64,000 bases of DNA from Giardia intestinalis. Its lineage: Eukaryota. Shown in pieces: positions 1 to 64,000 of the stretch (positions are counted from its first letter, which is position 1; every line of letters starts with the position of its first letter). Both the position numbers and the translations under genes were made by a program. The notes under the pieces were generated by a model. It saw only the letters and a program-made list of their open reading frames with translations, was not told where the DNA came from and made no database searches. The stretch lies in NCBI GenBank assembly GCA_000002435.2, contig CM018793.1; one strand, given 5' to 3'.

Positions 1-70
1 GTGACTAGTAGGTATGAGAGAATCAGGGTGGATCTAGTCAAGGAAGAGCGAGGAGATGCTATCAGAGGGA
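1..70. repeat. Left arm of a perfect 70-bp inverted repeat flanking the VSP gene. It starts at window base 1 and may extend upstream.
   Basis: Reverse complement of 1765-1834 equals 1-70 base for base (checked in 10-mers); the match breaks at 71 / 1764. Confidence 0.9.
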
Positions 71-412
71 ACGCAGGGAGACGTTAAACTGACGATCCTT
101 AAGTGAGCGAGAGGCCGAGCTTGACACCACACAAACAGATAGAATCTTTGGAATGCACGTAGAAATGAGACAGCCTGTCTCTCCGGACGGGGATACAATG
201 TGCTGGGATTGCAGCGATGGACTGCCATACAGGTTCCTCCGTCATGAAGGGTTATAAAGGAGCGCTGGCGTGGCAAGCGACACTACTACTGGATGGAGTG
301 CGCTGGAAGATCCTAGAAAGGATCCTTGCGGGCTAATTGGCTGTTAAACATTCTTCTCCTGACGTCTCATATTACTGAGTGAAACCACAAGCAACACGTG
401 AGTCGAGCACCA

Positions 413-1525
413 ATGTTACTACCAGCTCTCTGCTTTTTGATGAGCGGCCTCGCCGCGCAACGCACTAAACAACCCACGTCCGGCTGCCAGGTCGACAACT
501 GCGAGCGGTGCGTCCCCAGCGACGAAACAAAGTGCGAGGCGTGTAACTCTGGCTTCGACCTCGACGAAAACACAAAGCAGTGCAACCCAGCGCCGGCCGA
601 GTGCCCGATCGTGAACTGCCAGACGTGCTCCCAGGACAAGCAGACTTGCGTGGCATGTGAACCAGGCAAGCATCTGACCCCGACGAAGAAGGCATGCTTA
701 GATGCCTGCCCTGTCGGAACGTATCTATCCGGACAAACGTGCGCGCCCTGCGACCCCTCCTGTGCGGAGTGCAGCGGGGCCGGCGCTTCCAAGTGCACGG
801 CCTGTCCCGCCGGGAAGATGCTGAGGTACACCGACGAGACCAAGCTTAATGAGGGCGGCCAGTGCGTGGAGCAATGTGTGGAGGGCCCGGAGTGCGAGAC
901 GTGCGGCCTAACAATTGGAGGTACCAAGTACTGCTCGAAGTGCAAGGGGAGCAACGTGCCGCTCAATGGCGTCTGCACAAGCAACGCGGCCAGGACTCAG
1001 TTCTGCACCACTGCCGCTGACGGTGCCTGCACGGCCTGCGCCGCCGGATACTTCATCCAGGAGGGCGGGTGCTACCAGACGACGAGGCTCCCCGGGAAGA
1101 GCATCTGCACGACTGACAATGGAGGGAAATGCCAAACGTGTGCTAACGGACAAACCCCAGACGGAGGGACTGGAGTGTGCCCGTTGTGCGACTCCACCTG
1201 CAAGACGTGCACAGCAGGACAGACACAGCAGTGTCAAACTTGCTTCTCTGGGTACTATAAGTCTGGAACAAAGTGTGTGAAGTGTGATGCTAGTGACGGC
1301 CAAATTACTGGCGTAACCGATTGCGTGAGTTGTGCTCCACCATCTGGTGATAGCGGTTCTGTCACTTGCTATGTGAAGATGGATGGCAGCAGTGGAGGGA
1401 ATAGCACGAACAAGAGCGGGCTCTCCACGGGGGCCATAGCTGGTATCGCCGTGGCTGCTGTCATAGTTGTTGGTGGTCTCGTCGGCTTCCTCTGCTGGTG
1501 GTTCATCTGTAGAGGAAAAGCATAG
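413..1525 (+). CDS. Variant-specific surface protein (VSP).
   Basis: The ORF-track start at 398 is GTG; the first ATG is at 413 and gives the signal peptide MLLPALCFLMSGLAAQ. There are many CXXC motifs and a GGCY motif. The C-terminal hydrophobic anchor AIAGIAVAAVIVVGGLVGFLCWWFI is followed by the invariant Giardia VSP tail CRGKA and a stop. Confidence 0.93.
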   Translation: MLLPALCFLMSGLAAQRTKQPTSGCQVDNCERCVPSDETKCEACNSGFDLDENTKQCNPAPAECPIVNCQTCSQDKQTCVACEPGKHLTPTKKACLDACPVGTYLSGQTCAPCDPSCAECSGAGASKCTACPAGKMLRYTDETKLNEGGQCVEQCVEGPECETCGLTIGGTKYCSKCKGSNVPLNGVCTSNAARTQFCTTAADGACTACAAGYFIQEGGCYQTTRLPGKSICTTDNGGKCQTCANGQTPDGGTGVCPLCDSTCKTCTAGQTQQCQTCFSGYYKSGTKCVKCDASDGQITGVTDCVSCAPPSGDSGSVTCYVKMDGSSGGNSTNKSGLSTGAIAGIAVAAVIVVGGLVGFLCWWFICRGKA

Positions 1526-1535
1526 ATACTTAGGT

Positions 1536-1542
1536 AGTAAAC
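1536..1542 (+). terminator. Putative Giardia-type polyadenylation signal (AGTAAAC) 11 nt after the VSP stop codon.
   Basis: The sequence agtaaac matches the Giardia AGTRAAY consensus and sits immediately 3' of the TAG at 1523-1525. Confidence 0.6.
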
Positions 1543-1764
1543 GCATCAACCATTCTATTAACAATTGTATGATCTCTGTAGCTATTGCTGAAGGTCTTTG
1601 AGGATGACCCTCTAGTGAAAGCTTAGACCGAGATAGAAGGTGAAAAGCAGGCTGACTTTTCATCAGGCGACACGACTCTGCTAATTCATTGTTTCGGCTA
1701 TCTACAGGTATATTTCGCAATTTAGATTCATGTCCCTGGCCTGTCTGACTCAGTATCTCCTTGC

Positions 1765-1834
1765 TCCCTCTGATAGCATCTCCTCGCTCTTCCTTGACTA
1801 GATCCACCCTGATTCTCTCATACCTACTAGTCAC
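1765..1834. repeat. Right arm of the 70-bp inverted repeat. It is followed by a nested palindrome, actagtcac (1826-1834), a 10-nt spacer, then gtgactagt (1845-1853).
   Basis: Direct comparison with 1-70. The terminal 9-mer of the repeat recurs in inverted orientation 10 nt outside the arm. Confidence 0.9.
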
Positions 1835-4800
1835 ATTCAGAACAGTGACTAGTCAGCAATTACGTCTGACTCTTATACCCTTCCTTATGAAGAGCACCAT
1901 GGCCTCCAGACCCGCTGGGAGGATGCTGGGCTCTCAGAAGAAGGGACCGAGCACTTGTATATCTTTCTTGGACGTTGGGCCTTGAGCATTTGCCATCCTT
2001 GGCTAAGGGCTCCACTGTGGTGTGACTGGATATACTCATGCTTATCTATGGCTGATCTCGCAATGATGGACCAGAGGCTATCCCTGAAGACCACAGCTCC
2101 ATATCCTTCATCAACCAAGTTACTTGAAGCAAAAAGATTAGCCTCATGTCGGCCATCCACGATCATACAAGCCCTGTAACATACGCACCGAGTACTTGTG
2201 CGCCCCTTGCGGTGTGTGGGCATTGTGCTGCAACATGGGAGAAGGCTGGGACCAGGCAGCCACTCATAGTGTGTCAATAAAGCACCAGCTGCTTCCAGAT
2301 TTGACAATGATAACAGCGAAGAGGTGCGTCCGGTGGCTGTCTGATTGGCCGTTCTTGGCTGCTGTGCCCACTATTGCCTTTACTTAGCTTTAGGCAGATG
2401 CACTAAACAGCTAGCTCCCGACTACCCGAGCAGGAAGTGATAAATAGGGCACACCTCTGAACGAGCACGTATCAGTACAGAATACTTTGTTTCCAGCTGG
2501 AGGTATCTTATATCGGGCGACGGGGCTGGTTGTGGTGCATCCCGCCACCAGATGGCTTCCGTCGGTTTCCCGTACGTCCCGTGCCAATCTGGGTCACCTG
2601 TACGCGCCCAGGATGAAGCTGTAATACTAACCAGATGGCCACAGCATCCTGTGCCCAGGTTACTAGACTTCGGAGCACACCTGCATGTCCGCGAGGTCTG
2701 CCGCATGTGCTTCCGCGGACGGTGTGTAACTAAGGTTAGCAAGGACTCAGCGCCCAGCAGAGGGGCCGGAGAGCGCATGAGGATCCGACTGGCCTGACAG
2801 GCAGTGCAGGCCCGTACTGTCTCTAGCAGTCAGCCTCCACCCTTCCTGTGTCTGGATGTAGCACCACAGGGTCCGTGTCCTGCTCGTTGAGTAAGAGGCC
2901 CTTAGAACGCATACAGTGCCAGGGCAGGTATTCTGTTGAGCCACGTAGAGATACTTGTAATGAGAGCATAACGCTTGATCTCTTTTCTTGTGGCATCCAA
3001 GATAGCTGGTGCGCGGCCAGCGGTGAGCAGAGAACTGGAAGGCATAGTCACGCGATCTAGCCACTCTCCGTACCCATGAATCGTGGTATTGTTTATCCAA
3101 ATTCTTGGCTAGTATGGCGCCCGTCGTAGGCAGTATTAGTATTGGACACAGGAAGCTTCAATAGCCGGCTCGCCACCGGATCGACGTAGGCTACAGAGGT
3201 GCCATTGATCAGCAGCCAAGAGAACTACTTGTTCCTGCTTTGTCATGTGTACATATAAATGAAGCTCCCGGCATGCAGTTCTATTGCTTCACGGAGAGCA
3301 GCGCATGATAAGGTACCAATAGAAGCAGGATCAGCCCTCAGAACACGCACGTCTCCGTCTTCATCGAGACTCTCGCCATCAAGTTTTGATGGACTGCAGC
3401 GCATCCTAGCCCATAGCAGCACCTTCTGTGTAAGGATGGAGCCGCAGTAGAACAGCCCCGCGGAGCTCTCATGGCCGGCAGTCGACCGTGTCACTAGCTA
3501 CTACTTCCCAGACATGGCTAGCCTCCCATGCTGGCGTAACTGGCTATAGTATGTGATACACATCGTAGTAGTACCCCTTAATTGACTAAGCACGTGCCGG
3601 AGGGCTCCGCGGTGATCCCTCCTGAATCTAGCATTACCTTCTAGAAGCTATCCGTTCGACACACTGCAATCAGTGGGTGCAGAAAGGCAAGTGCTAGCAA
3701 GACAGCCTACAGGGCACTGGTTAGCATTCTGGGGGCTAGAAGCTACCTAACTGCCTTCGACCCAAACGCGACATCTCATCTATTCAAGAGACTGCGCGTG
3801 GTCCTTTGGTAAACGCTAATCCCCTAGATGCATGCTGCCTAGTCAGCTTATCGACCAAATTCCGTGTGCTGGTTGGCAGGGGTCGCATGTTGGTAGCTGT
3901 CCCCAGATGTTTGCCCTCGAGGACGACTCCAGCACTGCCTCGGGCGCGATCTTTTTCCTCGGCAAGAGACCGTTCCGCTTATCCCATTTCGATTGGTCAG
4001 CCCTTGTACACAGCCCCGGCGATAGACCAATTGTAACAAGCTAAATTTACAAGCTCAAGTCTTTTGTGCATTGCACAGCCCCACCGACCGCCAGTTCGGC
4101 CATCCTACGGCGGAAACTCCTTAACTCGTTCCGAATTAGGAAGAGAAGCGCCGTCAGGCCCCGCCAGTACTGCGATCGGAGACGTCGTGGGAACACGGGG
4201 TGCCGAACTTTCCCAGCGCGCCTGCTGCCCACCTTCGCCGAGTTCGTTGGGAGCGCAGGCAGGCTTGAAGGGCGGCGAGTGCGCAGGTGGGTATATCGCC
4301 GAGGCGAGGTATGGGGCTCCTTCGACGCCTATACCAGCTGGCTAGCAAGTCACCTCAATATAAAGAAAGACCTTCAGGTAACCCTTACTTCGAAGGAGCT
4401 CCTCTGCTATAGGCATCTGTGAAAGCGTCCGCTGTGGCGCGTCTGCAAGATATGGAATGGAGTAACAGGGTGCTTGAAACAGTTTGCAGTCTTCAGAATA
4501 GCCTACTTGCGTGCCAATGCAACACCGCGGAGCAACGTGCATGGGTCTCAGCGGTGTGCGTCACTCACGTTGGAAGGGTGTGCGGCCGCATGCTTGATGT
4601 GGCACGGCTGTAATCCGCAAGGAGCGCTCCCTGGTTCTTTCTCGAAGTAATTGGAGGTACAAGAACAGCCATATCACGGATGTACAAACCACCCACCAAT
4701 AGGCACGTGTGATGCTAGCGAGACACTCCTTAAAGGATTGCTGATCCATAGCGGTTACTTTTAGGCGAGCCCGAGGTACTGCCTTCTTGCTCGGAGAAGC

Positions 4801-5963
4801 ACATGTGATAGCGGTCCAGGTTGTTTGCAAAGATCTGTGATCTAGGGGCCGCGCTGTACGGGCAGGGTTAAGTACTTCTGCGCATATCTACGCGGTATCT
4901 GAAGACTCTTACAGATACGCATGAACTAGTTACTTGGCATATGCTAGTACGCATCACAGTAGGTGGAGAGCCGAGACGATACCTTTTGGGTACGTTCTTC
5001 TACGCATTTGACCACAGATCCTACTATGGCTGCGCCGAGACAGGGAACGCGTGTCTTGCAGAGAGGCCGTACATTATGGTTAAGCAGAACACCGAGATGC
5101 AGCTTCTATGGGTAGAAGTGCAAGGTGGCATGTGCTGTTGATTGGTGAGTCAGTGGCCAGCTTATCAGCGTCAGAATGCGGCCTTGGCTAACGTTAGGTA
5201 GATTAGCTCTCTCTGCAGAGGGTTGTAGAGCTCAGACAGGCCCATAGCAAGCAGAAATCAGGGCACGCAATGTGTGAAGGTACTTAGCCATTAATCCTAG
5301 ACTGTGTGTACAAAAACGCGTCGTTGCTGCCTTGTATCAAGCAGAAGGATATAAGCACCAGTGTGTACACGTTTCTTGCTATCAACTTTCTTGCATAAGC
5401 CCCGCAGTCCATGCAAGAAAGCAAAACAGCGCACTACACGACCTAGCACTACGACTTGTAGGGTTCTCTGTGCTGCGCAAGTATACAGGACAAGTGCAGC
5501 CCGGCTCTTCCTTAGAACAAGAGCTGTATCCCGATGTGATCCTCAGCTGCACGATAGTAGGGAAGGATGCGTCGGCCTTCTAGGGAAAGCCTATGGTCGC
5601 TGGAGCTGAGGACAAGGCAAGGCGATTCTGGTCTGGAGTAGTCTAGGTGGGCTCTACTGCAGCACAGATATGTTTCACGTGGTTTGCGAGATCACCGCAG
5701 TGAGTAGCTGTATAGAGCGTCAGATGAAGGCCGTCACGGAAGGATTGCAAAGGACGACTAGCAGAAAGCTGTAATGTTAGTAACCATTCTAATTGAAGAA
5801 GCCTGGCGTGCACAATCATTCAAGATAACAGATCAACGCCCTGCACAGCCTATGGCTCCCGAATGCCACACAACTTCTGGAAGGCCTTTGTGTCAGTACT
5901 GGTCGTCACGCTACCGTCCAGGGCCCACGCTTGTGCCTCTCCACTACCTGTTCTAAAAAACCA

Positions 5964-6665
5964 ATGCCCCCCGACGTGAAGCTTTCAGAAACCATGAAGA
6001 AGAACTATGCAGGACTACAGGAAACGGATCTCCGGAATGTCTACGTCGTCGTATGCATGCATTCGCTGAAGGCCCGGACACGTGGAATCACGGCCTCTGA
6101 GGTGAAGGACGTCCTGCAGAGGCGGGGCTACACCGCAGGAAACGTCGCCGACTCACTGAAGAAGCTCGAAACACGGCAGCTGATAGTCTCGGTACAGGAA
6201 AAGCAGGCGCGATACTATTTCCCAAAGGAGCTTTCCCGGGCCAGCGACGCCGTCTCCTCGTCCTTGGCCGGCCGGTTCAGCGATGACGAACTCTCCAAGC
6301 TGTCTGCCCTTGTGTACAAGGCGGTGGGACGCGCGCCTGTCGTCTTCGATGACATCTGCAAGGCCATTCAGAAGAACGAGGTCGGGACTCTAACACCTGA
6401 GGAGGTCCGGGTGATCGTGGGGGCCTTGATAGCAGATGGCGCTGTGGTGGAGATGCTCACAAACATGGGTCCGGCATATCGATCAGTCAACAGCGACTTC
6501 TACTCCTACTGCCCGAGCTACGACCAGGTGCCTGGACACCAGGGCATGCACGTGGCAGCAACCCCCTGCTGCAAGTGCCCTCACCTGTATGTTTGTGGCC
6601 CGGGGAGCGCCATCTCTCCCGAGCAATGTCTTTATATCAACCAGTGGCTGAGCGGGGCCGACTAG
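5964..6665 (+). CDS. RPC34: RNA polymerase III subunit RPC34/RPC6 (POLR3F-like).
   Basis: The ORF-track start at 5931 is TTG; the first ATG at 5964 is preceded by aaaaaacca. The C-terminal Cys cluster (PCCKCPHLYVCGPGSAISPEQCLYINQWL) closely parallels the RPC6 4Fe-4S tail (PCGLCPVF...ISPSNCIYMTEWL). Confidence 0.8.
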   Translation: MPPDVKLSETMKKNYAGLQETDLRNVYVVVCMHSLKARTRGITASEVKDVLQRRGYTAGNVADSLKKLETRQLIVSVQEKQARYYFPKELSRASDAVSSSLAGRFSDDELSKLSALVYKAVGRAPVVFDDICKAIQKNEVGTLTPEEVRVIVGALIADGAVVEMLTNMGPAYRSVNSDFYSYCPSYDQVPGHQGMHVAATPCCKCPHLYVCGPGSAISPEQCLYINQWLSGAD

Positions 6666-6779
6666 CCTGTGCTCTTTGGCTGTTCTTCCCGGCCGATTCC
6701 AGAGCCAGCCGCCGGCTCAGTCTCGGACCCGGCAGAAGGACGAGGCGCCGACTGCACGTCTGCATAGCATAGAGCTCCA

Positions 6780-7571
6780 TCACTAGCGAGTGTTTCAATA
6801 AGCTTTAACTTACTGAACCTTTGACTCTGTCTTTAGCGCTCTTGTGTAATTAAGACTTAGAAGGATACGTACTACCTTTAATACTAGATATTTAGAAAGG
6901 CTCAGCATATTTTAGATATGATTACTTTCACTCTCATTAAACCCAGGACTACGCTCATGGAACGTCTGAGCTTATATGCCTCCATATTTTGTAATATAAC
7001 TTAGATATTTATGAATCTTAATGTAAATATAATGTTTTGCTTAGGGCTTATCCATTTTTAATGTGTAGCAGCCTATTCAGGGTGGGCTGGCTTTAGCGTT
7101 AGCAATGAGCTCAATCATTACTGCTAAAACTTTTGCCATCGAGGAGAAGAGGGTGACTTTTTGGATTTTAAAAGCACTTATGAGCATTCTGTTAGAAACT
7201 TAACAGTAATTTATTTCCTGAGATTGATACTTCTGATTTTAAATCTGAATTTCCTTTACTAGTCTATTGCTTTCCCGTCAAAATGAGCTTAGTGATTTGC
7301 AAAATACGATAGTACTTCAATTTTAGAGTGGTCACTGTCAGAGTGATGCTTCACGTCTACGCCACTTCTTTGGAGCTTATACAGTGATGATTTTAGAGCT
7401 ACATTATCACCTTGCTCTCTATCCATGAACTGAAGGAAGGCATTCTACATCCTTGTTCTCATCCTAAGTGTTAGTGCAAGCATAATGGGGAATTAGAACT
7501 ACTCGCGAGACGGCATTGTCACACTAGTCTACTGAAGTTTCCTGGGGCACCGTAATTTAAAAATCACAACT
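6780..7571. other. AT-rich ORF-free spacer of about 800 bp upstream of the CCA-enzyme gene. It is unusually long for this gene-dense genome.
   Basis: Visibly low GC versus the flanking genes; no ORF of 60 aa or more in any frame; it ends in an A-rich run immediately before the ATG at 7572. Confidence 0.6.
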
Positions 7572-9182
7572 ATGGCTTCAGAGCCGTGTTCCAAGAGCCA
7601 ACAACTATCGACATCTATTCAAGTAACAGAAAGTGAGGCACGTCTTTTCAACACTCTTTTGGCTGCCATAGCCTCGGTCAATAAGCAAGATACTACACTG
7701 CGTGTGGCAGGGGGGTGGGTTCGTGACAAGCTACTCGGGTATGAATCTCATGACATAGACATAGCGGTAGATAACATGACGGGCGTTGAATTAGGTACGA
7801 TCATCAACGAGTACATAACATCTCAGGGAGAGACTGTGCACAAAATGGGGGTCGTAAGTCAAAACCCGGAGAAGTCTAAACATCTAGAAACAGCTTGTAT
7901 AACAGTGTGTGGTTATGACGTGGATTTGGTAAATCTACGTGCGGAGTCTTATCAGGAAACTAGCAGAGTCCCCAGTGCAATAAAGTTTGGGAGCCCCCAT
8001 GAAGATGCGTTGCGTAGAGACTTTACAGTCAATGCGCTGTTTTATAATATAAATACAAGAGAGATTGAAGATTTTACAGGCCAAGGGCTTGCAGATTTAA
8101 AAAGTAGATTGATTAGAACACCATTAGATTATAATATAACCTTTTATGACGATCCTCTCCGCATACTTAGAGCTATTCGTTTCTCGAAGAGGCTGGGTTT
8201 CGAGTTGGACAAAAAGATGTATCAGGCAGTAGAAAGTAAAGAGCTTACAGCAAGATTGCAGATAGTTTCTAGACAGCGATACAACAAGGAGCTTATAGAA
8301 ATCCTCTCAGGAGAGACTGCACTTTGTGGCCTTCGTGGTCTATTTAATATGCACATATTTGAGGAGATCTTTCTGTACATTCTAAACACTTCTATGAATA
8401 AAGAGCTGAATGTACACTCAATATATCAGAGAACAGTGGAAATCTGGGAAGAGTATTCTACTGCTGCGCAGAAGGTAAAAGAAAAGCTCTACATTGATGC
8501 TCTGAAGGTTAATTTAGACACACTCTACTACTTCATTTCACTACTTTCTATCGGGCTGGCTATTAACGAGGCGCTGCTTGACCAGGATGCTTCAACCTCC
8601 GCTGCAGACGTATCAATAGCTGTTAGGTTCCTTGATGAGCCGGTGAAGGGGAATCAGAGTTGTAAAACAATGCCCATCATGTGGTATGTAGCTAGAGTCT
8701 GCTGTGCTTCAACAAACACCGTTGCAGAGACGTTGTCGGATGCTCATATGTACAGGGCTTCTCTTGGATTAAAAGACCTAGCCCCTGAGGAACACATTCT
8801 ATTGTTCAGAGGATACAACAAACATGCTGTCCTTCTCTCTCTTTGTACACTGGCTCTTACCCCACACTTTGAAGATCTAGTAGTCACATACAGACTGGAC
8901 AAACCTGCACATCTTTTGGTCTTGCTAGATGCAAAGCTTAATGTGAATGTCCCACAGCTAGCACTCCTTTGTGATATCAAAGATAAGCGGAGGTTCCGAC
9001 GCGTAAAAGAGGCAGCAATCCTTTGTTATCTTTCAGACAGTGTTCTTCTAGAGTCTCTCAAAACACACAGTCTATTAAGGCCAGAATTCACATTCGAGTA
9101 CTGTAAGAACAAACTAGATGACATACTGAGGATCTTGCAAAACATGCAGAACGGTAGAGATGATGTGCCAATAGACAAATGA
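7572..9182 (+). CDS. tRNA nucleotidyltransferase (CCA-adding enzyme), class II poly(A) polymerase / CCA family.
   Basis: The motif GGWVRDKLLG, then the DIDIAVDNMTG Asp pair, RRDFTVNALFYN and a head domain of the expected length. ATG is at 7572 with an A-rich leader. Confidence 0.85.
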   Translation: MASEPCSKSQQLSTSIQVTESEARLFNTLLAAIASVNKQDTTLRVAGGWVRDKLLGYESHDIDIAVDNMTGVELGTIINEYITSQGETVHKMGVVSQNPEKSKHLETACITVCGYDVDLVNLRAESYQETSRVPSAIKFGSPHEDALRRDFTVNALFYNINTREIEDFTGQGLADLKSRLIRTPLDYNITFYDDPLRILRAIRFSKRLGFELDKKMYQAVESKELTARLQIVSRQRYNKELIEILSGETALCGLRGLFNMHIFEEIFLYILNTSMNKELNVHSIYQRTVEIWEEYSTAAQKVKEKLYIDALKVNLDTLYYFISLLSIGLAINEALLDQDASTSAADVSIAVRFLDEPVKGNQSCKTMPIMWYVARVCCASTNTVAETLSDAHMYRASLGLKDLAPEEHILLFRGYNKHAVLLSLCTLALTPHFEDLVVTYRLDKPAHLLVLLDAKLNVNVPQLALLCDIKDKRRFRRVKEAAILCYLSDSVLLESLKTHSLLRPEFTFEYCKNKLDDILRILQNMQNGRDDVPIDK

Positions 9183-9254
9183 ATGGTGAGCGAGCTTACT
9201 AGATAATGTAGAGTAAGTAGCCGCTTTTATCGGTGCAACTTGTAATATGATAGA

Positions 9255-11225
9255 TTAATATGGGATATTTAGAATGTTTGCAAGGCGAATCATGGCGTCT
9301 TTTCCACCTTGAGCTATATGATAGAACTGAGGTGAGCCTATACGAGAAGTGGTCCGCGCACGCTTTCTTTCAGGGTTGATTCTGAATAGACTACACGGAA
9401 TGTCGCTCTTAGCGCATCGTCTGAGAATACTGTTGAACTCGTGGCGAATAGTTGGTATGCGAACTCCGCAACCTATTTCAAGTAGACAGACCTTTCTATT
9501 TTTATTTCTAAACAATTGTCTTTTGAACGAGTTGTACTTTTCTTCTTCGTCAGTGAGTTCCATGAACATTGCATCATCAAACATAAGTACTCTGGGGCGA
9601 AGATAGTACTTACAGTGCGGACAGATTGGATGTCCATCGTTATTTTGTGATGCAATCGGTCTTACTGACTCATATATCTTCTTGTAATTAGATTCGATAT
9701 GGATTGGGTCATGCACTGCAACACATCCACGTTCGCCCTTATTCATTGAAGATGCACTAGGGGGTGACAAAGTATCCTTGCTCATTGGCAATGACTCTTC
9801 CTCTACGCGTATCTCTTTAGTGGTATCGTCAGTCACACTCAGAGACTGAGCTGGGCGTTCTACTGCATCGCATACTTTGGGGGCACTCTTTGCTGAGTGT
9901 GCACCCTCTTGGTTCAGTACGGGAGTGCTTGTTGTAGTAGAAGTAGAAAGTGATGATAGGCTGCACACCCTTTTGGCCTCGTGCCTTATTGCTAAGTAGT
10001 CTATTCCCTGCTTAGCTAGTGCATCGTGTAGAGCGCCCCTTGTCTGTGAATTACGACTACATTGGGAATACACTCTGTCATACACCTCTCTTCTAACCAT
10101 GGGAGACCCCCTTTTAGTATCCACTTGCACTGGTGGATTGGTAGTGTTCAGAGGAGCCACTGGCCTGACTACAGAGGCTTCCTGCACAGGTGATAGAGGA
10201 ACTACTTGAGAGCAGCTAGACGAATCTTGCACCGCGTTATCTCCATAGTATGAGAAATACAGTTGAGAAAACACTGATGTATTCTTACCAGGCTTTGTAA
10301 ATCTCGATAGAATAGGAGGTGGCCTGGGAATAGCGACTGATGTGGTAGACGTAGTAGATGAATACCCGGGTCCGCTCCTGATAGCATGTACAGTGCTGCC
10401 AGTAGAACAGCGCATTGTTTGCTTGTTAATATTAAATCTATAATAGAACGGAAGCCGATAGATTGAATCTATTCTACACGACCGGGAGCATTGCCAGTCC
10501 ATGCATGTTCCGTGAAACTCATAAAAGTGCTGCCTTGACACCCCGATTTTTTCAAAATGAGAATCTACGTTACTCGAATAGATGTAAATGTGCTTGTTAG
10601 GATATGCTGCTATCATGTTCTTAATAATTGTGTACCCCTCGTGAGGTGTAGTGTCTCTGTAGGAGTTAAAGCAATATCCCCAAAAACCGTAGAACACCTC
10701 TGGGTTTCTCTGAAGCCAGATGGGGTCACAGAGGGTAGCATAGTCAACCCCCATAAGGTCATAGGCAGGTACCCTTGCAATATCCTTGTATACCGCTAGG
10801 CCAGAGTCTGCTGAAAACCCTGCCCCAGTCCCTATAAGGATATAATTGGCCTCTTTGATAGTTTGAGCCAGGGTAGTGATAGCCGCCTCATCTCGGTCAA
10901 TTTGAGTGTCGTCACAAAGAGCAGCACCCGAAGAGGCAGGTGTTTCCGAGGGAGCTGTGGTTGGGCGCAGGTCACTCTCATTGGGCTTGGTTTTCCGTAG
11001 GCTGGACTGTGACTGTGATTTACCTAATGTCCGCACTTTAGGCCCTCCTTTAGATAAGGGTGTTTGAGCAGCGGGCCGAGAAGTTGGTGCTGTTGATGAT
11101 TGGGCTGGATGGTTCCGGCACGCTGTTGTGTTAGGTCTTCGTTTCTCAGCTGGCGCAGTTCTTACAGAAGGCTGAGCTGACAGCTTAGGAGTTGTTGCAG
11201 CAGCTAAGCGCTCATACACATTCAT
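9255..11225 (-). CDS. Sir2-family NAD-dependent deacetylase (sirtuin) with a Ser/Thr/Pro-rich N-terminus and a long low-complexity insertion.
   Basis: GTGAGFSADSG matches the GAGIS motif and SSNVDSHF matches TQNIDxL. The sequence EFHGTCMDWQC and later CPHCKYYLRPRVLMFDD form the Zn Cys pairs and the RPxVVFFGE-like motif. CLLEIGCGVRIPT is the final strand. ATG is confirmed at 11223-11225 on the minus strand. Confidence 0.65.
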   Translation of the reverse strand: MNVYERLAAATTPKLSAQPSVRTAPAEKRRPNTTACRNHPAQSSTAPTSRPAAQTPLSKGGPKVRTLGKSQSQSSLRKTKPNESDLRPTTAPSETPASSGAALCDDTQIDRDEAAITTLAQTIKEANYILIGTGAGFSADSGLAVYKDIARVPAYDLMGVDYATLCDPIWLQRNPEVFYGFWGYCFNSYRDTTPHEGYTIIKNMIAAYPNKHIYIYSSNVDSHFEKIGVSRQHFYEFHGTCMDWQCSRSCRIDSIYRLPFYYRFNINKQTMRCSTGSTVHAIRSGPGYSSTTSTTSVAIPRPPPILSRFTKPGKNTSVFSQLYFSYYGDNAVQDSSSCSQVVPLSPVQEASVVRPVAPLNTTNPPVQVDTKRGSPMVRREVYDRVYSQCSRNSQTRGALHDALAKQGIDYLAIRHEAKRVCSLSSLSTSTTTSTPVLNQEGAHSAKSAPKVCDAVERPAQSLSVTDDTTKEIRVEEESLPMSKDTLSPPSASSMNKGERGCVAVHDPIHIESNYKKIYESVRPIASQNNDGHPICPHCKYYLRPRVLMFDDAMFMELTDEEEKYNSFKRQLFRNKNRKVCLLEIGCGVRIPTIRHEFNSILRRCAKSDIPCSLFRINPERKRARTTSRIGSPQFYHIAQGGKDAMIRLANILNIPY

Positions 11226-11346
11226 GTATTATCGAAATTCAGGTCCCTAGAACGACAGAACACTGAAGGAGCGTCGAAGAAAGACTGCAAGCAAAAATTT
11301 ACCGAAGATTTACTAAAGAATAACTCTAGTTCTGCAGGAGAACGAC

Positions 11347-12048
11347 ATGTCTCAGCCTATGAATGCAAACCTGATGGATGTTGTGCAGAAGTTCAAGACC
11401 TACGAAGAGTACTTGGACTCTCATATTAAGAGTGATGCATTGTTCTTTTTGGAGAGCCAGGAAATCGCGCGGGCCATAGTCGAGACTTCCTCGCTTCGTA
11501 ATGAGATACTCAAGCGAGACGAGTTTGAGGCGGCGAAAAAGGAAATTTCAACCACAAAGCTCAAGGGGACGTCTTTCATGAATAGTCAGCTCGCATCAAC
11601 GGGCCTCAATCTTAGCGAATATCCATTTCTCTTTGCACTTGCTCAAAGGGAGGAACAAGTTAGAGATGGGCGACTTGCTTGTATCATTTTCATTCGAGAC
11701 AGAAATCACTCGGGGCAAGAAATTTCGGGATACATAGATTACGCTCATCGATTGAAGACAGACAACTTTGTAGCATACTTCACGCGAGCAAAGAAGCTTC
11801 TCCCTCGATCTACAGACCTCAGTTTTTACAATTGGGATACGCAGTTTGTGTCCTCACTGGCAAGTAACACATTTGAGATTATCGCCGACAACGAAGAGGG
11901 CTTCTTGTTCAAGTGTAAAAGAGATAGAAAGGTAATAAATGTCAATCCTACGGCCGTCAATGACGACAAAACCGTACGCCACGTCATCGACACCCACGAA
12001 TACATGCACGTAGTCATATACGATCACATACTCCGCAGGAAAATTTGA
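11347..12048 (+). CDS. Conserved hypothetical protein of 233 aa, tentatively a CFAP299/DUF4464-like cilia-associated protein.
   Basis: Clean 233-aa ORF with ATG at 11347. The N-terminal KFKTYEEYLDSHI and the overall length recall the DUF4464 family; the family assignment is from memory and not verified. Confidence 0.4.
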   Translation: MSQPMNANLMDVVQKFKTYEEYLDSHIKSDALFFLESQEIARAIVETSSLRNEILKRDEFEAAKKEISTTKLKGTSFMNSQLASTGLNLSEYPFLFALAQREEQVRDGRLACIIFIRDRNHSGQEISGYIDYAHRLKTDNFVAYFTRAKKLLPRSTDLSFYNWDTQFVSSLASNTFEIIADNEEGFLFKCKRDRKVINVNPTAVNDDKTVRHVIDTHEYMHVVIYDHILRRKI

Positions 12049-12084
12049 CACAGAGGTGCTGAGTAAGCAACCGGCGCAGAGCGT

Positions 12085-12657
12085 TTACATGAATATGAAC
12101 TCAGTATCCCTCTCCGTTAGAGCCTTGTAGACCGCTGAATATGTTTTGGTACGCTCGCTAACCTCGTTGTATACAGCCTTCGGGAGCACAACCTGGAGCC
12201 TCGGGTTAGAGCCCGCAGGGTAAAGGGTGCGCTTTCCAATGACATGGATCGGGTAGCAGATGTCGTCCAGGATGCAGTTGTAAACAGATGTCATGGTACG
12301 CGACCTCGGACGCCTTATGCTCTTCTTACCGGTGAATACGTACGCATTCTTCATTATCGTTCTGTTAGCCACTATAATGAAGCGGTGTCCCGAGTGGTTC
12401 TTCTCTAACTTAAGGATGAGAGCCTCCGAGTTTTTCTGGAAGCTCTGCAGCATAGGATAGGGGACATAGACCACCGCAGCCTTCTTGTCTCCGTCGACTG
12501 CTATCTCTTTGACAGAGCTAATATACAGGGTCCCCAGGCCCATCTCCCTCAAATCTGGATCGTCCTCCAATTTCAAGAGAGTACCGGCCACCTGCTTCTC
12601 AAGCTCAGATAGCTTCTCGAAGGGCTTCCTGATCTTGCGCTGCGCGGGGAAGGTCAT
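12085..12657 (-). CDS. RPS7: 40S ribosomal protein S7e.
   Basis: The ORF-track start at 12690 is TTG; the first ATG gives MTFPAQRKIRKP. KKAAVVYVPYPMLQSFQK aligns with RPS7 RKAIIIFVPVPQLKSFQK. RRPRSRTMTSVYNCILDDICYPIHVIGKR aligns with [29 protein letters not shown]. Confidence 0.88.
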   Translation of the reverse strand: MTFPAQRKIRKPFEKLSELEKQVAGTLLKLEDDPDLREMGLGTLYISSVKEIAVDGDKKAAVVYVPYPMLQSFQKNSEALILKLEKNHSGHRFIIVANRTIMKNAYVFTGKKSIRRPRSRTMTSVYNCILDDICYPIHVIGKRTLYPAGSNPRLQVVLPKAVYNEVSERTKTYSAVYKALTERDTEFIFM

Positions 12658-12826
12658 CGAGGGAATTGATCTGGTTAAATGAAAATTCAAATTAAAATTA
12701 TTTGTGGAAACTGGCTAGGTCACCATTCACTTTTCATTGCTAATTTTCACTGCTTCGTTTAGTTAATAATTCAACTCCTTGCGACATATCCTCTTGCAAG
12801 TCGGCTGAAAACCAACTTCAAAAAGG

Positions 12827-14710
12827 ATGGAGATCACCTACGTGTACACCAAGCTCCGCAAGGATTTCGGGCGCTACGTTTCCTACAAGCGCGTCGATGC
12901 TGAAGTTCTCCTGGATTATACCCCAAACGCAGACGACACCAAGGATCTGTGGACTGAGGAGCAGTACGCTGAAAAGGCCGTCCAATCTGGTGAAGATTTT
13001 TCTGAGCACACCGTCAATACCCACAGGATAACAGTTGACACACGCGGAGTTCAACACAAGCAAGGCGGCTGGCCCAGGGAGATAGACCCAACAGATGCAG
13101 AGCACACCACGCGCTACCGCAAAAAGGTGGAACGTGACCCTGGCTATGCAGTCTCGATTAAAGCGTGTGTGGATAAGCTCGAGGATGCAACCCTTTTGAA
13201 CAATGCTATGGACTTGACAGAAAGATACTTCAGTGATACTGCGGAGAGCTCTCTTCTTTTGCACGCGCAGCCACCCACAGTGAAAGTCATTTCCATATTC
13301 AGGGATCCAGCCAGCATTAAGCGCACTGCTCGCCGAGTACTTTGGGCTCCTGAGACATCTAAGCTCCCTAAGAAATTCGTCACCGCATTTTGCAACATGA
13401 CTTACCAGTACGACATCAATCTCAACCGGGCGCTAGCAAAAACGAGCTCCCTAGCCGACACCGAGCTTTACCGGGACCCGACAGAAACAGGTCTGACTAT
13501 CACAGGAGGAGAGCCCAACATAATTGGTTCATTCAACTTGCAGAACTCATCGTCGTACATCTACGATGTTAATAATAGCAACGCGCCTGACTTCGAGCTC
13601 ATAGCACCAAATAGTAGCAGTAATGCAGCTATCACGTCTCTCCGGTACTCTACCAAAGACGCAAACATCCTCTTCGCTGGGTTATACAACGGCCAGGTGG
13701 GCTTTTATGATTGTAGGAAGTCGCACCACATCGTCGATACATCACCGGTGGAAATTAGCCACAAGGACTCTGTCTATGATCTATATGTTGTCAAGAGCAA
13801 GTCTAGCACAGAGTTTGCGTCCATATCAACGGACGGAAGGGTGCTCTGGTGGGATGCCCGTAACTTCAGCAAGTATACGCAGGAGCCTGTGGAGCTATTC
13901 ATTACAAGTGACGATGGGTTTTCGGGTGAGAAGTCCAAGTCCAGACCAGACACGAAAAACTCTACGGGCAGAAGCGCAGGAGAAGCAGAATTCTTGATAG
14001 GCGGGACGTGCTTAAACATAGACCCTGTTGCCGGCCTTTCCAAATTCCTTGTGGGGTCTGAAGCCGGGCACATAATTCACTGTAATAGAAAGAACAAGCC
14101 TTCGGAACGTGTAACTCAGGTTCTGATTGGCCACAATGGGCCCGTCCACTGTATCAACCGATCTCCATTCTTTGGCAAGTTCTTTATCAGCTGTGCAGAC
14201 TGGTCGTGCAAGATATGGGCAGATGATATAAGGACCCCCATCCTTACGACGGCGTACTCGCCTGGTTCGGTAAATGCATGTTGCTTCAGCAACACACGCC
14301 CGGGAGTCTTCGCAACTGCCCGCTCAGATGGTTATTTAGATATCTATGATCTCTTCTACAAGGTCGACACCCCTACTTTATCTTGTAACGTCGGCAACGC
14401 GAGCCTTTGCTCCTTGGAGATTGATCCTACAGGTGAGTTCCTGCTTCTGGGGGCTAATGATGGTGCAGTTAACTTGCTACAGATGTCCTCTGGACTGCAC
14501 ACCTCGACAAATATGGTCTTAGAAAAACAGTTTATTCAGAACCTTTTCGAGCGAGAGTCCAAGCGCGAGAAGGCGCTGGAGCAGAGGACTAAAGAGATGA
14601 AGCTGAAGAGCGCGGACAATGCACCAAAGGGCCCGAGAGACATTGACATTGTGATTGACCCCGATCTCTTGGCAAACATTGAAGACGAGTATGGCAACTT
14701 TACATTTTAA
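12827..14710 (+). CDS. DNAI2: Axonemal outer-arm dynein intermediate chain 2 (DNAI2/IC69-like), a WD-repeat protein.
   Basis: The N-terminus MEITYVYTKLRKDFGR matches DNAI2 MEIVYVYVKKRSEFG. WD repeats follow. ATG at 12827 is preceded by aaaagg. Confidence 0.8.
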   Translation: MEITYVYTKLRKDFGRYVSYKRVDAEVLLDYTPNADDTKDLWTEEQYAEKAVQSGEDFSEHTVNTHRITVDTRGVQHKQGGWPREIDPTDAEHTTRYRKKVERDPGYAVSIKACVDKLEDATLLNNAMDLTERYFSDTAESSLLLHAQPPTVKVISIFRDPASIKRTARRVLWAPETSKLPKKFVTAFCNMTYQYDINLNRALAKTSSLADTELYRDPTETGLTITGGEPNIIGSFNLQNSSSYIYDVNNSNAPDFELIAPNSSSNAAITSLRYSTKDANILFAGLYNGQVGFYDCRKSHHIVDTSPVEISHKDSVYDLYVVKSKSSTEFASISTDGRVLWWDARNFSKYTQEPVELFITSDDGFSGEKSKSRPDTKNSTGRSAGEAEFLIGGTCLNIDPVAGLSKFLVGSEAGHIIHCNRKNKPSERVTQVLIGHNGPVHCINRSPFFGKFFISCADWSCKIWADDIRTPILTTAYSPGSVNACCFSNTRPGVFATARSDGYLDIYDLFYKVDTPTLSCNVGNASLCSLEIDPTGEFLLLGANDGAVNLLQMSSGLHTSTNMVLEKQFIQNLFERESKREKALEQRTKEMKLKSADNAPKGPRDIDIVIDPDLLANIEDEYGNFTF

Positions 14711-14786
14711 CTATCCAGCACACTCTGCAGGCAAACGTGTCACGTTGACCTGGCGCTTTGGCTGTTTGAGGCGGGCTAGTAAATAA

Positions 14787-17051
14787 ATGCACTTGTGCAG
14801 TTGGGAACGCCATGCAGAGCTCCATCCTTATTCTTGGTATTTTGAGGCACCACAGGATGTCCTCGATGGCTATGGGCTTCAGCATGGTAATATTGTTCGT
14901 ATCTTGCTTGATGGTACGTGCTACATGTGCATAACCTATAGACGGGATAGGCCGAAGGTTACAATAGGCGGATGCATTACTCTGTTAGAGGACCCCGTAG
15001 TAGACAACCTTCATGAGTCCAATGGGCAGACCTCTGAAATTAATGTGGAAAAACTTTCCTCTGGTCTTATCTTTAAGTCGGAGTTAGACTCCATAACAAT
15101 CTGTCTTCCATCGGCATTTCGCCACACAGCAATAAAGAAAGAAGCCATCAGTATCATTAAAACGGTGATGCATGGAGCTCCGTATCTTCACAACACTTGG
15201 ATGGGTATCTGCCTCGTCATGGTTAAAATGAGGATAAGAGTAACTCACACGGAAGAAAGTACTCAGACTGAACTAGATGGTAATCACACAACAAATGTTA
15301 GACTTCCTCCCGTATCAGAATCTCAATGTTCGTGGATAGGGTGTACAGCTATTAGAGACAGGCTTAGCTATTGCCTATCGTCCCCCTCTGTTTCTCATTT
15401 TCTTATCTCTGGCCCCAGAGGAAGTGGAAAAATGACACTACTTAAAACCTGTTTACACAGATTGGAAAAGTTTAACAGCCTCATAGTGTCCGCCAATGAT
15501 CTTCTTGAAGGGAAGAATCTGTGGAAGGAGTATACCAGCGATAGCATTCTATCACCTGATAGCTCTACGACCTCTAATCGCATCCTGTCTCAAGTCACGG
15601 AAGGATGTATCCGCGATTTCTTTTCTAGCTATAACGACTTTCTCCGTATCTTAGCTGTGTCATGTCATGAGCAAGTGGACTTTTCGTTGCTCTCCAAAAA
15701 GTGGGAGGCGACACAAGGACGAGCCAATCTATCTTCATCGTTAATTAATATAATAGTTAGAGCCGATGCCTACGACTTTCTCATCTTTAGGGAATTCGAC
15801 TCAGTATTTGTCCAGCGGTCTGACTTGGCATCCCCAGAGCAACGTCAACTAACTAGTACTCTTTTGATGCTATTAGACGGGGGGACAAAACGTTCTGTCG
15901 GTGCACAAGGCCGGTGCAAGTATATTGGAATAGTCACCGATCTGGCCACTGTAGATGCAGCACTAAGGAGGCCTGGACGCTTTGAAGAGGCAGTCACCCT
16001 CACAAATCCAACATTTGAAATGCGAAGCCAGTTCTTGCAGAAGGTCTTTGCAGACCGTGGCAACACCTTAGATAGCTCAGTAGTAGAATCGTTGACGAAG
16101 GCTACGGCAAGTATGCCACTAGGCGACATCAAAGAGCTGCTCACTATGTGTGGTGCTGGTGATCAGGTGCACCTAGTTAAAGCCGTGCAGCAGCACGTAC
16201 AGGAGTTTAGAGGACGAAACACTCTAGAATTGTCAGGTGAACTATCGTCTTGTAGGGTTCCTGATCCCAGCCCCTTCGAGCCCTTTGAGGTAGTCTCTGT
16301 ACATGAGGATGTCTTGAGCAAATTAACTGACATCATACTAATGCCTGTATTGTACAAGGACTTATTCTGGAAACTGATGAGGAGCAGATCTTCCGGTAAT
16401 ATCTTGTGCATGGGGTGTGCAGGCTCAGGTAAGACATTTTTAATTCGTAGATTGATTAGGCAACTTTCAGGCCGTATAAACTTTTTTGAACTCAATTGTG
16501 CACAGGTGTTTTCGCTATACGTTGGGCATACGGAGAAGAACATTAGAAAAGCATTTCAAGAGGCCCGGAGCAACATGCCGTCGGTTCTCATTTTGGACAA
16601 CTATGACTCTTTGGCTGGAAATCGTGATTCAGGGGATACCTCTGGTGACTCCGTGGCGTCTAGAGTGTTAGCTACCTTGCTGGTGGAATTGGATGGGCTC
16701 TCGACGGGAAGCTTCGGCCAGGTTACTGTCCTCGCTATAACGAGCCGTCCAGACTGTATTGACCGGGCTTTAATTAGGCCTGGTAGAGCTGACCACAAGA
16801 TACTCATAGGACATCTTCCTAAAGAAACTATCATGGAAGAAAAGATGTGGACGGAGATTGAAAGGCTTTACAATCTAACATTCGCAGATGTGAGTGCAAT
16901 AAAGGAATGCATAAGAAACGGCTATGACCGCGGACTCTGTATCACCGTTGGATCTATTATTAGAAAGAGCCGGCTCCTGGCTTCTAAGGCTGTCTCCCTG
17001 GAGCAGGCACTAGACGACCTAACTAAAGCTATGGTTGTGGCAGACTCATAA
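14787..17051 (+). CDS. AAA+ ATPase with two ATPase modules, divergent (NVL/SPATA5/PEX-like class).
   Basis: Walker A motifs are GPRGSGKMT and GCAGSGKTF. The Walker B-like sequence ILDNYDSLAG and the second-region homology segment RPGRADHKILIGHLP are present. ATG at 14787 sits after taaataa. Confidence 0.55.
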   Translation: MHLCSWERHAELHPYSWYFEAPQDVLDGYGLQHGNIVRILLDGTCYMCITYRRDRPKVTIGGCITLLEDPVVDNLHESNGQTSEINVEKLSSGLIFKSELDSITICLPSAFRHTAIKKEAISIIKTVMHGAPYLHNTWMGICLVMVKMRIRVTHTEESTQTELDGNHTTNVRLPPVSESQCSWIGCTAIRDRLSYCLSSPSVSHFLISGPRGSGKMTLLKTCLHRLEKFNSLIVSANDLLEGKNLWKEYTSDSILSPDSSTTSNRILSQVTEGCIRDFFSSYNDFLRILAVSCHEQVDFSLLSKKWEATQGRANLSSSLINIIVRADAYDFLIFREFDSVFVQRSDLASPEQRQLTSTLLMLLDGGTKRSVGAQGRCKYIGIVTDLATVDAALRRPGRFEEAVTLTNPTFEMRSQFLQKVFADRGNTLDSSVVESLTKATASMPLGDIKELLTMCGAGDQVHLVKAVQQHVQEFRGRNTLELSGELSSCRVPDPSPFEPFEVVSVHEDVLSKLTDIILMPVLYKDLFWKLMRSRSSGNILCMGCAGSGKTFLIRRLIRQLSGRINFFELNCAQVFSLYVGHTEKNIRKAFQEARSNMPSVLILDNYDSLAGNRDSGDTSGDSVASRVLATLLVELDGLSTGSFGQVTVLAITSRPDCIDRALIRPGRADHKILIGHLPKETIMEEKMWTEIERLYNLTFADVSAIKECIRNGYDRGLCITVGSIIRKSRLLASKAVSLEQALDDLTKAMVVADS

Positions 17052-17136
17052 CAATTTCGGTGTCCTTGCAGATGCCCTGGTTGCTATTGAATATTGGACA
17101 CTTGGCATCGGGAAAGAGCTGAATCAAAAATCCAGG

Positions 17137-17646
17137 ATGGACGGCTTTCAACTCAATGATTTGGCTGCGATGCTAAATGAGTCCATGGAATTGGCAGAGA
17201 AAAGTGGAGCACATGGCACTCGGGTTGCTGATTCTAGTGAGATGAGGGCTGTCCAGGGCTCTTCGAAGCAGGTGGTAGGCACAGCCCCAACCTCAACACC
17301 CGCCGCTCCCATGATCGAGGACACATTTGGGAAGGGCTTCAAAGCGCCAGAGTATTCTTTTGCATACAAGCAACGAGTAGAGGCAGCAGAGGTGTATGGA
17401 GGATTTAGTGGCCAAACGCCGTCAAATGCAGATAGCCAATACCTGGTTGTTCGCTTTGCTCTTCCAGGAGAGGATGGGAAGGATGTAGACCTCGATGTGA
17501 CCGAGACAACGCTGACCCTATATGCCAAGCATCATCGTCTGCACCTTACTCTACCTCACCCTATTGATCCTAAGAGCGTTAAAGCGTCATTTACTAATCA
17601 AACTCTAAGAGTGACACTTCAACGCATAGACGTACTTTCTTTATGA
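17137..17646 (+). CDS. CS/HSP20-like domain protein (p23/PIH1 C-terminal-type beta sandwich), hypothetical.
   Basis: The ORF-track start at 17035 is TTG and overlaps the upstream gene; the first ATG at 17137 follows aatcaaaaatccagg. The C-terminal YLVVRFALPGEDGKDVDLDVTETTLTLYAKHHRLHLTLPHPIDPKSVKASFTNQTLRVTL fits a CS/alpha-crystallin strand pattern. Confidence 0.4.
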   Translation: MDGFQLNDLAAMLNESMELAEKSGAHGTRVADSSEMRAVQGSSKQVVGTAPTSTPAAPMIEDTFGKGFKAPEYSFAYKQRVEAAEVYGGFSGQTPSNADSQYLVVRFALPGEDGKDVDLDVTETTLTLYAKHHRLHLTLPHPIDPKSVKASFTNQTLRVTLQRIDVLSL

Positions 17647-17864
17647 ATGAAGACGAGGCTGTGTGTGGCCATACGGTATCTCACCCATAGAGTGTGCCGT
17701 AAGGCATTCGACAGTCTACCTATTGTTGTAGCTTACTCAGTGGGCACTCTTGTTTTTTCCTCGTGCTTTATGAGCTTCTTTAGCTTTTATTCCCCTTGGT
17801 TGAACACTTCTGCTGTTCCTTTAATTAAAATTCAACTGGTCCTCAAGGTTTAGCACAGAGAGTG

Positions 17865-18779
17865 ATGTCTCGGCCCCGCTCAATTTCCATGAAACACGGC
17901 AGTGTGACCAAGCGCCTTGCGGGTTCGCGCTTCCGGGTGCTTAATGAAGCGTTCTACACAGAGTCCTCCTTGCAAACACAGGAGCGACTCCGCATGAACC
18001 CAGCTGAGTTCGTGGATTATCATAAGGGATATCAAGAACAAGTGAGCAAGTGGGAAGTAAATCCCATTGCACTCTTTATCGATTTACTAGAGCGCGTTCT
18101 AGCTGGGGATGCGGAGGGTGGAGATGGGTCTGCAGCTACAGTAGGGACTCCATCCGCGAACTCAGCAGGAATCGGCTTATTAGATGCAGAGCTTGTTCAG
18201 AATCTTCAAGACCTTGACGTACGACATTCCGCCAAGCCTTCTAAAGCTAACAAGCACCAAATTTTTCCCTCGTTTACTGGCCTCACTCGGGACGATATTA
18301 AGACGATAGGTGACATGGGTTGTGGTAAAGCTGCTCTAGCTCAGGCTATAGTTCCTAAGTACTCTCCTGGTGTTGCTGTCCATAGCTTCGATCTTGTAGC
18401 ACTCAACTCATTCGTTACCGTGGCGAACATTCGTGCACTGCCGTTGGAGCCACATAGACTTGACCTAGCAATATATTGCCTCAGTCTTATGGGCTCCGAT
18501 TATGTCTCCTTTATCAAAGAAGCGTTCAGAGTGGTGAGGCCCGGCGGTGAGTTGTGGCTTGCTGAGGTCAATAGTCGTATTACAAATACAAAGCACTTGA
18601 TAGAACTGTTCTCTGCTTGCAGTTTTCGCAAGATAAAGGTGATCCCATTTACTCACTTCACGCTGATTAGCTTCAGGCGCCTTGAAGATCTCGAAGAGGG
18701 CCACCCGAGTGAGAAGAAACGTGCAGATATCACGAAGTACGAAAAGTGTCTTACTCCTTGTACATATAAGAAGAGATAG
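17865..18779 (+). CDS. RRP8: rRNA-processing protein 8 (RRP8), an S-adenosylmethionine-dependent methyltransferase.
   Basis: FVDYHKGYQEQVSKWEVNPIALFID, DMGCGKAALAQ (SAM-binding motif I), VHSFDLVA, LDLAIYCLSLMGSDYVSFIKEAFRVVRPGGELWLAEV. GTG at 17862, ATG at 17865. Confidence 0.8.
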   Translation: MSRPRSISMKHGSVTKRLAGSRFRVLNEAFYTESSLQTQERLRMNPAEFVDYHKGYQEQVSKWEVNPIALFIDLLERVLAGDAEGGDGSAATVGTPSANSAGIGLLDAELVQNLQDLDVRHSAKPSKANKHQIFPSFTGLTRDDIKTIGDMGCGKAALAQAIVPKYSPGVAVHSFDLVALNSFVTVANIRALPLEPHRLDLAIYCLSLMGSDYVSFIKEAFRVVRPGGELWLAEVNSRITNTKHLIELFSACSFRKIKVIPFTHFTLISFRRLEDLEEGHPSEKKRADITKYEKCLTPCTYKKR

Positions 18780-18821
18780 CTTTTCGCAATCTAGAGAGTT
18801 TGCCAGTAAAATTTGGGGTTT

Positions 18822-19496
18822 ATGTCCGTTACATATGAGGACGTTATTTTTCGACTGAAGGCACTTCCGCAGGTGAGCAAGATCGAGTACCAGGCACGAG
18901 GCCCAGCGACCCAAACAGATTTTGAGAATTGGACCAAGAGAAACGATATAGACCTTCCGCCGGACCTTGTTTCTTTTTACCGGCAAAGGAATGGATTGGA
19001 CACATGCTGGCACTTTGGAACTGAGGAAAAAATCGCAGGACGCTTTTTACTGAATCAGGTGCAGGACATACGGGTAGTCCGCATTCGTCATAAGAATAAT
19101 AACATCCCTCTTGGTATTCTTTCCCATGACAGCTTCGGTACGGTCTTCATTTCCCTATCAAATTCACTTGAGCGGGGGTCGGTCTGGTTCTTGCCAGGAT
19201 CTTACAGTGTATCTGTAGATATCACTATCAACGATCTCTATACACTATGCGAGTCGTTCTCCTCGTACTATAGGCTGATGTCTCTCCATTTGGGGATCAT
19301 ATGCTGGCAATATGCGTTTGTGCCACGCATTGGCCTCCCTATTTTCACTAGACTGCTCATGGCTAGATTCTGCCCAGACAGGCTGTCCATTGATCTTGCG
19401 CTTGCGCACCAACTAAACACAGATGCCTCTACTACTATAGCTTCTGAGTGTGGTCAACTAAGGTTCGGGGCCGGGATACTAGCGTCAATTAGCTAA
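18822..19496 (+). CDS. Hypothetical protein with possible SMI1/KNR4-like fold.
   Basis: Clean ORF. The track start at 18813 is TTG and the first ATG is at 18822. No confident homology. Confidence 0.4.
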   Translation: MSVTYEDVIFRLKALPQVSKIEYQARGPATQTDFENWTKRNDIDLPPDLVSFYRQRNGLDTCWHFGTEEKIAGRFLLNQVQDIRVVRIRHKNNNIPLGILSHDSFGTVFISLSNSLERGSVWFLPGSYSVSVDITINDLYTLCESFSSYYRLMSLHLGIICWQYAFVPRIGLPIFTRLLMARFCPDRLSIDLALAHQLNTDASTTIASECGQLRFGAGILASIS

Positions 19497-19541
19497 TCTT
19501 TTATACCCAGCCCGACATATACTTCTATCTCTTAAAGACAC

Positions 19542-22500
19542 CTACTCTGTACTGAGCGTGTCGCCTAGCATCTCGCCTATTGTGTAGTCTCCAATATTGA
19601 CCTCCATGCTATCGTTTATTTCAGCGCGCTGGGTCATCAAAGCAGCTATGGTGATGTTAGTGGGTACTTGTGTGTTGAGTTGTATCCGCTTCGAGTGCTT
19701 GAGGCTATTAAGGACAGCCTGCCTAATTTGCTTGGTGCTGTTAAAAGGTATACTCTTTAGCTCTGCAGTGAGCTCGGGTACTATATGTTCGTTTCCAGAG
19801 TAGAATATGCCTATTGGCAGCTGATCTTCAGCTAATTGGATGGATCTCCCAGCCAGTACGCAAAAGCAAGAAAGGTATGAGTCATACTGACTATACTGTA
19901 AGATAAATGCAAAAGAGAAAGTGGCGATCTTGTGTAGCAGCTCATCAGGTGCCTTATTAGTGCAGGCTAAGATAGGGGTGATAGGTGGTGTTGCAGGACC
20001 GTCTAGACCCGAGTTGGCCACACCATCAGAACGTACGCTTTCTCCAGACGATGAGCACTGGTTTGGCTGTCCCAATCCAGTTGGTGGCCATGACGATATG
20101 TAGTCAAAGATTTTGCATATGAGAATTGCTATTTGTGCTGCGTATTTTGCATCATTGCTAAAGGATACTAGCAAACTAAAGAGAAGACCCAATGAGTAGT
20201 CCACAAACTGCTGATTCGTTGATAGCACGGCTTGGATCCGTTCATTGATGTCTCCATCTTGAAGAAAAAGCTTTACACATATGTCCATCACTGCTCTATT
20301 GCATAGGTTTAAAATGTTTCTAGCAAGAACTTCTTTCTTTTCTCGAAGGTCCTCCCACAACATGCTTTCCGCGGTGCGAGAAAGAACACACGTCTCGCGA
20401 GTCTTAGGAAGGAGAGCACTCAACGCTTTGTGTTCATCCTTGGTAAGCGCAGTGTAAATAGAATGCACGTCATAGTATTGCACGCTTACTATCTTTGAGA
20501 GAATGAGGATGACTTGAACATCACAAAGTCGGGGGACAACGAGCAAGATAAGCCGCAGAATGTAGATAGGGATAGTGTCGTAGTCCAGCTGGAGCAGATA
20601 TTGAAGGAAGTCATTCTGGTTCAGGGAAATGCACTGCAAGCTACTGATTAAGCAGCGCTCGAGCCAGCTGTGGGCGTGCTCAATGTCTGTTGCTGTCGCA
20701 TCATGATTCTCAAGATCAACCTTTGCCACCCCACCAGAAATGGTCCCCCCTAGGAGAACGCGTTGGTTGGAAAGCTGCTGCTCAAAGTATTTAGGTGTTG
20801 CGGATAAAAAGCCTTTGGATGCAATTACCAATAGCATACGTGTGATGTCCTTCAACCTGTCTATAAGATCGCTTTGACTCGAGGTTGTTCCAGATGCGTC
20901 ATGAACGCGATTAAGCACTTCCTTGGCTTGCTGTATCGCGAACATAATCTTCCTGCGGAGTAATAAGCTTGGTAGCGGCGTGGGTGTCGTTAGAGAAACA
21001 GGGTTCGAGACGGAAACATTGTCTAGCCCAAAGTAACTAATAAAGGCTTCAGGAGAGAAGAGAATCGCTGTAATCTCTTGACTGAAGAGGACACTGCGTG
21101 ATTGCTGAAGTGCGTCAGTGACTATACGCTGGAACCCTTCACTATCGTTATGTGCAAGCATTGTACACGCAACTATCTGATTCAGAAGCACATGCTCATA
21201 TGCAGTTACCTGATTCTGCTGTTGAAGAAGCGTAACATGGCCTACAAAGGCAGCAAACACGTCAGGTGATGAGATGATGTACTCCTTAAGGAGATATCTA
21301 TTGCCTGCTAGAATCTTGGCCCGGTCTGCCGCCAGACGTCTGATTGCCAACGTGTCCTGGCTCAGCCTAGAATAAAGCTCTTCTCCAGATATATCTGTTT
21401 CCCCGAGAACTTGAGACTTAAAAGCAATCATCTGCACATACAGCTGAAAGATAGGTTGCAGAAGGGGTGCTATGTACTCTGCCAATAGTCCTTTAACTGA
21501 TGTACCGGATTCATTCTCTGAAGAGTCCTTTACCGATTCTGCCGATGGAGGGTTCTGTCCTTGGGCTTGCTTTCTCTTACCCTTGAAAGGCTTTACTACC
21601 ACATCTCCAGTGGCGCTAGATATACTGTGCATAAAGTCTCTATAAAAGTTTTCCAATATAGCCATTAGTCTATAATAGATAATAGGGTGGATAGGTCGAT
21701 AGGAAAGAAGAACGTGAGCAACACCAAGGACGTCACCTGGTTTCAACACATCTTTGTATGTATTAGTGAATAGCAAGTGCCTAAGCACAGAGTACACCGA
21801 TGCATCGACTATCGCTATGACGGAGTCCATCGCATTGTATTGTTCAGTGTGACGTGTAAATTGTTGTGCTTGTTCCATGGTCATATTGTTCTCAAAACTG
21901 GCCAAAGATGTCAGAAACTGGCCGAGATGCTGAGTCAGCGTAGTGAGGGTGATGTGGGGGTAGAAAATTGCCAGCTTACCGACTAAGGACATGCAATTTC
22001 CCTTGAAGGCAGCAAACCACGTGAGCCAGAACGAGGTGTTAGAATCTATTGAATCCTGTGCCAGGTACTCTTCAGACTCTGTTAGAGTATCTCCTTCGGT
22101 CACAGATAGCAGGCTTCGAAGATTATGCCTATTGACGTAGAAGCAGACACGCTCGATTAGGTACATAGTTAGAGATGTAGGTATCTCATATACCCGAAGG
22201 GAAAGGTCGTTAAAGATGTTAATCAAAGAGGGTAGTAGTAGATCGAAAATAAAGTGGGAGGGATGCTGGGCAAAGACGCAGAAGATGTTGTTGAGTGCAG
22301 AAACTATGAAATCTTTATTGGGACGGAGGGTGTTGCTGTGAGCGGTGTAGATAGTGGTGAAACACATGGTGACGGCCTTCAACTGATTGTAATTAAAGCA
22401 GGAATAGAACCTAGGACCATTAGTAATCAAGTAGAGGAGAGGAGGACCTAGATACGGAAGAGCAGACGGGTTATTCTTCGGCAATTTTATGGTTAACAAA

Positions 22501-23159
22501 GTAACTACCAAATCAGCAACATCGCAGGTAATTTCCTGCTGTAGGAACATGTCCATGAAAGCAGAAGAAAAGTCAGGAGCAGTAAATATGAAACTGAAAA
22601 GAGCTGGATCATTGGGTAAGGCCCCCGTGGCAGCCTTAAGAAGTGTGACTAGTTGAAGCTTCTGATTCGTGTTCATTTGGTGAATAGGAAACTTAGAAAC
22701 GGCGGCAAATATGTTTGCTGATAGCGCAGCAATGGGCTTTATGTTGGTCTTACACTGTAACGTAAGAGAGTTTAAAAGGAGCTCCTCCAGGATTGGCGCA
22801 TATACGTCGAAGCAGGTGCTCATTCCAGACACCAGCTCTTGAAGATCCATCTGAAGTTGGCCGGACGCCTTAACCAAATTCATAGCCACAATTTGAGCAA
22901 GTTTGGAAACAAGGGGAGCTACCAAATGAGTCCGCTCGAGAAGACACAGCTGGGTTATAATGTACTTAATGGCATCGATGGAAAGCTGTGGTTGTAAGGC
23001 AAGTACAGAGCATGCTATTAAGCGGGTACCTACACTCTCATTAGGGTCAAATATGTAGGTGCAAAGGTCTTCTGGTTCGGCCCTCACAACTTGTCTTTCT
23101 GCCTCTGCTCTCCGCTCAGCATCTTGCTCCAGTTGCAAAACTAGTAAGGCCTGCTTCAT
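19542..23159 (-). CDS. Large hypothetical protein (1205 aa), probably alpha-helical repeat (ARM/HEAT-like).
   Basis: Uninterrupted 3.6-kb ORF with ATG at 23157-23159 and an AT-rich leader. Leu-rich, helical composition. No recognised motif. Confidence 0.5.
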   Translation of the reverse strand: MKQALLVLQLEQDAERRAEAERQVVRAEPEDLCTYIFDPNESVGTRLIACSVLALQPQLSIDAIKYIITQLCLLERTHLVAPLVSKLAQIVAMNLVKASGQLQMDLQELVSGMSTCFDVYAPILEELLLNSLTLQCKTNIKPIAALSANIFAAVSKFPIHQMNTNQKLQLVTLLKAATGALPNDPALFSFIFTAPDFSSAFMDMFLQQEITCDVADLVVTLLTIKLPKNNPSALPYLGPPLLYLITNGPRFYSCFNYNQLKAVTMCFTTIYTAHSNTLRPNKDFIVSALNNIFCVFAQHPSHFIFDLLLPSLINIFNDLSLRVYEIPTSLTMYLIERVCFYVNRHNLRSLLSVTEGDTLTESEEYLAQDSIDSNTSFWLTWFAAFKGNCMSLVGKLAIFYPHITLTTLTQHLGQFLTSLASFENNMTMEQAQQFTRHTEQYNAMDSVIAIVDASVYSVLRHLLFTNTYKDVLKPGDVLGVAHVLLSYRPIHPIIYYRLMAILENFYRDFMHSISSATGDVVVKPFKGKRKQAQGQNPPSAESVKDSSENESGTSVKGLLAEYIAPLLQPIFQLYVQMIAFKSQVLGETDISGEELYSRLSQDTLAIRRLAADRAKILAGNRYLLKEYIISSPDVFAAFVGHVTLLQQQNQVTAYEHVLLNQIVACTMLAHNDSEGFQRIVTDALQQSRSVLFSQEITAILFSPEAFISYFGLDNVSVSNPVSLTTPTPLPSLLLRRKIMFAIQQAKEVLNRVHDASGTTSSQSDLIDRLKDITRMLLVIASKGFLSATPKYFEQQLSNQRVLLGGTISGGVAKVDLENHDATATDIEHAHSWLERCLISSLQCISLNQNDFLQYLLQLDYDTIPIYILRLILLVVPRLCDVQVILILSKIVSVQYYDVHSIYTALTKDEHKALSALLPKTRETCVLSRTAESMLWEDLREKKEVLARNILNLCNRAVMDICVKLFLQDGDINERIQAVLSTNQQFVDYSLGLLFSLLVSFSNDAKYAAQIAILICKIFDYISSWPPTGLGQPNQCSSSGESVRSDGVANSGLDGPATPPITPILACTNKAPDELLHKIATFSFAFILQYSQYDSYLSCFCVLAGRSIQLAEDQLPIGIFYSGNEHIVPELTAELKSIPFNSTKQIRQAVLNSLKHSKRIQLNTQVPTNITIAALMTQRAEINDSMEVNIGDYTIGEMLGDTLSTE

Positions 23160-23239
23160 CGTTTTAATTTACAATTTTGGTTATTGGGGGCTCCTAGACT
23201 TCGATAGTACATACACTGTACAAGAAATTGCTGCGATTG

Positions 23240-23563
23240 CTAGGTAGCCAGGTTCTCTTGGCTGTGGTGTTCTTTGGCCCAGTTAATGCGCGAGTCATCG
23301 GCCAGTGCACGGAGGGACAACGACTCATCACCCTCCACATCATTCAGATAAAGAAATTGAATTGCAGACCCTCGGATGAATACTCTTCGGCCGCCAGAAA
23401 CGTGTGTAAAGGAGATGTCAGAGCCATAGATGACGGGGTTATCCAGAGACAGGTTGGCAAAGTTGTCAGAAGCTAGAAGTACTCCGTGCATCTGCATCCC
23501 AGACTTGAGCTCCACGTATACCTTACGTCCCACGAGCTTAGAGAGGAATGTCAAGTAAAGCAT
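23240..23563 (-). CDS. Sm-like (LSm/Sm) small nuclear ribonucleoprotein.
   Basis: Sm1/Sm2 pattern: LVGRKVYVELKSGMQMHGVLLASDNFANLSL, then RRVFIRGSAIQFL. 107 aa. ATG confirmed. Confidence 0.7.
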   Translation of the reverse strand: MLYLTFLSKLVGRKVYVELKSGMQMHGVLLASDNFANLSLDNPVIYGSDISFTHVSGGRRVFIRGSAIQFLYLNDVEGDESLSLRALADDSRINWAKEHHSQENLAT

Positions 23564-23725
23564 TTATCAAACCGTAGCAGAGCAGTTTTATAGATTTTTA
23601 ATAGATTTAACTTTGATGCAATCTTTAATGTCCTTGGTAGAAGCTCAAGGAGCGTGTTGTCAATACCACTTTTAAAGACGATACAACGTGTACTGGAGCT
23701 AACTGTAGCTCTCATACTGGCGTGC

Positions 23726-25540
23726 TTACTCCACCGAGCAATAGTCCCAAATGAAGTTCTGAAGTATTGGGACCGACACTTTCTCAATGACAGTGATTAT
23801 ACTTATTGTTAATAAAGTGGACATATCGAATGATACCAGGCAGCGCAGATTCTGAAGAAATTTATATTTCTCCAGTTGAACCGAGCGCTTATTATCCTTT
23901 AAATCATGGATGTCAATTCCAGTGCTCCCCAGCAGCGCCTTGAAAATGGGGCTGTTCATCACTATTGTTGGGAGAGTCCTCCCATCTGGATCTATATTTA
24001 GCATCTTTTCCAGAAGGGCTGCTAGTGTTCGCATCTCTACAACGACATCCTCGTTGAGCTCCAGCAGAATAAGAAGGTCCTTGTAGTGCCCTAGCTGTAA
24101 GGATGATGTCCGAAGGGTTTCCAATCCAGTGGTACTAGAAAACCGAATCAAAAGGCTGAAAAACAGAAGCTCACGGATACTGTAGCTGGATGTGGTGTAG
24201 TAAATCTTCCTCCTCCAATACTTCCCGCTCAATAAGAGCATATTTCTCATGACCAATCGCGCTAGCCGTATGCTCTCAGAGATAGAGTTGATCCCCTCTG
24301 GCGTTCTCTCCGCAACCAGCGGCCCCAAGGTCTGGCGAACAGCTTTTATTCGCTCACTCTTATGCTTTTCATAAGCAACAGTCAGCGAAAGGCTTCTTGC
24401 ACGTATGGACGGATCCCGATCCTGCAGGTGCTTATTCGGAGACGACGTAGTATCTTCGTCATCGACACACTTTAGCTTGTCATTTTTACTTCTCAACGCA
24501 AACAGTTTCTCTATGAGCTCATCTGAGTTCAGTGCTCTGATGGTCTGCTTATAGACATTGAATAGTTCTGCCCGCATCTGGTGCTTGCTGGTGTCAAGGA
24601 ATCCAGCGTGATACTTTGTGCAATTAACAAGAGGATTGAGATAGTTAATCAGTGCTAGAACCTCTCCAGTAGCCTTGAGATCATCACGGTGGATTGTCTT
24701 GAACAGGGGTACATCGAATATCAAGTCACAGATACTGCATCCCAGGCTCCATGAGTCTCCCACAAATCCAGAGTAGTGCTTGTTCAGCCCGAAGCACTGT
24801 TCAGGAGCTCGCCACCAAACCGTTCCACATATGGCGGTGTTGCCGTTCAGCAATTCCAATTGTGGGATAGTTGGCACTTTACAATTGATTGACCCCACGT
24901 CTGTCATCTTGTTCCGAAGGTAGCGCTTTGTAGAGTGATTGTAGCAGCCTTTGTGACCAAACCGACCGAAGAAAGGAATTTCACAGCGTGCCATCCCGAA
25001 GTCACAAAGGAGGAGCTGCCCGTCACCGGAGACTAGGGCGTTGCTGGGCTTGATGTCGCGATGGGACCAGCCAACAGAATGTAAAATAGCCACGCTACGG
25101 ACTAGGAGAAAGCACAAATGCAAAAACCGATCCCATGAATAATTGATGAGATTGCCTGAGTGTAAAAATGAATGCAGGTCGCATGGACAGAAAGGAAAGA
25201 CTAAAATCAAAGAGTAGGGAACATAGTCTATAGGTGGGTGCGGATCTAATAGCTGCACGTCGCTTCCATTTATAATATCGAGAAGTGGAATAATCGGGAA
25301 GTCCACGAATATGTCTCCACCTCCCAAATCGGGTCTTTCAGCCATAATCTTCTCCAGGGAAACCAGTGCCATGATATCTCTGGTCTGGGTATGAGGCAAA
25401 AGTCCATGACCGTCAGTTACACGGAGAAACTTAAATGCAAGCTTCACAGCCGGATCGCTTTTCAGATGGCCTTCAAGCACGCATCCATAGCTACCTGACC
25501 CCTTCACATTTGAACTGATGACATATTTGTCTGTCTGCAT
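23726..25540 (-). CDS. Ser/Thr protein kinase (CMGC-like catalytic domain) with a ~300-aa C-terminal extension.
   Basis: Glycine loop GSGSYGCV, the AFKFL lysine, HRDIKPSNALV, CDFGMAR and WWRAPE. Confidence 0.75.
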   Translation of the reverse strand: MQTDKYVISSNVKGSGSYGCVLEGHLKSDPAVKLAFKFLRVTDGHGLLPHTQTRDIMALVSLEKIMAERPDLGGGDIFVDFPIIPLLDIINGSDVQLLDPHPPIDYVPYSLILVFPFCPCDLHSFLHSGNLINYSWDRFLHLCFLLVRSVAILHSVGWSHRDIKPSNALVSGDGQLLLCDFGMARCEIPFFGRFGHKGCYNHSTKRYLRNKMTDVGSINCKVPTIPQLELLNGNTAICGTVWWRAPEQCFGLNKHYSGFVGDSWSLGCSICDLIFDVPLFKTIHRDDLKATGEVLALINYLNPLVNCTKYHAGFLDTSKHQMRAELFNVYKQTIRALNSDELIEKLFALRSKNDKLKCVDDEDTTSSPNKHLQDRDPSIRARSLSLTVAYEKHKSERIKAVRQTLGPLVAERTPEGINSISESIRLARLVMRNMLLLSGKYWRRKIYYTTSSYSIRELLFFSLLIRFSSTTGLETLRTSSLQLGHYKDLLILLELNEDVVVEMRTLAALLEKMLNIDPDGRTLPTIVMNSPIFKALLGSTGIDIHDLKDNKRSVQLEKYKFLQNLRCLVSFDMSTLLTISIITVIEKVSVPILQNFIWDYCSVE

Positions 25541-25677
25541 TTAATGCAGCCTGGTTTCGCTAGTGCAGCCGAAAGTCAAAACGAGAAACAGTTTGAGGAC
25601 AAAAAACTGAAGATGTACTGCACCAGGATACAATAACGAAGAGGCGAAAGGTAGTTTACCCTTGGAAAAATGAGGAA

Positions 25678-26082
25678 TTAAGCACTATTGAGCTTTCCGA
25701 GCCATTCATCACACTCCGGGGATGACGGAACTCCGTGCCAGATCAGCTTCCCGTCCTTGTCAAAGAGGAACGCACCGGGGGTGCCCATGTTCGGTGCCTC
25801 TGCCTCACGGAGCGCCTTAACCTCTCCTTTGGCGTCACAAGCAACATTGTACTTTTTCATGGGTGGAATCTTTTGGGCAAAGGCCTCGACCTTGTCCTGC
25901 TCTTCCTCTGTGACTGCAACGAGGTATACATTGGGATACTTTGTCGGCAGTTCTGCCAGGTGCGGAATCATACCACGGCAGGGCGGGCACCAGGTTGTAA
26001 ACACTTCGATCATGTAGGCCATCCCGGGCTTGTATTCCTGGGCCTTGTTCACGTAAGCGAGCGCGTCAATGTTGGGGAGCAT
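25678..26082 (-). CDS. Thioredoxin-fold protein with a WCPPC active site (tryparedoxin/nucleoredoxin-like).
   Basis: IEVFTTWCPPCRGMIPHL, 134 aa. ATG at 26080-26082 with an AT-rich leader. Confidence 0.75.
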   Translation of the reverse strand: MLPNIDALAYVNKAQEYKPGMAYMIEVFTTWCPPCRGMIPHLAELPTKYPNVYLVAVTEEEQDKVEAFAQKIPPMKKYNVACDAKGEVKALREAEAPNMGTPGAFLFDKDGKLIWHGVPSSPECDEWLGKLNSA

Positions 26083-26479
26083 CTAATTAAATTTTAGAGC
26101 CGTAGAAGTTGTACTGTAAAGCCACAAACTTAACTGATGGCACCTGAAGCTTGCATTGTCTGGTAAGTAGGCTTCCAGGTCTAGTCTCCCTCATAAATGC
26201 ACTTAAGACAAGTGGCAAAGCGAGTAATAAACATCATAAGGTATTAGGCCTTTGTGAATGTAGTTACTGTAAATTCAAAAAATTAAAGCCATATACTTAG
26301 CAATATTGAATTAAAATTTAAAAAGCCAATTGATCCGATCTAAGAACTTGTTAACTAGCAGCCTCCAACAATGATTGGCGCCCTATGCAATTAAATTTGA
26401 CATTTTTTTTAGTTCTTTTGGCTGCCGCATACACTTGAAATAGATTTTAGAACGACAGGCTTTTCCATTAAGGCTAAAG

Positions 26480-29400
26480 ATGGAATGTGCTGGATTGATC
26501 CAGTCAATCTCAGACTTCTATGACGTAGAGAGCGTGGCGAAAACTCAGTTTGGTGCAAGCTTCTATCTTGTTAGAGACAGATCTACTGGCACTTGTTTAA
26601 AATTGATCTCTATTGAATTTACGGATAGCTGGATCCGGAGACAGGCTAGTAAGGAGGCCTCTCTCGATTATTGCTCATCCCTCACTAATCCTGGCCTAGC
26701 AAAATATCAAGGGTGGGTCAAAGAACAATCGTCACAGGTCTTGTATGTAAAGGTCGTGTATCCTAGCAGTCCAACAATATTAACACTTTTAGCTCGCAAT
26801 CATGCCTTTTTAGAAGATGCTATTTGGGATATTGCCACAAATCTGGTGGAGCTTCTCGTCTATTTACACAAGCATCACTTGCTAGCTTGGTCTGGCTTGT
26901 CGCCCTCTTTTGTGCATTTGACCACTCAAAACGAACCTATCTTAGATAACTATTTCGCTTCTTTTCGTTTTAGAACGCTTCTATCAAAGGTTGTCGATCC
27001 ATTTTTGGCTCCAGAAATTTCAAGCATGTACTTATCAACCTCTGAGAAGATATCGGACGCTACCTATCTGGACAAGGAGTGTGCCATATCGGCTGAAGCT
27101 GATGCGCAGTTTGGCACCAATGGAACATCAAATCGAAGCACATGTACGAAGAACCCCCTTGCTTTAAATATTAACTCTATTGATACTAGCTCCTTCGCCA
27201 ATTGTGATAATCTCTCAACCCCTCGCAATGATAGAAATGATTTTACAATAGAGCAGGGCCTGGGAGTTTTTAAGTCATCTGTCACACCTTGCTTAATTCA
27301 CCGACTATCACCCTCACATGCATCCTCGGCCCGTCAAGGTGATGCTCCTCCGCCATCTTCATATTCTAAGGAGGGATCTGAAGAAATACAAAGGGTGCAG
27401 CATATGATAGAACTAGCAGGTCTCTCGCCGTCCAAGCAGTTTAAGGCTGATGTTTGGGCCATGGGAGCTCTCCTGTTGTGTCTCTGCCTTGGTCGGCCAC
27501 TGAATCATAGGGACGATTGTGTGCACCTGGCAACTGATCTTCGCAAAAACTCCAAGCTAGGGTCATGCTTATACTCTTACTCGTTGTGCTCATTCATCTG
27601 TAGCTGCTTACAGCCAGACCCTGTGAAGCGACCAGCTCTATCTATACTCAAGGAGCGAATACAAATCCATATGGCGCCCCGTCTATCTTTACCCGAATCC
27701 TTACGGGGAAGCTTCTGCTGTCACATGAGCGAATCAACGAGCTGCACAAACCAGCTTATTCTAACCACTCCCCGAGGGTGCATCCCCAGTAGTAACAAGT
27801 TTCAACAAAGGCAGCAGCTGAACTCTGAGCAGACTGATAACCCGCTGATAAAGGCAGCAGAAATTGGAAACTACGATGCAGTGAAGCAGAATATAGGATA
27901 TCTTGGTAAAACAGGGTCAGGAGGCCGGACAGCTCTGATGTTTGCTGCGGGGAATGGCCACACAAAGTGCATCAAGTCACTGATTAAAGAATCTCGTATG
28001 AAAGATCAGCAAGGGCTCACGGCCCTTATGTATGCTGTCAAGAATAGGTACAAAGACGCTATTCTCTCACTGGCCAAGGACGAGGCTGGGATGCAAGACG
28101 ATCAGGGGTTTACTGCGCTGATGTACGCTGCTATAGACAATAACAGTGAGATTGTATCCATTCTCATGAAGAAAGCAGCAGGTAAAGAGCTCAAGAAGCA
28201 AAATCTCAAGGGGGAAACGGCATTGATGATGGCGACCCAGTATTGGAACAATGAAGTAGCAGATTACCTTGTCAAGGAAGCAAAACTTATTAATGTGGAC
28301 GGTAGCACAGCGTTGATGTATGCAGCTAGAAATGGAAATGTGAACTATGTCAAGCTTCTAGCACCAAAGGAGGCAGGCATGAAAGCATTGAACGGGGACC
28401 GCGCGCTAGAGCTGGCGCTCATTAACTCCCATGCAGACTGTGCAGACATTCTTTCTCGCTATGAACTAAAGCTGCATGCAGGAGAAACTCCGTTGCTTTA
28501 TGCATTGAAGTCTGGTGACAAGCGCTTAGCGACAATCAGCACTCCGGTGTATTCACAAAGCCACGAGCTTTCTAACACCAGTCATCTTTCCTATGCCATA
28601 AAGAGCAACAATGCTCAAGCTGTCAAGGAGCTACTTTCGTTTGAACTGCCGTTCGTGCACCAGCCAGATGGAAGCTGCTTGGACTTAGCCATCAGAAGCG
28701 GCAGCTTTCAAATACTAAGCATTATCTATTCGTATGCTCTGGAACACTCTCTGGGGATTTGTGTTTCCCGGCGACTCGGGACTTCTATCACAAAATTGAT
28801 GAAGTGTGCGATAAGTAATGACGTAGCGGAGATATCGAACTATCTTTTTCAGTTGGGGCTAACTGACGTACACGGAAACACAGCGTTAATGTATGCTGTT
28901 CGGCACAGAAACCGTGATGCCACAGCTGCATTGGTATGCGAGGCAACCATCCAAAATCTAACTGGATGGTCGCCGCTGATGGTCGCTGCTGCGAATGGTG
29001 ATGCGGACTTGGTTCATGAGCTTGTTGAGCACTCTTATGGGCTTTTAACAAGAAGAAAAGAGACAGCCCTGATGGTAGCCGTCAAAGGAGGGTCTCTTCC
29101 TTGTGTGAGGCTACTAGCAAAAGCAGAGGCAAAAAAGCAAGACATTAATGGGACAACTGCTCTCATGTTGGCAGTTATTCTTAGAAATCATCCGATTGCA
29201 GAAGTGTTGATGCCCTTTGAGGCAGGGATGCAAGACGTCAATGGGATGACTACCCTGATGATAGCAGCACAATTGGGAGATGTGGACATGGTGCGCCTCC
29301 TTGCTAATCACGAAGCCACGCTGCAGACTAACTCTAGCTGTATTGATGGCGCTGGCTGGACTGCCATGATGTATGCGGCACGTGAAGGCCACTGTGAGGT

Positions 29401-30658
29401 TGTTGCTATCCTCGCAGCTCATGAGGGTAGCATGCAACTGGTGACAGGACGGACTGCCCTTATGATTTCAGCGTATGCACACAATGATTCCTGTGTGGAG
29501 CTACTCTGTACCATAGAAAGGGAGGCGCAGGATGAAAATGGCTTTACAGCTCTTATGTATGCAATTAACTCAAAGTATGACAGCTCCGATTTTATGACTA
29601 GGATGCAAGTTCAGCGATGTATTCAGCTGCTGCTACACGAGGCCTATCTTTCTGATTATGGTGACACGACTCCCTTATCCTTGGCTGCAAGTGTTGGTAA
29701 TTTGGATGTGATAAAGCTTGCCACCTCGAATCTCATCTTGCGTAAGCAACTTGTCAAAGTTGACTCTCAAGGCATGACAGCGCTTATGCACGCAGCCCTT
29801 CAAGGGCATGCTGATTGCGTGAAGGAGTTACTGAAATACGACAAAGCTACACTAGATAATATAGTCATCCATCTATCTCGGGAACGAGATGCTAATGGCA
29901 TGACTGCTCTCATGTATGCCTCCTGTAACAATAGAGCCTCATGCGTTGACATCCTCCTTCCGTTAGAGTGCAACATGACATCCAATGATGGAAGCACTGC
30001 GTTGATGCTCGCTGCACAGGAGGGGTACATCAACATAGTTAAGAAGATAGTCACTGGAAGCAGCGAGCTCGGTATGGCTAATCATAATAGATTGACTGCA
30101 CTTGCAGCAGCAGCATCAGGAGGGTATACTGAGTGCGTGAGATTTTTGCACAGCTCTTGCCTTGACCGAGGACTTTCTCTGACGACACAGGGCTTTACCA
30201 ATTTGATGCTGGCCGCTTCTCTTAACGATCTAGATGCAGTCCGAATGGGAATCGATGAAGGAGATGCACGGAAGACCAGTCCCATTGGATTTACAGCCCT
30301 TATGTATGCAGCTATCAATAATTCTATTGAATCTGTGCTACTTCTTGCGTCCTATGAAAATAAGATGACAACGGAGTCTGGCATAACTGCACTCATGCTA
30401 GCTTCTAAAATGGGTCACGTAAAGTGTGTCAAAGCCCTGATCCACGAAGAGGTAGGAATGCAAACCGTTCAAGGCTGGTCTGCACTGATGTTTGCAGCTT
30501 TCTCAAACAAGCCAGACTGTGTAGAGCTTCTACTTAAGACTGAGTTTACATTGAAGAATGAGGATGGTAACACGGCTCTTGACTTAAGTAGAATTTATAA
30601 GGCTAAAGCAGCTAATGAAATCCTTCATTCTTATCACGCATCACTCCGTCTTTTGTAG
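26480..30658 (+). CDS. NEK-like (pseudo)kinase fused to a long ankyrin-repeat array (Giardia Protein 21.1 family).
   Basis: N-terminal kinase-like fold in which the catalytic loop reads HHLLAWSGLSPSFVHL in place of HRDLKPxN. More than 20 repeats of the TALMYAA.NGH type follow. 1392 aa. Confidence 0.75.
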   Translation: MECAGLIQSISDFYDVESVAKTQFGASFYLVRDRSTGTCLKLISIEFTDSWIRRQASKEASLDYCSSLTNPGLAKYQGWVKEQSSQVLYVKVVYPSSPTILTLLARNHAFLEDAIWDIATNLVELLVYLHKHHLLAWSGLSPSFVHLTTQNEPILDNYFASFRFRTLLSKVVDPFLAPEISSMYLSTSEKISDATYLDKECAISAEADAQFGTNGTSNRSTCTKNPLALNINSIDTSSFANCDNLSTPRNDRNDFTIEQGLGVFKSSVTPCLIHRLSPSHASSARQGDAPPPSSYSKEGSEEIQRVQHMIELAGLSPSKQFKADVWAMGALLLCLCLGRPLNHRDDCVHLATDLRKNSKLGSCLYSYSLCSFICSCLQPDPVKRPALSILKERIQIHMAPRLSLPESLRGSFCCHMSESTSCTNQLILTTPRGCIPSSNKFQQRQQLNSEQTDNPLIKAAEIGNYDAVKQNIGYLGKTGSGGRTALMFAAGNGHTKCIKSLIKESRMKDQQGLTALMYAVKNRYKDAILSLAKDEAGMQDDQGFTALMYAAIDNNSEIVSILMKKAAGKELKKQNLKGETALMMATQYWNNEVADYLVKEAKLINVDGSTALMYAARNGNVNYVKLLAPKEAGMKALNGDRALELALINSHADCADILSRYELKLHAGETPLLYALKSGDKRLATISTPVYSQSHELSNTSHLSYAIKSNNAQAVKELLSFELPFVHQPDGSCLDLAIRSGSFQILSIIYSYALEHSLGICVSRRLGTSITKLMKCAISNDVAEISNYLFQLGLTDVHGNTALMYAVRHRNRDATAALVCEATIQNLTGWSPLMVAAANGDADLVHELVEHSYGLLTRRKETALMVAVKGGSLPCVRLLAKAEAKKQDINGTTALMLAVILRNHPIAEVLMPFEAGMQDVNGMTTLMIAAQLGDVDMVRLLANHEATLQTNSSCIDGAGWTAMMYAAREGHCEVVAILAAHEGSMQLVTGRTALMISAYAHNDSCVELLCTIEREAQDENGFTALMYAINSKYDSSDFMTRMQVQRCIQLLLHEAYLSDYGDTTPLSLAASVGNLDVIKLATSNLILRKQLVKVDSQGMTALMHAALQGHADCVKELLKYDKATLDNIVIHLSRERDANGMTALMYASCNNRASCVDILLPLECNMTSNDGSTALMLAAQEGYINIVKKIVTGSSELGMANHNRLTALAAAASGGYTECVRFLHSSCLDRGLSLTTQGFTNLMLAASLNDLDAVRMGIDEGDARKTSPIGFTALMYAAINNSIESVLLLASYENKMTTESGITALMLASKMGHVKCVKALIHEEVGMQTVQGWSALMFAAFSNKPDCVELLLKTEFTLKNEDGNTALDLSRIYKAKAANEILHSYHASLRLL

Positions 30659-30696
30659 ACTTGTGTGTAGAGTAGTCTGCCATACGCCCTACATAT

Positions 30697-32034
30697 CTAT
30701 GTGCTCTTGTCTGTCTGCAGTGACTCTAGTGAGTTTGCAATATCTAAGGATACAGCAGCTAGCTGGTCAGAGTGGGTCGAATCGTAGTCAGCTGTGATGA
30801 AGAACGGGATATTACCCTTTCTATCTGGCTTGAAAAGATATCCTTTTTTCAGGACATACGCACTTCCAGAGCTCTTAGAAAGAGTTAGCGGTCTGGACTC
30901 CTTGGTGTATACGTCGATGTTCAAAGAATGAGCAATCCCCATAAATGCGCAGATGTCCCATGGCTTCAGAAATCCATCTATATAAATGACACCAAAGCAT
31001 CCCCCAAGACCGAGGAGGAACTCCCTAAACTTACACAATGCACCATAGAAGGTTTGAAGACCATCCTTGGATCTAATCTTGATATGTGTCTCATCAGTTT
31101 GTTTGTCAATCCACTCCAGCAGCGGGTTGAGTCGGTCAGGTGACATATTCTGTATTTGAAAATAGTGCTCGGAGAAGGGCTTAGACTCAGAGAGCTGGCT
31201 CAGCCTGCTGGTCCAGAGAGTCTGTCGGTACTCAGTCAAGTTGCAATTGCAGTAATCACCATACTGGGCCCCGAAGAAAAGGTCTATCGGGACGTGTTGT
31301 TTCTTAAGTTCGGTAATCTGTGCGTGGAAAGGATGAAGCAATGCCCCATTGTCCATGTATATGTGTAAATCCTTCGGAAAGTTGTACTTGTGAAGGAGCT
31401 TCTTAGAGAAAAACGGATAAAACATAACTCCGGCTATTGCCTGGCCTTTATAAGTTAGCCCAATGCTCACTCCAACGCCAAATAAGCAGCCATGAACAAA
31501 GTTGAATGTGCCATCAAGAGGATCGACAAAGACAATACAATCTTCTACCGGTAGGTCAATAGAGCAGGGGACATGAGGAACCTTGTGGCAAGACATAGTT
31601 TGCTCTACAGGGCTGTCTTCATCATACCCCTGTAGGGCTTCTCTGGCTAAACACATAGACTTGCTGCACAGACTCCTTGGACTATGCTTTAATTTTGTAT
31701 GAGGGAGGCCGCAATCACTGGCCAGCGTGCTTATAGAAGAGATTCTTTCCTCTATGTTTGAGCTGCAGAGAACAGAAGATGATTCTGGAGAGCAGCCCTC
31801 ACAATTAACCTCTTCACCGACTATCTTCAACTGAGGAAACTGCCCTGTAAGCACTGAAAAAATCACGCGTTGCGCAGAACGATCAGCAATAGTCACAAAA
31901 TCCCCGTCATTAGATTTAGTCTTAATATCTTTCTCAATGCTGGAGGAATCGGCCCCCACCTTCACTATCACATCTCCTGCGCTGAATGCAGCTTCTACAG
32001 CTGTCTCTAGCCACTCTTGCAAATTCACTGTCAT
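30697..32034 (-). CDS. Inositol monophosphatase-family phosphatase (IMPase / bisphosphate nucleotidase / INPP1-type) with insertions.
   Basis: The IVGEEV metal site, the VDPLDGTFNFVHG (DPxDGT) signature and a C-terminal WDICAFMGIA (WDxAAG-like). 445 aa. Confidence 0.65.
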   Translation of the reverse strand: MTVNLQEWLETAVEAAFSAGDVIVKVGADSSSIEKDIKTKSNDGDFVTIADRSAQRVIFSVLTGQFPQLKIVGEEVNCEGCSPESSSVLCSSNIEERISSISTLASDCGLPHTKLKHSPRSLCSKSMCLAREALQGYDEDSPVEQTMSCHKVPHVPCSIDLPVEDCIVFVDPLDGTFNFVHGCLFGVGVSIGLTYKGQAIAGVMFYPFFSKKLLHKYNFPKDLHIYMDNGALLHPFHAQITELKKQHVPIDLFFGAQYGDYCNCNLTEYRQTLWTSRLSQLSESKPFSEHYFQIQNMSPDRLNPLLEWIDKQTDETHIKIRSKDGLQTFYGALCKFREFLLGLGGCFGVIYIDGFLKPWDICAFMGIAHSLNIDVYTKESRPLTLSKSSGSAYVLKKGYLFKPDRKGNIPFFITADYDSTHSDQLAAVSLDIANSLESLQTDKST

Positions 32035-32066
32035 TTTTTAAAGGGAAAATCTCACCATCTTTGATG

Positions 32067-35000
32067 ACAAGTTTTATAACGCAATCACCCGGTATACATA
32101 AAGCATCCAAGGTGCTTTTTCTATTGGAGCGCATTCTCGGCCCGCAGGATGACGAGGAGCTGTACTTAGCCATCACTGATGTTTTGGCTGCACTTAATAA
32201 GGAGAGCAAAGACATCGGGGTGTCCTATTTGGTCAACGTATTTGGTGATGTTGATCCAGATGCCGCTGCTCTTATTGGTGACCTTTTAGATGCAGCTTTT
32301 GAATGCCAGATTGAGCTTGCTGAATTACTGGATCAAGGTATGATAAATCGTGAAAAAAACCAGAAGAAACAGTGCCCTCCGGATGCTCATCTGTCCAGCA
32401 TCCTATGCAATGAGGTTCGTCAGTATTTTTCTGATTTTCTAACCTCAGACACGCTTCCTCATGGACAACTCTCCTTACCGGGGCCAATTTCTAATAAGCT
32501 TACTGGGAGTGATGAGTGTGCGCTAGTAGCGCTACCACCACCTGAGCCGACTGTCACGGCGTATGGGAATCGCACTGAGTACTCCCTGCTTTGGGAGACT
32601 AAGCATGCAAATGAGACTGTTTCTATTACTTCTGTGCTTGTTCGTTTACAGATGGATCTAGCATTTGGACGTGTCTATGGCTCTATTACCACCTTCAACA
32701 GCGTCCAGATGCGAGTAGTCGATCCCATTTTCAACGGGGGCAACACCCTCGTGGCAGCACCTACCGGAGCCGGAAAGACAAACATTGCCCTTTGGGCTAT
32801 GATATGTTTGCTCCATACTTCTCGTTACAAGTGCCGGCCGGCCCAATTGGTTGTTTACGTGGCCCCTCTCAAGGCGCTTGTGCATGAGATTCTCTCACAA
32901 TTGGAATCATCCTTCCAGCGACTTCCTAAGGAATACACTGCTACAATTTGTGAGTATACTGGAGAAGAGTCCATTTCTCTGAATACTATATCTTCTTTGC
33001 TTCATTGCCCACAGACAACCACAGCATTGGTAATTCTAGTTGCCACTCCAGAGAAGTTGGATGTGTTTACTTCCAAACTAACTGGAGAGGATTTCCAGCT
33101 GATTCGGAATCGCCTGGCTCTTATTGTTTTTGATGAATTGCATCTAATAGGTGATCACACCCGTGGGAGTGTGATTGAGGAATTGGTGCTTCGCTTTCAT
33201 AGACATTACCAGGAGGCTATGCTGCTAGCTCTGTCAGCAACGATTCCAAATGTCCAACAGATAGCAGATTTTCTTCGATGCGCATCAAGTAACACTCTTG
33301 CATTTGACTCGTCGTACAGAGCTGTTTCTCTGCAAGTAACAGTTTGTGAGTTGCATTATAAGCATTCTGAAGAGTCGTATTTACGTACAACGAGAGAGGG
33401 ATTTTTGCATAGCATCATTCCAAAGCAGCTATCCAAGGGAAGCATACTTTTATTTACACATACAAGACGTGATGCGGAACGATTAGCAATACAGCTACAG
33501 GCTAAGTTAGACACTACCAATTACTCTAACGCCTACGCGGAAAAATCTAGAAACAAGAGGCTCTATAGTCTTTTATCAACAAACTCGGCAGTATTGTTTC
33601 ACCACGCCGGGCTTACTCGCACAGATAGGTACCTAGTTGAGGAGCTCTTCGCTGAGAAAAAGATCTCTATCCTGGTGTCAACTGCGACTCTTGCCTGGGG
33701 GGTCAATATGCCAGCTCACACGGTTATTATTCTTGGTACAAAGGTATATGCTGACTCTTGCTGGGAAGACCTCTCTTTTGCAGATATTTTGCAAATGGCT
33801 GGAAGAGCTGGACGACCCTCCTTCGACACCAATGGTGAGTGCTTCATTATCCCATCAGCAAATGATGCCTATCGCTGTCTGACTATCTTTAGTAATAGAT
33901 TTAATATAGAATCATCTTTTTTAACGTCTCATACAGCACTTGAGAAGCTCTCAAAGCTAATTATAACAGAAGCATTTCTTTCTGCTCATGTGTTTGTAGA
34001 TGAACTAGTTCAGATTGTTCAGTCTTCACTGTTTGCAGTGCAACTGTTTGAAAGGCTTCCTAATTCACTGAATGGATCACAAATCATTACTGATATTGTG
34101 AGTACACTACTAGATTGCTGTTGCGATGTAAGTTTGTTAGAAAAAAAGCTTGACGACTCATGTCCTCATCTACTTCAATATCATCCTACACCCTTGGCAC
34201 AGCTGTGCGTCAAATATTATGTTTCGCCCTTTACTATCGTTCGATCCAATGCTGTTTTATCGCAGTCCCCAATCGACTCTATACAGCAGGCTTTATTGTT
34301 GATCGCAATGTCTCACGAATATGCTTCTATATTCGTAAGAGCAGATGAGGGATTTGAACTGACATCGTTAGAAGAGTATACTCCTATTAGATATCCGCCC
34401 TTTGTCACAAACCAGGGGCTCGGTAAGATCTGTCTTCTTTTGCAAGTCTACATTTCTACTGGGCCTTGTTATGGCACAACATCAGTTGCATTTAGTAGTC
34501 TTTCACTTATGTCCGACTATGCTAGCATTATCGCGTCTGCCCCAAGAATCACAGGATGCCTTAGAGAACTTGCGTGCCTTCTCATCCAAAGCAAATCTCA
34601 CCAGGCTCTAACCAGGCTGTATTGTATGCTTCAGTCTCGATGCTGGCCTGCGTTTCTATTTGTGCGAGAAGTTCTGAGCAATCCTTTATTCAAATTCGAT
34701 TTTCTCTCACCAGAGTACATACTGTGGATAGAACAATTAGAGTTAAAACAATTCAGTCCAAATGTTCTTCGCAGATTGACAGTAGACCAGCTTTCTCAGA
34801 TAATTGTTTCTCCAGATGATAGAACCCCACTCGATAAACGGCAGCTATCTCATCTACGCACAGCTATTGTAGGATACCCGATCCTCAGAGGTAAGATTGT
34901 AACCCTATGTCAGTTAGACCCTAAGCACTACGAGGTCCGGTTTCACTGTTGTCTTATCGGAAGCCAGACTATTCTTCGTTGCTCAGAGCAAACGTTTTCG

Positions 35001-36770
35001 TTACATTGTGCAATAGAGGCCGAAGAGAAGACGCTCAAGGCAATCTCTCTATCCATACAGCTCAATGAGGAACTAGATGTAACATTACGCTTCAGCGCTA
35101 CTGCCGAACTATGGGTGTGCAATATGCACCTTTATCTTGAAGAGCTTTTATTTGCCACGTCCTCTATACGTATTGATTTGGTAAGCGCAGACCCTAATAA
35201 GAGTTTAGTAGCAGGTGTGTCCATTAAGGAATGCAGTGGTAATGAGATATCAGCTATAACTGCTCATGTTGAGACCACAATTGCAAACCTGGGACGCGCT
35301 TCAGGCCTGAGCTCAGGATCCGATTCTGTTTTCATTGCAGGGAACTGTCTCTATCTACAGCAGGCGGAGATGCTCAGCAGCATTCTGTCTTTCATACGGG
35401 ACGTCTCAGCAAGTTATAAAGTAGATGCTTTAATTGTAGGCAGTGTCGGTGGGATCAGCGGACAACTTGCAAGGGAAAATAATATACCGTATATGAATAC
35501 GTGTACAGTTTACAAAGAAATTGACAAACTGTTTACAAGGCCTACAGCAATCATAATTCCGTCCATCGCAGAGCTAGCAGAGCCTATAGGCTATGTATTG
35601 GAGCTGCTTCTGATGAAGCTTATAAGAAAGGATACCAATCTACCTATCTTAGTCATTTCCTTTTCCATCGCTCTGGCTGATCATTCAATCGTCGCTTTGT
35701 CTCTCTTTCTTAATTCTAAGTCGTTTGTTATCAACGGGCCAGATAATTTGTTCACACAAACCGTTCCGTCACATGCTTACACTGTTTCGCCTAGCACTCT
35801 GTGCGATGATCCTAGCAGCGTACACAATGTATACGAAGCACTGCACATAGTCGATGATGATCCCGAAGTAAGCATGTTGACGCCCTTCTTTTTGTGCCAG
35901 TTTCTGATGATGTGCGCCACAACAGGAACAATATACATAACCAGGAACGAATGTATCACATCTGCCACCAAAGGAACCAACATTCAATATCTGAAATCCC
36001 AGTTACACACGGCTGATGGCCTCTTCATGCTGATTTCTGAACACTCTCAGGACTTCTATGACAAAGGATTTGATTACATAGCCGAAAGTATCATAACGAC
36101 CGACATTTCGCAGTCGTATCTTTACTTTTCCTTTTCAATTCTTCCTGGACAATATCTCAATTACAAAACTATGGTGAACTATCATCCTAAACCAGAAAAA
36201 GAAGATCTTCTTCGCGAGGAAGACGCCATGCTGGACAGGCTTTCCGATTGGATAAGTGAAGAGCTTATTGCACTAGAAAAGAATGCTACTGCCCTGTTTC
36301 GTGCCTGGAAAGATGATAGTCATGGTATGGATTGTAGCTTCAATACCCTCAACAGCTTCAGCTGTCTATCTATGGTAACAACCCGGCTTTGCATTGTGCT
36401 TGACGCAGATAGAGAGCAACTAGCTAAATCATCGTGGTTTTTGGCACTCTCGCAATCTATCCACAACTTAAGTTTGCTGTTGCTGTGTGCCTCAGGGGTC
36501 TACGGTAATGAATTGACTAATTATATTCAATATGAAAAGGCACTATCCTCACAAAAAGATCTCGACATTGAAAAAGCTATTCTAAAGATTTTAGCAAGCA
36601 TGGTGGATGCTTGTGCAGAGTCGAGGGTATATGCCCTACTAGTTGCGCTTACTTCGCTCGCCCTTCGGGTTCATAAAAGCGGAGATCAAGCGGTCCTCGA
36701 GGACACCATTCTATCAGGACAGTTGGAGAGGCTTCTTCGCAACACACTGCTTATAGATCTACATACGTGA
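32067..36770 (+). CDS. Ski2-like Sec63-type RNA helicase of the Brr2/ASCC3/HFM1 family, closest to a Brr2 N-terminal cassette.
   Basis: [13 protein letters not shown] (motif I), [21 protein letters not shown] (motif II), LSATIPN, and [46 protein letters not shown], which matches Brr2 [55 protein letters not shown] is also present. An ATG at 31986 would overlap the IMPase 5' end, so I prefer the ATG at 32067. The start is uncertain. Confidence 0.75.
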   Translation, partial: [1567 protein letters not shown]

Positions 36771-36795
36771 ATAAAATACGACATGCAAATATTAA

Positions 36796-39093
36796 ATGAG
36801 ATTTCAAAAGATTAACTCTGCATTCTTTGAACTAAAAAAGGCCCCCTTTGAAATGGACCGTGTACAGATAGCAGACGGATGCGCTTTTATTCATCCGTCG
36901 CCTCTAGATACTATTAGTCATGTAGCTCTCGACGAGGAGAGGGAACTGAATCCATCCATCCCGGTCTTGAAGTTGGTCCGGAAAGCTTTCAAAAGGTTTT
37001 CTGATAAACCTTACCTCGGGTATCGTGCTGGCCTGGCCACGTGCGTTAAGGAGGTAACCGACAAGTATACCTACATGACCTATGGCGAGGCAGACTCCTA
37101 CGTGACCGAGCTCGCCAAGGTCCTGGCAAAGCTTGGTATTGGGAAAGGCGACCGCGTTGGCATCTTTGCACGCAACTCCCCCCTCTGGCTGCTTTTCGAC
37201 TTCGCGTGCACGGCCGTGGGCGCAGTGGTCGTCCCTATCTACGACACCCTTGGGGCCGCCAAGACATCGTACTGCATCAACCACGCAGAGGTTCGCCTTC
37301 TGGTCACTCAGACAGAGCTACTCCCACTGGTTCTCGGAATATGGCCATCGTGCCCGGAGCTGCAGCGCGTCCTAATTATCGATACAAGCATATCAGAACT
37401 AGATGACCAAACTATGAACAATTGCTTGCATAAGGCTGTGCCCTCATATATAGAGGCACAGCAGTCTGACGGGGCTTCCCTCGGAATTGACCTATCCAAG
37501 CTTTACGTGGCTGGGAAAGCAGATGACTCTGTTTACAAATTCAATGTGCTCTCTACTGTTACGTCCCAGCTGGGAGCCTTATCTGATGCCACTGATGTTC
37601 GTATGGCTAATGCGAACATCAATGACTCAAATACTCACATAGCCGAGGTAATTAACGAAATCTTGGAAAAAACACAGATTAAGGAATCGCCAGGCAAAAT
37701 ATCTTTTTTGAAGAACATGCTGGATGAAGTGAAGGGCCTTGACTACAAAGGGGACTATGAGGCAAGCGTGGATGAGGTGCACACTATCCTATATACCTCT
37801 GGATCGTCTGGAAACCCTAAGGGAGTGACACACACCCACAGTACAATACAAGGGTCTTACACCATGGTATATGGATTTCTTCCATATGTATCTAGGGACG
37901 GTGGTCAAATGGTAACTATGTCCTATCTTCCTCTCGGCCATATATACGAATCTGCTGGAGAGATACTTTTTACCGTCCGGGGGTACAAGATAGCATACTA
38001 TAGTGGTAACACAAAGAACCTAACCACGGACATCAAGCTGGCCAAGCCGACGATTCTACTGGCCGTTCCGCGGGTGCTCCAGAAGATCTACAACGCCGTG
38101 ATGGCGAAGGTTGAGGCGTCGCTTGTCAAGAAGGCTGTCTTCTGTCTAGCATGCAAGGTGAAGGAGTACACGGAGGGGTCCTGGATTAAGACGGGAACAC
38201 TCCCCTGGCTCGACAACGTCGTCTTCAAGGACATTAAAGCCGCCCTCGGGGGCCACCTCGAGCTCATCGTCAGCGGATCCTCTGCTCTCCCCCAGGAGGT
38301 GTGGCGATTCATGCGTCTCTGCACCGGTGCTCGGATCACATGTGGATATGGCTTGACAGAGACGTGTGCTTCTGGTCTTTGTCAACTTCCTCACATGCCT
38401 TATGTGGGATCGCCGACAGGAAGCCTTGTGCCATTCATGCAAGCTAAGCTCATTGACAAGAGCGACACCTGCGAGCTCTCGCTGAAGACTCACCGTGTTG
38501 GGGAGCTTCTCCTGAAAGGTCCCGGCATTGCGAAGGAGTACTACAAGATGCCGGAGAGCCCTCTACGGGACGCGGACGGCTACTTCCACACGGGAGATCT
38601 GATGAGGCTCAACGATGACGGTTCCCTCACATTTGTCCGCCGCATAAACATGGTTGTGAAGTCTCTCATGGGCGAATTCATTGACATATGCGCAGTTGAG
38701 GACGCCATGGAGAAGAGCCCACTCTTTGCAAGCGTCTTCGTGCATGCTCAGAGTGACAAGTCGTTCCCGATTTGCGTTGCTGTCTTGGACAAGACTGCGC
38801 TTGCTCACCGTCTGAAGTGTAGCACTGATGATGTGGAGAAGGCCGAGTACGCAGCTGCAACCAAGAAGATTCTTGAGGCCGAGGCAGCATCCTTTGTCAA
38901 GCGCGTTGGGCTAAAAGGATATTGTGTCCCCAAGTGTTTCAGGTGGCTCTTTGATATCGATTGGAGCACGGACCAAGATCTCATGACTCCGTCCCTGAAG
39001 AAGCAGCATCGCTTCTTTGCGAAGCGCTACGCTGCGGAGATTGCAAGCATGTGGGAGGAGCTAGAAGGCTCTGAGCGTGCTCTGGCAAAGTAG
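36796..39093 (+). CDS. Long-chain acyl-CoA synthetase (AMP-binding enzyme).
   Basis: The AMP-binding signature YTSGSSGNPKGV, then GYGLTET and the conserved TGD in FHTGDLMRLNDDG. 765 aa. Confidence 0.85.
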   Translation: MRFQKINSAFFELKKAPFEMDRVQIADGCAFIHPSPLDTISHVALDEERELNPSIPVLKLVRKAFKRFSDKPYLGYRAGLATCVKEVTDKYTYMTYGEADSYVTELAKVLAKLGIGKGDRVGIFARNSPLWLLFDFACTAVGAVVVPIYDTLGAAKTSYCINHAEVRLLVTQTELLPLVLGIWPSCPELQRVLIIDTSISELDDQTMNNCLHKAVPSYIEAQQSDGASLGIDLSKLYVAGKADDSVYKFNVLSTVTSQLGALSDATDVRMANANINDSNTHIAEVINEILEKTQIKESPGKISFLKNMLDEVKGLDYKGDYEASVDEVHTILYTSGSSGNPKGVTHTHSTIQGSYTMVYGFLPYVSRDGGQMVTMSYLPLGHIYESAGEILFTVRGYKIAYYSGNTKNLTTDIKLAKPTILLAVPRVLQKIYNAVMAKVEASLVKKAVFCLACKVKEYTEGSWIKTGTLPWLDNVVFKDIKAALGGHLELIVSGSSALPQEVWRFMRLCTGARITCGYGLTETCASGLCQLPHMPYVGSPTGSLVPFMQAKLIDKSDTCELSLKTHRVGELLLKGPGIAKEYYKMPESPLRDADGYFHTGDLMRLNDDGSLTFVRRINMVVKSLMGEFIDICAVEDAMEKSPLFASVFVHAQSDKSFPICVAVLDKTALAHRLKCSTDDVEKAEYAAATKKILEAEAASFVKRVGLKGYCVPKCFRWLFDIDWSTDQDLMTPSLKKQHRFFAKRYAAEIASMWEELEGSERALAK

Positions 39094-39363
39094 CGTTGGA
39101 AACTGATATGATTTCTTGTTGTGAATTGGATTTGTCGATAGGCACAACCATAACTCCATGCTTATCATACTCTATTAGATCGACAAGCGTTGACAGTGCG
39201 TCTTCAAAGTACTGAAGTGTAAGATCCCTGTAGCCGTGAGACGAAGCTTCACAGATTGTTTGAATTCTTGCTGCATTGAGAGAAAGTAATGTGTTGCGCC
39301 GGACCACGTTCATTATGTTTTTATGACATACTGAAAACTACCATTCACTGGTTTAAAGGAAAG

Positions 39364-39957
39364 CTATGCTTGGGAAGATAGTCTTTGTTTATACTCAGTA
39401 AAGGTCATATGCTCAACGCTGGATTCGAAGCGCGTGCATGTTATCCTCTTTAGTACATCAGCCGTTACGTCTCTGACATAAGACCCTCCCTTATGGAGAA
39501 GATGCAGCAAGGTTGTAGACTGATCCCATCCTTGCTCCTCAGCAACGCACGGAAGGAAGACAGAGGAGCGTCCCTCGTAGATAATTGTTATCCCGTGCTT
39601 CCCCACCACCCAATCCAGAGGGTCGCAAGGGGTAAAGCGGACTAAAAGGGAGACATCCACAAGTAGATCACCTTTGTCAAATTCCCCTGCTGTCACAGGA
39701 GAAAATCGTGTATCCTCCAAAGCAGCCACGCATGCATACTTAGGAATTCCTTGCTGAATCTTCAACGGGGTAAGACAGCCGATGCACCCCCTGAGATCTG
39801 GGTCTCCTGTGCGCAAAGCCGTGTGCCATGTTACAAAGAGCGGACACTCAACGTCCGGTATCAGATGATTCACAGCTCTGGGGGCGCGGCCATGGACCTT
39901 GTCATCAAGGCTTTGGAAGGCTGCAAAACACATGTCCTTGGTCGCTGCTAGAGACAT
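39364..39957 (-). CDS. AMMECR1-domain protein.
   Basis: PLFVTWHTALRTGDPDLRGCIGCLTP matches the LFVTW...LRGCIG core of the AMMECR1 family. 197 aa. Confidence 0.8.
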   Translation of the reverse strand: MSLAATKDMCFAAFQSLDDKVHGRAPRAVNHLIPDVECPLFVTWHTALRTGDPDLRGCIGCLTPLKIQQGIPKYACVAALEDTRFSPVTAGEFDKGDLLVDVSLLVRFTPCDPLDWVVGKHGITIIYEGRSSVFLPCVAEEQGWDQSTTLLHLLHKGGSYVRDVTADVLKRITCTRFESSVEHMTFTEYKQRLSSQA

Positions 39958-39974
39958 ATTTACTAGTTTTTACC

Positions 39975-50882: not shown

Positions 50883-52169
50883 TTACGGACTAAGTCCATT
50901 CGGTATGTGCATCTCAATAGGTATTGCCTGGTTGAATAAATATCCATAAAATCCGTGGTCCACAAGCCCAACTTCGTCTGGTAAAAACTCTCCTAGGTCG
51001 TGGGGCGATATTTCTGAAGCCAAGATTCTTTTATTTGTTTCCCCTGCTTGTTCATATGTGGTACATACTGTCTGGGCATATTCGCTCTCCTCTACTATAC
51101 TCAGCTCCCCACTTATTTGTGGCAACACACATCTTCCATCTCTGATGTGTACCGACTGCAGAAGGATGATCTTTCCAGGTACATACAAGTCTGCATCAGT
51201 GTACACGCTTCGGGATAGCTCTCTGGTTGTTATCTTCTTTCCTCGCTCTTTGTCTTCAGCAAGTATCTCCAGACGCTTGAGAAAGGTTTTTATTGAGTGC
51301 AAGCTAAGCCTAGAAATAGTATCGAAATCATAGACGTAATTGGTGGCCCATGACCGTGCATCATTGGCAAAACTCAGACCAGCCATAGCCGGGCAGCCGA
51401 AGCCAAGAGCCTTTAGATTGCTTGAGTTGTAAACTTCTGGATGGATTGAGATAAGATGGTGGCCCAGAGCCATGGCTACCCCTGCCCCCAGGCTGTGTCC
51501 GGTTATTATCAACTTGTAAGATTTGGCAGCATGATTCTTCTTGTAGTTCTGGAGTATAGGGTGAACGTTCTCGGCGACCCAGAGTGCTGCTTTTTGCATG
51601 CCTGCATGAAGAGTAACCCCGCTTTCCAATTCCGTTGATATAGCATCCAGGTTGAGAACTAAATCCCCTTTATTAACTGTGCCTCGAATGACCAAGAAAA
51701 AGCACGCTAAGGTCCTCTGTACAAGCAGTGCCCAGCCAGGCTGGTATGCCCGCGTACCCTTCATATTCGACGCCAGGTACTCCGCGTCTGCTATGTCTAC
51801 CAGCTCTGTCACCCGCTCACACTCCCACTTCGTCATTTGCCGGGAGTACTTCAAATGGGGAGCAGGCATATAGGTGGCCAACATACCCATTAACCTAACA
51901 ATGTATGGGGCGCTCTCGTCAAAAAAGCGATTAAACTCAGGTCCATATATCTTGCAGGAGAGCGTGCTGCAAAGTCTAACGAGGTTGAAGTCTATAAGCT
52001 CTTCTGTGCATTGGGAAAGGATGGGCACAATCTCTCGTGCTGGCAAAGCACCGTAACGGAACAGCCCCCTGATGTGTTTTTTCCGAGACTGTCCAATTGT
52101 GTTTTTCAGGACAATGATCATTGGCCATAAGGGCGTATGCCCGAACCCTAACATTTTACTTAAGAACAT
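50883..52169 (-). CDS. Class-3 (fungal-type) lipase / sn-1 diacylglycerol lipase-like alpha/beta hydrolase.
   Basis: The nucleophile elbow IITGHSLGAGVAMALG (GHSLG). 428 aa. Confidence 0.8.
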   Translation of the reverse strand: MFLSKMLGFGHTPLWPMIIVLKNTIGQSRKKHIRGLFRYGALPAREIVPILSQCTEELIDFNLVRLCSTLSCKIYGPEFNRFFDESAPYIVRLMGMLATYMPAPHLKYSRQMTKWECERVTELVDIADAEYLASNMKGTRAYQPGWALLVQRTLACFFLVIRGTVNKGDLVLNLDAISTELESGVTLHAGMQKAALWVAENVHPILQNYKKNHAAKSYKLIITGHSLGAGVAMALGHHLISIHPEVYNSSNLKALGFGCPAMAGLSFANDARSWATNYVYDFDTISRLSLHSIKTFLKRLEILAEDKERGKKITTRELSRSVYTDADLYVPGKIILLQSVHIRDGRCVLPQISGELSIVEESEYAQTVCTTYEQAGETNKRILASEISPHDLGEFLPDEVGLVDHGFYGYLFNQAIPIEMHIPNGLSP

Positions 52170-52275
52170 GGTTCACAACCTTGCGAAGAATATGAGATTT
52201 ATATTAGTTTTGGTTTGGAAGATACTTAAATCGACGATGAATAAAAACTGACTAGTCACACAGTTACTACCAGTT

Positions 52276-53139
52276 TCAGATGTTCAATGGGAACACTTTC
52301 TTATGTCCATTTTTAACATGTATACTTTCTAACAGCCTTCCAACTTTTTCATACTGTAATTGTGCGTCACGTGACACGGTCTCCAGTGTCTTCTTTAATT
52401 CTGCGTCCTTCTCTAGGGATACATAAAGCTCCACAAAGTCATAACTTGCACCTATTTCCTCCTCATCTGTTTGACCTTCCCAAAGGTCAGCACTGGGCGG
52501 TGCATCCAAAATAGATTCAGGGAGACCTAGGTACCTGCCAACTGCAAACACCTCACTCTTATGCAAATCGTGAATCAGTTGGATGTCTGAAACGCCATCT
52601 CCTGCCTTAGAAAAGTAGTAGAGAAAGCCGTCCTCATCATAGTTTCCTGTCCCCACGACTACAGATGGCGTGCCCTCCTGAGAAAGAAGTTGCGCTACGT
52701 AGAAGGCGGCAGGCGTCCGCATATACGACTTAAGGTTACCTCTTGCAAACTCCTTGCCCCTAATACCGCAAGCGTCTTCTACTAGCGATGTCAGTGACAT
52801 AAAGATGTCTGTCTGATCAACCGTTACTATCTCTCCATAGCTGGACAGCTCATAGGCACGATTCTGGATCGATGCTGTTGACAAAATAGGCTGAGCCAGC
52901 CCAAGGACTCTAGTGATAGGGGACTTTTCTGCGGCCTTCGAACGAGCAAGCAAAGCAAAAGTGACGGCAGAATCAATGCCTCCAGAGAGATTCACGATAC
53001 ATCCTGCAATTCCTGTTTTCCTTGCATACTCATTCAATGCATCTACCTTCTTGGCAACCCATACGCTAGGGCTGAATGCCCTCTTTTTTCGGACGCCCGC
53101 AAGTAGCTCTCGAAGCTCTGGGTGCATCTCCTCGGCCAT
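52276..53139 (-). CDS. NH3-dependent NAD+ synthetase (NadE-type PP-loop ATP pyrophosphatase).
   Basis: CIVNLSGGIDSAVTFAL matches the SGGxDS PP-loop. LDAPPSADLWEGQTDEEEIGASYDFVELY matches the NadE P-loop-distal motif. The track start is TTG; ATG is at 53137-53139. Confidence 0.85.
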   Translation of the reverse strand: MAEEMHPELRELLAGVRKKRAFSPSVWVAKKVDALNEYARKTGIAGCIVNLSGGIDSAVTFALLARSKAAEKSPITRVLGLAQPILSTASIQNRAYELSSYGEIVTVDQTDIFMSLTSLVEDACGIRGKEFARGNLKSYMRTPAAFYVAQLLSQEGTPSVVVGTGNYDEDGFLYYFSKAGDGVSDIQLIHDLHKSEVFAVGRYLGLPESILDAPPSADLWEGQTDEEEIGASYDFVELYVSLEKDAELKKTLETVSRDAQLQYEKVGRLLESIHVKNGHKKVFPLNI

Positions 53140-53205
53140 TTTCCTCAAACGGATTTTTTGTCTTTGTCAACAGTCACACCCTACTGCCCTCATCTCTCTC
53201 CTCTA

Positions 53206-54378
53206 CTATAGGTTATCATTGGACCTGTGAGAAATAACAGCATCAATGGACTCTGCAATCATTTGACGTACTTGTCCAACAGTTGGACGATTGTGATCTT
53301 GTGAAAGGGACCGCTCGGCATTGAGTTGTGCTTGAGTTCGCCTTTGCATGGCTTGGAAATCAAGATGGTCTACCTTTCGGATAATGTCTGCCTCTATGTT
53401 AGATAGGCGAGAACCAAAAGATTGTATTTCGCGGAGTATTTGACTGTAGGTCTTAGTGGTTTCCTCAGGACCATCTGAACGCAGCAATTTGACATCTGCC
53501 ATGGCAGCGTCTGCCGATGCACAGGCTTTAGATATGGTGGCCGTATTGGCCCTCACCAGTACTTCTAGCTCGCTGATTTGCTCCTGAAGCTTATCCATTA
53601 CTACAGAAACGCTCGTGCGAATAGTTTCTTCGAGTGCTTGCTGCTGAGCGATAATTTTCAATTCTATCTTAGACATGCGACTCAGTATACCATCGTCTGC
53701 AGATACTTCTTGCTTAAATTGATTGAAGGTCTCTGCTTTTAGGTAGGGATCGAGAATTGCAGGCAACCTGGTGATATCTACCTTTGCAAGCAATGCGTCT
53801 GACACGCTCTCTGCATCTGCCTTCTCACTCATAACATCAGCAAGGGATTCCTGGAGAGAGGTAACCATGCCGGCAATCTCTTCAAAGCGCTGCTTTATTG
53901 TTGCTATGACAGTGCGCTTGTTCGCCTTGCTTTGTAGTGCCTCTTCGATGGAGCTGATCTTGGCATAGATAGGGGACAGCTCCAGCGCAATTTGCTCTGC
54001 CAGTGCAACACTTAAACCGCCTTTGGAGACTCTATCCTTTGGAGAAAAGTCTTGGAGGGATTCTTGCAATTCGGAGAGTAACTGTTGCTTTAGCTGATTT
54101 ATAAACGGAGCCGTCGGCTGCCAGAGATTGTTTAATACCTGTGTGATTGATGCTTTCAGTGTGTCGTAGTCTCTGCTAGTAGGATAGTTAGCAAGCAGCT
54201 GAGTGGTTTTCAGGAGCTGTTCTCGCAGAAGAGCGTTCTCTGATTGCAGGTTCGCGCACTTTTTCTCTACCTCCGTGCACTTCACCTCCAGTAGAGAAAT
54301 GCTCGAACGTATCTGCTGTAGCTCCTTTGTAACTATGTCTGGGATGTTGTAAAAGGGATCTTCACGAGCATGAGCCAT
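53206..54378 (-). CDS. Coiled-coil protein, hypothetical.
   Basis: The track start is GTG; the first ATG gives MAHAREDPFYN. Heptad-rich and Leu/Glu/Gln-rich throughout. Confidence 0.5.
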   Translation of the reverse strand: MAHAREDPFYNIPDIVTKELQQIRSSISLLEVKCTEVEKKCANLQSENALLREQLLKTTQLLANYPTSRDYDTLKASITQVLNNLWQPTAPFINQLKQQLLSELQESLQDFSPKDRVSKGGLSVALAEQIALELSPIYAKISSIEEALQSKANKRTVIATIKQRFEEIAGMVTSLQESLADVMSEKADAESVSDALLAKVDITRLPAILDPYLKAETFNQFKQEVSADDGILSRMSKIELKIIAQQQALEETIRTSVSVVMDKLQEQISELEVLVRANTATISKACASADAAMADVKLLRSDGPEETTKTYSQILREIQSFGSRLSNIEADIIRKVDHLDFQAMQRRTQAQLNAERSLSQDHNRPTVGQVRQMIAESIDAVISHRSNDNL

Positions 54379-54471
54379 GCTGCACGCCGAAGGAACGCTC
54401 TTTTTTAATCCCACAACCAGCCCCTCCCAGAAGTAGGCTGCAAGGAAATGCCAGTCAATAAATTCACAGGG

Positions 54472-55209
54472 TCACGCGGCTGTGCCAGCGGAGAGCTTAG
54501 ACTTCTTCCCCAGATCGCGTGTGCTATGCCGCTCTACATGCACGCGGTACGTGTCGCCCGTCGTTTTAATTCCGACTATGATGTTGCGTTCTCCGTACTT
54601 GCTACATGCCATCGCTGTAAAAAGAGCAGCCACAACAGTCTGAAGAACAAAGGACCAAGAGGCAAGGACACACATGACGACACCAATAAAAGTGTTTGTA
54701 CTGTTGGTAACGACGCTTCCGTTGTTGTCAAACACAGCGAAAAGAGGCTTCTTTGCGGGTCCTTCCCCATCGAGGCCCATCTTGACCAGTTTGTCGATGA
54801 AGTTGGTAAATGAGGAAATGTCGACATCCTCTGGGACGAGAGAAATAACAAAGCTGAGAGTCTCCTTTGGCCGGCATATGATGTAGTAGACAGAAATAAG
54901 GAAGGAGAGTCCGAAAAAGACAAGATGCGAAATAATCCATCCGGATTTGAAGGCCAGATTCAAACGAAGCCGAGTCATCTCCACAATGTAGAGATATAGA
55001 AATCCAATAGGGATGGCGAAGATAGCGATGATATCGAGGATCTCTGATTGAAATGTAAAGCTCTTGGTGATGACGCCCTGGATGTCATATGTATAATTCC
55101 CAAAACCCAAGAAGAAGACCAGGGTGGTACAGGCAATAACGACAATGCACGCAAAAGAGCCAACTCTAGTGCTAGATGGTATCGTTAGCAAGACACGAGT
55201 AACTGCCAT
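54472..55209 (-). CDS. Small multi-pass (about 4 TM) membrane protein, hypothetical.
   Basis: The track start is TTG; ATG is at 55207-55209. Four hydrophobic segments (for example FACIVVIACTTLVFFLGF and IIAIFAIPIGFLYLYIV). Confidence 0.5.
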   Translation of the reverse strand: MAVTRVLLTIPSSTRVGSFACIVVIACTTLVFFLGFGNYTYDIQGVITKSFTFQSEILDIIAIFAIPIGFLYLYIVEMTRLRLNLAFKSGWIISHLVFFGLSFLISVYYIICRPKETLSFVISLVPEDVDISSFTNFIDKLVKMGLDGEGPAKKPLFAVFDNNGSVVTNSTNTFIGVVMCVLASWSFVLQTVVAALFTAMACSKYGERNIIVGIKTTGDTYRVHVERHSTRDLGKKSKLSAGTAA

Positions 55210-55559
55210 TTTTTGACGCCCCAATTATTCGCCACACGCACACGTCACTCGGAACTGTGTGCAAGTCTTATTTGTTTTTCGATTCATATACTGCCCTCCC
55301 TTATTAACTAACAATCCTAGCAGCTTTATTCGCGTTCTGTATCATTGTCAGACAGGTTTATAATGTATGCCGTTTATAATAGAATCTTATCAGCATGTTG
55401 AGCAGCACTTGTTCTGGATAGGGAGTATCATCAATTGTCCCATGTTCCTCTTTGATGGGTACCAATGGGTACATCCCCTGTCGCTACTTTGCAAGTTTTC
55501 ACTTTGTCTCAGATTCACACTTTAGAGGTAAGCTTTCTAAGGTCATAAAGTAGCGCCAC

Positions 55560-57998
55560 TCAGTTCTTCTTTCGGAAAACGAAAAACCAAACCAGCACAG
55601 CCGCCACACCGCCGACGACAAGGACCACGCCGATGGCGATGCCAGAGATGGCCCCCGACGAGAGGGCGGACTTTTTGGAGGTGTTGTCGTACTCCAGACA
55701 TATGGGTGTGGCTGCACCCTCTGGAACCACGCAGAGGCTGCACTTGGAGATCACCTTGTGACACGCCTTGCACGTGCTCTCGGAGAAGTAGTACCCGGCC
55801 AGGCAGTCGAAGCATGCCTCCCCATGAGGACAGGTGGCGCAGCCCTTGGAGCACGCCTTGCACGCCCCCTTCTCCAGGTAGAACCCGCTGTTGCAGGCGC
55901 TGCAGACCCCACCGCTACACGTTGCACAGTTCGTCGGGCATGTAAGGAGCGTTCCGTTGTACGTTATCCCGTACCCGGCCACGGTGCTATCACACCAGCC
56001 GTCGCTCGCCTTCGTGCAGACAGTCTTCCCGGGGAGGAGCGTGGAGGTGTAGCACCCCCCGTTGAGGCTGAAGGAGTTCGAGCTGCAGAGAGCACATCTA
56101 CCGGCGGCGACATTCGCGCACGCGATGCCAGCCGCCCGCGAGCTGGAGGAGGTGCACGCCCCGTTGTTGGGGTACTCCGTGCTCTTGACACAGCGCGAGC
56201 AGTAGCTGGTCCCGCCCACCGTGAGCCCGCACTCTGCGCAGCTGCTGTCCTGCACGCACTGCGGGACGCACGATCCCTTGGCACCGTCGCTGTACTCCAA
56301 CCGCTTCCTGACAGGGCAGGAGGTGCAGTCATCGGATGCCGGTCCGCTGCACGTGGCGCACTCAGAGCTACACGGCTTGCATCCTCCCGAGCCCTCGACG
56401 TAGAACCCGTCCCTGCACGTCTTGCACTTGGATTCCGACTCGCAGACTGCGCAGTTGCCGAGCGTGCACGCCACGCACCTCGAGACGCCGCCCACGGTGG
56501 CCTTGTAGTACCCGGCGGAGCCCAAGCAGTCCTTCACGCACAGACCGTGGAGGTCGAGGCTGTTGTCATCGGTACACTTTGTGCACACGTCTCTGTCCTC
56601 GCACGTGTCGCAGTTGGGGTCCTTGCACTTGGTCGCCACGCACTGACTGCCGGAGAGTGTGTAGCCATACTTGCACCTCTTACAGCTCGACTCGTCGCAC
56701 TCAGCGCAGTTCTCCACCGCGCACCCGACGCACTTCCCGTCCTTCAGATAGGACCCGTCATCGCATGTGCAGATGTGGATCGAGGATGAGGACCCCTGTA
56801 TGCCCTTCTGCCCCTTGGGACAGCTGGCCAGGCAGCTCCTCTTATCCAGGCTCAGGTAGAGGTCGCGGCACTCCAGACACTGAAGACCACTGTCCTTCAT
56901 CTCACACCTTTGGCATCCCTCTATTCCCCCGTTGGCTGAGTCCCCGCAGCGCCAGCATCCGTTGTTCTTGGTGAACACCTCTTTGGTTGAACTGTTACAT
57001 GTGGTGCAAACGTTGCCCTGCATTGCTTGACAAATCTGAGATTCTATTCGACCCGAAACATCTTTAAATAAGTAGCATCCACCATAAAACAAGAAGTATT
57101 GCCTTTTGCCCTCATTCTTACAAGACGTACACCTTCCCGATTCAGGATCCTTTACGCAAATGTCTTCAAACTCAGTTATTGATAGACAGAGGCCATTCAG
57201 AGGTATTTCTAACGGGTTGGTGCAGCGAGAGCATAGAGCTTGCCCAGACATCTCCATGATATTCTCCGGTAGACAGATGCTGTTGCTTATTGGAGTATCT
57301 CTGGCATAACAAGCATAAAAGCTCCAAATGTGTGTTTCGGGACAGTATCCACAAAGACCATTGCTTGCACCTTCAGTGATGTGCTTACATCGATAATCAT
57401 ACGAGCATGTATTTTTGTGGTCTGAACATTGGTAGCAATTTGGGACCACTTCTTGCTTTATCCTTGAAGAGTTACAAACTAGACACCCATATATCCCACT
57501 ATATCCACCAAAACCCACAGTGTCTCCGCATGAGATGCATCGCTCGGGAGCGCTAGTGTTGGGGTTGGTGAGGACTGCAGATGGGCGCATTCCGTTTGCT
57601 TTTGCACATTCTACACATATCCCCTTTTCTGCTCGTTCACAAATGAACTTTGTCCAGTCTTGAGATAAATTATAGCACCCACCGTAAAAGACAAAATGGT
57701 CATCGCCGCACTTAGTGCACCATCCGCCTGTTTGAGATTTAGCACAGCCAGACCGAGTAGCCTTGGAATCTCCAGCCAGAACACACTTGCCATCAATCGG
57801 TACGTATCCAGACTCGCATTCTGTACAAAGAAATTGCGAGATTACACCCAATATGCAACTATTTGGAAGGCAATTTGGTATTTTACCTTCGCAGAAGTAT
57901 CCAAACCCATTGCGATATATAGGTGCCTCTTCAGAGAAGAACTCTGCCAGAAGACAGACCAATAGCAGAACTGATAAAGATCGTGACATGCTGAGCAT
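55560..57998 (-). CDS. High cysteine membrane protein (HCMP, VSP-related), 812 aa.
   Basis: Signal peptide MLSMSRSLSVLLLVCLLAEF. CXXC and GGCY repeats occur throughout (FYGGCYNLSQ, FLFYGGCYLFK, LNGGCYTSTLLPGKTVC). A single C-terminal TM, ISGIAIGVVLVVGGVAAVLVWFFVF, is followed by RKKN rather than CRGKA. Confidence 0.85.
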   Translation of the reverse strand: MLSMSRSLSVLLLVCLLAEFFSEEAPIYRNGFGYFCEGKIPNCLPNSCILGVISQFLCTECESGYVPIDGKCVLAGDSKATRSGCAKSQTGGWCTKCGDDHFVFYGGCYNLSQDWTKFICERAEKGICVECAKANGMRPSAVLTNPNTSAPERCISCGDTVGFGGYSGIYGCLVCNSSRIKQEVVPNCYQCSDHKNTCSYDYRCKHITEGASNGLCGYCPETHIWSFYACYARDTPISNSICLPENIMEMSGQALCSRCTNPLEIPLNGLCLSITEFEDICVKDPESGRCTSCKNEGKRQYFLFYGGCYLFKDVSGRIESQICQAMQGNVCTTCNSSTKEVFTKNNGCWRCGDSANGGIEGCQRCEMKDSGLQCLECRDLYLSLDKRSCLASCPKGQKGIQGSSSSIHICTCDDGSYLKDGKCVGCAVENCAECDESSCKRCKYGYTLSGSQCVATKCKDPNCDTCEDRDVCTKCTDDNSLDLHGLCVKDCLGSAGYYKATVGGVSRCVACTLGNCAVCESESKCKTCRDGFYVEGSGGCKPCSSECATCSGPASDDCTSCPVRKRLEYSDGAKGSCVPQCVQDSSCAECGLTVGGTSYCSRCVKSTEYPNNGACTSSSSRAAGIACANVAAGRCALCSSNSFSLNGGCYTSTLLPGKTVCTKASDGWCDSTVAGYGITYNGTLLTCPTNCATCSGGVCSACNSGFYLEKGACKACSKGCATCPHGEACFDCLAGYYFSESTCKACHKVISKCSLCVVPEGAATPICLEYDNTSKKSALSSGAISGIAIGVVLVVGGVAAVLVWFFVFRKKN

Positions 57999-59569
57999 TA
58001 TTATTTATCAAATACCTATAGAATTTACATGCAATGAAGTAAGCAGGTTATTGGGAAACCAGTTTCAGAAACAAGATTATTGAATCAACCTCCCTCACGA
58101 TCCCTGGAAGAAGAGCATGGGCGCGTTATTTGTAGAAAAACTCACTCTACTTACACGAATCACTCGGTTACACGACAGCCTAGACATAGACTGTCTAAGC
58201 TCCACAACAAAAGACGTCATTCTATTCTGCCTGTATTCATTGTTAAAGAGACTACTTACGCTACAGTATTGGCATATTGATGTCCTGGTGCTCCCGCAAG
58301 GTCTACGGTGCAGAGGGCTCCTCAGTGGAGATGCACTGGACGAACGCGTCTGGCACATAATGTATCTCACCAAGGGCTCTTCAGCTTCATGAACACCATT
58401 TCGGGTCGTGAGTGGGCACCTGTGGGCAGGCTCTTAGGGAGCTGCATGGCTTCAGGTAGTTGTCCATTCTATGACCTGGACAAGTCACGCGCCAAGGGCC
58501 AGCACTAACACCTCTGATAAGTAGGGTGCTATGAGGATAGCACTCCAAGGTCCGCTGGATGTCTGGGAGCACCAGCTCGCCAGAAGGCATCATTTGCCAG
58601 CACAGGCTATCCAGGTCTTCTTTTCTGAAAGGGATCGTGGCCATGGGGTTGTGTCTTTCTGCCCACCGGTGCCTCATTGTCCACAAGGCCCTCAATGCTT
58701 GAAGCATCGAGCCCAGAAGATGTCCAGTCATCAGAGTGCTGGCCCCTGCAATGACCGTTCGAGACTCTTCAGCGCAGATCCAGTGTCGGGAGAATCTTCA
58801 TCTCTTTCCAGAGGCACAGCACATCCAGCGAATCGTCGTCTGAGGCCTTCCCTGCACCCACTCAACAGTCTCTATAGAGGGGCCTGACACGTGACCCTCT
58901 GCAGGCTGTGCTGATTAAGGGTGCTGCTATTGCGTGATGGCATGGTCCTCCTCTCCCTTACCTGTAGGTGAGACAGCCGATCACTACCAGCCTTTCGTAC
59001 CCGCTGACGTGCACGGCACAGCAAGACCATTGACTGCATGCTACCGTGTTCACCTATGAACCGGGCGTGGGCAGAGCAGGGTGTCGCGGTCTGGTGGTGC
59101 CCAGAAGCTATGCAGAGGCAATGGGCCTTCGGTAGAGATGGCCTCAGGTAGAAGCTCGGTTGCACAGATGGAATGCAAGGTGGAGCACAATAGAATCCAT
59201 GTAACTTCTCGCAGAGTATGTATCTGGCTTTCGGACGCTAATAATGACGCCACTTTTGTACTCATTTGTATGAAGAAGTACATTGGTTGTGCTTCTATGT
59301 TTCAGTTACACAAAGACAAAGCATAAGAGCTGCCAGATGGCCATCACTACTCTGTAGCTAAAGAATGAAGTATACGATGCTTCCATATGGGCCCTTACGG
59401 GTATGCATACTGTCAATCTATCGACTAATATGTCGTGCTGTTGCATGTCATGGAAGCGATGCCAGATGATCATCTTGCAAACAATCAAGTATGATATTGC
59501 GGTAAAATATACGGAGAAGAGTCACGTTTCGTAATGACAGCCAACAGCTGCATACTATTGAATTTACAA

Positions 59570-60373
59570 TCAGGACTTCTTCTCCAGTCCGAATGACTTC
59601 TTCATCCACGAGAAGGTGCTAAACTTGGGTGTTGCAGGGACTGTGAGCTTTTTAGCAGACTTTGCCGGCACAAAAGGGTGCTCAACCTTATGCCATTCAC
59701 GAGCCCGAAAGCGGTTCTTTTCATACTCTTCCTTCAGATCCCTGAGCTCATTTTCATGTATCACCCGTTTTCTTTCCTCCTCTTCGCGCTTTTCTTGTTC
59801 CATCTTCTTCTTCACAAAATCGTCAAATGCTTGCCTTTTCACTGCCTGCATAGCTGTGTGTAAACGAACGTGGTGGGCCTCGCGCAAGTTCTGAGTTTGT
59901 ACGTTGTGGTGGCACTCGTCAGTGACAGACTCGTCACCGTTGTACGGATCAACTAGTGGCATTGATTTCTTTGCAATGAAAGGGACACGTATGCTACGCA
60001 TAAATCTCATAAAGTAGTTGCTTGATGCTTGGGGTCGTACGTGCTTGCTTCGACGATGATCCTGTTGCTTCCAGGCCGCAAACGCTTCGCGTTGCTCGTC
60101 AGTGTAGAAGTCCTTCGGGAGCTGAATAGGTTTATCAAATGAGTGCACCTTGTTAGCATTGCTGAGCCGGCTCTTTTGCACTCCACTTCGGGCTCGAAGC
60201 TCGTGGCTAATATTCAAAGCCAGCTTATCATCTGCTGTATCTTTGTGCTCTGCAAGGTTTTGCATGACCTTGCGCCGCATGCTCCTTGCAAGTTTCCACG
60301 ATTCGTTCATTTCCCTAATCTCTGAAAGTCGCCCCATGGAGACCGGTGCGACGCCTGCTCCCTGCCTGGGCAT
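59570..60373 (-). CDS. Hypothetical basic, charged coiled-coil protein (267 aa).
   Basis: The track start is GTG; the first in-frame ATG is at 60371-60373. KREEEERKRVIHENELRDLKEEYEK. Divergent from EFHC, with a 69-bp gap. Confidence 0.45.
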   Translation of the reverse strand: MPRQGAGVAPVSMGRLSEIREMNESWKLARSMRRKVMQNLAEHKDTADDKLALNISHELRARSGVQKSRLSNANKVHSFDKPIQLPKDFYTDEQREAFAAWKQQDHRRSKHVRPQASSNYFMRFMRSIRVPFIAKKSMPLVDPYNGDESVTDECHHNVQTQNLREAHHVRLHTAMQAVKRQAFDDFVKKKMEQEKREEEERKRVIHENELRDLKEEYEKNRFRAREWHKVEHPFVPAKSAKKLTVPATPKFSTFSWMKKSFGLEKKS

Positions 60374-60442
60374 TTCAGTTTTCCATGGCACAAAAAAAAC
60401 GAGAGCGCAAAATCTCTGAGCAAAACTTTAAACTAAATTTTG

Positions 60443-64000: not shown

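Follow-up and report, generated by a model that had tools for sequence, protein, structure and literature searches.

The window analysed here, 64,000 nucleotides of contig CM018793.1 of Giardia intestinalis WB, opens with a VSP gene, which is followed by about 4.1 kb lacking a credible ORF, by the gene for RNA polymerase III subunit C34 (RPC34) and by a poly(A) polymerase gene (Table 1). The two immediate neighbours named in a preliminary description of this DNA were confirmed, the VSP by its CRGKA tail and RPC34 by its PF05158 domain. The VSP protein is identical to KAE8305908.1 / XP_001707499.1, annotated as 'VSP' in Giardia intestinalis WB, and the RPC34 protein is identical to KAE8305907.1, KAE8305909.1, XP_001705025.1 and XP_001707501.1.

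Table 1. Features at the start of the window
Feature	Position	Strand	Remarks
Inner tip of left arm	1..81		inverted repeat, cut by window start
Unique palindrome centre with VSP	82..1755		between inverted-repeat copies
VSP gene	413-1525	+	ORF with CRGKA tail
Right arm, roughly 5 kb	1756..6734		holds ORF-free stretch, 5S gene and RPC34
ORF-free stretch	1860..5960		non-coding apart from 5S gene
AT-rich 'TATA-like' box	4035..4050	+	AACAAGCTAAATTTAC, upstream of 5S gene
5S rRNA gene	4092..4211	+	Rfam RF00001; mature RNA about 4093-4209, 117 nt
Segment repeated at third locus	5440..6424	+	RPC34 upstream region and 5' two thirds of RPC34
RPC34, right-arm copy	5964..6665	+	RNA polymerase III subunit C34; PF05158
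AT-rich unique spacer beyond arm	6735..7571		GC 0.35
Poly(A) polymerase	7572-9182	+	3' of AT-rich spacer

The ORF listing bore out the gene-less interval at the coordinates first given for it. The four longest start-to-stop ORFs within 1860-5930 measure 140, 118, 118 and 117 aa, and the longest stop-to-stop frame in 1860-5960 has 161 codons. In shuffled sequence the maximum frame was 134 +/- 23 codons, and 14% of shuffles reached at least 161 codons. Given that this maximum is what shuffles give, the stretch behaves as non-coding DNA. Its GC of 0.50-0.57 is coding-like, as had been stated, in contrast to the 0.35 of the AT-rich spacer at 6750-7500; such a value is unusual for intergenic DNA of Giardia. 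Spacers elsewhere had been described as tens to a few hundred bp, which was somewhat overstated. When gaps were measured between ORFs of at least 150 aa in the rest of the window, long ones were found at 6665-7572, 25540-26480, 46748-47836 and 57998-59570, reaching 0.9-1.6 kb. Nevertheless, the 4.1-kb stretch is an outlier, being 2.6 times the next largest gap (1.6 kb) and about nine times the mean of 477 bp published for intergenic regions (PMC7000408). No tandem repeats, tRNAs or dispersed repeats were found in the window.

The ORF-free stretch was found to contain a 5S rRNA gene, which the earlier ORF-based reading had missed. The gene matches RF00001 over model positions 1-120 of 120, without truncation, at 86.2 bits against a gathering score of 38 (E 7e-18). 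Both published Giardia 5S RT-PCR primers have exact sites, at 4096-4118 and 4169-4191 (amplicon of 96 nt), and the copy lacks the 15-nt insert, matching the expressed 117-nt form (Feng et al. 2012, PMC3369914). The same authors reported the consensus AAYAHRCWRWATKWAY for an upstream AT-rich box at -58..-43. It has a single match in the 64-kb window, where 0.01 is expected, and this match sits at -58..-43 from base 4093, the same place as published; it is not independent evidence, because the consensus came from WB 5S genes, probably including the present copy. As the internal control region is missing from Giardia 5S genes according to the literature, the gene is presumably transcribed by Pol III from this upstream box. 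One of the 118-aa ORFs overlaps the 5S gene; neither it nor the VSP had an exact match in the contig index, which appears to lack the source WB assembly, and a 43-nt Giardia 5S pattern had none among JGI metagenome contigs.

Dispersed 5S genes, internal on the chromosomes, have been reported in WB, eight in the 2007 assembly and ten in the 2020 assembly (PMC3369914; PMC7000408). The gene described here shares with them the full-length RF00001 match, the primer sites, the 117-nt form and the position of the box, and is likewise non-tandem, unlinked to the rDNA unit and chromosome-internal. The gene itself is no different from these; its assemblage E orthologue has decayed. Its setting, a 4-kb gene-less arm of an inverted duplication, is not described in either paper. 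The structured-RNA locus that the preliminary description had listed among its alternatives therefore stands in a narrow sense, with a 120-nt gene that covers only 3% of the stretch.

With regard to the inverted repeat said to flank the VSP, the repeat is real and perfect over 70 nt (1-70 / 1765-1834), and at 96% identity it reaches 81 nt (1-81 / 1756-1834). However, it is only the inner tip of a larger inverted duplication that includes the ORF-free stretch, and its true length is not visible in the window because the repeat begins at window base 1. The outer boundary of the arm is given by Logan contigs. Ten of them (L001-L010) are identical to window 5528-6734 and then carry a WD40 gene in place of the window sequence, and two others (L011/L012) begin at 6705, with a 30-nt k-1 overlap with the arm end at 6734. 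The end of contig L021 of isolate DH corresponds to window 1946-6740 at 98.8% identity, again with the WD40 gene next to it. Past 6734, about 35 nt show a weak similarity between the arms that is not convincing. In WB, the VSP KAE8305908 lies between two identical RPC34 proteins, KAE8305907 and KAE8305909, the accession order being RPC34, VSP, RPC34, poly(A) polymerase. This order, together with the repeat cut by the window start, indicates that 1756-6734 is the right arm of a large palindrome.

The block 1756-6734 is accordingly one arm of a VSP-centred inverted duplication, as observed at its inner tip, at its outer boundary and in the other arm in DH. We infer the full extent of the left arm in WB, most of which lies outside the window; WB would then probably carry the 5S gene and RPC34 twice at the VSP locus, as mirrored copies. 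All WB-like Logan contigs break at 5528, which is unexplained by a simple two-arm model. In P15 (assemblage E) a left arm was not found: a NEK kinase lies left of the VSP, with no long inverted repeat. The arm runs 69 nt past the RPC34 stop in assemblage A and 221 nt in assemblage B, and because this outer boundary differs, a single ancient palindrome is not proven.

The orthologous regions of other isolates carry the stretch as a conserved, syntenic spacer, an outcome that the preliminary description had named as refuting its reading. In DH (A2), 4795 nt of contig L021 match at 98.8% identity with a single gap, beside a second RPC34 copy on the other arm. In P15, contig L025 carries a VSP, then 4485 bp with no gene annotated, then RPC34 and poly(A) polymerase, and aligns to window 1403-6735. 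Identity to P15 is 69-77% along the whole ORF-free stretch, 87% in the right gene-bearing flank and 93-98% in the RPC34 coding sequence. The stretch diverges between assemblages A and E at about the rate of other intergenic DNA. It had been proposed as a possible insertion relative to an ancestral state with RPC34 adjacent; its orthologous place in P15 shows it to be an old spacer in syntenic position, not an insertion. Both assemblages have kept the spacer in place, whereas the 5S copy of E has decayed. The DH orthologue of the gene (L021 2146-2265) scores 88.3 bits, in contrast to the degenerate P15 orthologue (L025 8000-8128), which scores 54.3 bits and has a 9-nt insertion. In DH the AT-rich box is shortened by a 1-nt deletion, and P15 no longer has it. 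Position 4139 is G in the WB copy and A in DH and P15, a difference by which this copy could be told apart.

Part of the arm recurs at a third locus, with the order VSP, truncated RPC34, kinase. Copies of 5440-6424 were found there in DH (L017 1429-2413, 98% identity) and in P15 (L026 5752-6771, 84%), and these copies are homogenised within each lineage. The same two RPC34 contexts occur in assemblage B, with an identical protein in both, and the order RPC34 then poly(A) polymerase is common to P15, assemblage B and one further divergent lineage. That the RPC34 copies at two or three loci are identical within a lineage points to gene conversion, by which we infer that the arms are kept alike. 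An ENA contig (L031) with a related VSP proved to be a paralogue with no flank homology.

Taken together, we consider it likely that the feature is a non-coding spacer of WB which makes up most of one arm of a VSP-centred inverted duplication and in which a dispersed 5S gene is the sole recognisable gene. The spacer, the 5S gene and RPC34 would form the arm, with the VSP at the centre, and the two arms would be homogenised by gene conversion. The feature is of a known kind and largely ordinary. In WB, inverted pairs of identical VSP genes, head-to-head or tail-to-tail, occur with 2-4 kb of non-coding DNA between them (Adam et al. 2010, PMC2996952). Those pairs and the present locus have in common a VSP-linked inverted duplication with near-identical arms that diverge abruptly, the inclusion of kilobases of non-coding DNA, and contigs that end prematurely. 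In contrast to the pairs, there is here a single VSP in a unique centre, and the arms of about 5 kb hold non-coding DNA, the 5S gene and RPC34. The locus was therefore not counted as such a pair, having one VSP only, although it works alike.

In a compact protist genome, a gene desert may thus call for no new element to explain it: the RNA gene was invisible to an ORF-based reading, and the repeat was hidden by the window boundary. Of the roughly ten 5S genes, one and probably also its mirrored copy lie in a palindrome beside a VSP and the gene of a Pol III subunit. These points are modest and would alter current understanding only if transcription of the arms, or VSP rearrangement mediated by them, came to light.

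The leading idea of the preliminary description was decayed coding sequence, that is, a former VSP, cysteine-rich or other lost gene that has drifted past recognition. We regard this as unlikely. Apart from the coding-like GC, it is favoured by a modest deficit of stop trinucleotides, which number 323 on both strands against 373 +/- 12 in dinucleotide shuffles (13% fewer; z about -3.4 to -3.8) and remain deficient with block shuffles, and by nine frames of at least 100 codons where 3.3 are expected (p about 0.007). This deficit and the excess of long frames may be a weak vestige of earlier coding sequence. The same stop deficit is seen in a second ORF-free stretch (58000-59570, GC about 0.5), which adjoins a cysteine-rich protein gene. 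The codon log-likelihood is slightly positive at 1860-2310 and 5310-5610, and negative in 23 of the 26 sub-windows of the stretch.

Nevertheless, no positive support came from domains, homologues, periodicity or frames. A six-frame Pfam scan of the stretch at E<=1 gave no match, including to RT, endonuclease and VSP (PF03302) domains, nor did the longest WB and P15 ORFs match Pfam. Stop-to-stop frames were joined end to end, once with a minimum of 50 aa (4029 aa in total) and once with a minimum of 100 aa (967 aa), and neither query found a match among 5.8 billion proteins; these negatives are soft in that the word-index search missed a 71-aa ORF recovered by exhaustive phmmer. This ORF call (P0032), which comes from the same locus of another isolate, was the match of the 161-codon frame; a further match of that query, to a repetitive 858-aa protein (P0033, E 5e-4), was judged to be due to chance. 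The homology check proposed in the preliminary description, carried out as these Pfam and protein searches, thus returned no RT, endonuclease or coding match. The 3-base periodicity is 1.3 in the stretch, compared with 9-22 in genes. Against the P15 orthologue no frame is preferred, stops are present in P15, and the ORF translations are 35-65% identical, under the nucleotide identity of 70-80%. The Giardia intron branch/3' splice-site motif has no match in the stretch, so that conserved frame, 3-base periodicity and Giardia intron signals, the marks of an intact or intron-containing protein gene, are all absent. Any decay would be older than the split of assemblages A and E.

A graveyard of VSP genes, also suggested earlier, finds no echo in the stretch either. 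In addition to the missing PF03302 match, CXXC occurs 7 times against 11.7 in shuffles, and neither a GGCY motif nor a CRGKA tail was found. A single CRGKR, ascribed to chance, is not followed by a stop. On domain, CXXC, GGCY and CRGKA alike, the stretch qualifies neither as a VSP gene nor as a VSP pseudogene.

A more far-reaching version of the inverted duplication is also conceivable, in which an old, gene-converted palindrome present in assemblages A and B would group two genes related to Pol III, those for 5S rRNA and RPC34, about a VSP that can be replaced, and the gene-less arms would be functional. We think this improbable. If true, the arms could act as a recombination substrate for flipping or exchanging the central VSP, give rise to long hairpin or antisense RNA that silences VSP genes, or form a Pol III-bound chromatin boundary.

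Still less probable is that the stretch regulates the adjacent VSP, as a long non-coding RNA locus or otherwise, for example by giving rise to antisense or double-stranded RNA or by serving as a boundary element. Its length of 4.1-4.5 kb is retained beside the VSP in A1, A2 and E, and inverted arms around a VSP could yield convergent or hairpin transcripts. Some sub-regions (2950-3150, 5050-5200 and 5450-5600) are better conserved in P15, at 0.83-0.87, and the strongest fold (z -3.0) lies at 5450-5599. However, overall identity to P15, about 0.7-0.8, is like that of AT-rich spacer, and the RNAfold z-scores (mean 0.0, sd 0.97) are distributed as in random sequence, showing no excess folding, with the lowest score at about the expected minimum for 172 tests. 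Small ncRNA genes of Giardia bear a conserved 12-nt 3' processing motif, HCMTTYHHTHAA (Hudson et al. 2012, PMC3510501). The stretch resembles them in its intergenic location, but the motif has no match on either strand of 1860-5960, the nearest being at 1550-1561, just past the VSP stop, and Rfam detected no sno/snRNA in the stretch. Outside the 5S gene, the remaining roughly 4 kb show no coding or structured-RNA signal.

Giardia has the non-LTR retrotransposons GilM, GilT and the dead GilD, the last being non-functional, ORF-poor DNA of kilobase size. That a dead GilD-like element, or any other mobile insertion, separates the VSP from RPC34 here is very improbable and already largely refuted. 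The likeness to GilD ends with kilobase-size, ORF-poor DNA. Unlike these elements, the stretch is syntenic across assemblages, since P15 has it in the orthologous position and DH in the other arm, and it has no RT or endonuclease remnant, no [YF]xDD (YxDD) motif in any frame, no homopolymer run, poly(A) or other, of 7 nt or longer, no repeats, and no extra copies in the window or in 232 kb of Giardia loci beyond the orthologous positions. In DH contig L017 only 139 bp separate a related VSP from the homologue of window position 5440, an arrangement that by itself resembles a 3.9-kb insertion in WB. As an empty site L017 was rejected: it is the separate, partially duplicated third locus, present also in P15 (L026).

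An assembly artefact, in which a mis-joined or error-rich long-read consensus would have broken real ORFs, has next to no credibility: assemblies often fail in palindromes, and short-read contigs do break at 5528 and 6734, but independent assemblies refute it over 1946-6960, given the single gap in DH, the collinearity of P15 and the presence of both RPC34-segment junctions in short-read contigs. Over 4183-6960 the identity of the Illumina-based Logan contigs L022-L024 is 99.2-100%, L024 matching 5528-6960 at 100%, and L012 matches window 6705-19182 at 100%.

This analysis revealed that the stretch between the VSP surface-antigen gene and the gene for RNA polymerase III subunit C34 (RPC34) is a real, unusually long and conserved non-coding region, which constitutes the main part of one arm in an inverted duplication centred on the VSP. 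Judging from sequence, its sole functional element appears to be a 5S rRNA gene of a known type. The feature is known in kind; its location in a palindrome and the concerted evolution seen among RPC34 copies are new but minor details. Three flanking proteins were matched, by exact-sequence look-up, to entries of Giardia intestinalis WB (ATCC 50803).

Coordinates of features (window positions unless a contig is named)
Feature	Position	Strand	Detail
Inverted repeat, perfect	1-70 / 1765-1834
Inverted repeat, 96%	1-81 / 1756-1834
VSP	413-1525	+	KAE8305908.1, exact protein match
Right arm	1756-6734
ORF-free stretch	1860-5960
AT-rich box	4035-4050
5S rRNA gene	4092-4211	+	full length
RPC34	5964-6665	+	KAE8305907.1 and KAE8305909.1, plus two more accessions in older assembly; exact protein match
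AT-rich spacer, RPC34 to poly(A) polymerase	6735-7571		840 bp, GC 0.35
Poly(A) polymerase	7572-9182	+	KAE8305910.1, exact protein match
Third-locus copy of 5440-6424	DH L017 1429-2413; P15 L026 5752-6771
HCMTTYHHTHAA match	1550-1561	+
HCMTTYHHTHAA match	17817-17828	+
HCMTTYHHTHAA match	47661-47672	-
Long ORF	30697-32034	-
Long ORF	31986-36770	+
Cysteine-rich membrane protein gene	55560-57998	-	812 aa
Second ORF-free stretch	58000-59570		1.57 kb, GC about 0.5

The lack of a credible ORF noted in the preliminary description was confirmed: the top start-to-stop ORFs comprise 140, 118, 118 and 117 aa, and the longest stop-to-stop frame has 161 codons, a length reached in 14% of dinucleotide shuffles (longest frame 134 +/- 23 codons). 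The GC content, described as coding-like, is indeed 0.50-0.57, which resembles the adjacent genes and is high for Giardia intergenic DNA, compared with 0.35 in the AT-rich spacer at 6750-7500. When gaps are measured between neighbouring ORFs of at least 150 aa, the stretch is the biggest, exceeding the next 2.6-fold, although other gaps reach 0.9-1.6 kb and packing is thus looser than had been stated. The mean intergenic length published for the WB genome is 477 bp (PMC7000408).

On contig L025 of the assemblage E isolate P15, 4485 bp that lack gene annotation separate a VSP, preceded by a NEK kinase gene, from RPC34, which is followed by poly(A) polymerase, SIR2 and further genes. The contig aligns over the full length of window 1403-6735 at 69-77% identity, compared with 86.6% in the right gene-bearing flank (6743-16471) and 93-98% in the RPC34 coding sequence. 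Given that the AT-rich spacer to the right of the stretch is 70-86% identical between WB and P15, the stretch evolves as ordinary intergenic DNA does. No sharply conserved island was found in it between these isolates, the 5S region itself reaching just 0.84-0.87. In the A2 isolate DH, the end of contig L021 is 98.8% identical to window 1946-6740, with one gap; beyond this match comes a WD40 gene instead of poly(A) polymerase. WB and DH differ by 1.8% at 1946-4091, 0.7% at 4212-5963 and 0.4% in the RPC34 coding sequence. As the P15 and DH alignments reveal the same sequence, a conserved spacer, in the orthologous regions, they settle the matter against an insertion.

Of the readings proposed earlier, a structured-RNA locus holds for the 120-nt 5S gene only. 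This is the sole Rfam RNA gene in the whole window (86.2 bits, gathering score 38). Both published RT-PCR primers for expressed Giardia 5S RNA match it exactly, 96 nt apart, and it is the normal 117-nt form, without the 15-nt insert that one copy has (PMC3369914). An AT-rich box has been reported at -58 to -43 of WB 5S genes (PMC3369914); its single match in the 64-kb window (0.01 expected) has the correct spacing from base 4093, which makes it a check of consistency rather than independent proof, since the consensus was built from WB genes. The gene agrees with published descriptions of dispersed Giardia 5S genes, which lie internally on chromosomes (8 in the old assembly, 10 in the new); both the class and its scattered arrangement were already known. 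DH possesses an intact 5S gene (88 bits). The P15 orthologue (L025 8000-8128) is degenerate (54 bits), with a 9-nt insertion, many substitutions and loss of the upstream box, and this copy appears to be dispensable in at least one lineage. At base 4139, the WB copy carries G instead of the A of DH and P15 (TAGGAAG versus TAAGAAG), with an Rfam score 2 bits lower; this G could tag transcripts of the WB copy.

For the remainder of the stretch, RNAfold z-scores on both strands averaged 0.0 (sd 0.97), the lowest, -3.0, being about chance level for 172 tests. No tRNA, tandem repeat, dispersed repeat or Giardia ncRNA 3' processing motif (PMC3510501) was found there. The window as a whole contains 10 instances of this motif, HCMTTYHHTHAA, where 3.1 would be expected; two are intergenic and might mark unannotated sno/snRNA-type genes, and one lies 25 nt past the VSP stop codon.

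The reading favoured in the preliminary description, decayed coding sequence, is in its general, very old form improbable. Counted over both strands, stop trinucleotides fall 13% short of dinucleotide shuffles (z -3.8; block shuffles -3.4), which is compatible with decay and also fits a composition-linked trinucleotide bias; there are 9 frames of 100 codons or more, where 3.3 would be expected. AT-rich spacers do not show the deficit. Of 26 sub-windows, 23 have a negative codon log-likelihood under a model trained on genes of the window, 3-base periodicity is 1.3 versus 9-22 in genes, and the Giardia intron motif is absent from the stretch. Translated WB ORFs are 35-65% identical to P15, less than at the nucleotide level; their P15 homologues carry stops, and all frames behave alike. 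Pfam searches returned no family in all six frames of the stretch (E<=1) and no match for the longest frames of WB and its P15 orthologue. Concatenated frames likewise gave no match in two word-index protein searches, negatives that are soft, as phmmer showed: run exhaustively on the 161-codon frame, it retrieved just a 71-aa ORF called at this locus in a different isolate and one more match, to a repetitive protein, which was dismissed as chance. A VSP graveyard is not supported, as GGCY and CRGKA motifs are absent and there are 7 CXXC motifs where 11.7 would be expected, and neither is a dead retroelement, given the empty six-frame Pfam search and the absence of YxDD; homopolymer runs are likewise absent from the stretch. 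The second ORF-free stretch, upstream of the cysteine-rich membrane protein gene, has a like stop-trinucleotide deficit (z -2.65).

The inverted repeat described as flanking the VSP is real, but its apparent extent is an edge effect: it begins at window base 1, is therefore cut by the window edge, and constitutes the inner tip of ~5-kb arms with the 5S gene and RPC34. Ten short-read contigs (L001-L010), all encoding the exact RPC34 protein, are identical to window 5528-6734, beyond which they carry WD40, TPR and PFK genes. Two others (L011, L012) match the window at 100% and 99.98% identity from 6705 on, starting exactly 30 nt (k-1) ahead of this divergence point, and L024 keeps to the window path over 5528-6960 at 100% identity. 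In the WB annotation, accession numbers run in the order RPC34, VSP, RPC34, poly(A) polymerase, which places the VSP between two identical RPC34 genes. Taken together, the inverted repeat, the short-read contigs, the DH contig and the accession order point to a locus in which a unique 1.7-kb segment holding the VSP would form the centre. To its left would lie the WD40 gene, followed by RPC34 and a 5S-bearing spacer, both in inverted orientation; to its right lie the spacer and its 5S gene, then RPC34, then poly(A) polymerase. The right-arm RPC34 occupies the ancestral position, since its order with poly(A) polymerase is common to P15, assemblage B and one further divergent lineage. The locus resembles reported inverted identical VSP pairs with 2-4 kb of non-coding DNA between them (PMC2996952), but is not a member of that group. 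WB-like short-read contigs with RPC34 (L001-L010, L024) all begin at 5528, whereas A2-like L021-L023 run through; this branch point may reflect the edge of another copy or an arm-to-arm difference.

In assemblage B, an identical RPC34 protein again occurs in both contexts, and the shared arm sequence extends 221 nt beyond the RPC34 stop and, on the other side, at least 774 nt ahead of the ATG. As RPC34 is ~81% identical between assemblages A and B whereas the two B contexts, from different isolates, are ~99% alike, sequence comparison suggests that the arms were homogenised by gene conversion. Arms may instead have arisen independently or been lost, because the outer boundaries differ (A +69 nt, B +221 nt) and the left arm is absent from the P15 contig. 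A third locus in DH and P15 copies the RPC34 upstream region and the 5' two thirds of the gene, and holds a VSP, the truncated RPC34, a 230-250-aa ORF, a 2294-aa kinase gene and a CLAMP-domain gene. In each assemblage, every lineage-specific change in the main copy recurs in this third-locus copy, among them a 37-nt insertion in P15; this implies gene conversion between the third and main loci. Interpretation of the third locus as an empty site without the 3.9 kb was rejected, as it is a separate locus.

Counterparts of the AT-rich spacer in divergent lineages contain small called ORFs (210 aa in L019; 97 and 84 aa in L027), and the breaks of many short-read contigs fall at 7200-7222. Elsewhere in the window, the two opposite-strand long ORFs overlap at their 5' ends by about 50 nt.

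Follow-up and report, generated by a model that had tools for sequence, protein, structure and literature searches.

What is a large Sec63 helicase that carries only one recognizable ATPase cassette, and what does the long tail behind that cassette represent? This question is raised by an open reading frame on the plus strand of a 64,000-nucleotide stretch of Giardia intestinalis DNA (GCA_000002435.2 CM018793.1; hereafter, the window). A first-pass annotation described the product as a Brr2-like protein whose second cassette might be extremely degenerate and unable to bind ATP, and offered as an alternative a Mer3/HFM1-type meiotic helicase. The encoded protein is identical to XP_001705010.2 / KAE8305925.1 (100% over 1568 aa), which places the window in G. 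intestinalis assemblage A (WB) and makes the gene GL50803_9352. Every Giardia assembly (assemblages A, B and E) carries this gene under the annotation "putative U5 snRNP 200 kDa helicase", and the architecture of the Giardia U5-200K protein has been given as DEAD+Helicase_C+Sec63, in contrast to the doubled human one (Korneta et al. 2012; PMC3424538, Table 9). Both the gene and its reduced single-cassette architecture are already known, and the present work refines a published observation. In the searchable literature we found no report of a RecA1-like relic in this protein, of purifying selection on its tail or of an explicit exclusion of Mer3/HFM1, and these are modest increments on a known case. 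The reading that we favor, with somewhat better than even confidence, is that GL50803_9352 is a Brr2 with an intact N-terminal cassette, the tail of which is a relic of the second cassette.

The reading frame runs from its first ATG at 31986 to 36770 and encodes 1594 aa (ORF list and translation), and an internal ATG at 32064 gives 1568 aa; both ends of the length range first quoted for this frame (1568–1594 aa) were thus recovered. The longer form corresponds to the older RefSeq model XP_001705010.1 (1594 aa), and GL50803_9352 has been listed as 4785 nt / 1594 aa (PMC3566956 supplements 1 and 4). We consider the ATG at 32064 to be the better start, because the orthologues in all five Giardia clusters are 1562–1569 aa long and begin at this position, because the current RefSeq model begins there, because the 26-codon extension overlaps a divergent neighboring ORF (30697..32034), and because an A/T-rich stretch lies immediately 5′ of this ATG. 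The start originally proposed, 32067, lies one codon downstream of this ATG. The gene order (a NEK-type ankyrin kinase, an oppositely oriented inositol monophosphatase, the helicase and an AMP-binding enzyme) is common to the window, assemblage E and another Giardia lineage.

Table 1. Features of the helicase gene in the window (positions counted from the first nucleotide of the window).
Feature	Position	Strand	Extent, basis and remarks
Helicase CDS, GL50803_9352	32064..36770	+	1568 aa plus stop; ORF list, translation, RefSeq identity
Upstream in-frame extension	31986..32063	+	26 codons; old 1594-aa model; probably untranslated
Short N-terminal region	32064..32654	+	aa 1-197; possible plug-like helix at aa 17-50
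Complete N-terminal cassette	32655..35153	+	aa 198-1030; RecA1, RecA2, winged helix, Sec63 unit; cassette HMM, Pfam
Putative RecA1-like relic	35286..35708	+	aa ~1075-1215; predicted model and profile-profile register
Conserved middle of tail	35709..36203	+	aa 1216-1380; invariant columns, dN/dS 0.13
Predicted all-helical C-terminal end	36204..36767	+	aa 1381-1568; helices in both models, pLDDT below 52; dN/dS 0.22

The N-terminal cassette is complete. A cassette HMM made from the N cassettes of Brr2 and ASCC3 was matched from position 3 to position 824 by aa 198–1030 (817 bits), and Pfam assigned over the full length of the protein one DEAD domain (213–399), one Helicase_C domain (499–585) and one Sec63 domain (708–999). 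In a search of PDB sequences, residues 478–1131 of human Brr2 aligned to Giardia residues 208–869 (E 3e-111). All of the Ski2-type motifs I–VI are unbroken: the sole Walker A, APTGAGKT (aa 232–239, nt 32757–32780), is accompanied by motif Ia YVAPLKALVHE, motif Ic ATPEKLD, motif II DELH (357–360), motif III SAT (391–393), motif IV LLFTHTR, motif V TATLAWGVNMPAH (540–552) and motif VI QMAGRAGR (577–584). The dN/dS ratio of this cassette is 0.11–0.12 (WB versus P15). No second match to the cassette HMM was obtained in any Giardia sequence; every two-cassette Brr2 or ASCC3 protein that we scanned gave one, weak in a few lineages. Pfam, the HMM and the motif scan are therefore all in agreement with the initial description of one ATPase cassette with one Walker A, and the full-length HMM search disclosed no second intact cassette. 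The motif that had been quoted as closely matching Brr2, TATLAWGVNMPAHTVII, is indeed present (aa 540–556, nt 33681–33731), but it is not specific to Brr2, as the ASCC3-type paralogue of Giardia carries TATLAWGVNMPC (PMC3566956 suppl. 7).

The region in front of the cassette is short, with 197 aa in Giardia versus 290–580 aa in the Brr2/ASCC3 references. Neither a PWI nor a plug domain was matched by Pfam in aa 1–197, and a PWI was not found there. Residues 17–50 (VLFLLERILGPQDDEELYLAITDVLAALNKESKD) resemble the plug helices of Brr2 (LL..iqq.lGdqP.dvlrgAADEvLavLKn); the plug HMM gave E 0.0014–0.11 in a search space of one sequence, and 14 of 80 shuffles scored equally.

To which family does this cassette belong? 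In a neighbor-joining tree of 64 cassettes (727 columns, 200 bootstraps), comprising the N and C cassettes of Brr2 and ASCC3, HFM1 and Giardia, the split separating Giardia, Brr2-N and ASCC3-N from all of the C cassettes and HFM1 had a bootstrap value of 0.99, and the cassette thus joins the N cassettes of Brr2 and ASCC3. A Mer3/HFM1-type, single-cassette meiotic DNA helicase would have the same domain count, with one active cassette and a Sec63 unit. However, the grouping of Giardia with HFM1 had a bootstrap value of only 0.01, the closest HFM1 sequences ranked 82nd–86th among the matches, and the five Giardia lineages scored 253–272 bits on the HFM1 profile versus 349–364 bits on that of Brr2-N, which is about 80–110 bits lower. 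We regard the meiotic identity as highly improbable; because the protein is not of the HFM1 type, GL50803_9352 says nothing on cryptic sex in Giardia, and a tempting lead is removed, in that the gene gives no evidence on meiosis in this organism. An identity as Ski2 or Mtr4 was rejected as well: a Sec63 domain is present (Pfam), a DSHCT match is absent, and the matches of Ski2 and Mtr4 in the PDB search cover only aa ~460–620. Hel308, Ski2 and Mtr4 all lay far behind Brr2 and ASCC3 in the PDB sequence search.

Another possible origin of the protein is a divergent branch of the ASCC3/Slh1 lineage or of the stem of the Sec63 helicases; after losing its second cassette, it would have a role other than splicing, such as ribosome rescue or RNA surveillance, and U4/U6 would be unwound in some other way. 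Such an origin would fit the near tie of the two families in the PDB search (human Brr2, E 3e-111, 376 bits; ASCC3, 1.4e-110, 374 bits), the basal placement of the long Giardia branch among the N cassettes in the neighbor-joining tree, which sides with neither Brr2 nor ASCC3, the tie between Brr2 and ASCC3 at the signature columns when the threshold is relaxed, and the failure to detect a Brr2 plug or PWI domain. Nevertheless, the Brr2-N profile outscores that of ASCC3-N (328–352 bits) in each of the five Giardia lineages, by a margin of 11–24 bits; leave-one-out controls were 44–247 bits apart in the correct direction. Of the 14 columns that discriminate best, 7–8 show the Brr2 state in Giardia and 1–4 that of ASCC3, and a Leishmania Brr2 used as a control has 7 versus 3.

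The gene complement of Giardia also speaks against an ASCC3 offshoot. Only four Ski2-like helicases have been reported in this organism, GL50803_9352 among them (Gargantini et al. 2012; PMC3566956); in human and yeast it is best matched by SNRNP200 and BRR2 (PMC3566956 suppl. 4). Another gene, GL50803_87022, encodes a protein of 2421 aa that is best matched by human ASCC3 and yeast SLH1; both of its cassettes are intact, and the second one contains TSTLAWGLNLPA and QMAGRAGR (PMC3566956). In our reference-set census, canonical motifs V and VI were found in 15 of 16 ASCC3 C cassettes, whereas among the 32 Brr2 C cassettes motif V was canonical in none and motif VI in one. GL50803_87022 was judged from the published motif table and this census, outside the neighbor-joining tree; a query made from its published motif strings shared words with 85 candidates, none of which scored, and a word-indexed search with the full-length profile of the five lineages returned no sequence of G. 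muris, of another diplomonad or of a paralogue. GL50803_87022 thus appears to fill the ASCC3/Slh1 role, which leaves GL50803_9352 as the Brr2. Moreover, Prp8 has been retained in Giardia, and few spliceosomal proteins are kept as widely across eukaryotes as Brr2 (PMC3424538; PMC10158995). Based on a modest sequence margin over ASCC3 together with this elimination, GL50803_9352 is probably the Brr2 orthologue of Giardia, and an ASCC3-derived origin appears distinctly unlikely.

What, then, is the tail? It comprises 538 aa (1031–1568), rather than the ~600 aa first estimated, and is about 290 residues short of a normal cassette (~830). The sequence GK[ST] is absent from the tail in all five Giardia lineages, as is a conserved DExH, so that the early remark that the tail has no P-loop holds across these lineages; judged by its residues, the tail has no P-loop through which ATP could be bound. 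No match was found between the tail and PDB sequences, and an exhaustive search of 1.84 billion representative proteins with a tail profile had Giardia sequences (G. intestinalis complex) as its only hits. The tail is under purifying selection. Its frame is unbroken and its length is kept in the five lineages, with 49–63% identity at the deepest comparison, and its dN/dS (WB versus P15) lies between 0.13 and 0.23 (0.23 for aa 1031–1215, 0.13 for 1216–1380 and 0.22 for 1381–1568). The constraint on aa 1216–1380 is as strong as that on the active helicase core, and the most constrained part of the tail is an invariant block, QSYLYFSFSxxPGQYxxxxTMxNYHPKP (aa 1350–1377, nt 36111–36194).

Near the beginning of the tail, aa ~1075–1215 were modeled as a RecA-like domain, with moderate confidence and with six close sequences in the alignment. 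This domain starts ~45 residues past the first cassette, which is the expected place of the RecA1 domain of a second cassette. At the place of the P-loop and the following helix stands VFIAGNCLYLQQAEM (aa 1089–1103), in which AGNCLYLQ replaces the P-loop; IIIPSIAEL (1163–1171) occupies the place of motif II, with PSIA for DEIH, and ILVISFSIAL (1195–1204) that of motif III, with SFS for SAT. Profile–profile comparison aligned AIIIPSIAEL with motif II (IIDEIHLL), EPIGYVLELLL with the RGpVLE helix found after motif II in helicases of this type, and LPILVISFSIAL with motif III (vRivGLSAT), and the register was identical with four separate profiles (Brr2-C, ASCC3-C, Brr2-N and ASCC3-N). Over these four profiles, the hhalign P values were 0.017, 0.035, 0.21 and 0.14, for matches of 53–60 columns, and with either of the C-cassette profiles none of 60 column shuffles reached the observed score. 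Our own profile–profile dynamic programming gave local z values of 2.2–4.2 against column shuffles, and z values of at most 1.6 for long collinear chains. The strands and helices of the model fall where the motif register predicts. From this register and the predicted fold, we infer that aa ~1075–1215 are probably a relic of the RecA1 domain of the second cassette, without its P-loop, DExH and SAT.

The remainder of the tail is less readily interpreted. The middle of the tail gave four inconsistent local matches to RecA2 profiles, none of which exceeded shuffles; for this reason, the candidate remnants of motifs IV, V and VI that had been picked out by eye (IYITRNE, HTADGL, LPGQYLNYKTMVNY and AMLDRLSD) were dropped. 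The pLDDT of the predicted model is below 50 for aa 1216–1380, and AlphaFold2 run on aa 1206–1568 alone gave a mean pLDDT of 35. The helical end gave no significant match to winged-helix and Sec63 profiles, and the ratchet-helix region was hit by two separate segments of the Giardia protein. An intermediate-sequence comparison of the tail with the decayed C cassettes of other lineages also yielded nothing significant. The proposal of a degenerate second cassette thus stands in part: modeling of the C-terminal region did give a predicted RecA-like fold lacking motif I, consistent with a non-ATP-binding, RecA1-like remnant, but no parts of a cassette were matched beyond aa ~1215, and the region is ~290 aa short.

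These observations bear on two other views of the tail. The protein could be a Brr2 whose tail was added in Giardia and does not descend from the ancestral second cassette, in which case the RecA-like look would reflect a generic alpha/beta fold or a modeling artefact. Relatives of the tail are confined to the G. intestinalis complex, Foldseek matched the modeled domain to P-loop NTPases in general, the best E being only 3e-3, the hhalign P values are weak, a long collinear alignment is not significant, and two-thirds of the tail is without an assignable match; all of these points are compatible with an addition. Considering them beside the register shared by four profiles and the position of the domain, we hold an added tail to be unlikely. 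It is also conceivable, but in our view unlikely, that the tail is no mere decaying relic and has been remodeled into a regulatory module, specific to Giardia and working without nucleotide, which controls the active cassette in cis, with aa 1350–1377 as its functional center. Elsewhere, Brr2 is controlled by an ATP-binding C cassette, by the plug/PWI region, by the Jab1/MPN domain of Prp8 and by Snu114, and in Giardia each of these four is either reduced or has been reported as absent. The view that the tail is what remains of a second, already non-catalytic Brr2 cassette is supported but not proven by the profile and model evidence.

How might such a reduced Brr2 work? By analogy with established Brr2 biology, the N cassette (aa 198–1030) would be the motor responsible for unwinding U4/U6 snRNA, and the relic tail, diverged past recognition beyond its RecA1 remnant, would serve in a nucleotide-free state to support the active cassette structurally and/or as a docking surface. 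In Brr2, the N cassette is the motor, and the C cassette, a pseudo-enzyme, enhances its activity, recruits partners and provides an interaction platform (PMC11498004). Giardia Prp8 has been reported to be without the Jab1/MPN domain, and Snu114 was not found in Giardia (PMC3424538). Together with the short N-terminal region, these absences suggest that most of the regulation of Brr2 has been stripped away in this organism, and a reduced Brr2 fits its stripped-down spliceosome. In yeast and humans, Brr2 needs both the inactive second cassette and its bound nucleotide for full activity of the first cassette and for docking. If the second cassette of a natural Brr2 can do without nucleotide binding and without a third of its length, and yet is under purifying selection, the protein would mark the minimal requirement for this part of Brr2.

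Compared with other Sec63 helicases, Mer3/HFM1, like the Giardia protein, has just one active cassette together with a Sec63 unit, but it forms a separate clade, gives a lower profile score and has no counterpart of the 538-aa tail. ASCC3/Slh1 has the same type of cassette, and the similarity of its N cassette is nearly equal to that of Brr2; however, it carries two cassettes with canonical motifs in both (PMC3566956 suppl. 7), whereas the protein in the window has one. The human and yeast Brr2/SNRNP200 proteins resemble that of Giardia in the Ski2-like core with all of its motifs, the winged helix and the Sec63 unit, such that the N cassette corresponds from end to end, and in a non-catalytic region after the active cassette, which opens with a RecA-like domain (in Giardia, a predicted one). 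In contrast, the second cassette of Giardia lacks the P-loop, DExH, SAT and motifs V and VI, is ~290 aa shorter and is unrecognizable after RecA1; the C cassettes of human and yeast Brr2 bind ATP, and the Giardia tail is without a P-loop for doing so. The N-terminal region is also reduced, from about 400–480 aa in human and yeast Brr2 to ~200 aa with at most a doubtful plug helix, and the Giardia cassette is extremely divergent in sequence, scoring about 360 bits on the Brr2-N profile versus 940–1230 bits for other Brr2 proteins left out of that profile.

Parallels from other lineages are Brr2 proteins with a decayed C cassette, for example P0073 of Leishmania tarentolae (related to PDB 9if7), P0071 and P0079. 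As in Giardia, their N cassette is intact, and their C cassette has no Walker A and gives 17–59 bits on the cassette HMM (36 bits in Leishmania). Their tails are longer than the 538 aa of Giardia, at about 920–1060 aa in P0071 and P0073 and about 660 aa in P0079, and all three still give a second match to the cassette HMM, whereas the Giardia tail gives none. As read from their sequences, these cases show that decay of the C cassette recurs in the evolution of Brr2.

The 538-residue tail that follows the intact N cassette contains a block, QSYLYFSFSILPGQYLNYKTMVNYHPKP (aa 1350–1377; window positions 36111–36194), that is near-invariant in the five Giardia lineages compared. The dN/dS of the stretch surrounding it, 0.13, is as low as that of the helicase core. 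Neither a fold nor a homologue could be assigned to this block.

Two Giardia lineages carry orthologues, P0004 and P0005 (DNA record L002, Logan run ERR3333381), that are just 61–66% identical to the protein of strain WB. Because these are more distant from WB than is the assemblage B orthologue (68%), the two lineages presumably represent other assemblages or species. No orthologue of the helicase was found in Giardia muris or other diplomonads in any search run. The gene call in L002 begins at GTG, and this start has therefore probably been miscalled.

In the window, the first in-frame ATG (31986) of the helicase ORF is situated 49 nt within the inositol-monophosphatase-family ORF, which is divergently oriented; the earlier gene model for WB, of 1594 aa, started at this ATG, and the current model, of 1568 aa, has dropped it. 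Only 25 nt separate the helicase stop from the start of the downstream ORF, and the gene order of this neighbourhood is common to the window, assemblage E and one further Giardia lineage.

Features surrounding the helicase ORF in the window
Feature	Position	Strand	Remark
Ankyrin-repeat protein	26480–30658		weak kinase match (Giardia NEK type)
Inositol monophosphatase family protein	30697–32034	-	divergent to helicase
In-frame upstream stretch from first ATG	31986–32063	+	part of old 1594-aa gene model
AMP-binding (acyl-CoA synthetase-like) enzyme	36796–39093		

A large group of two-cassette proteins of 2231–2310 aa (P0038–P0053; clusters of up to 85 members each) was encountered on ENA metagenome contigs of ~7 kb. 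Their C cassette is canonical and their N cassette highly divergent, and they behave like ASCC3-type proteins of a eukaryote represented in metagenomes.

The Walker A motif of the second cassette has been lost from several Brr2/Slh1-type proteins of other eukaryotes (P0071, P0073 of Leishmania tarentolae, P0079 and P0077/P0078), whose decayed second cassettes score 17–106 bits on the cassette HMM, whereas normal second cassettes score ~440–570 bits. Decay of the C cassette is thus recurrent among eukaryotes.
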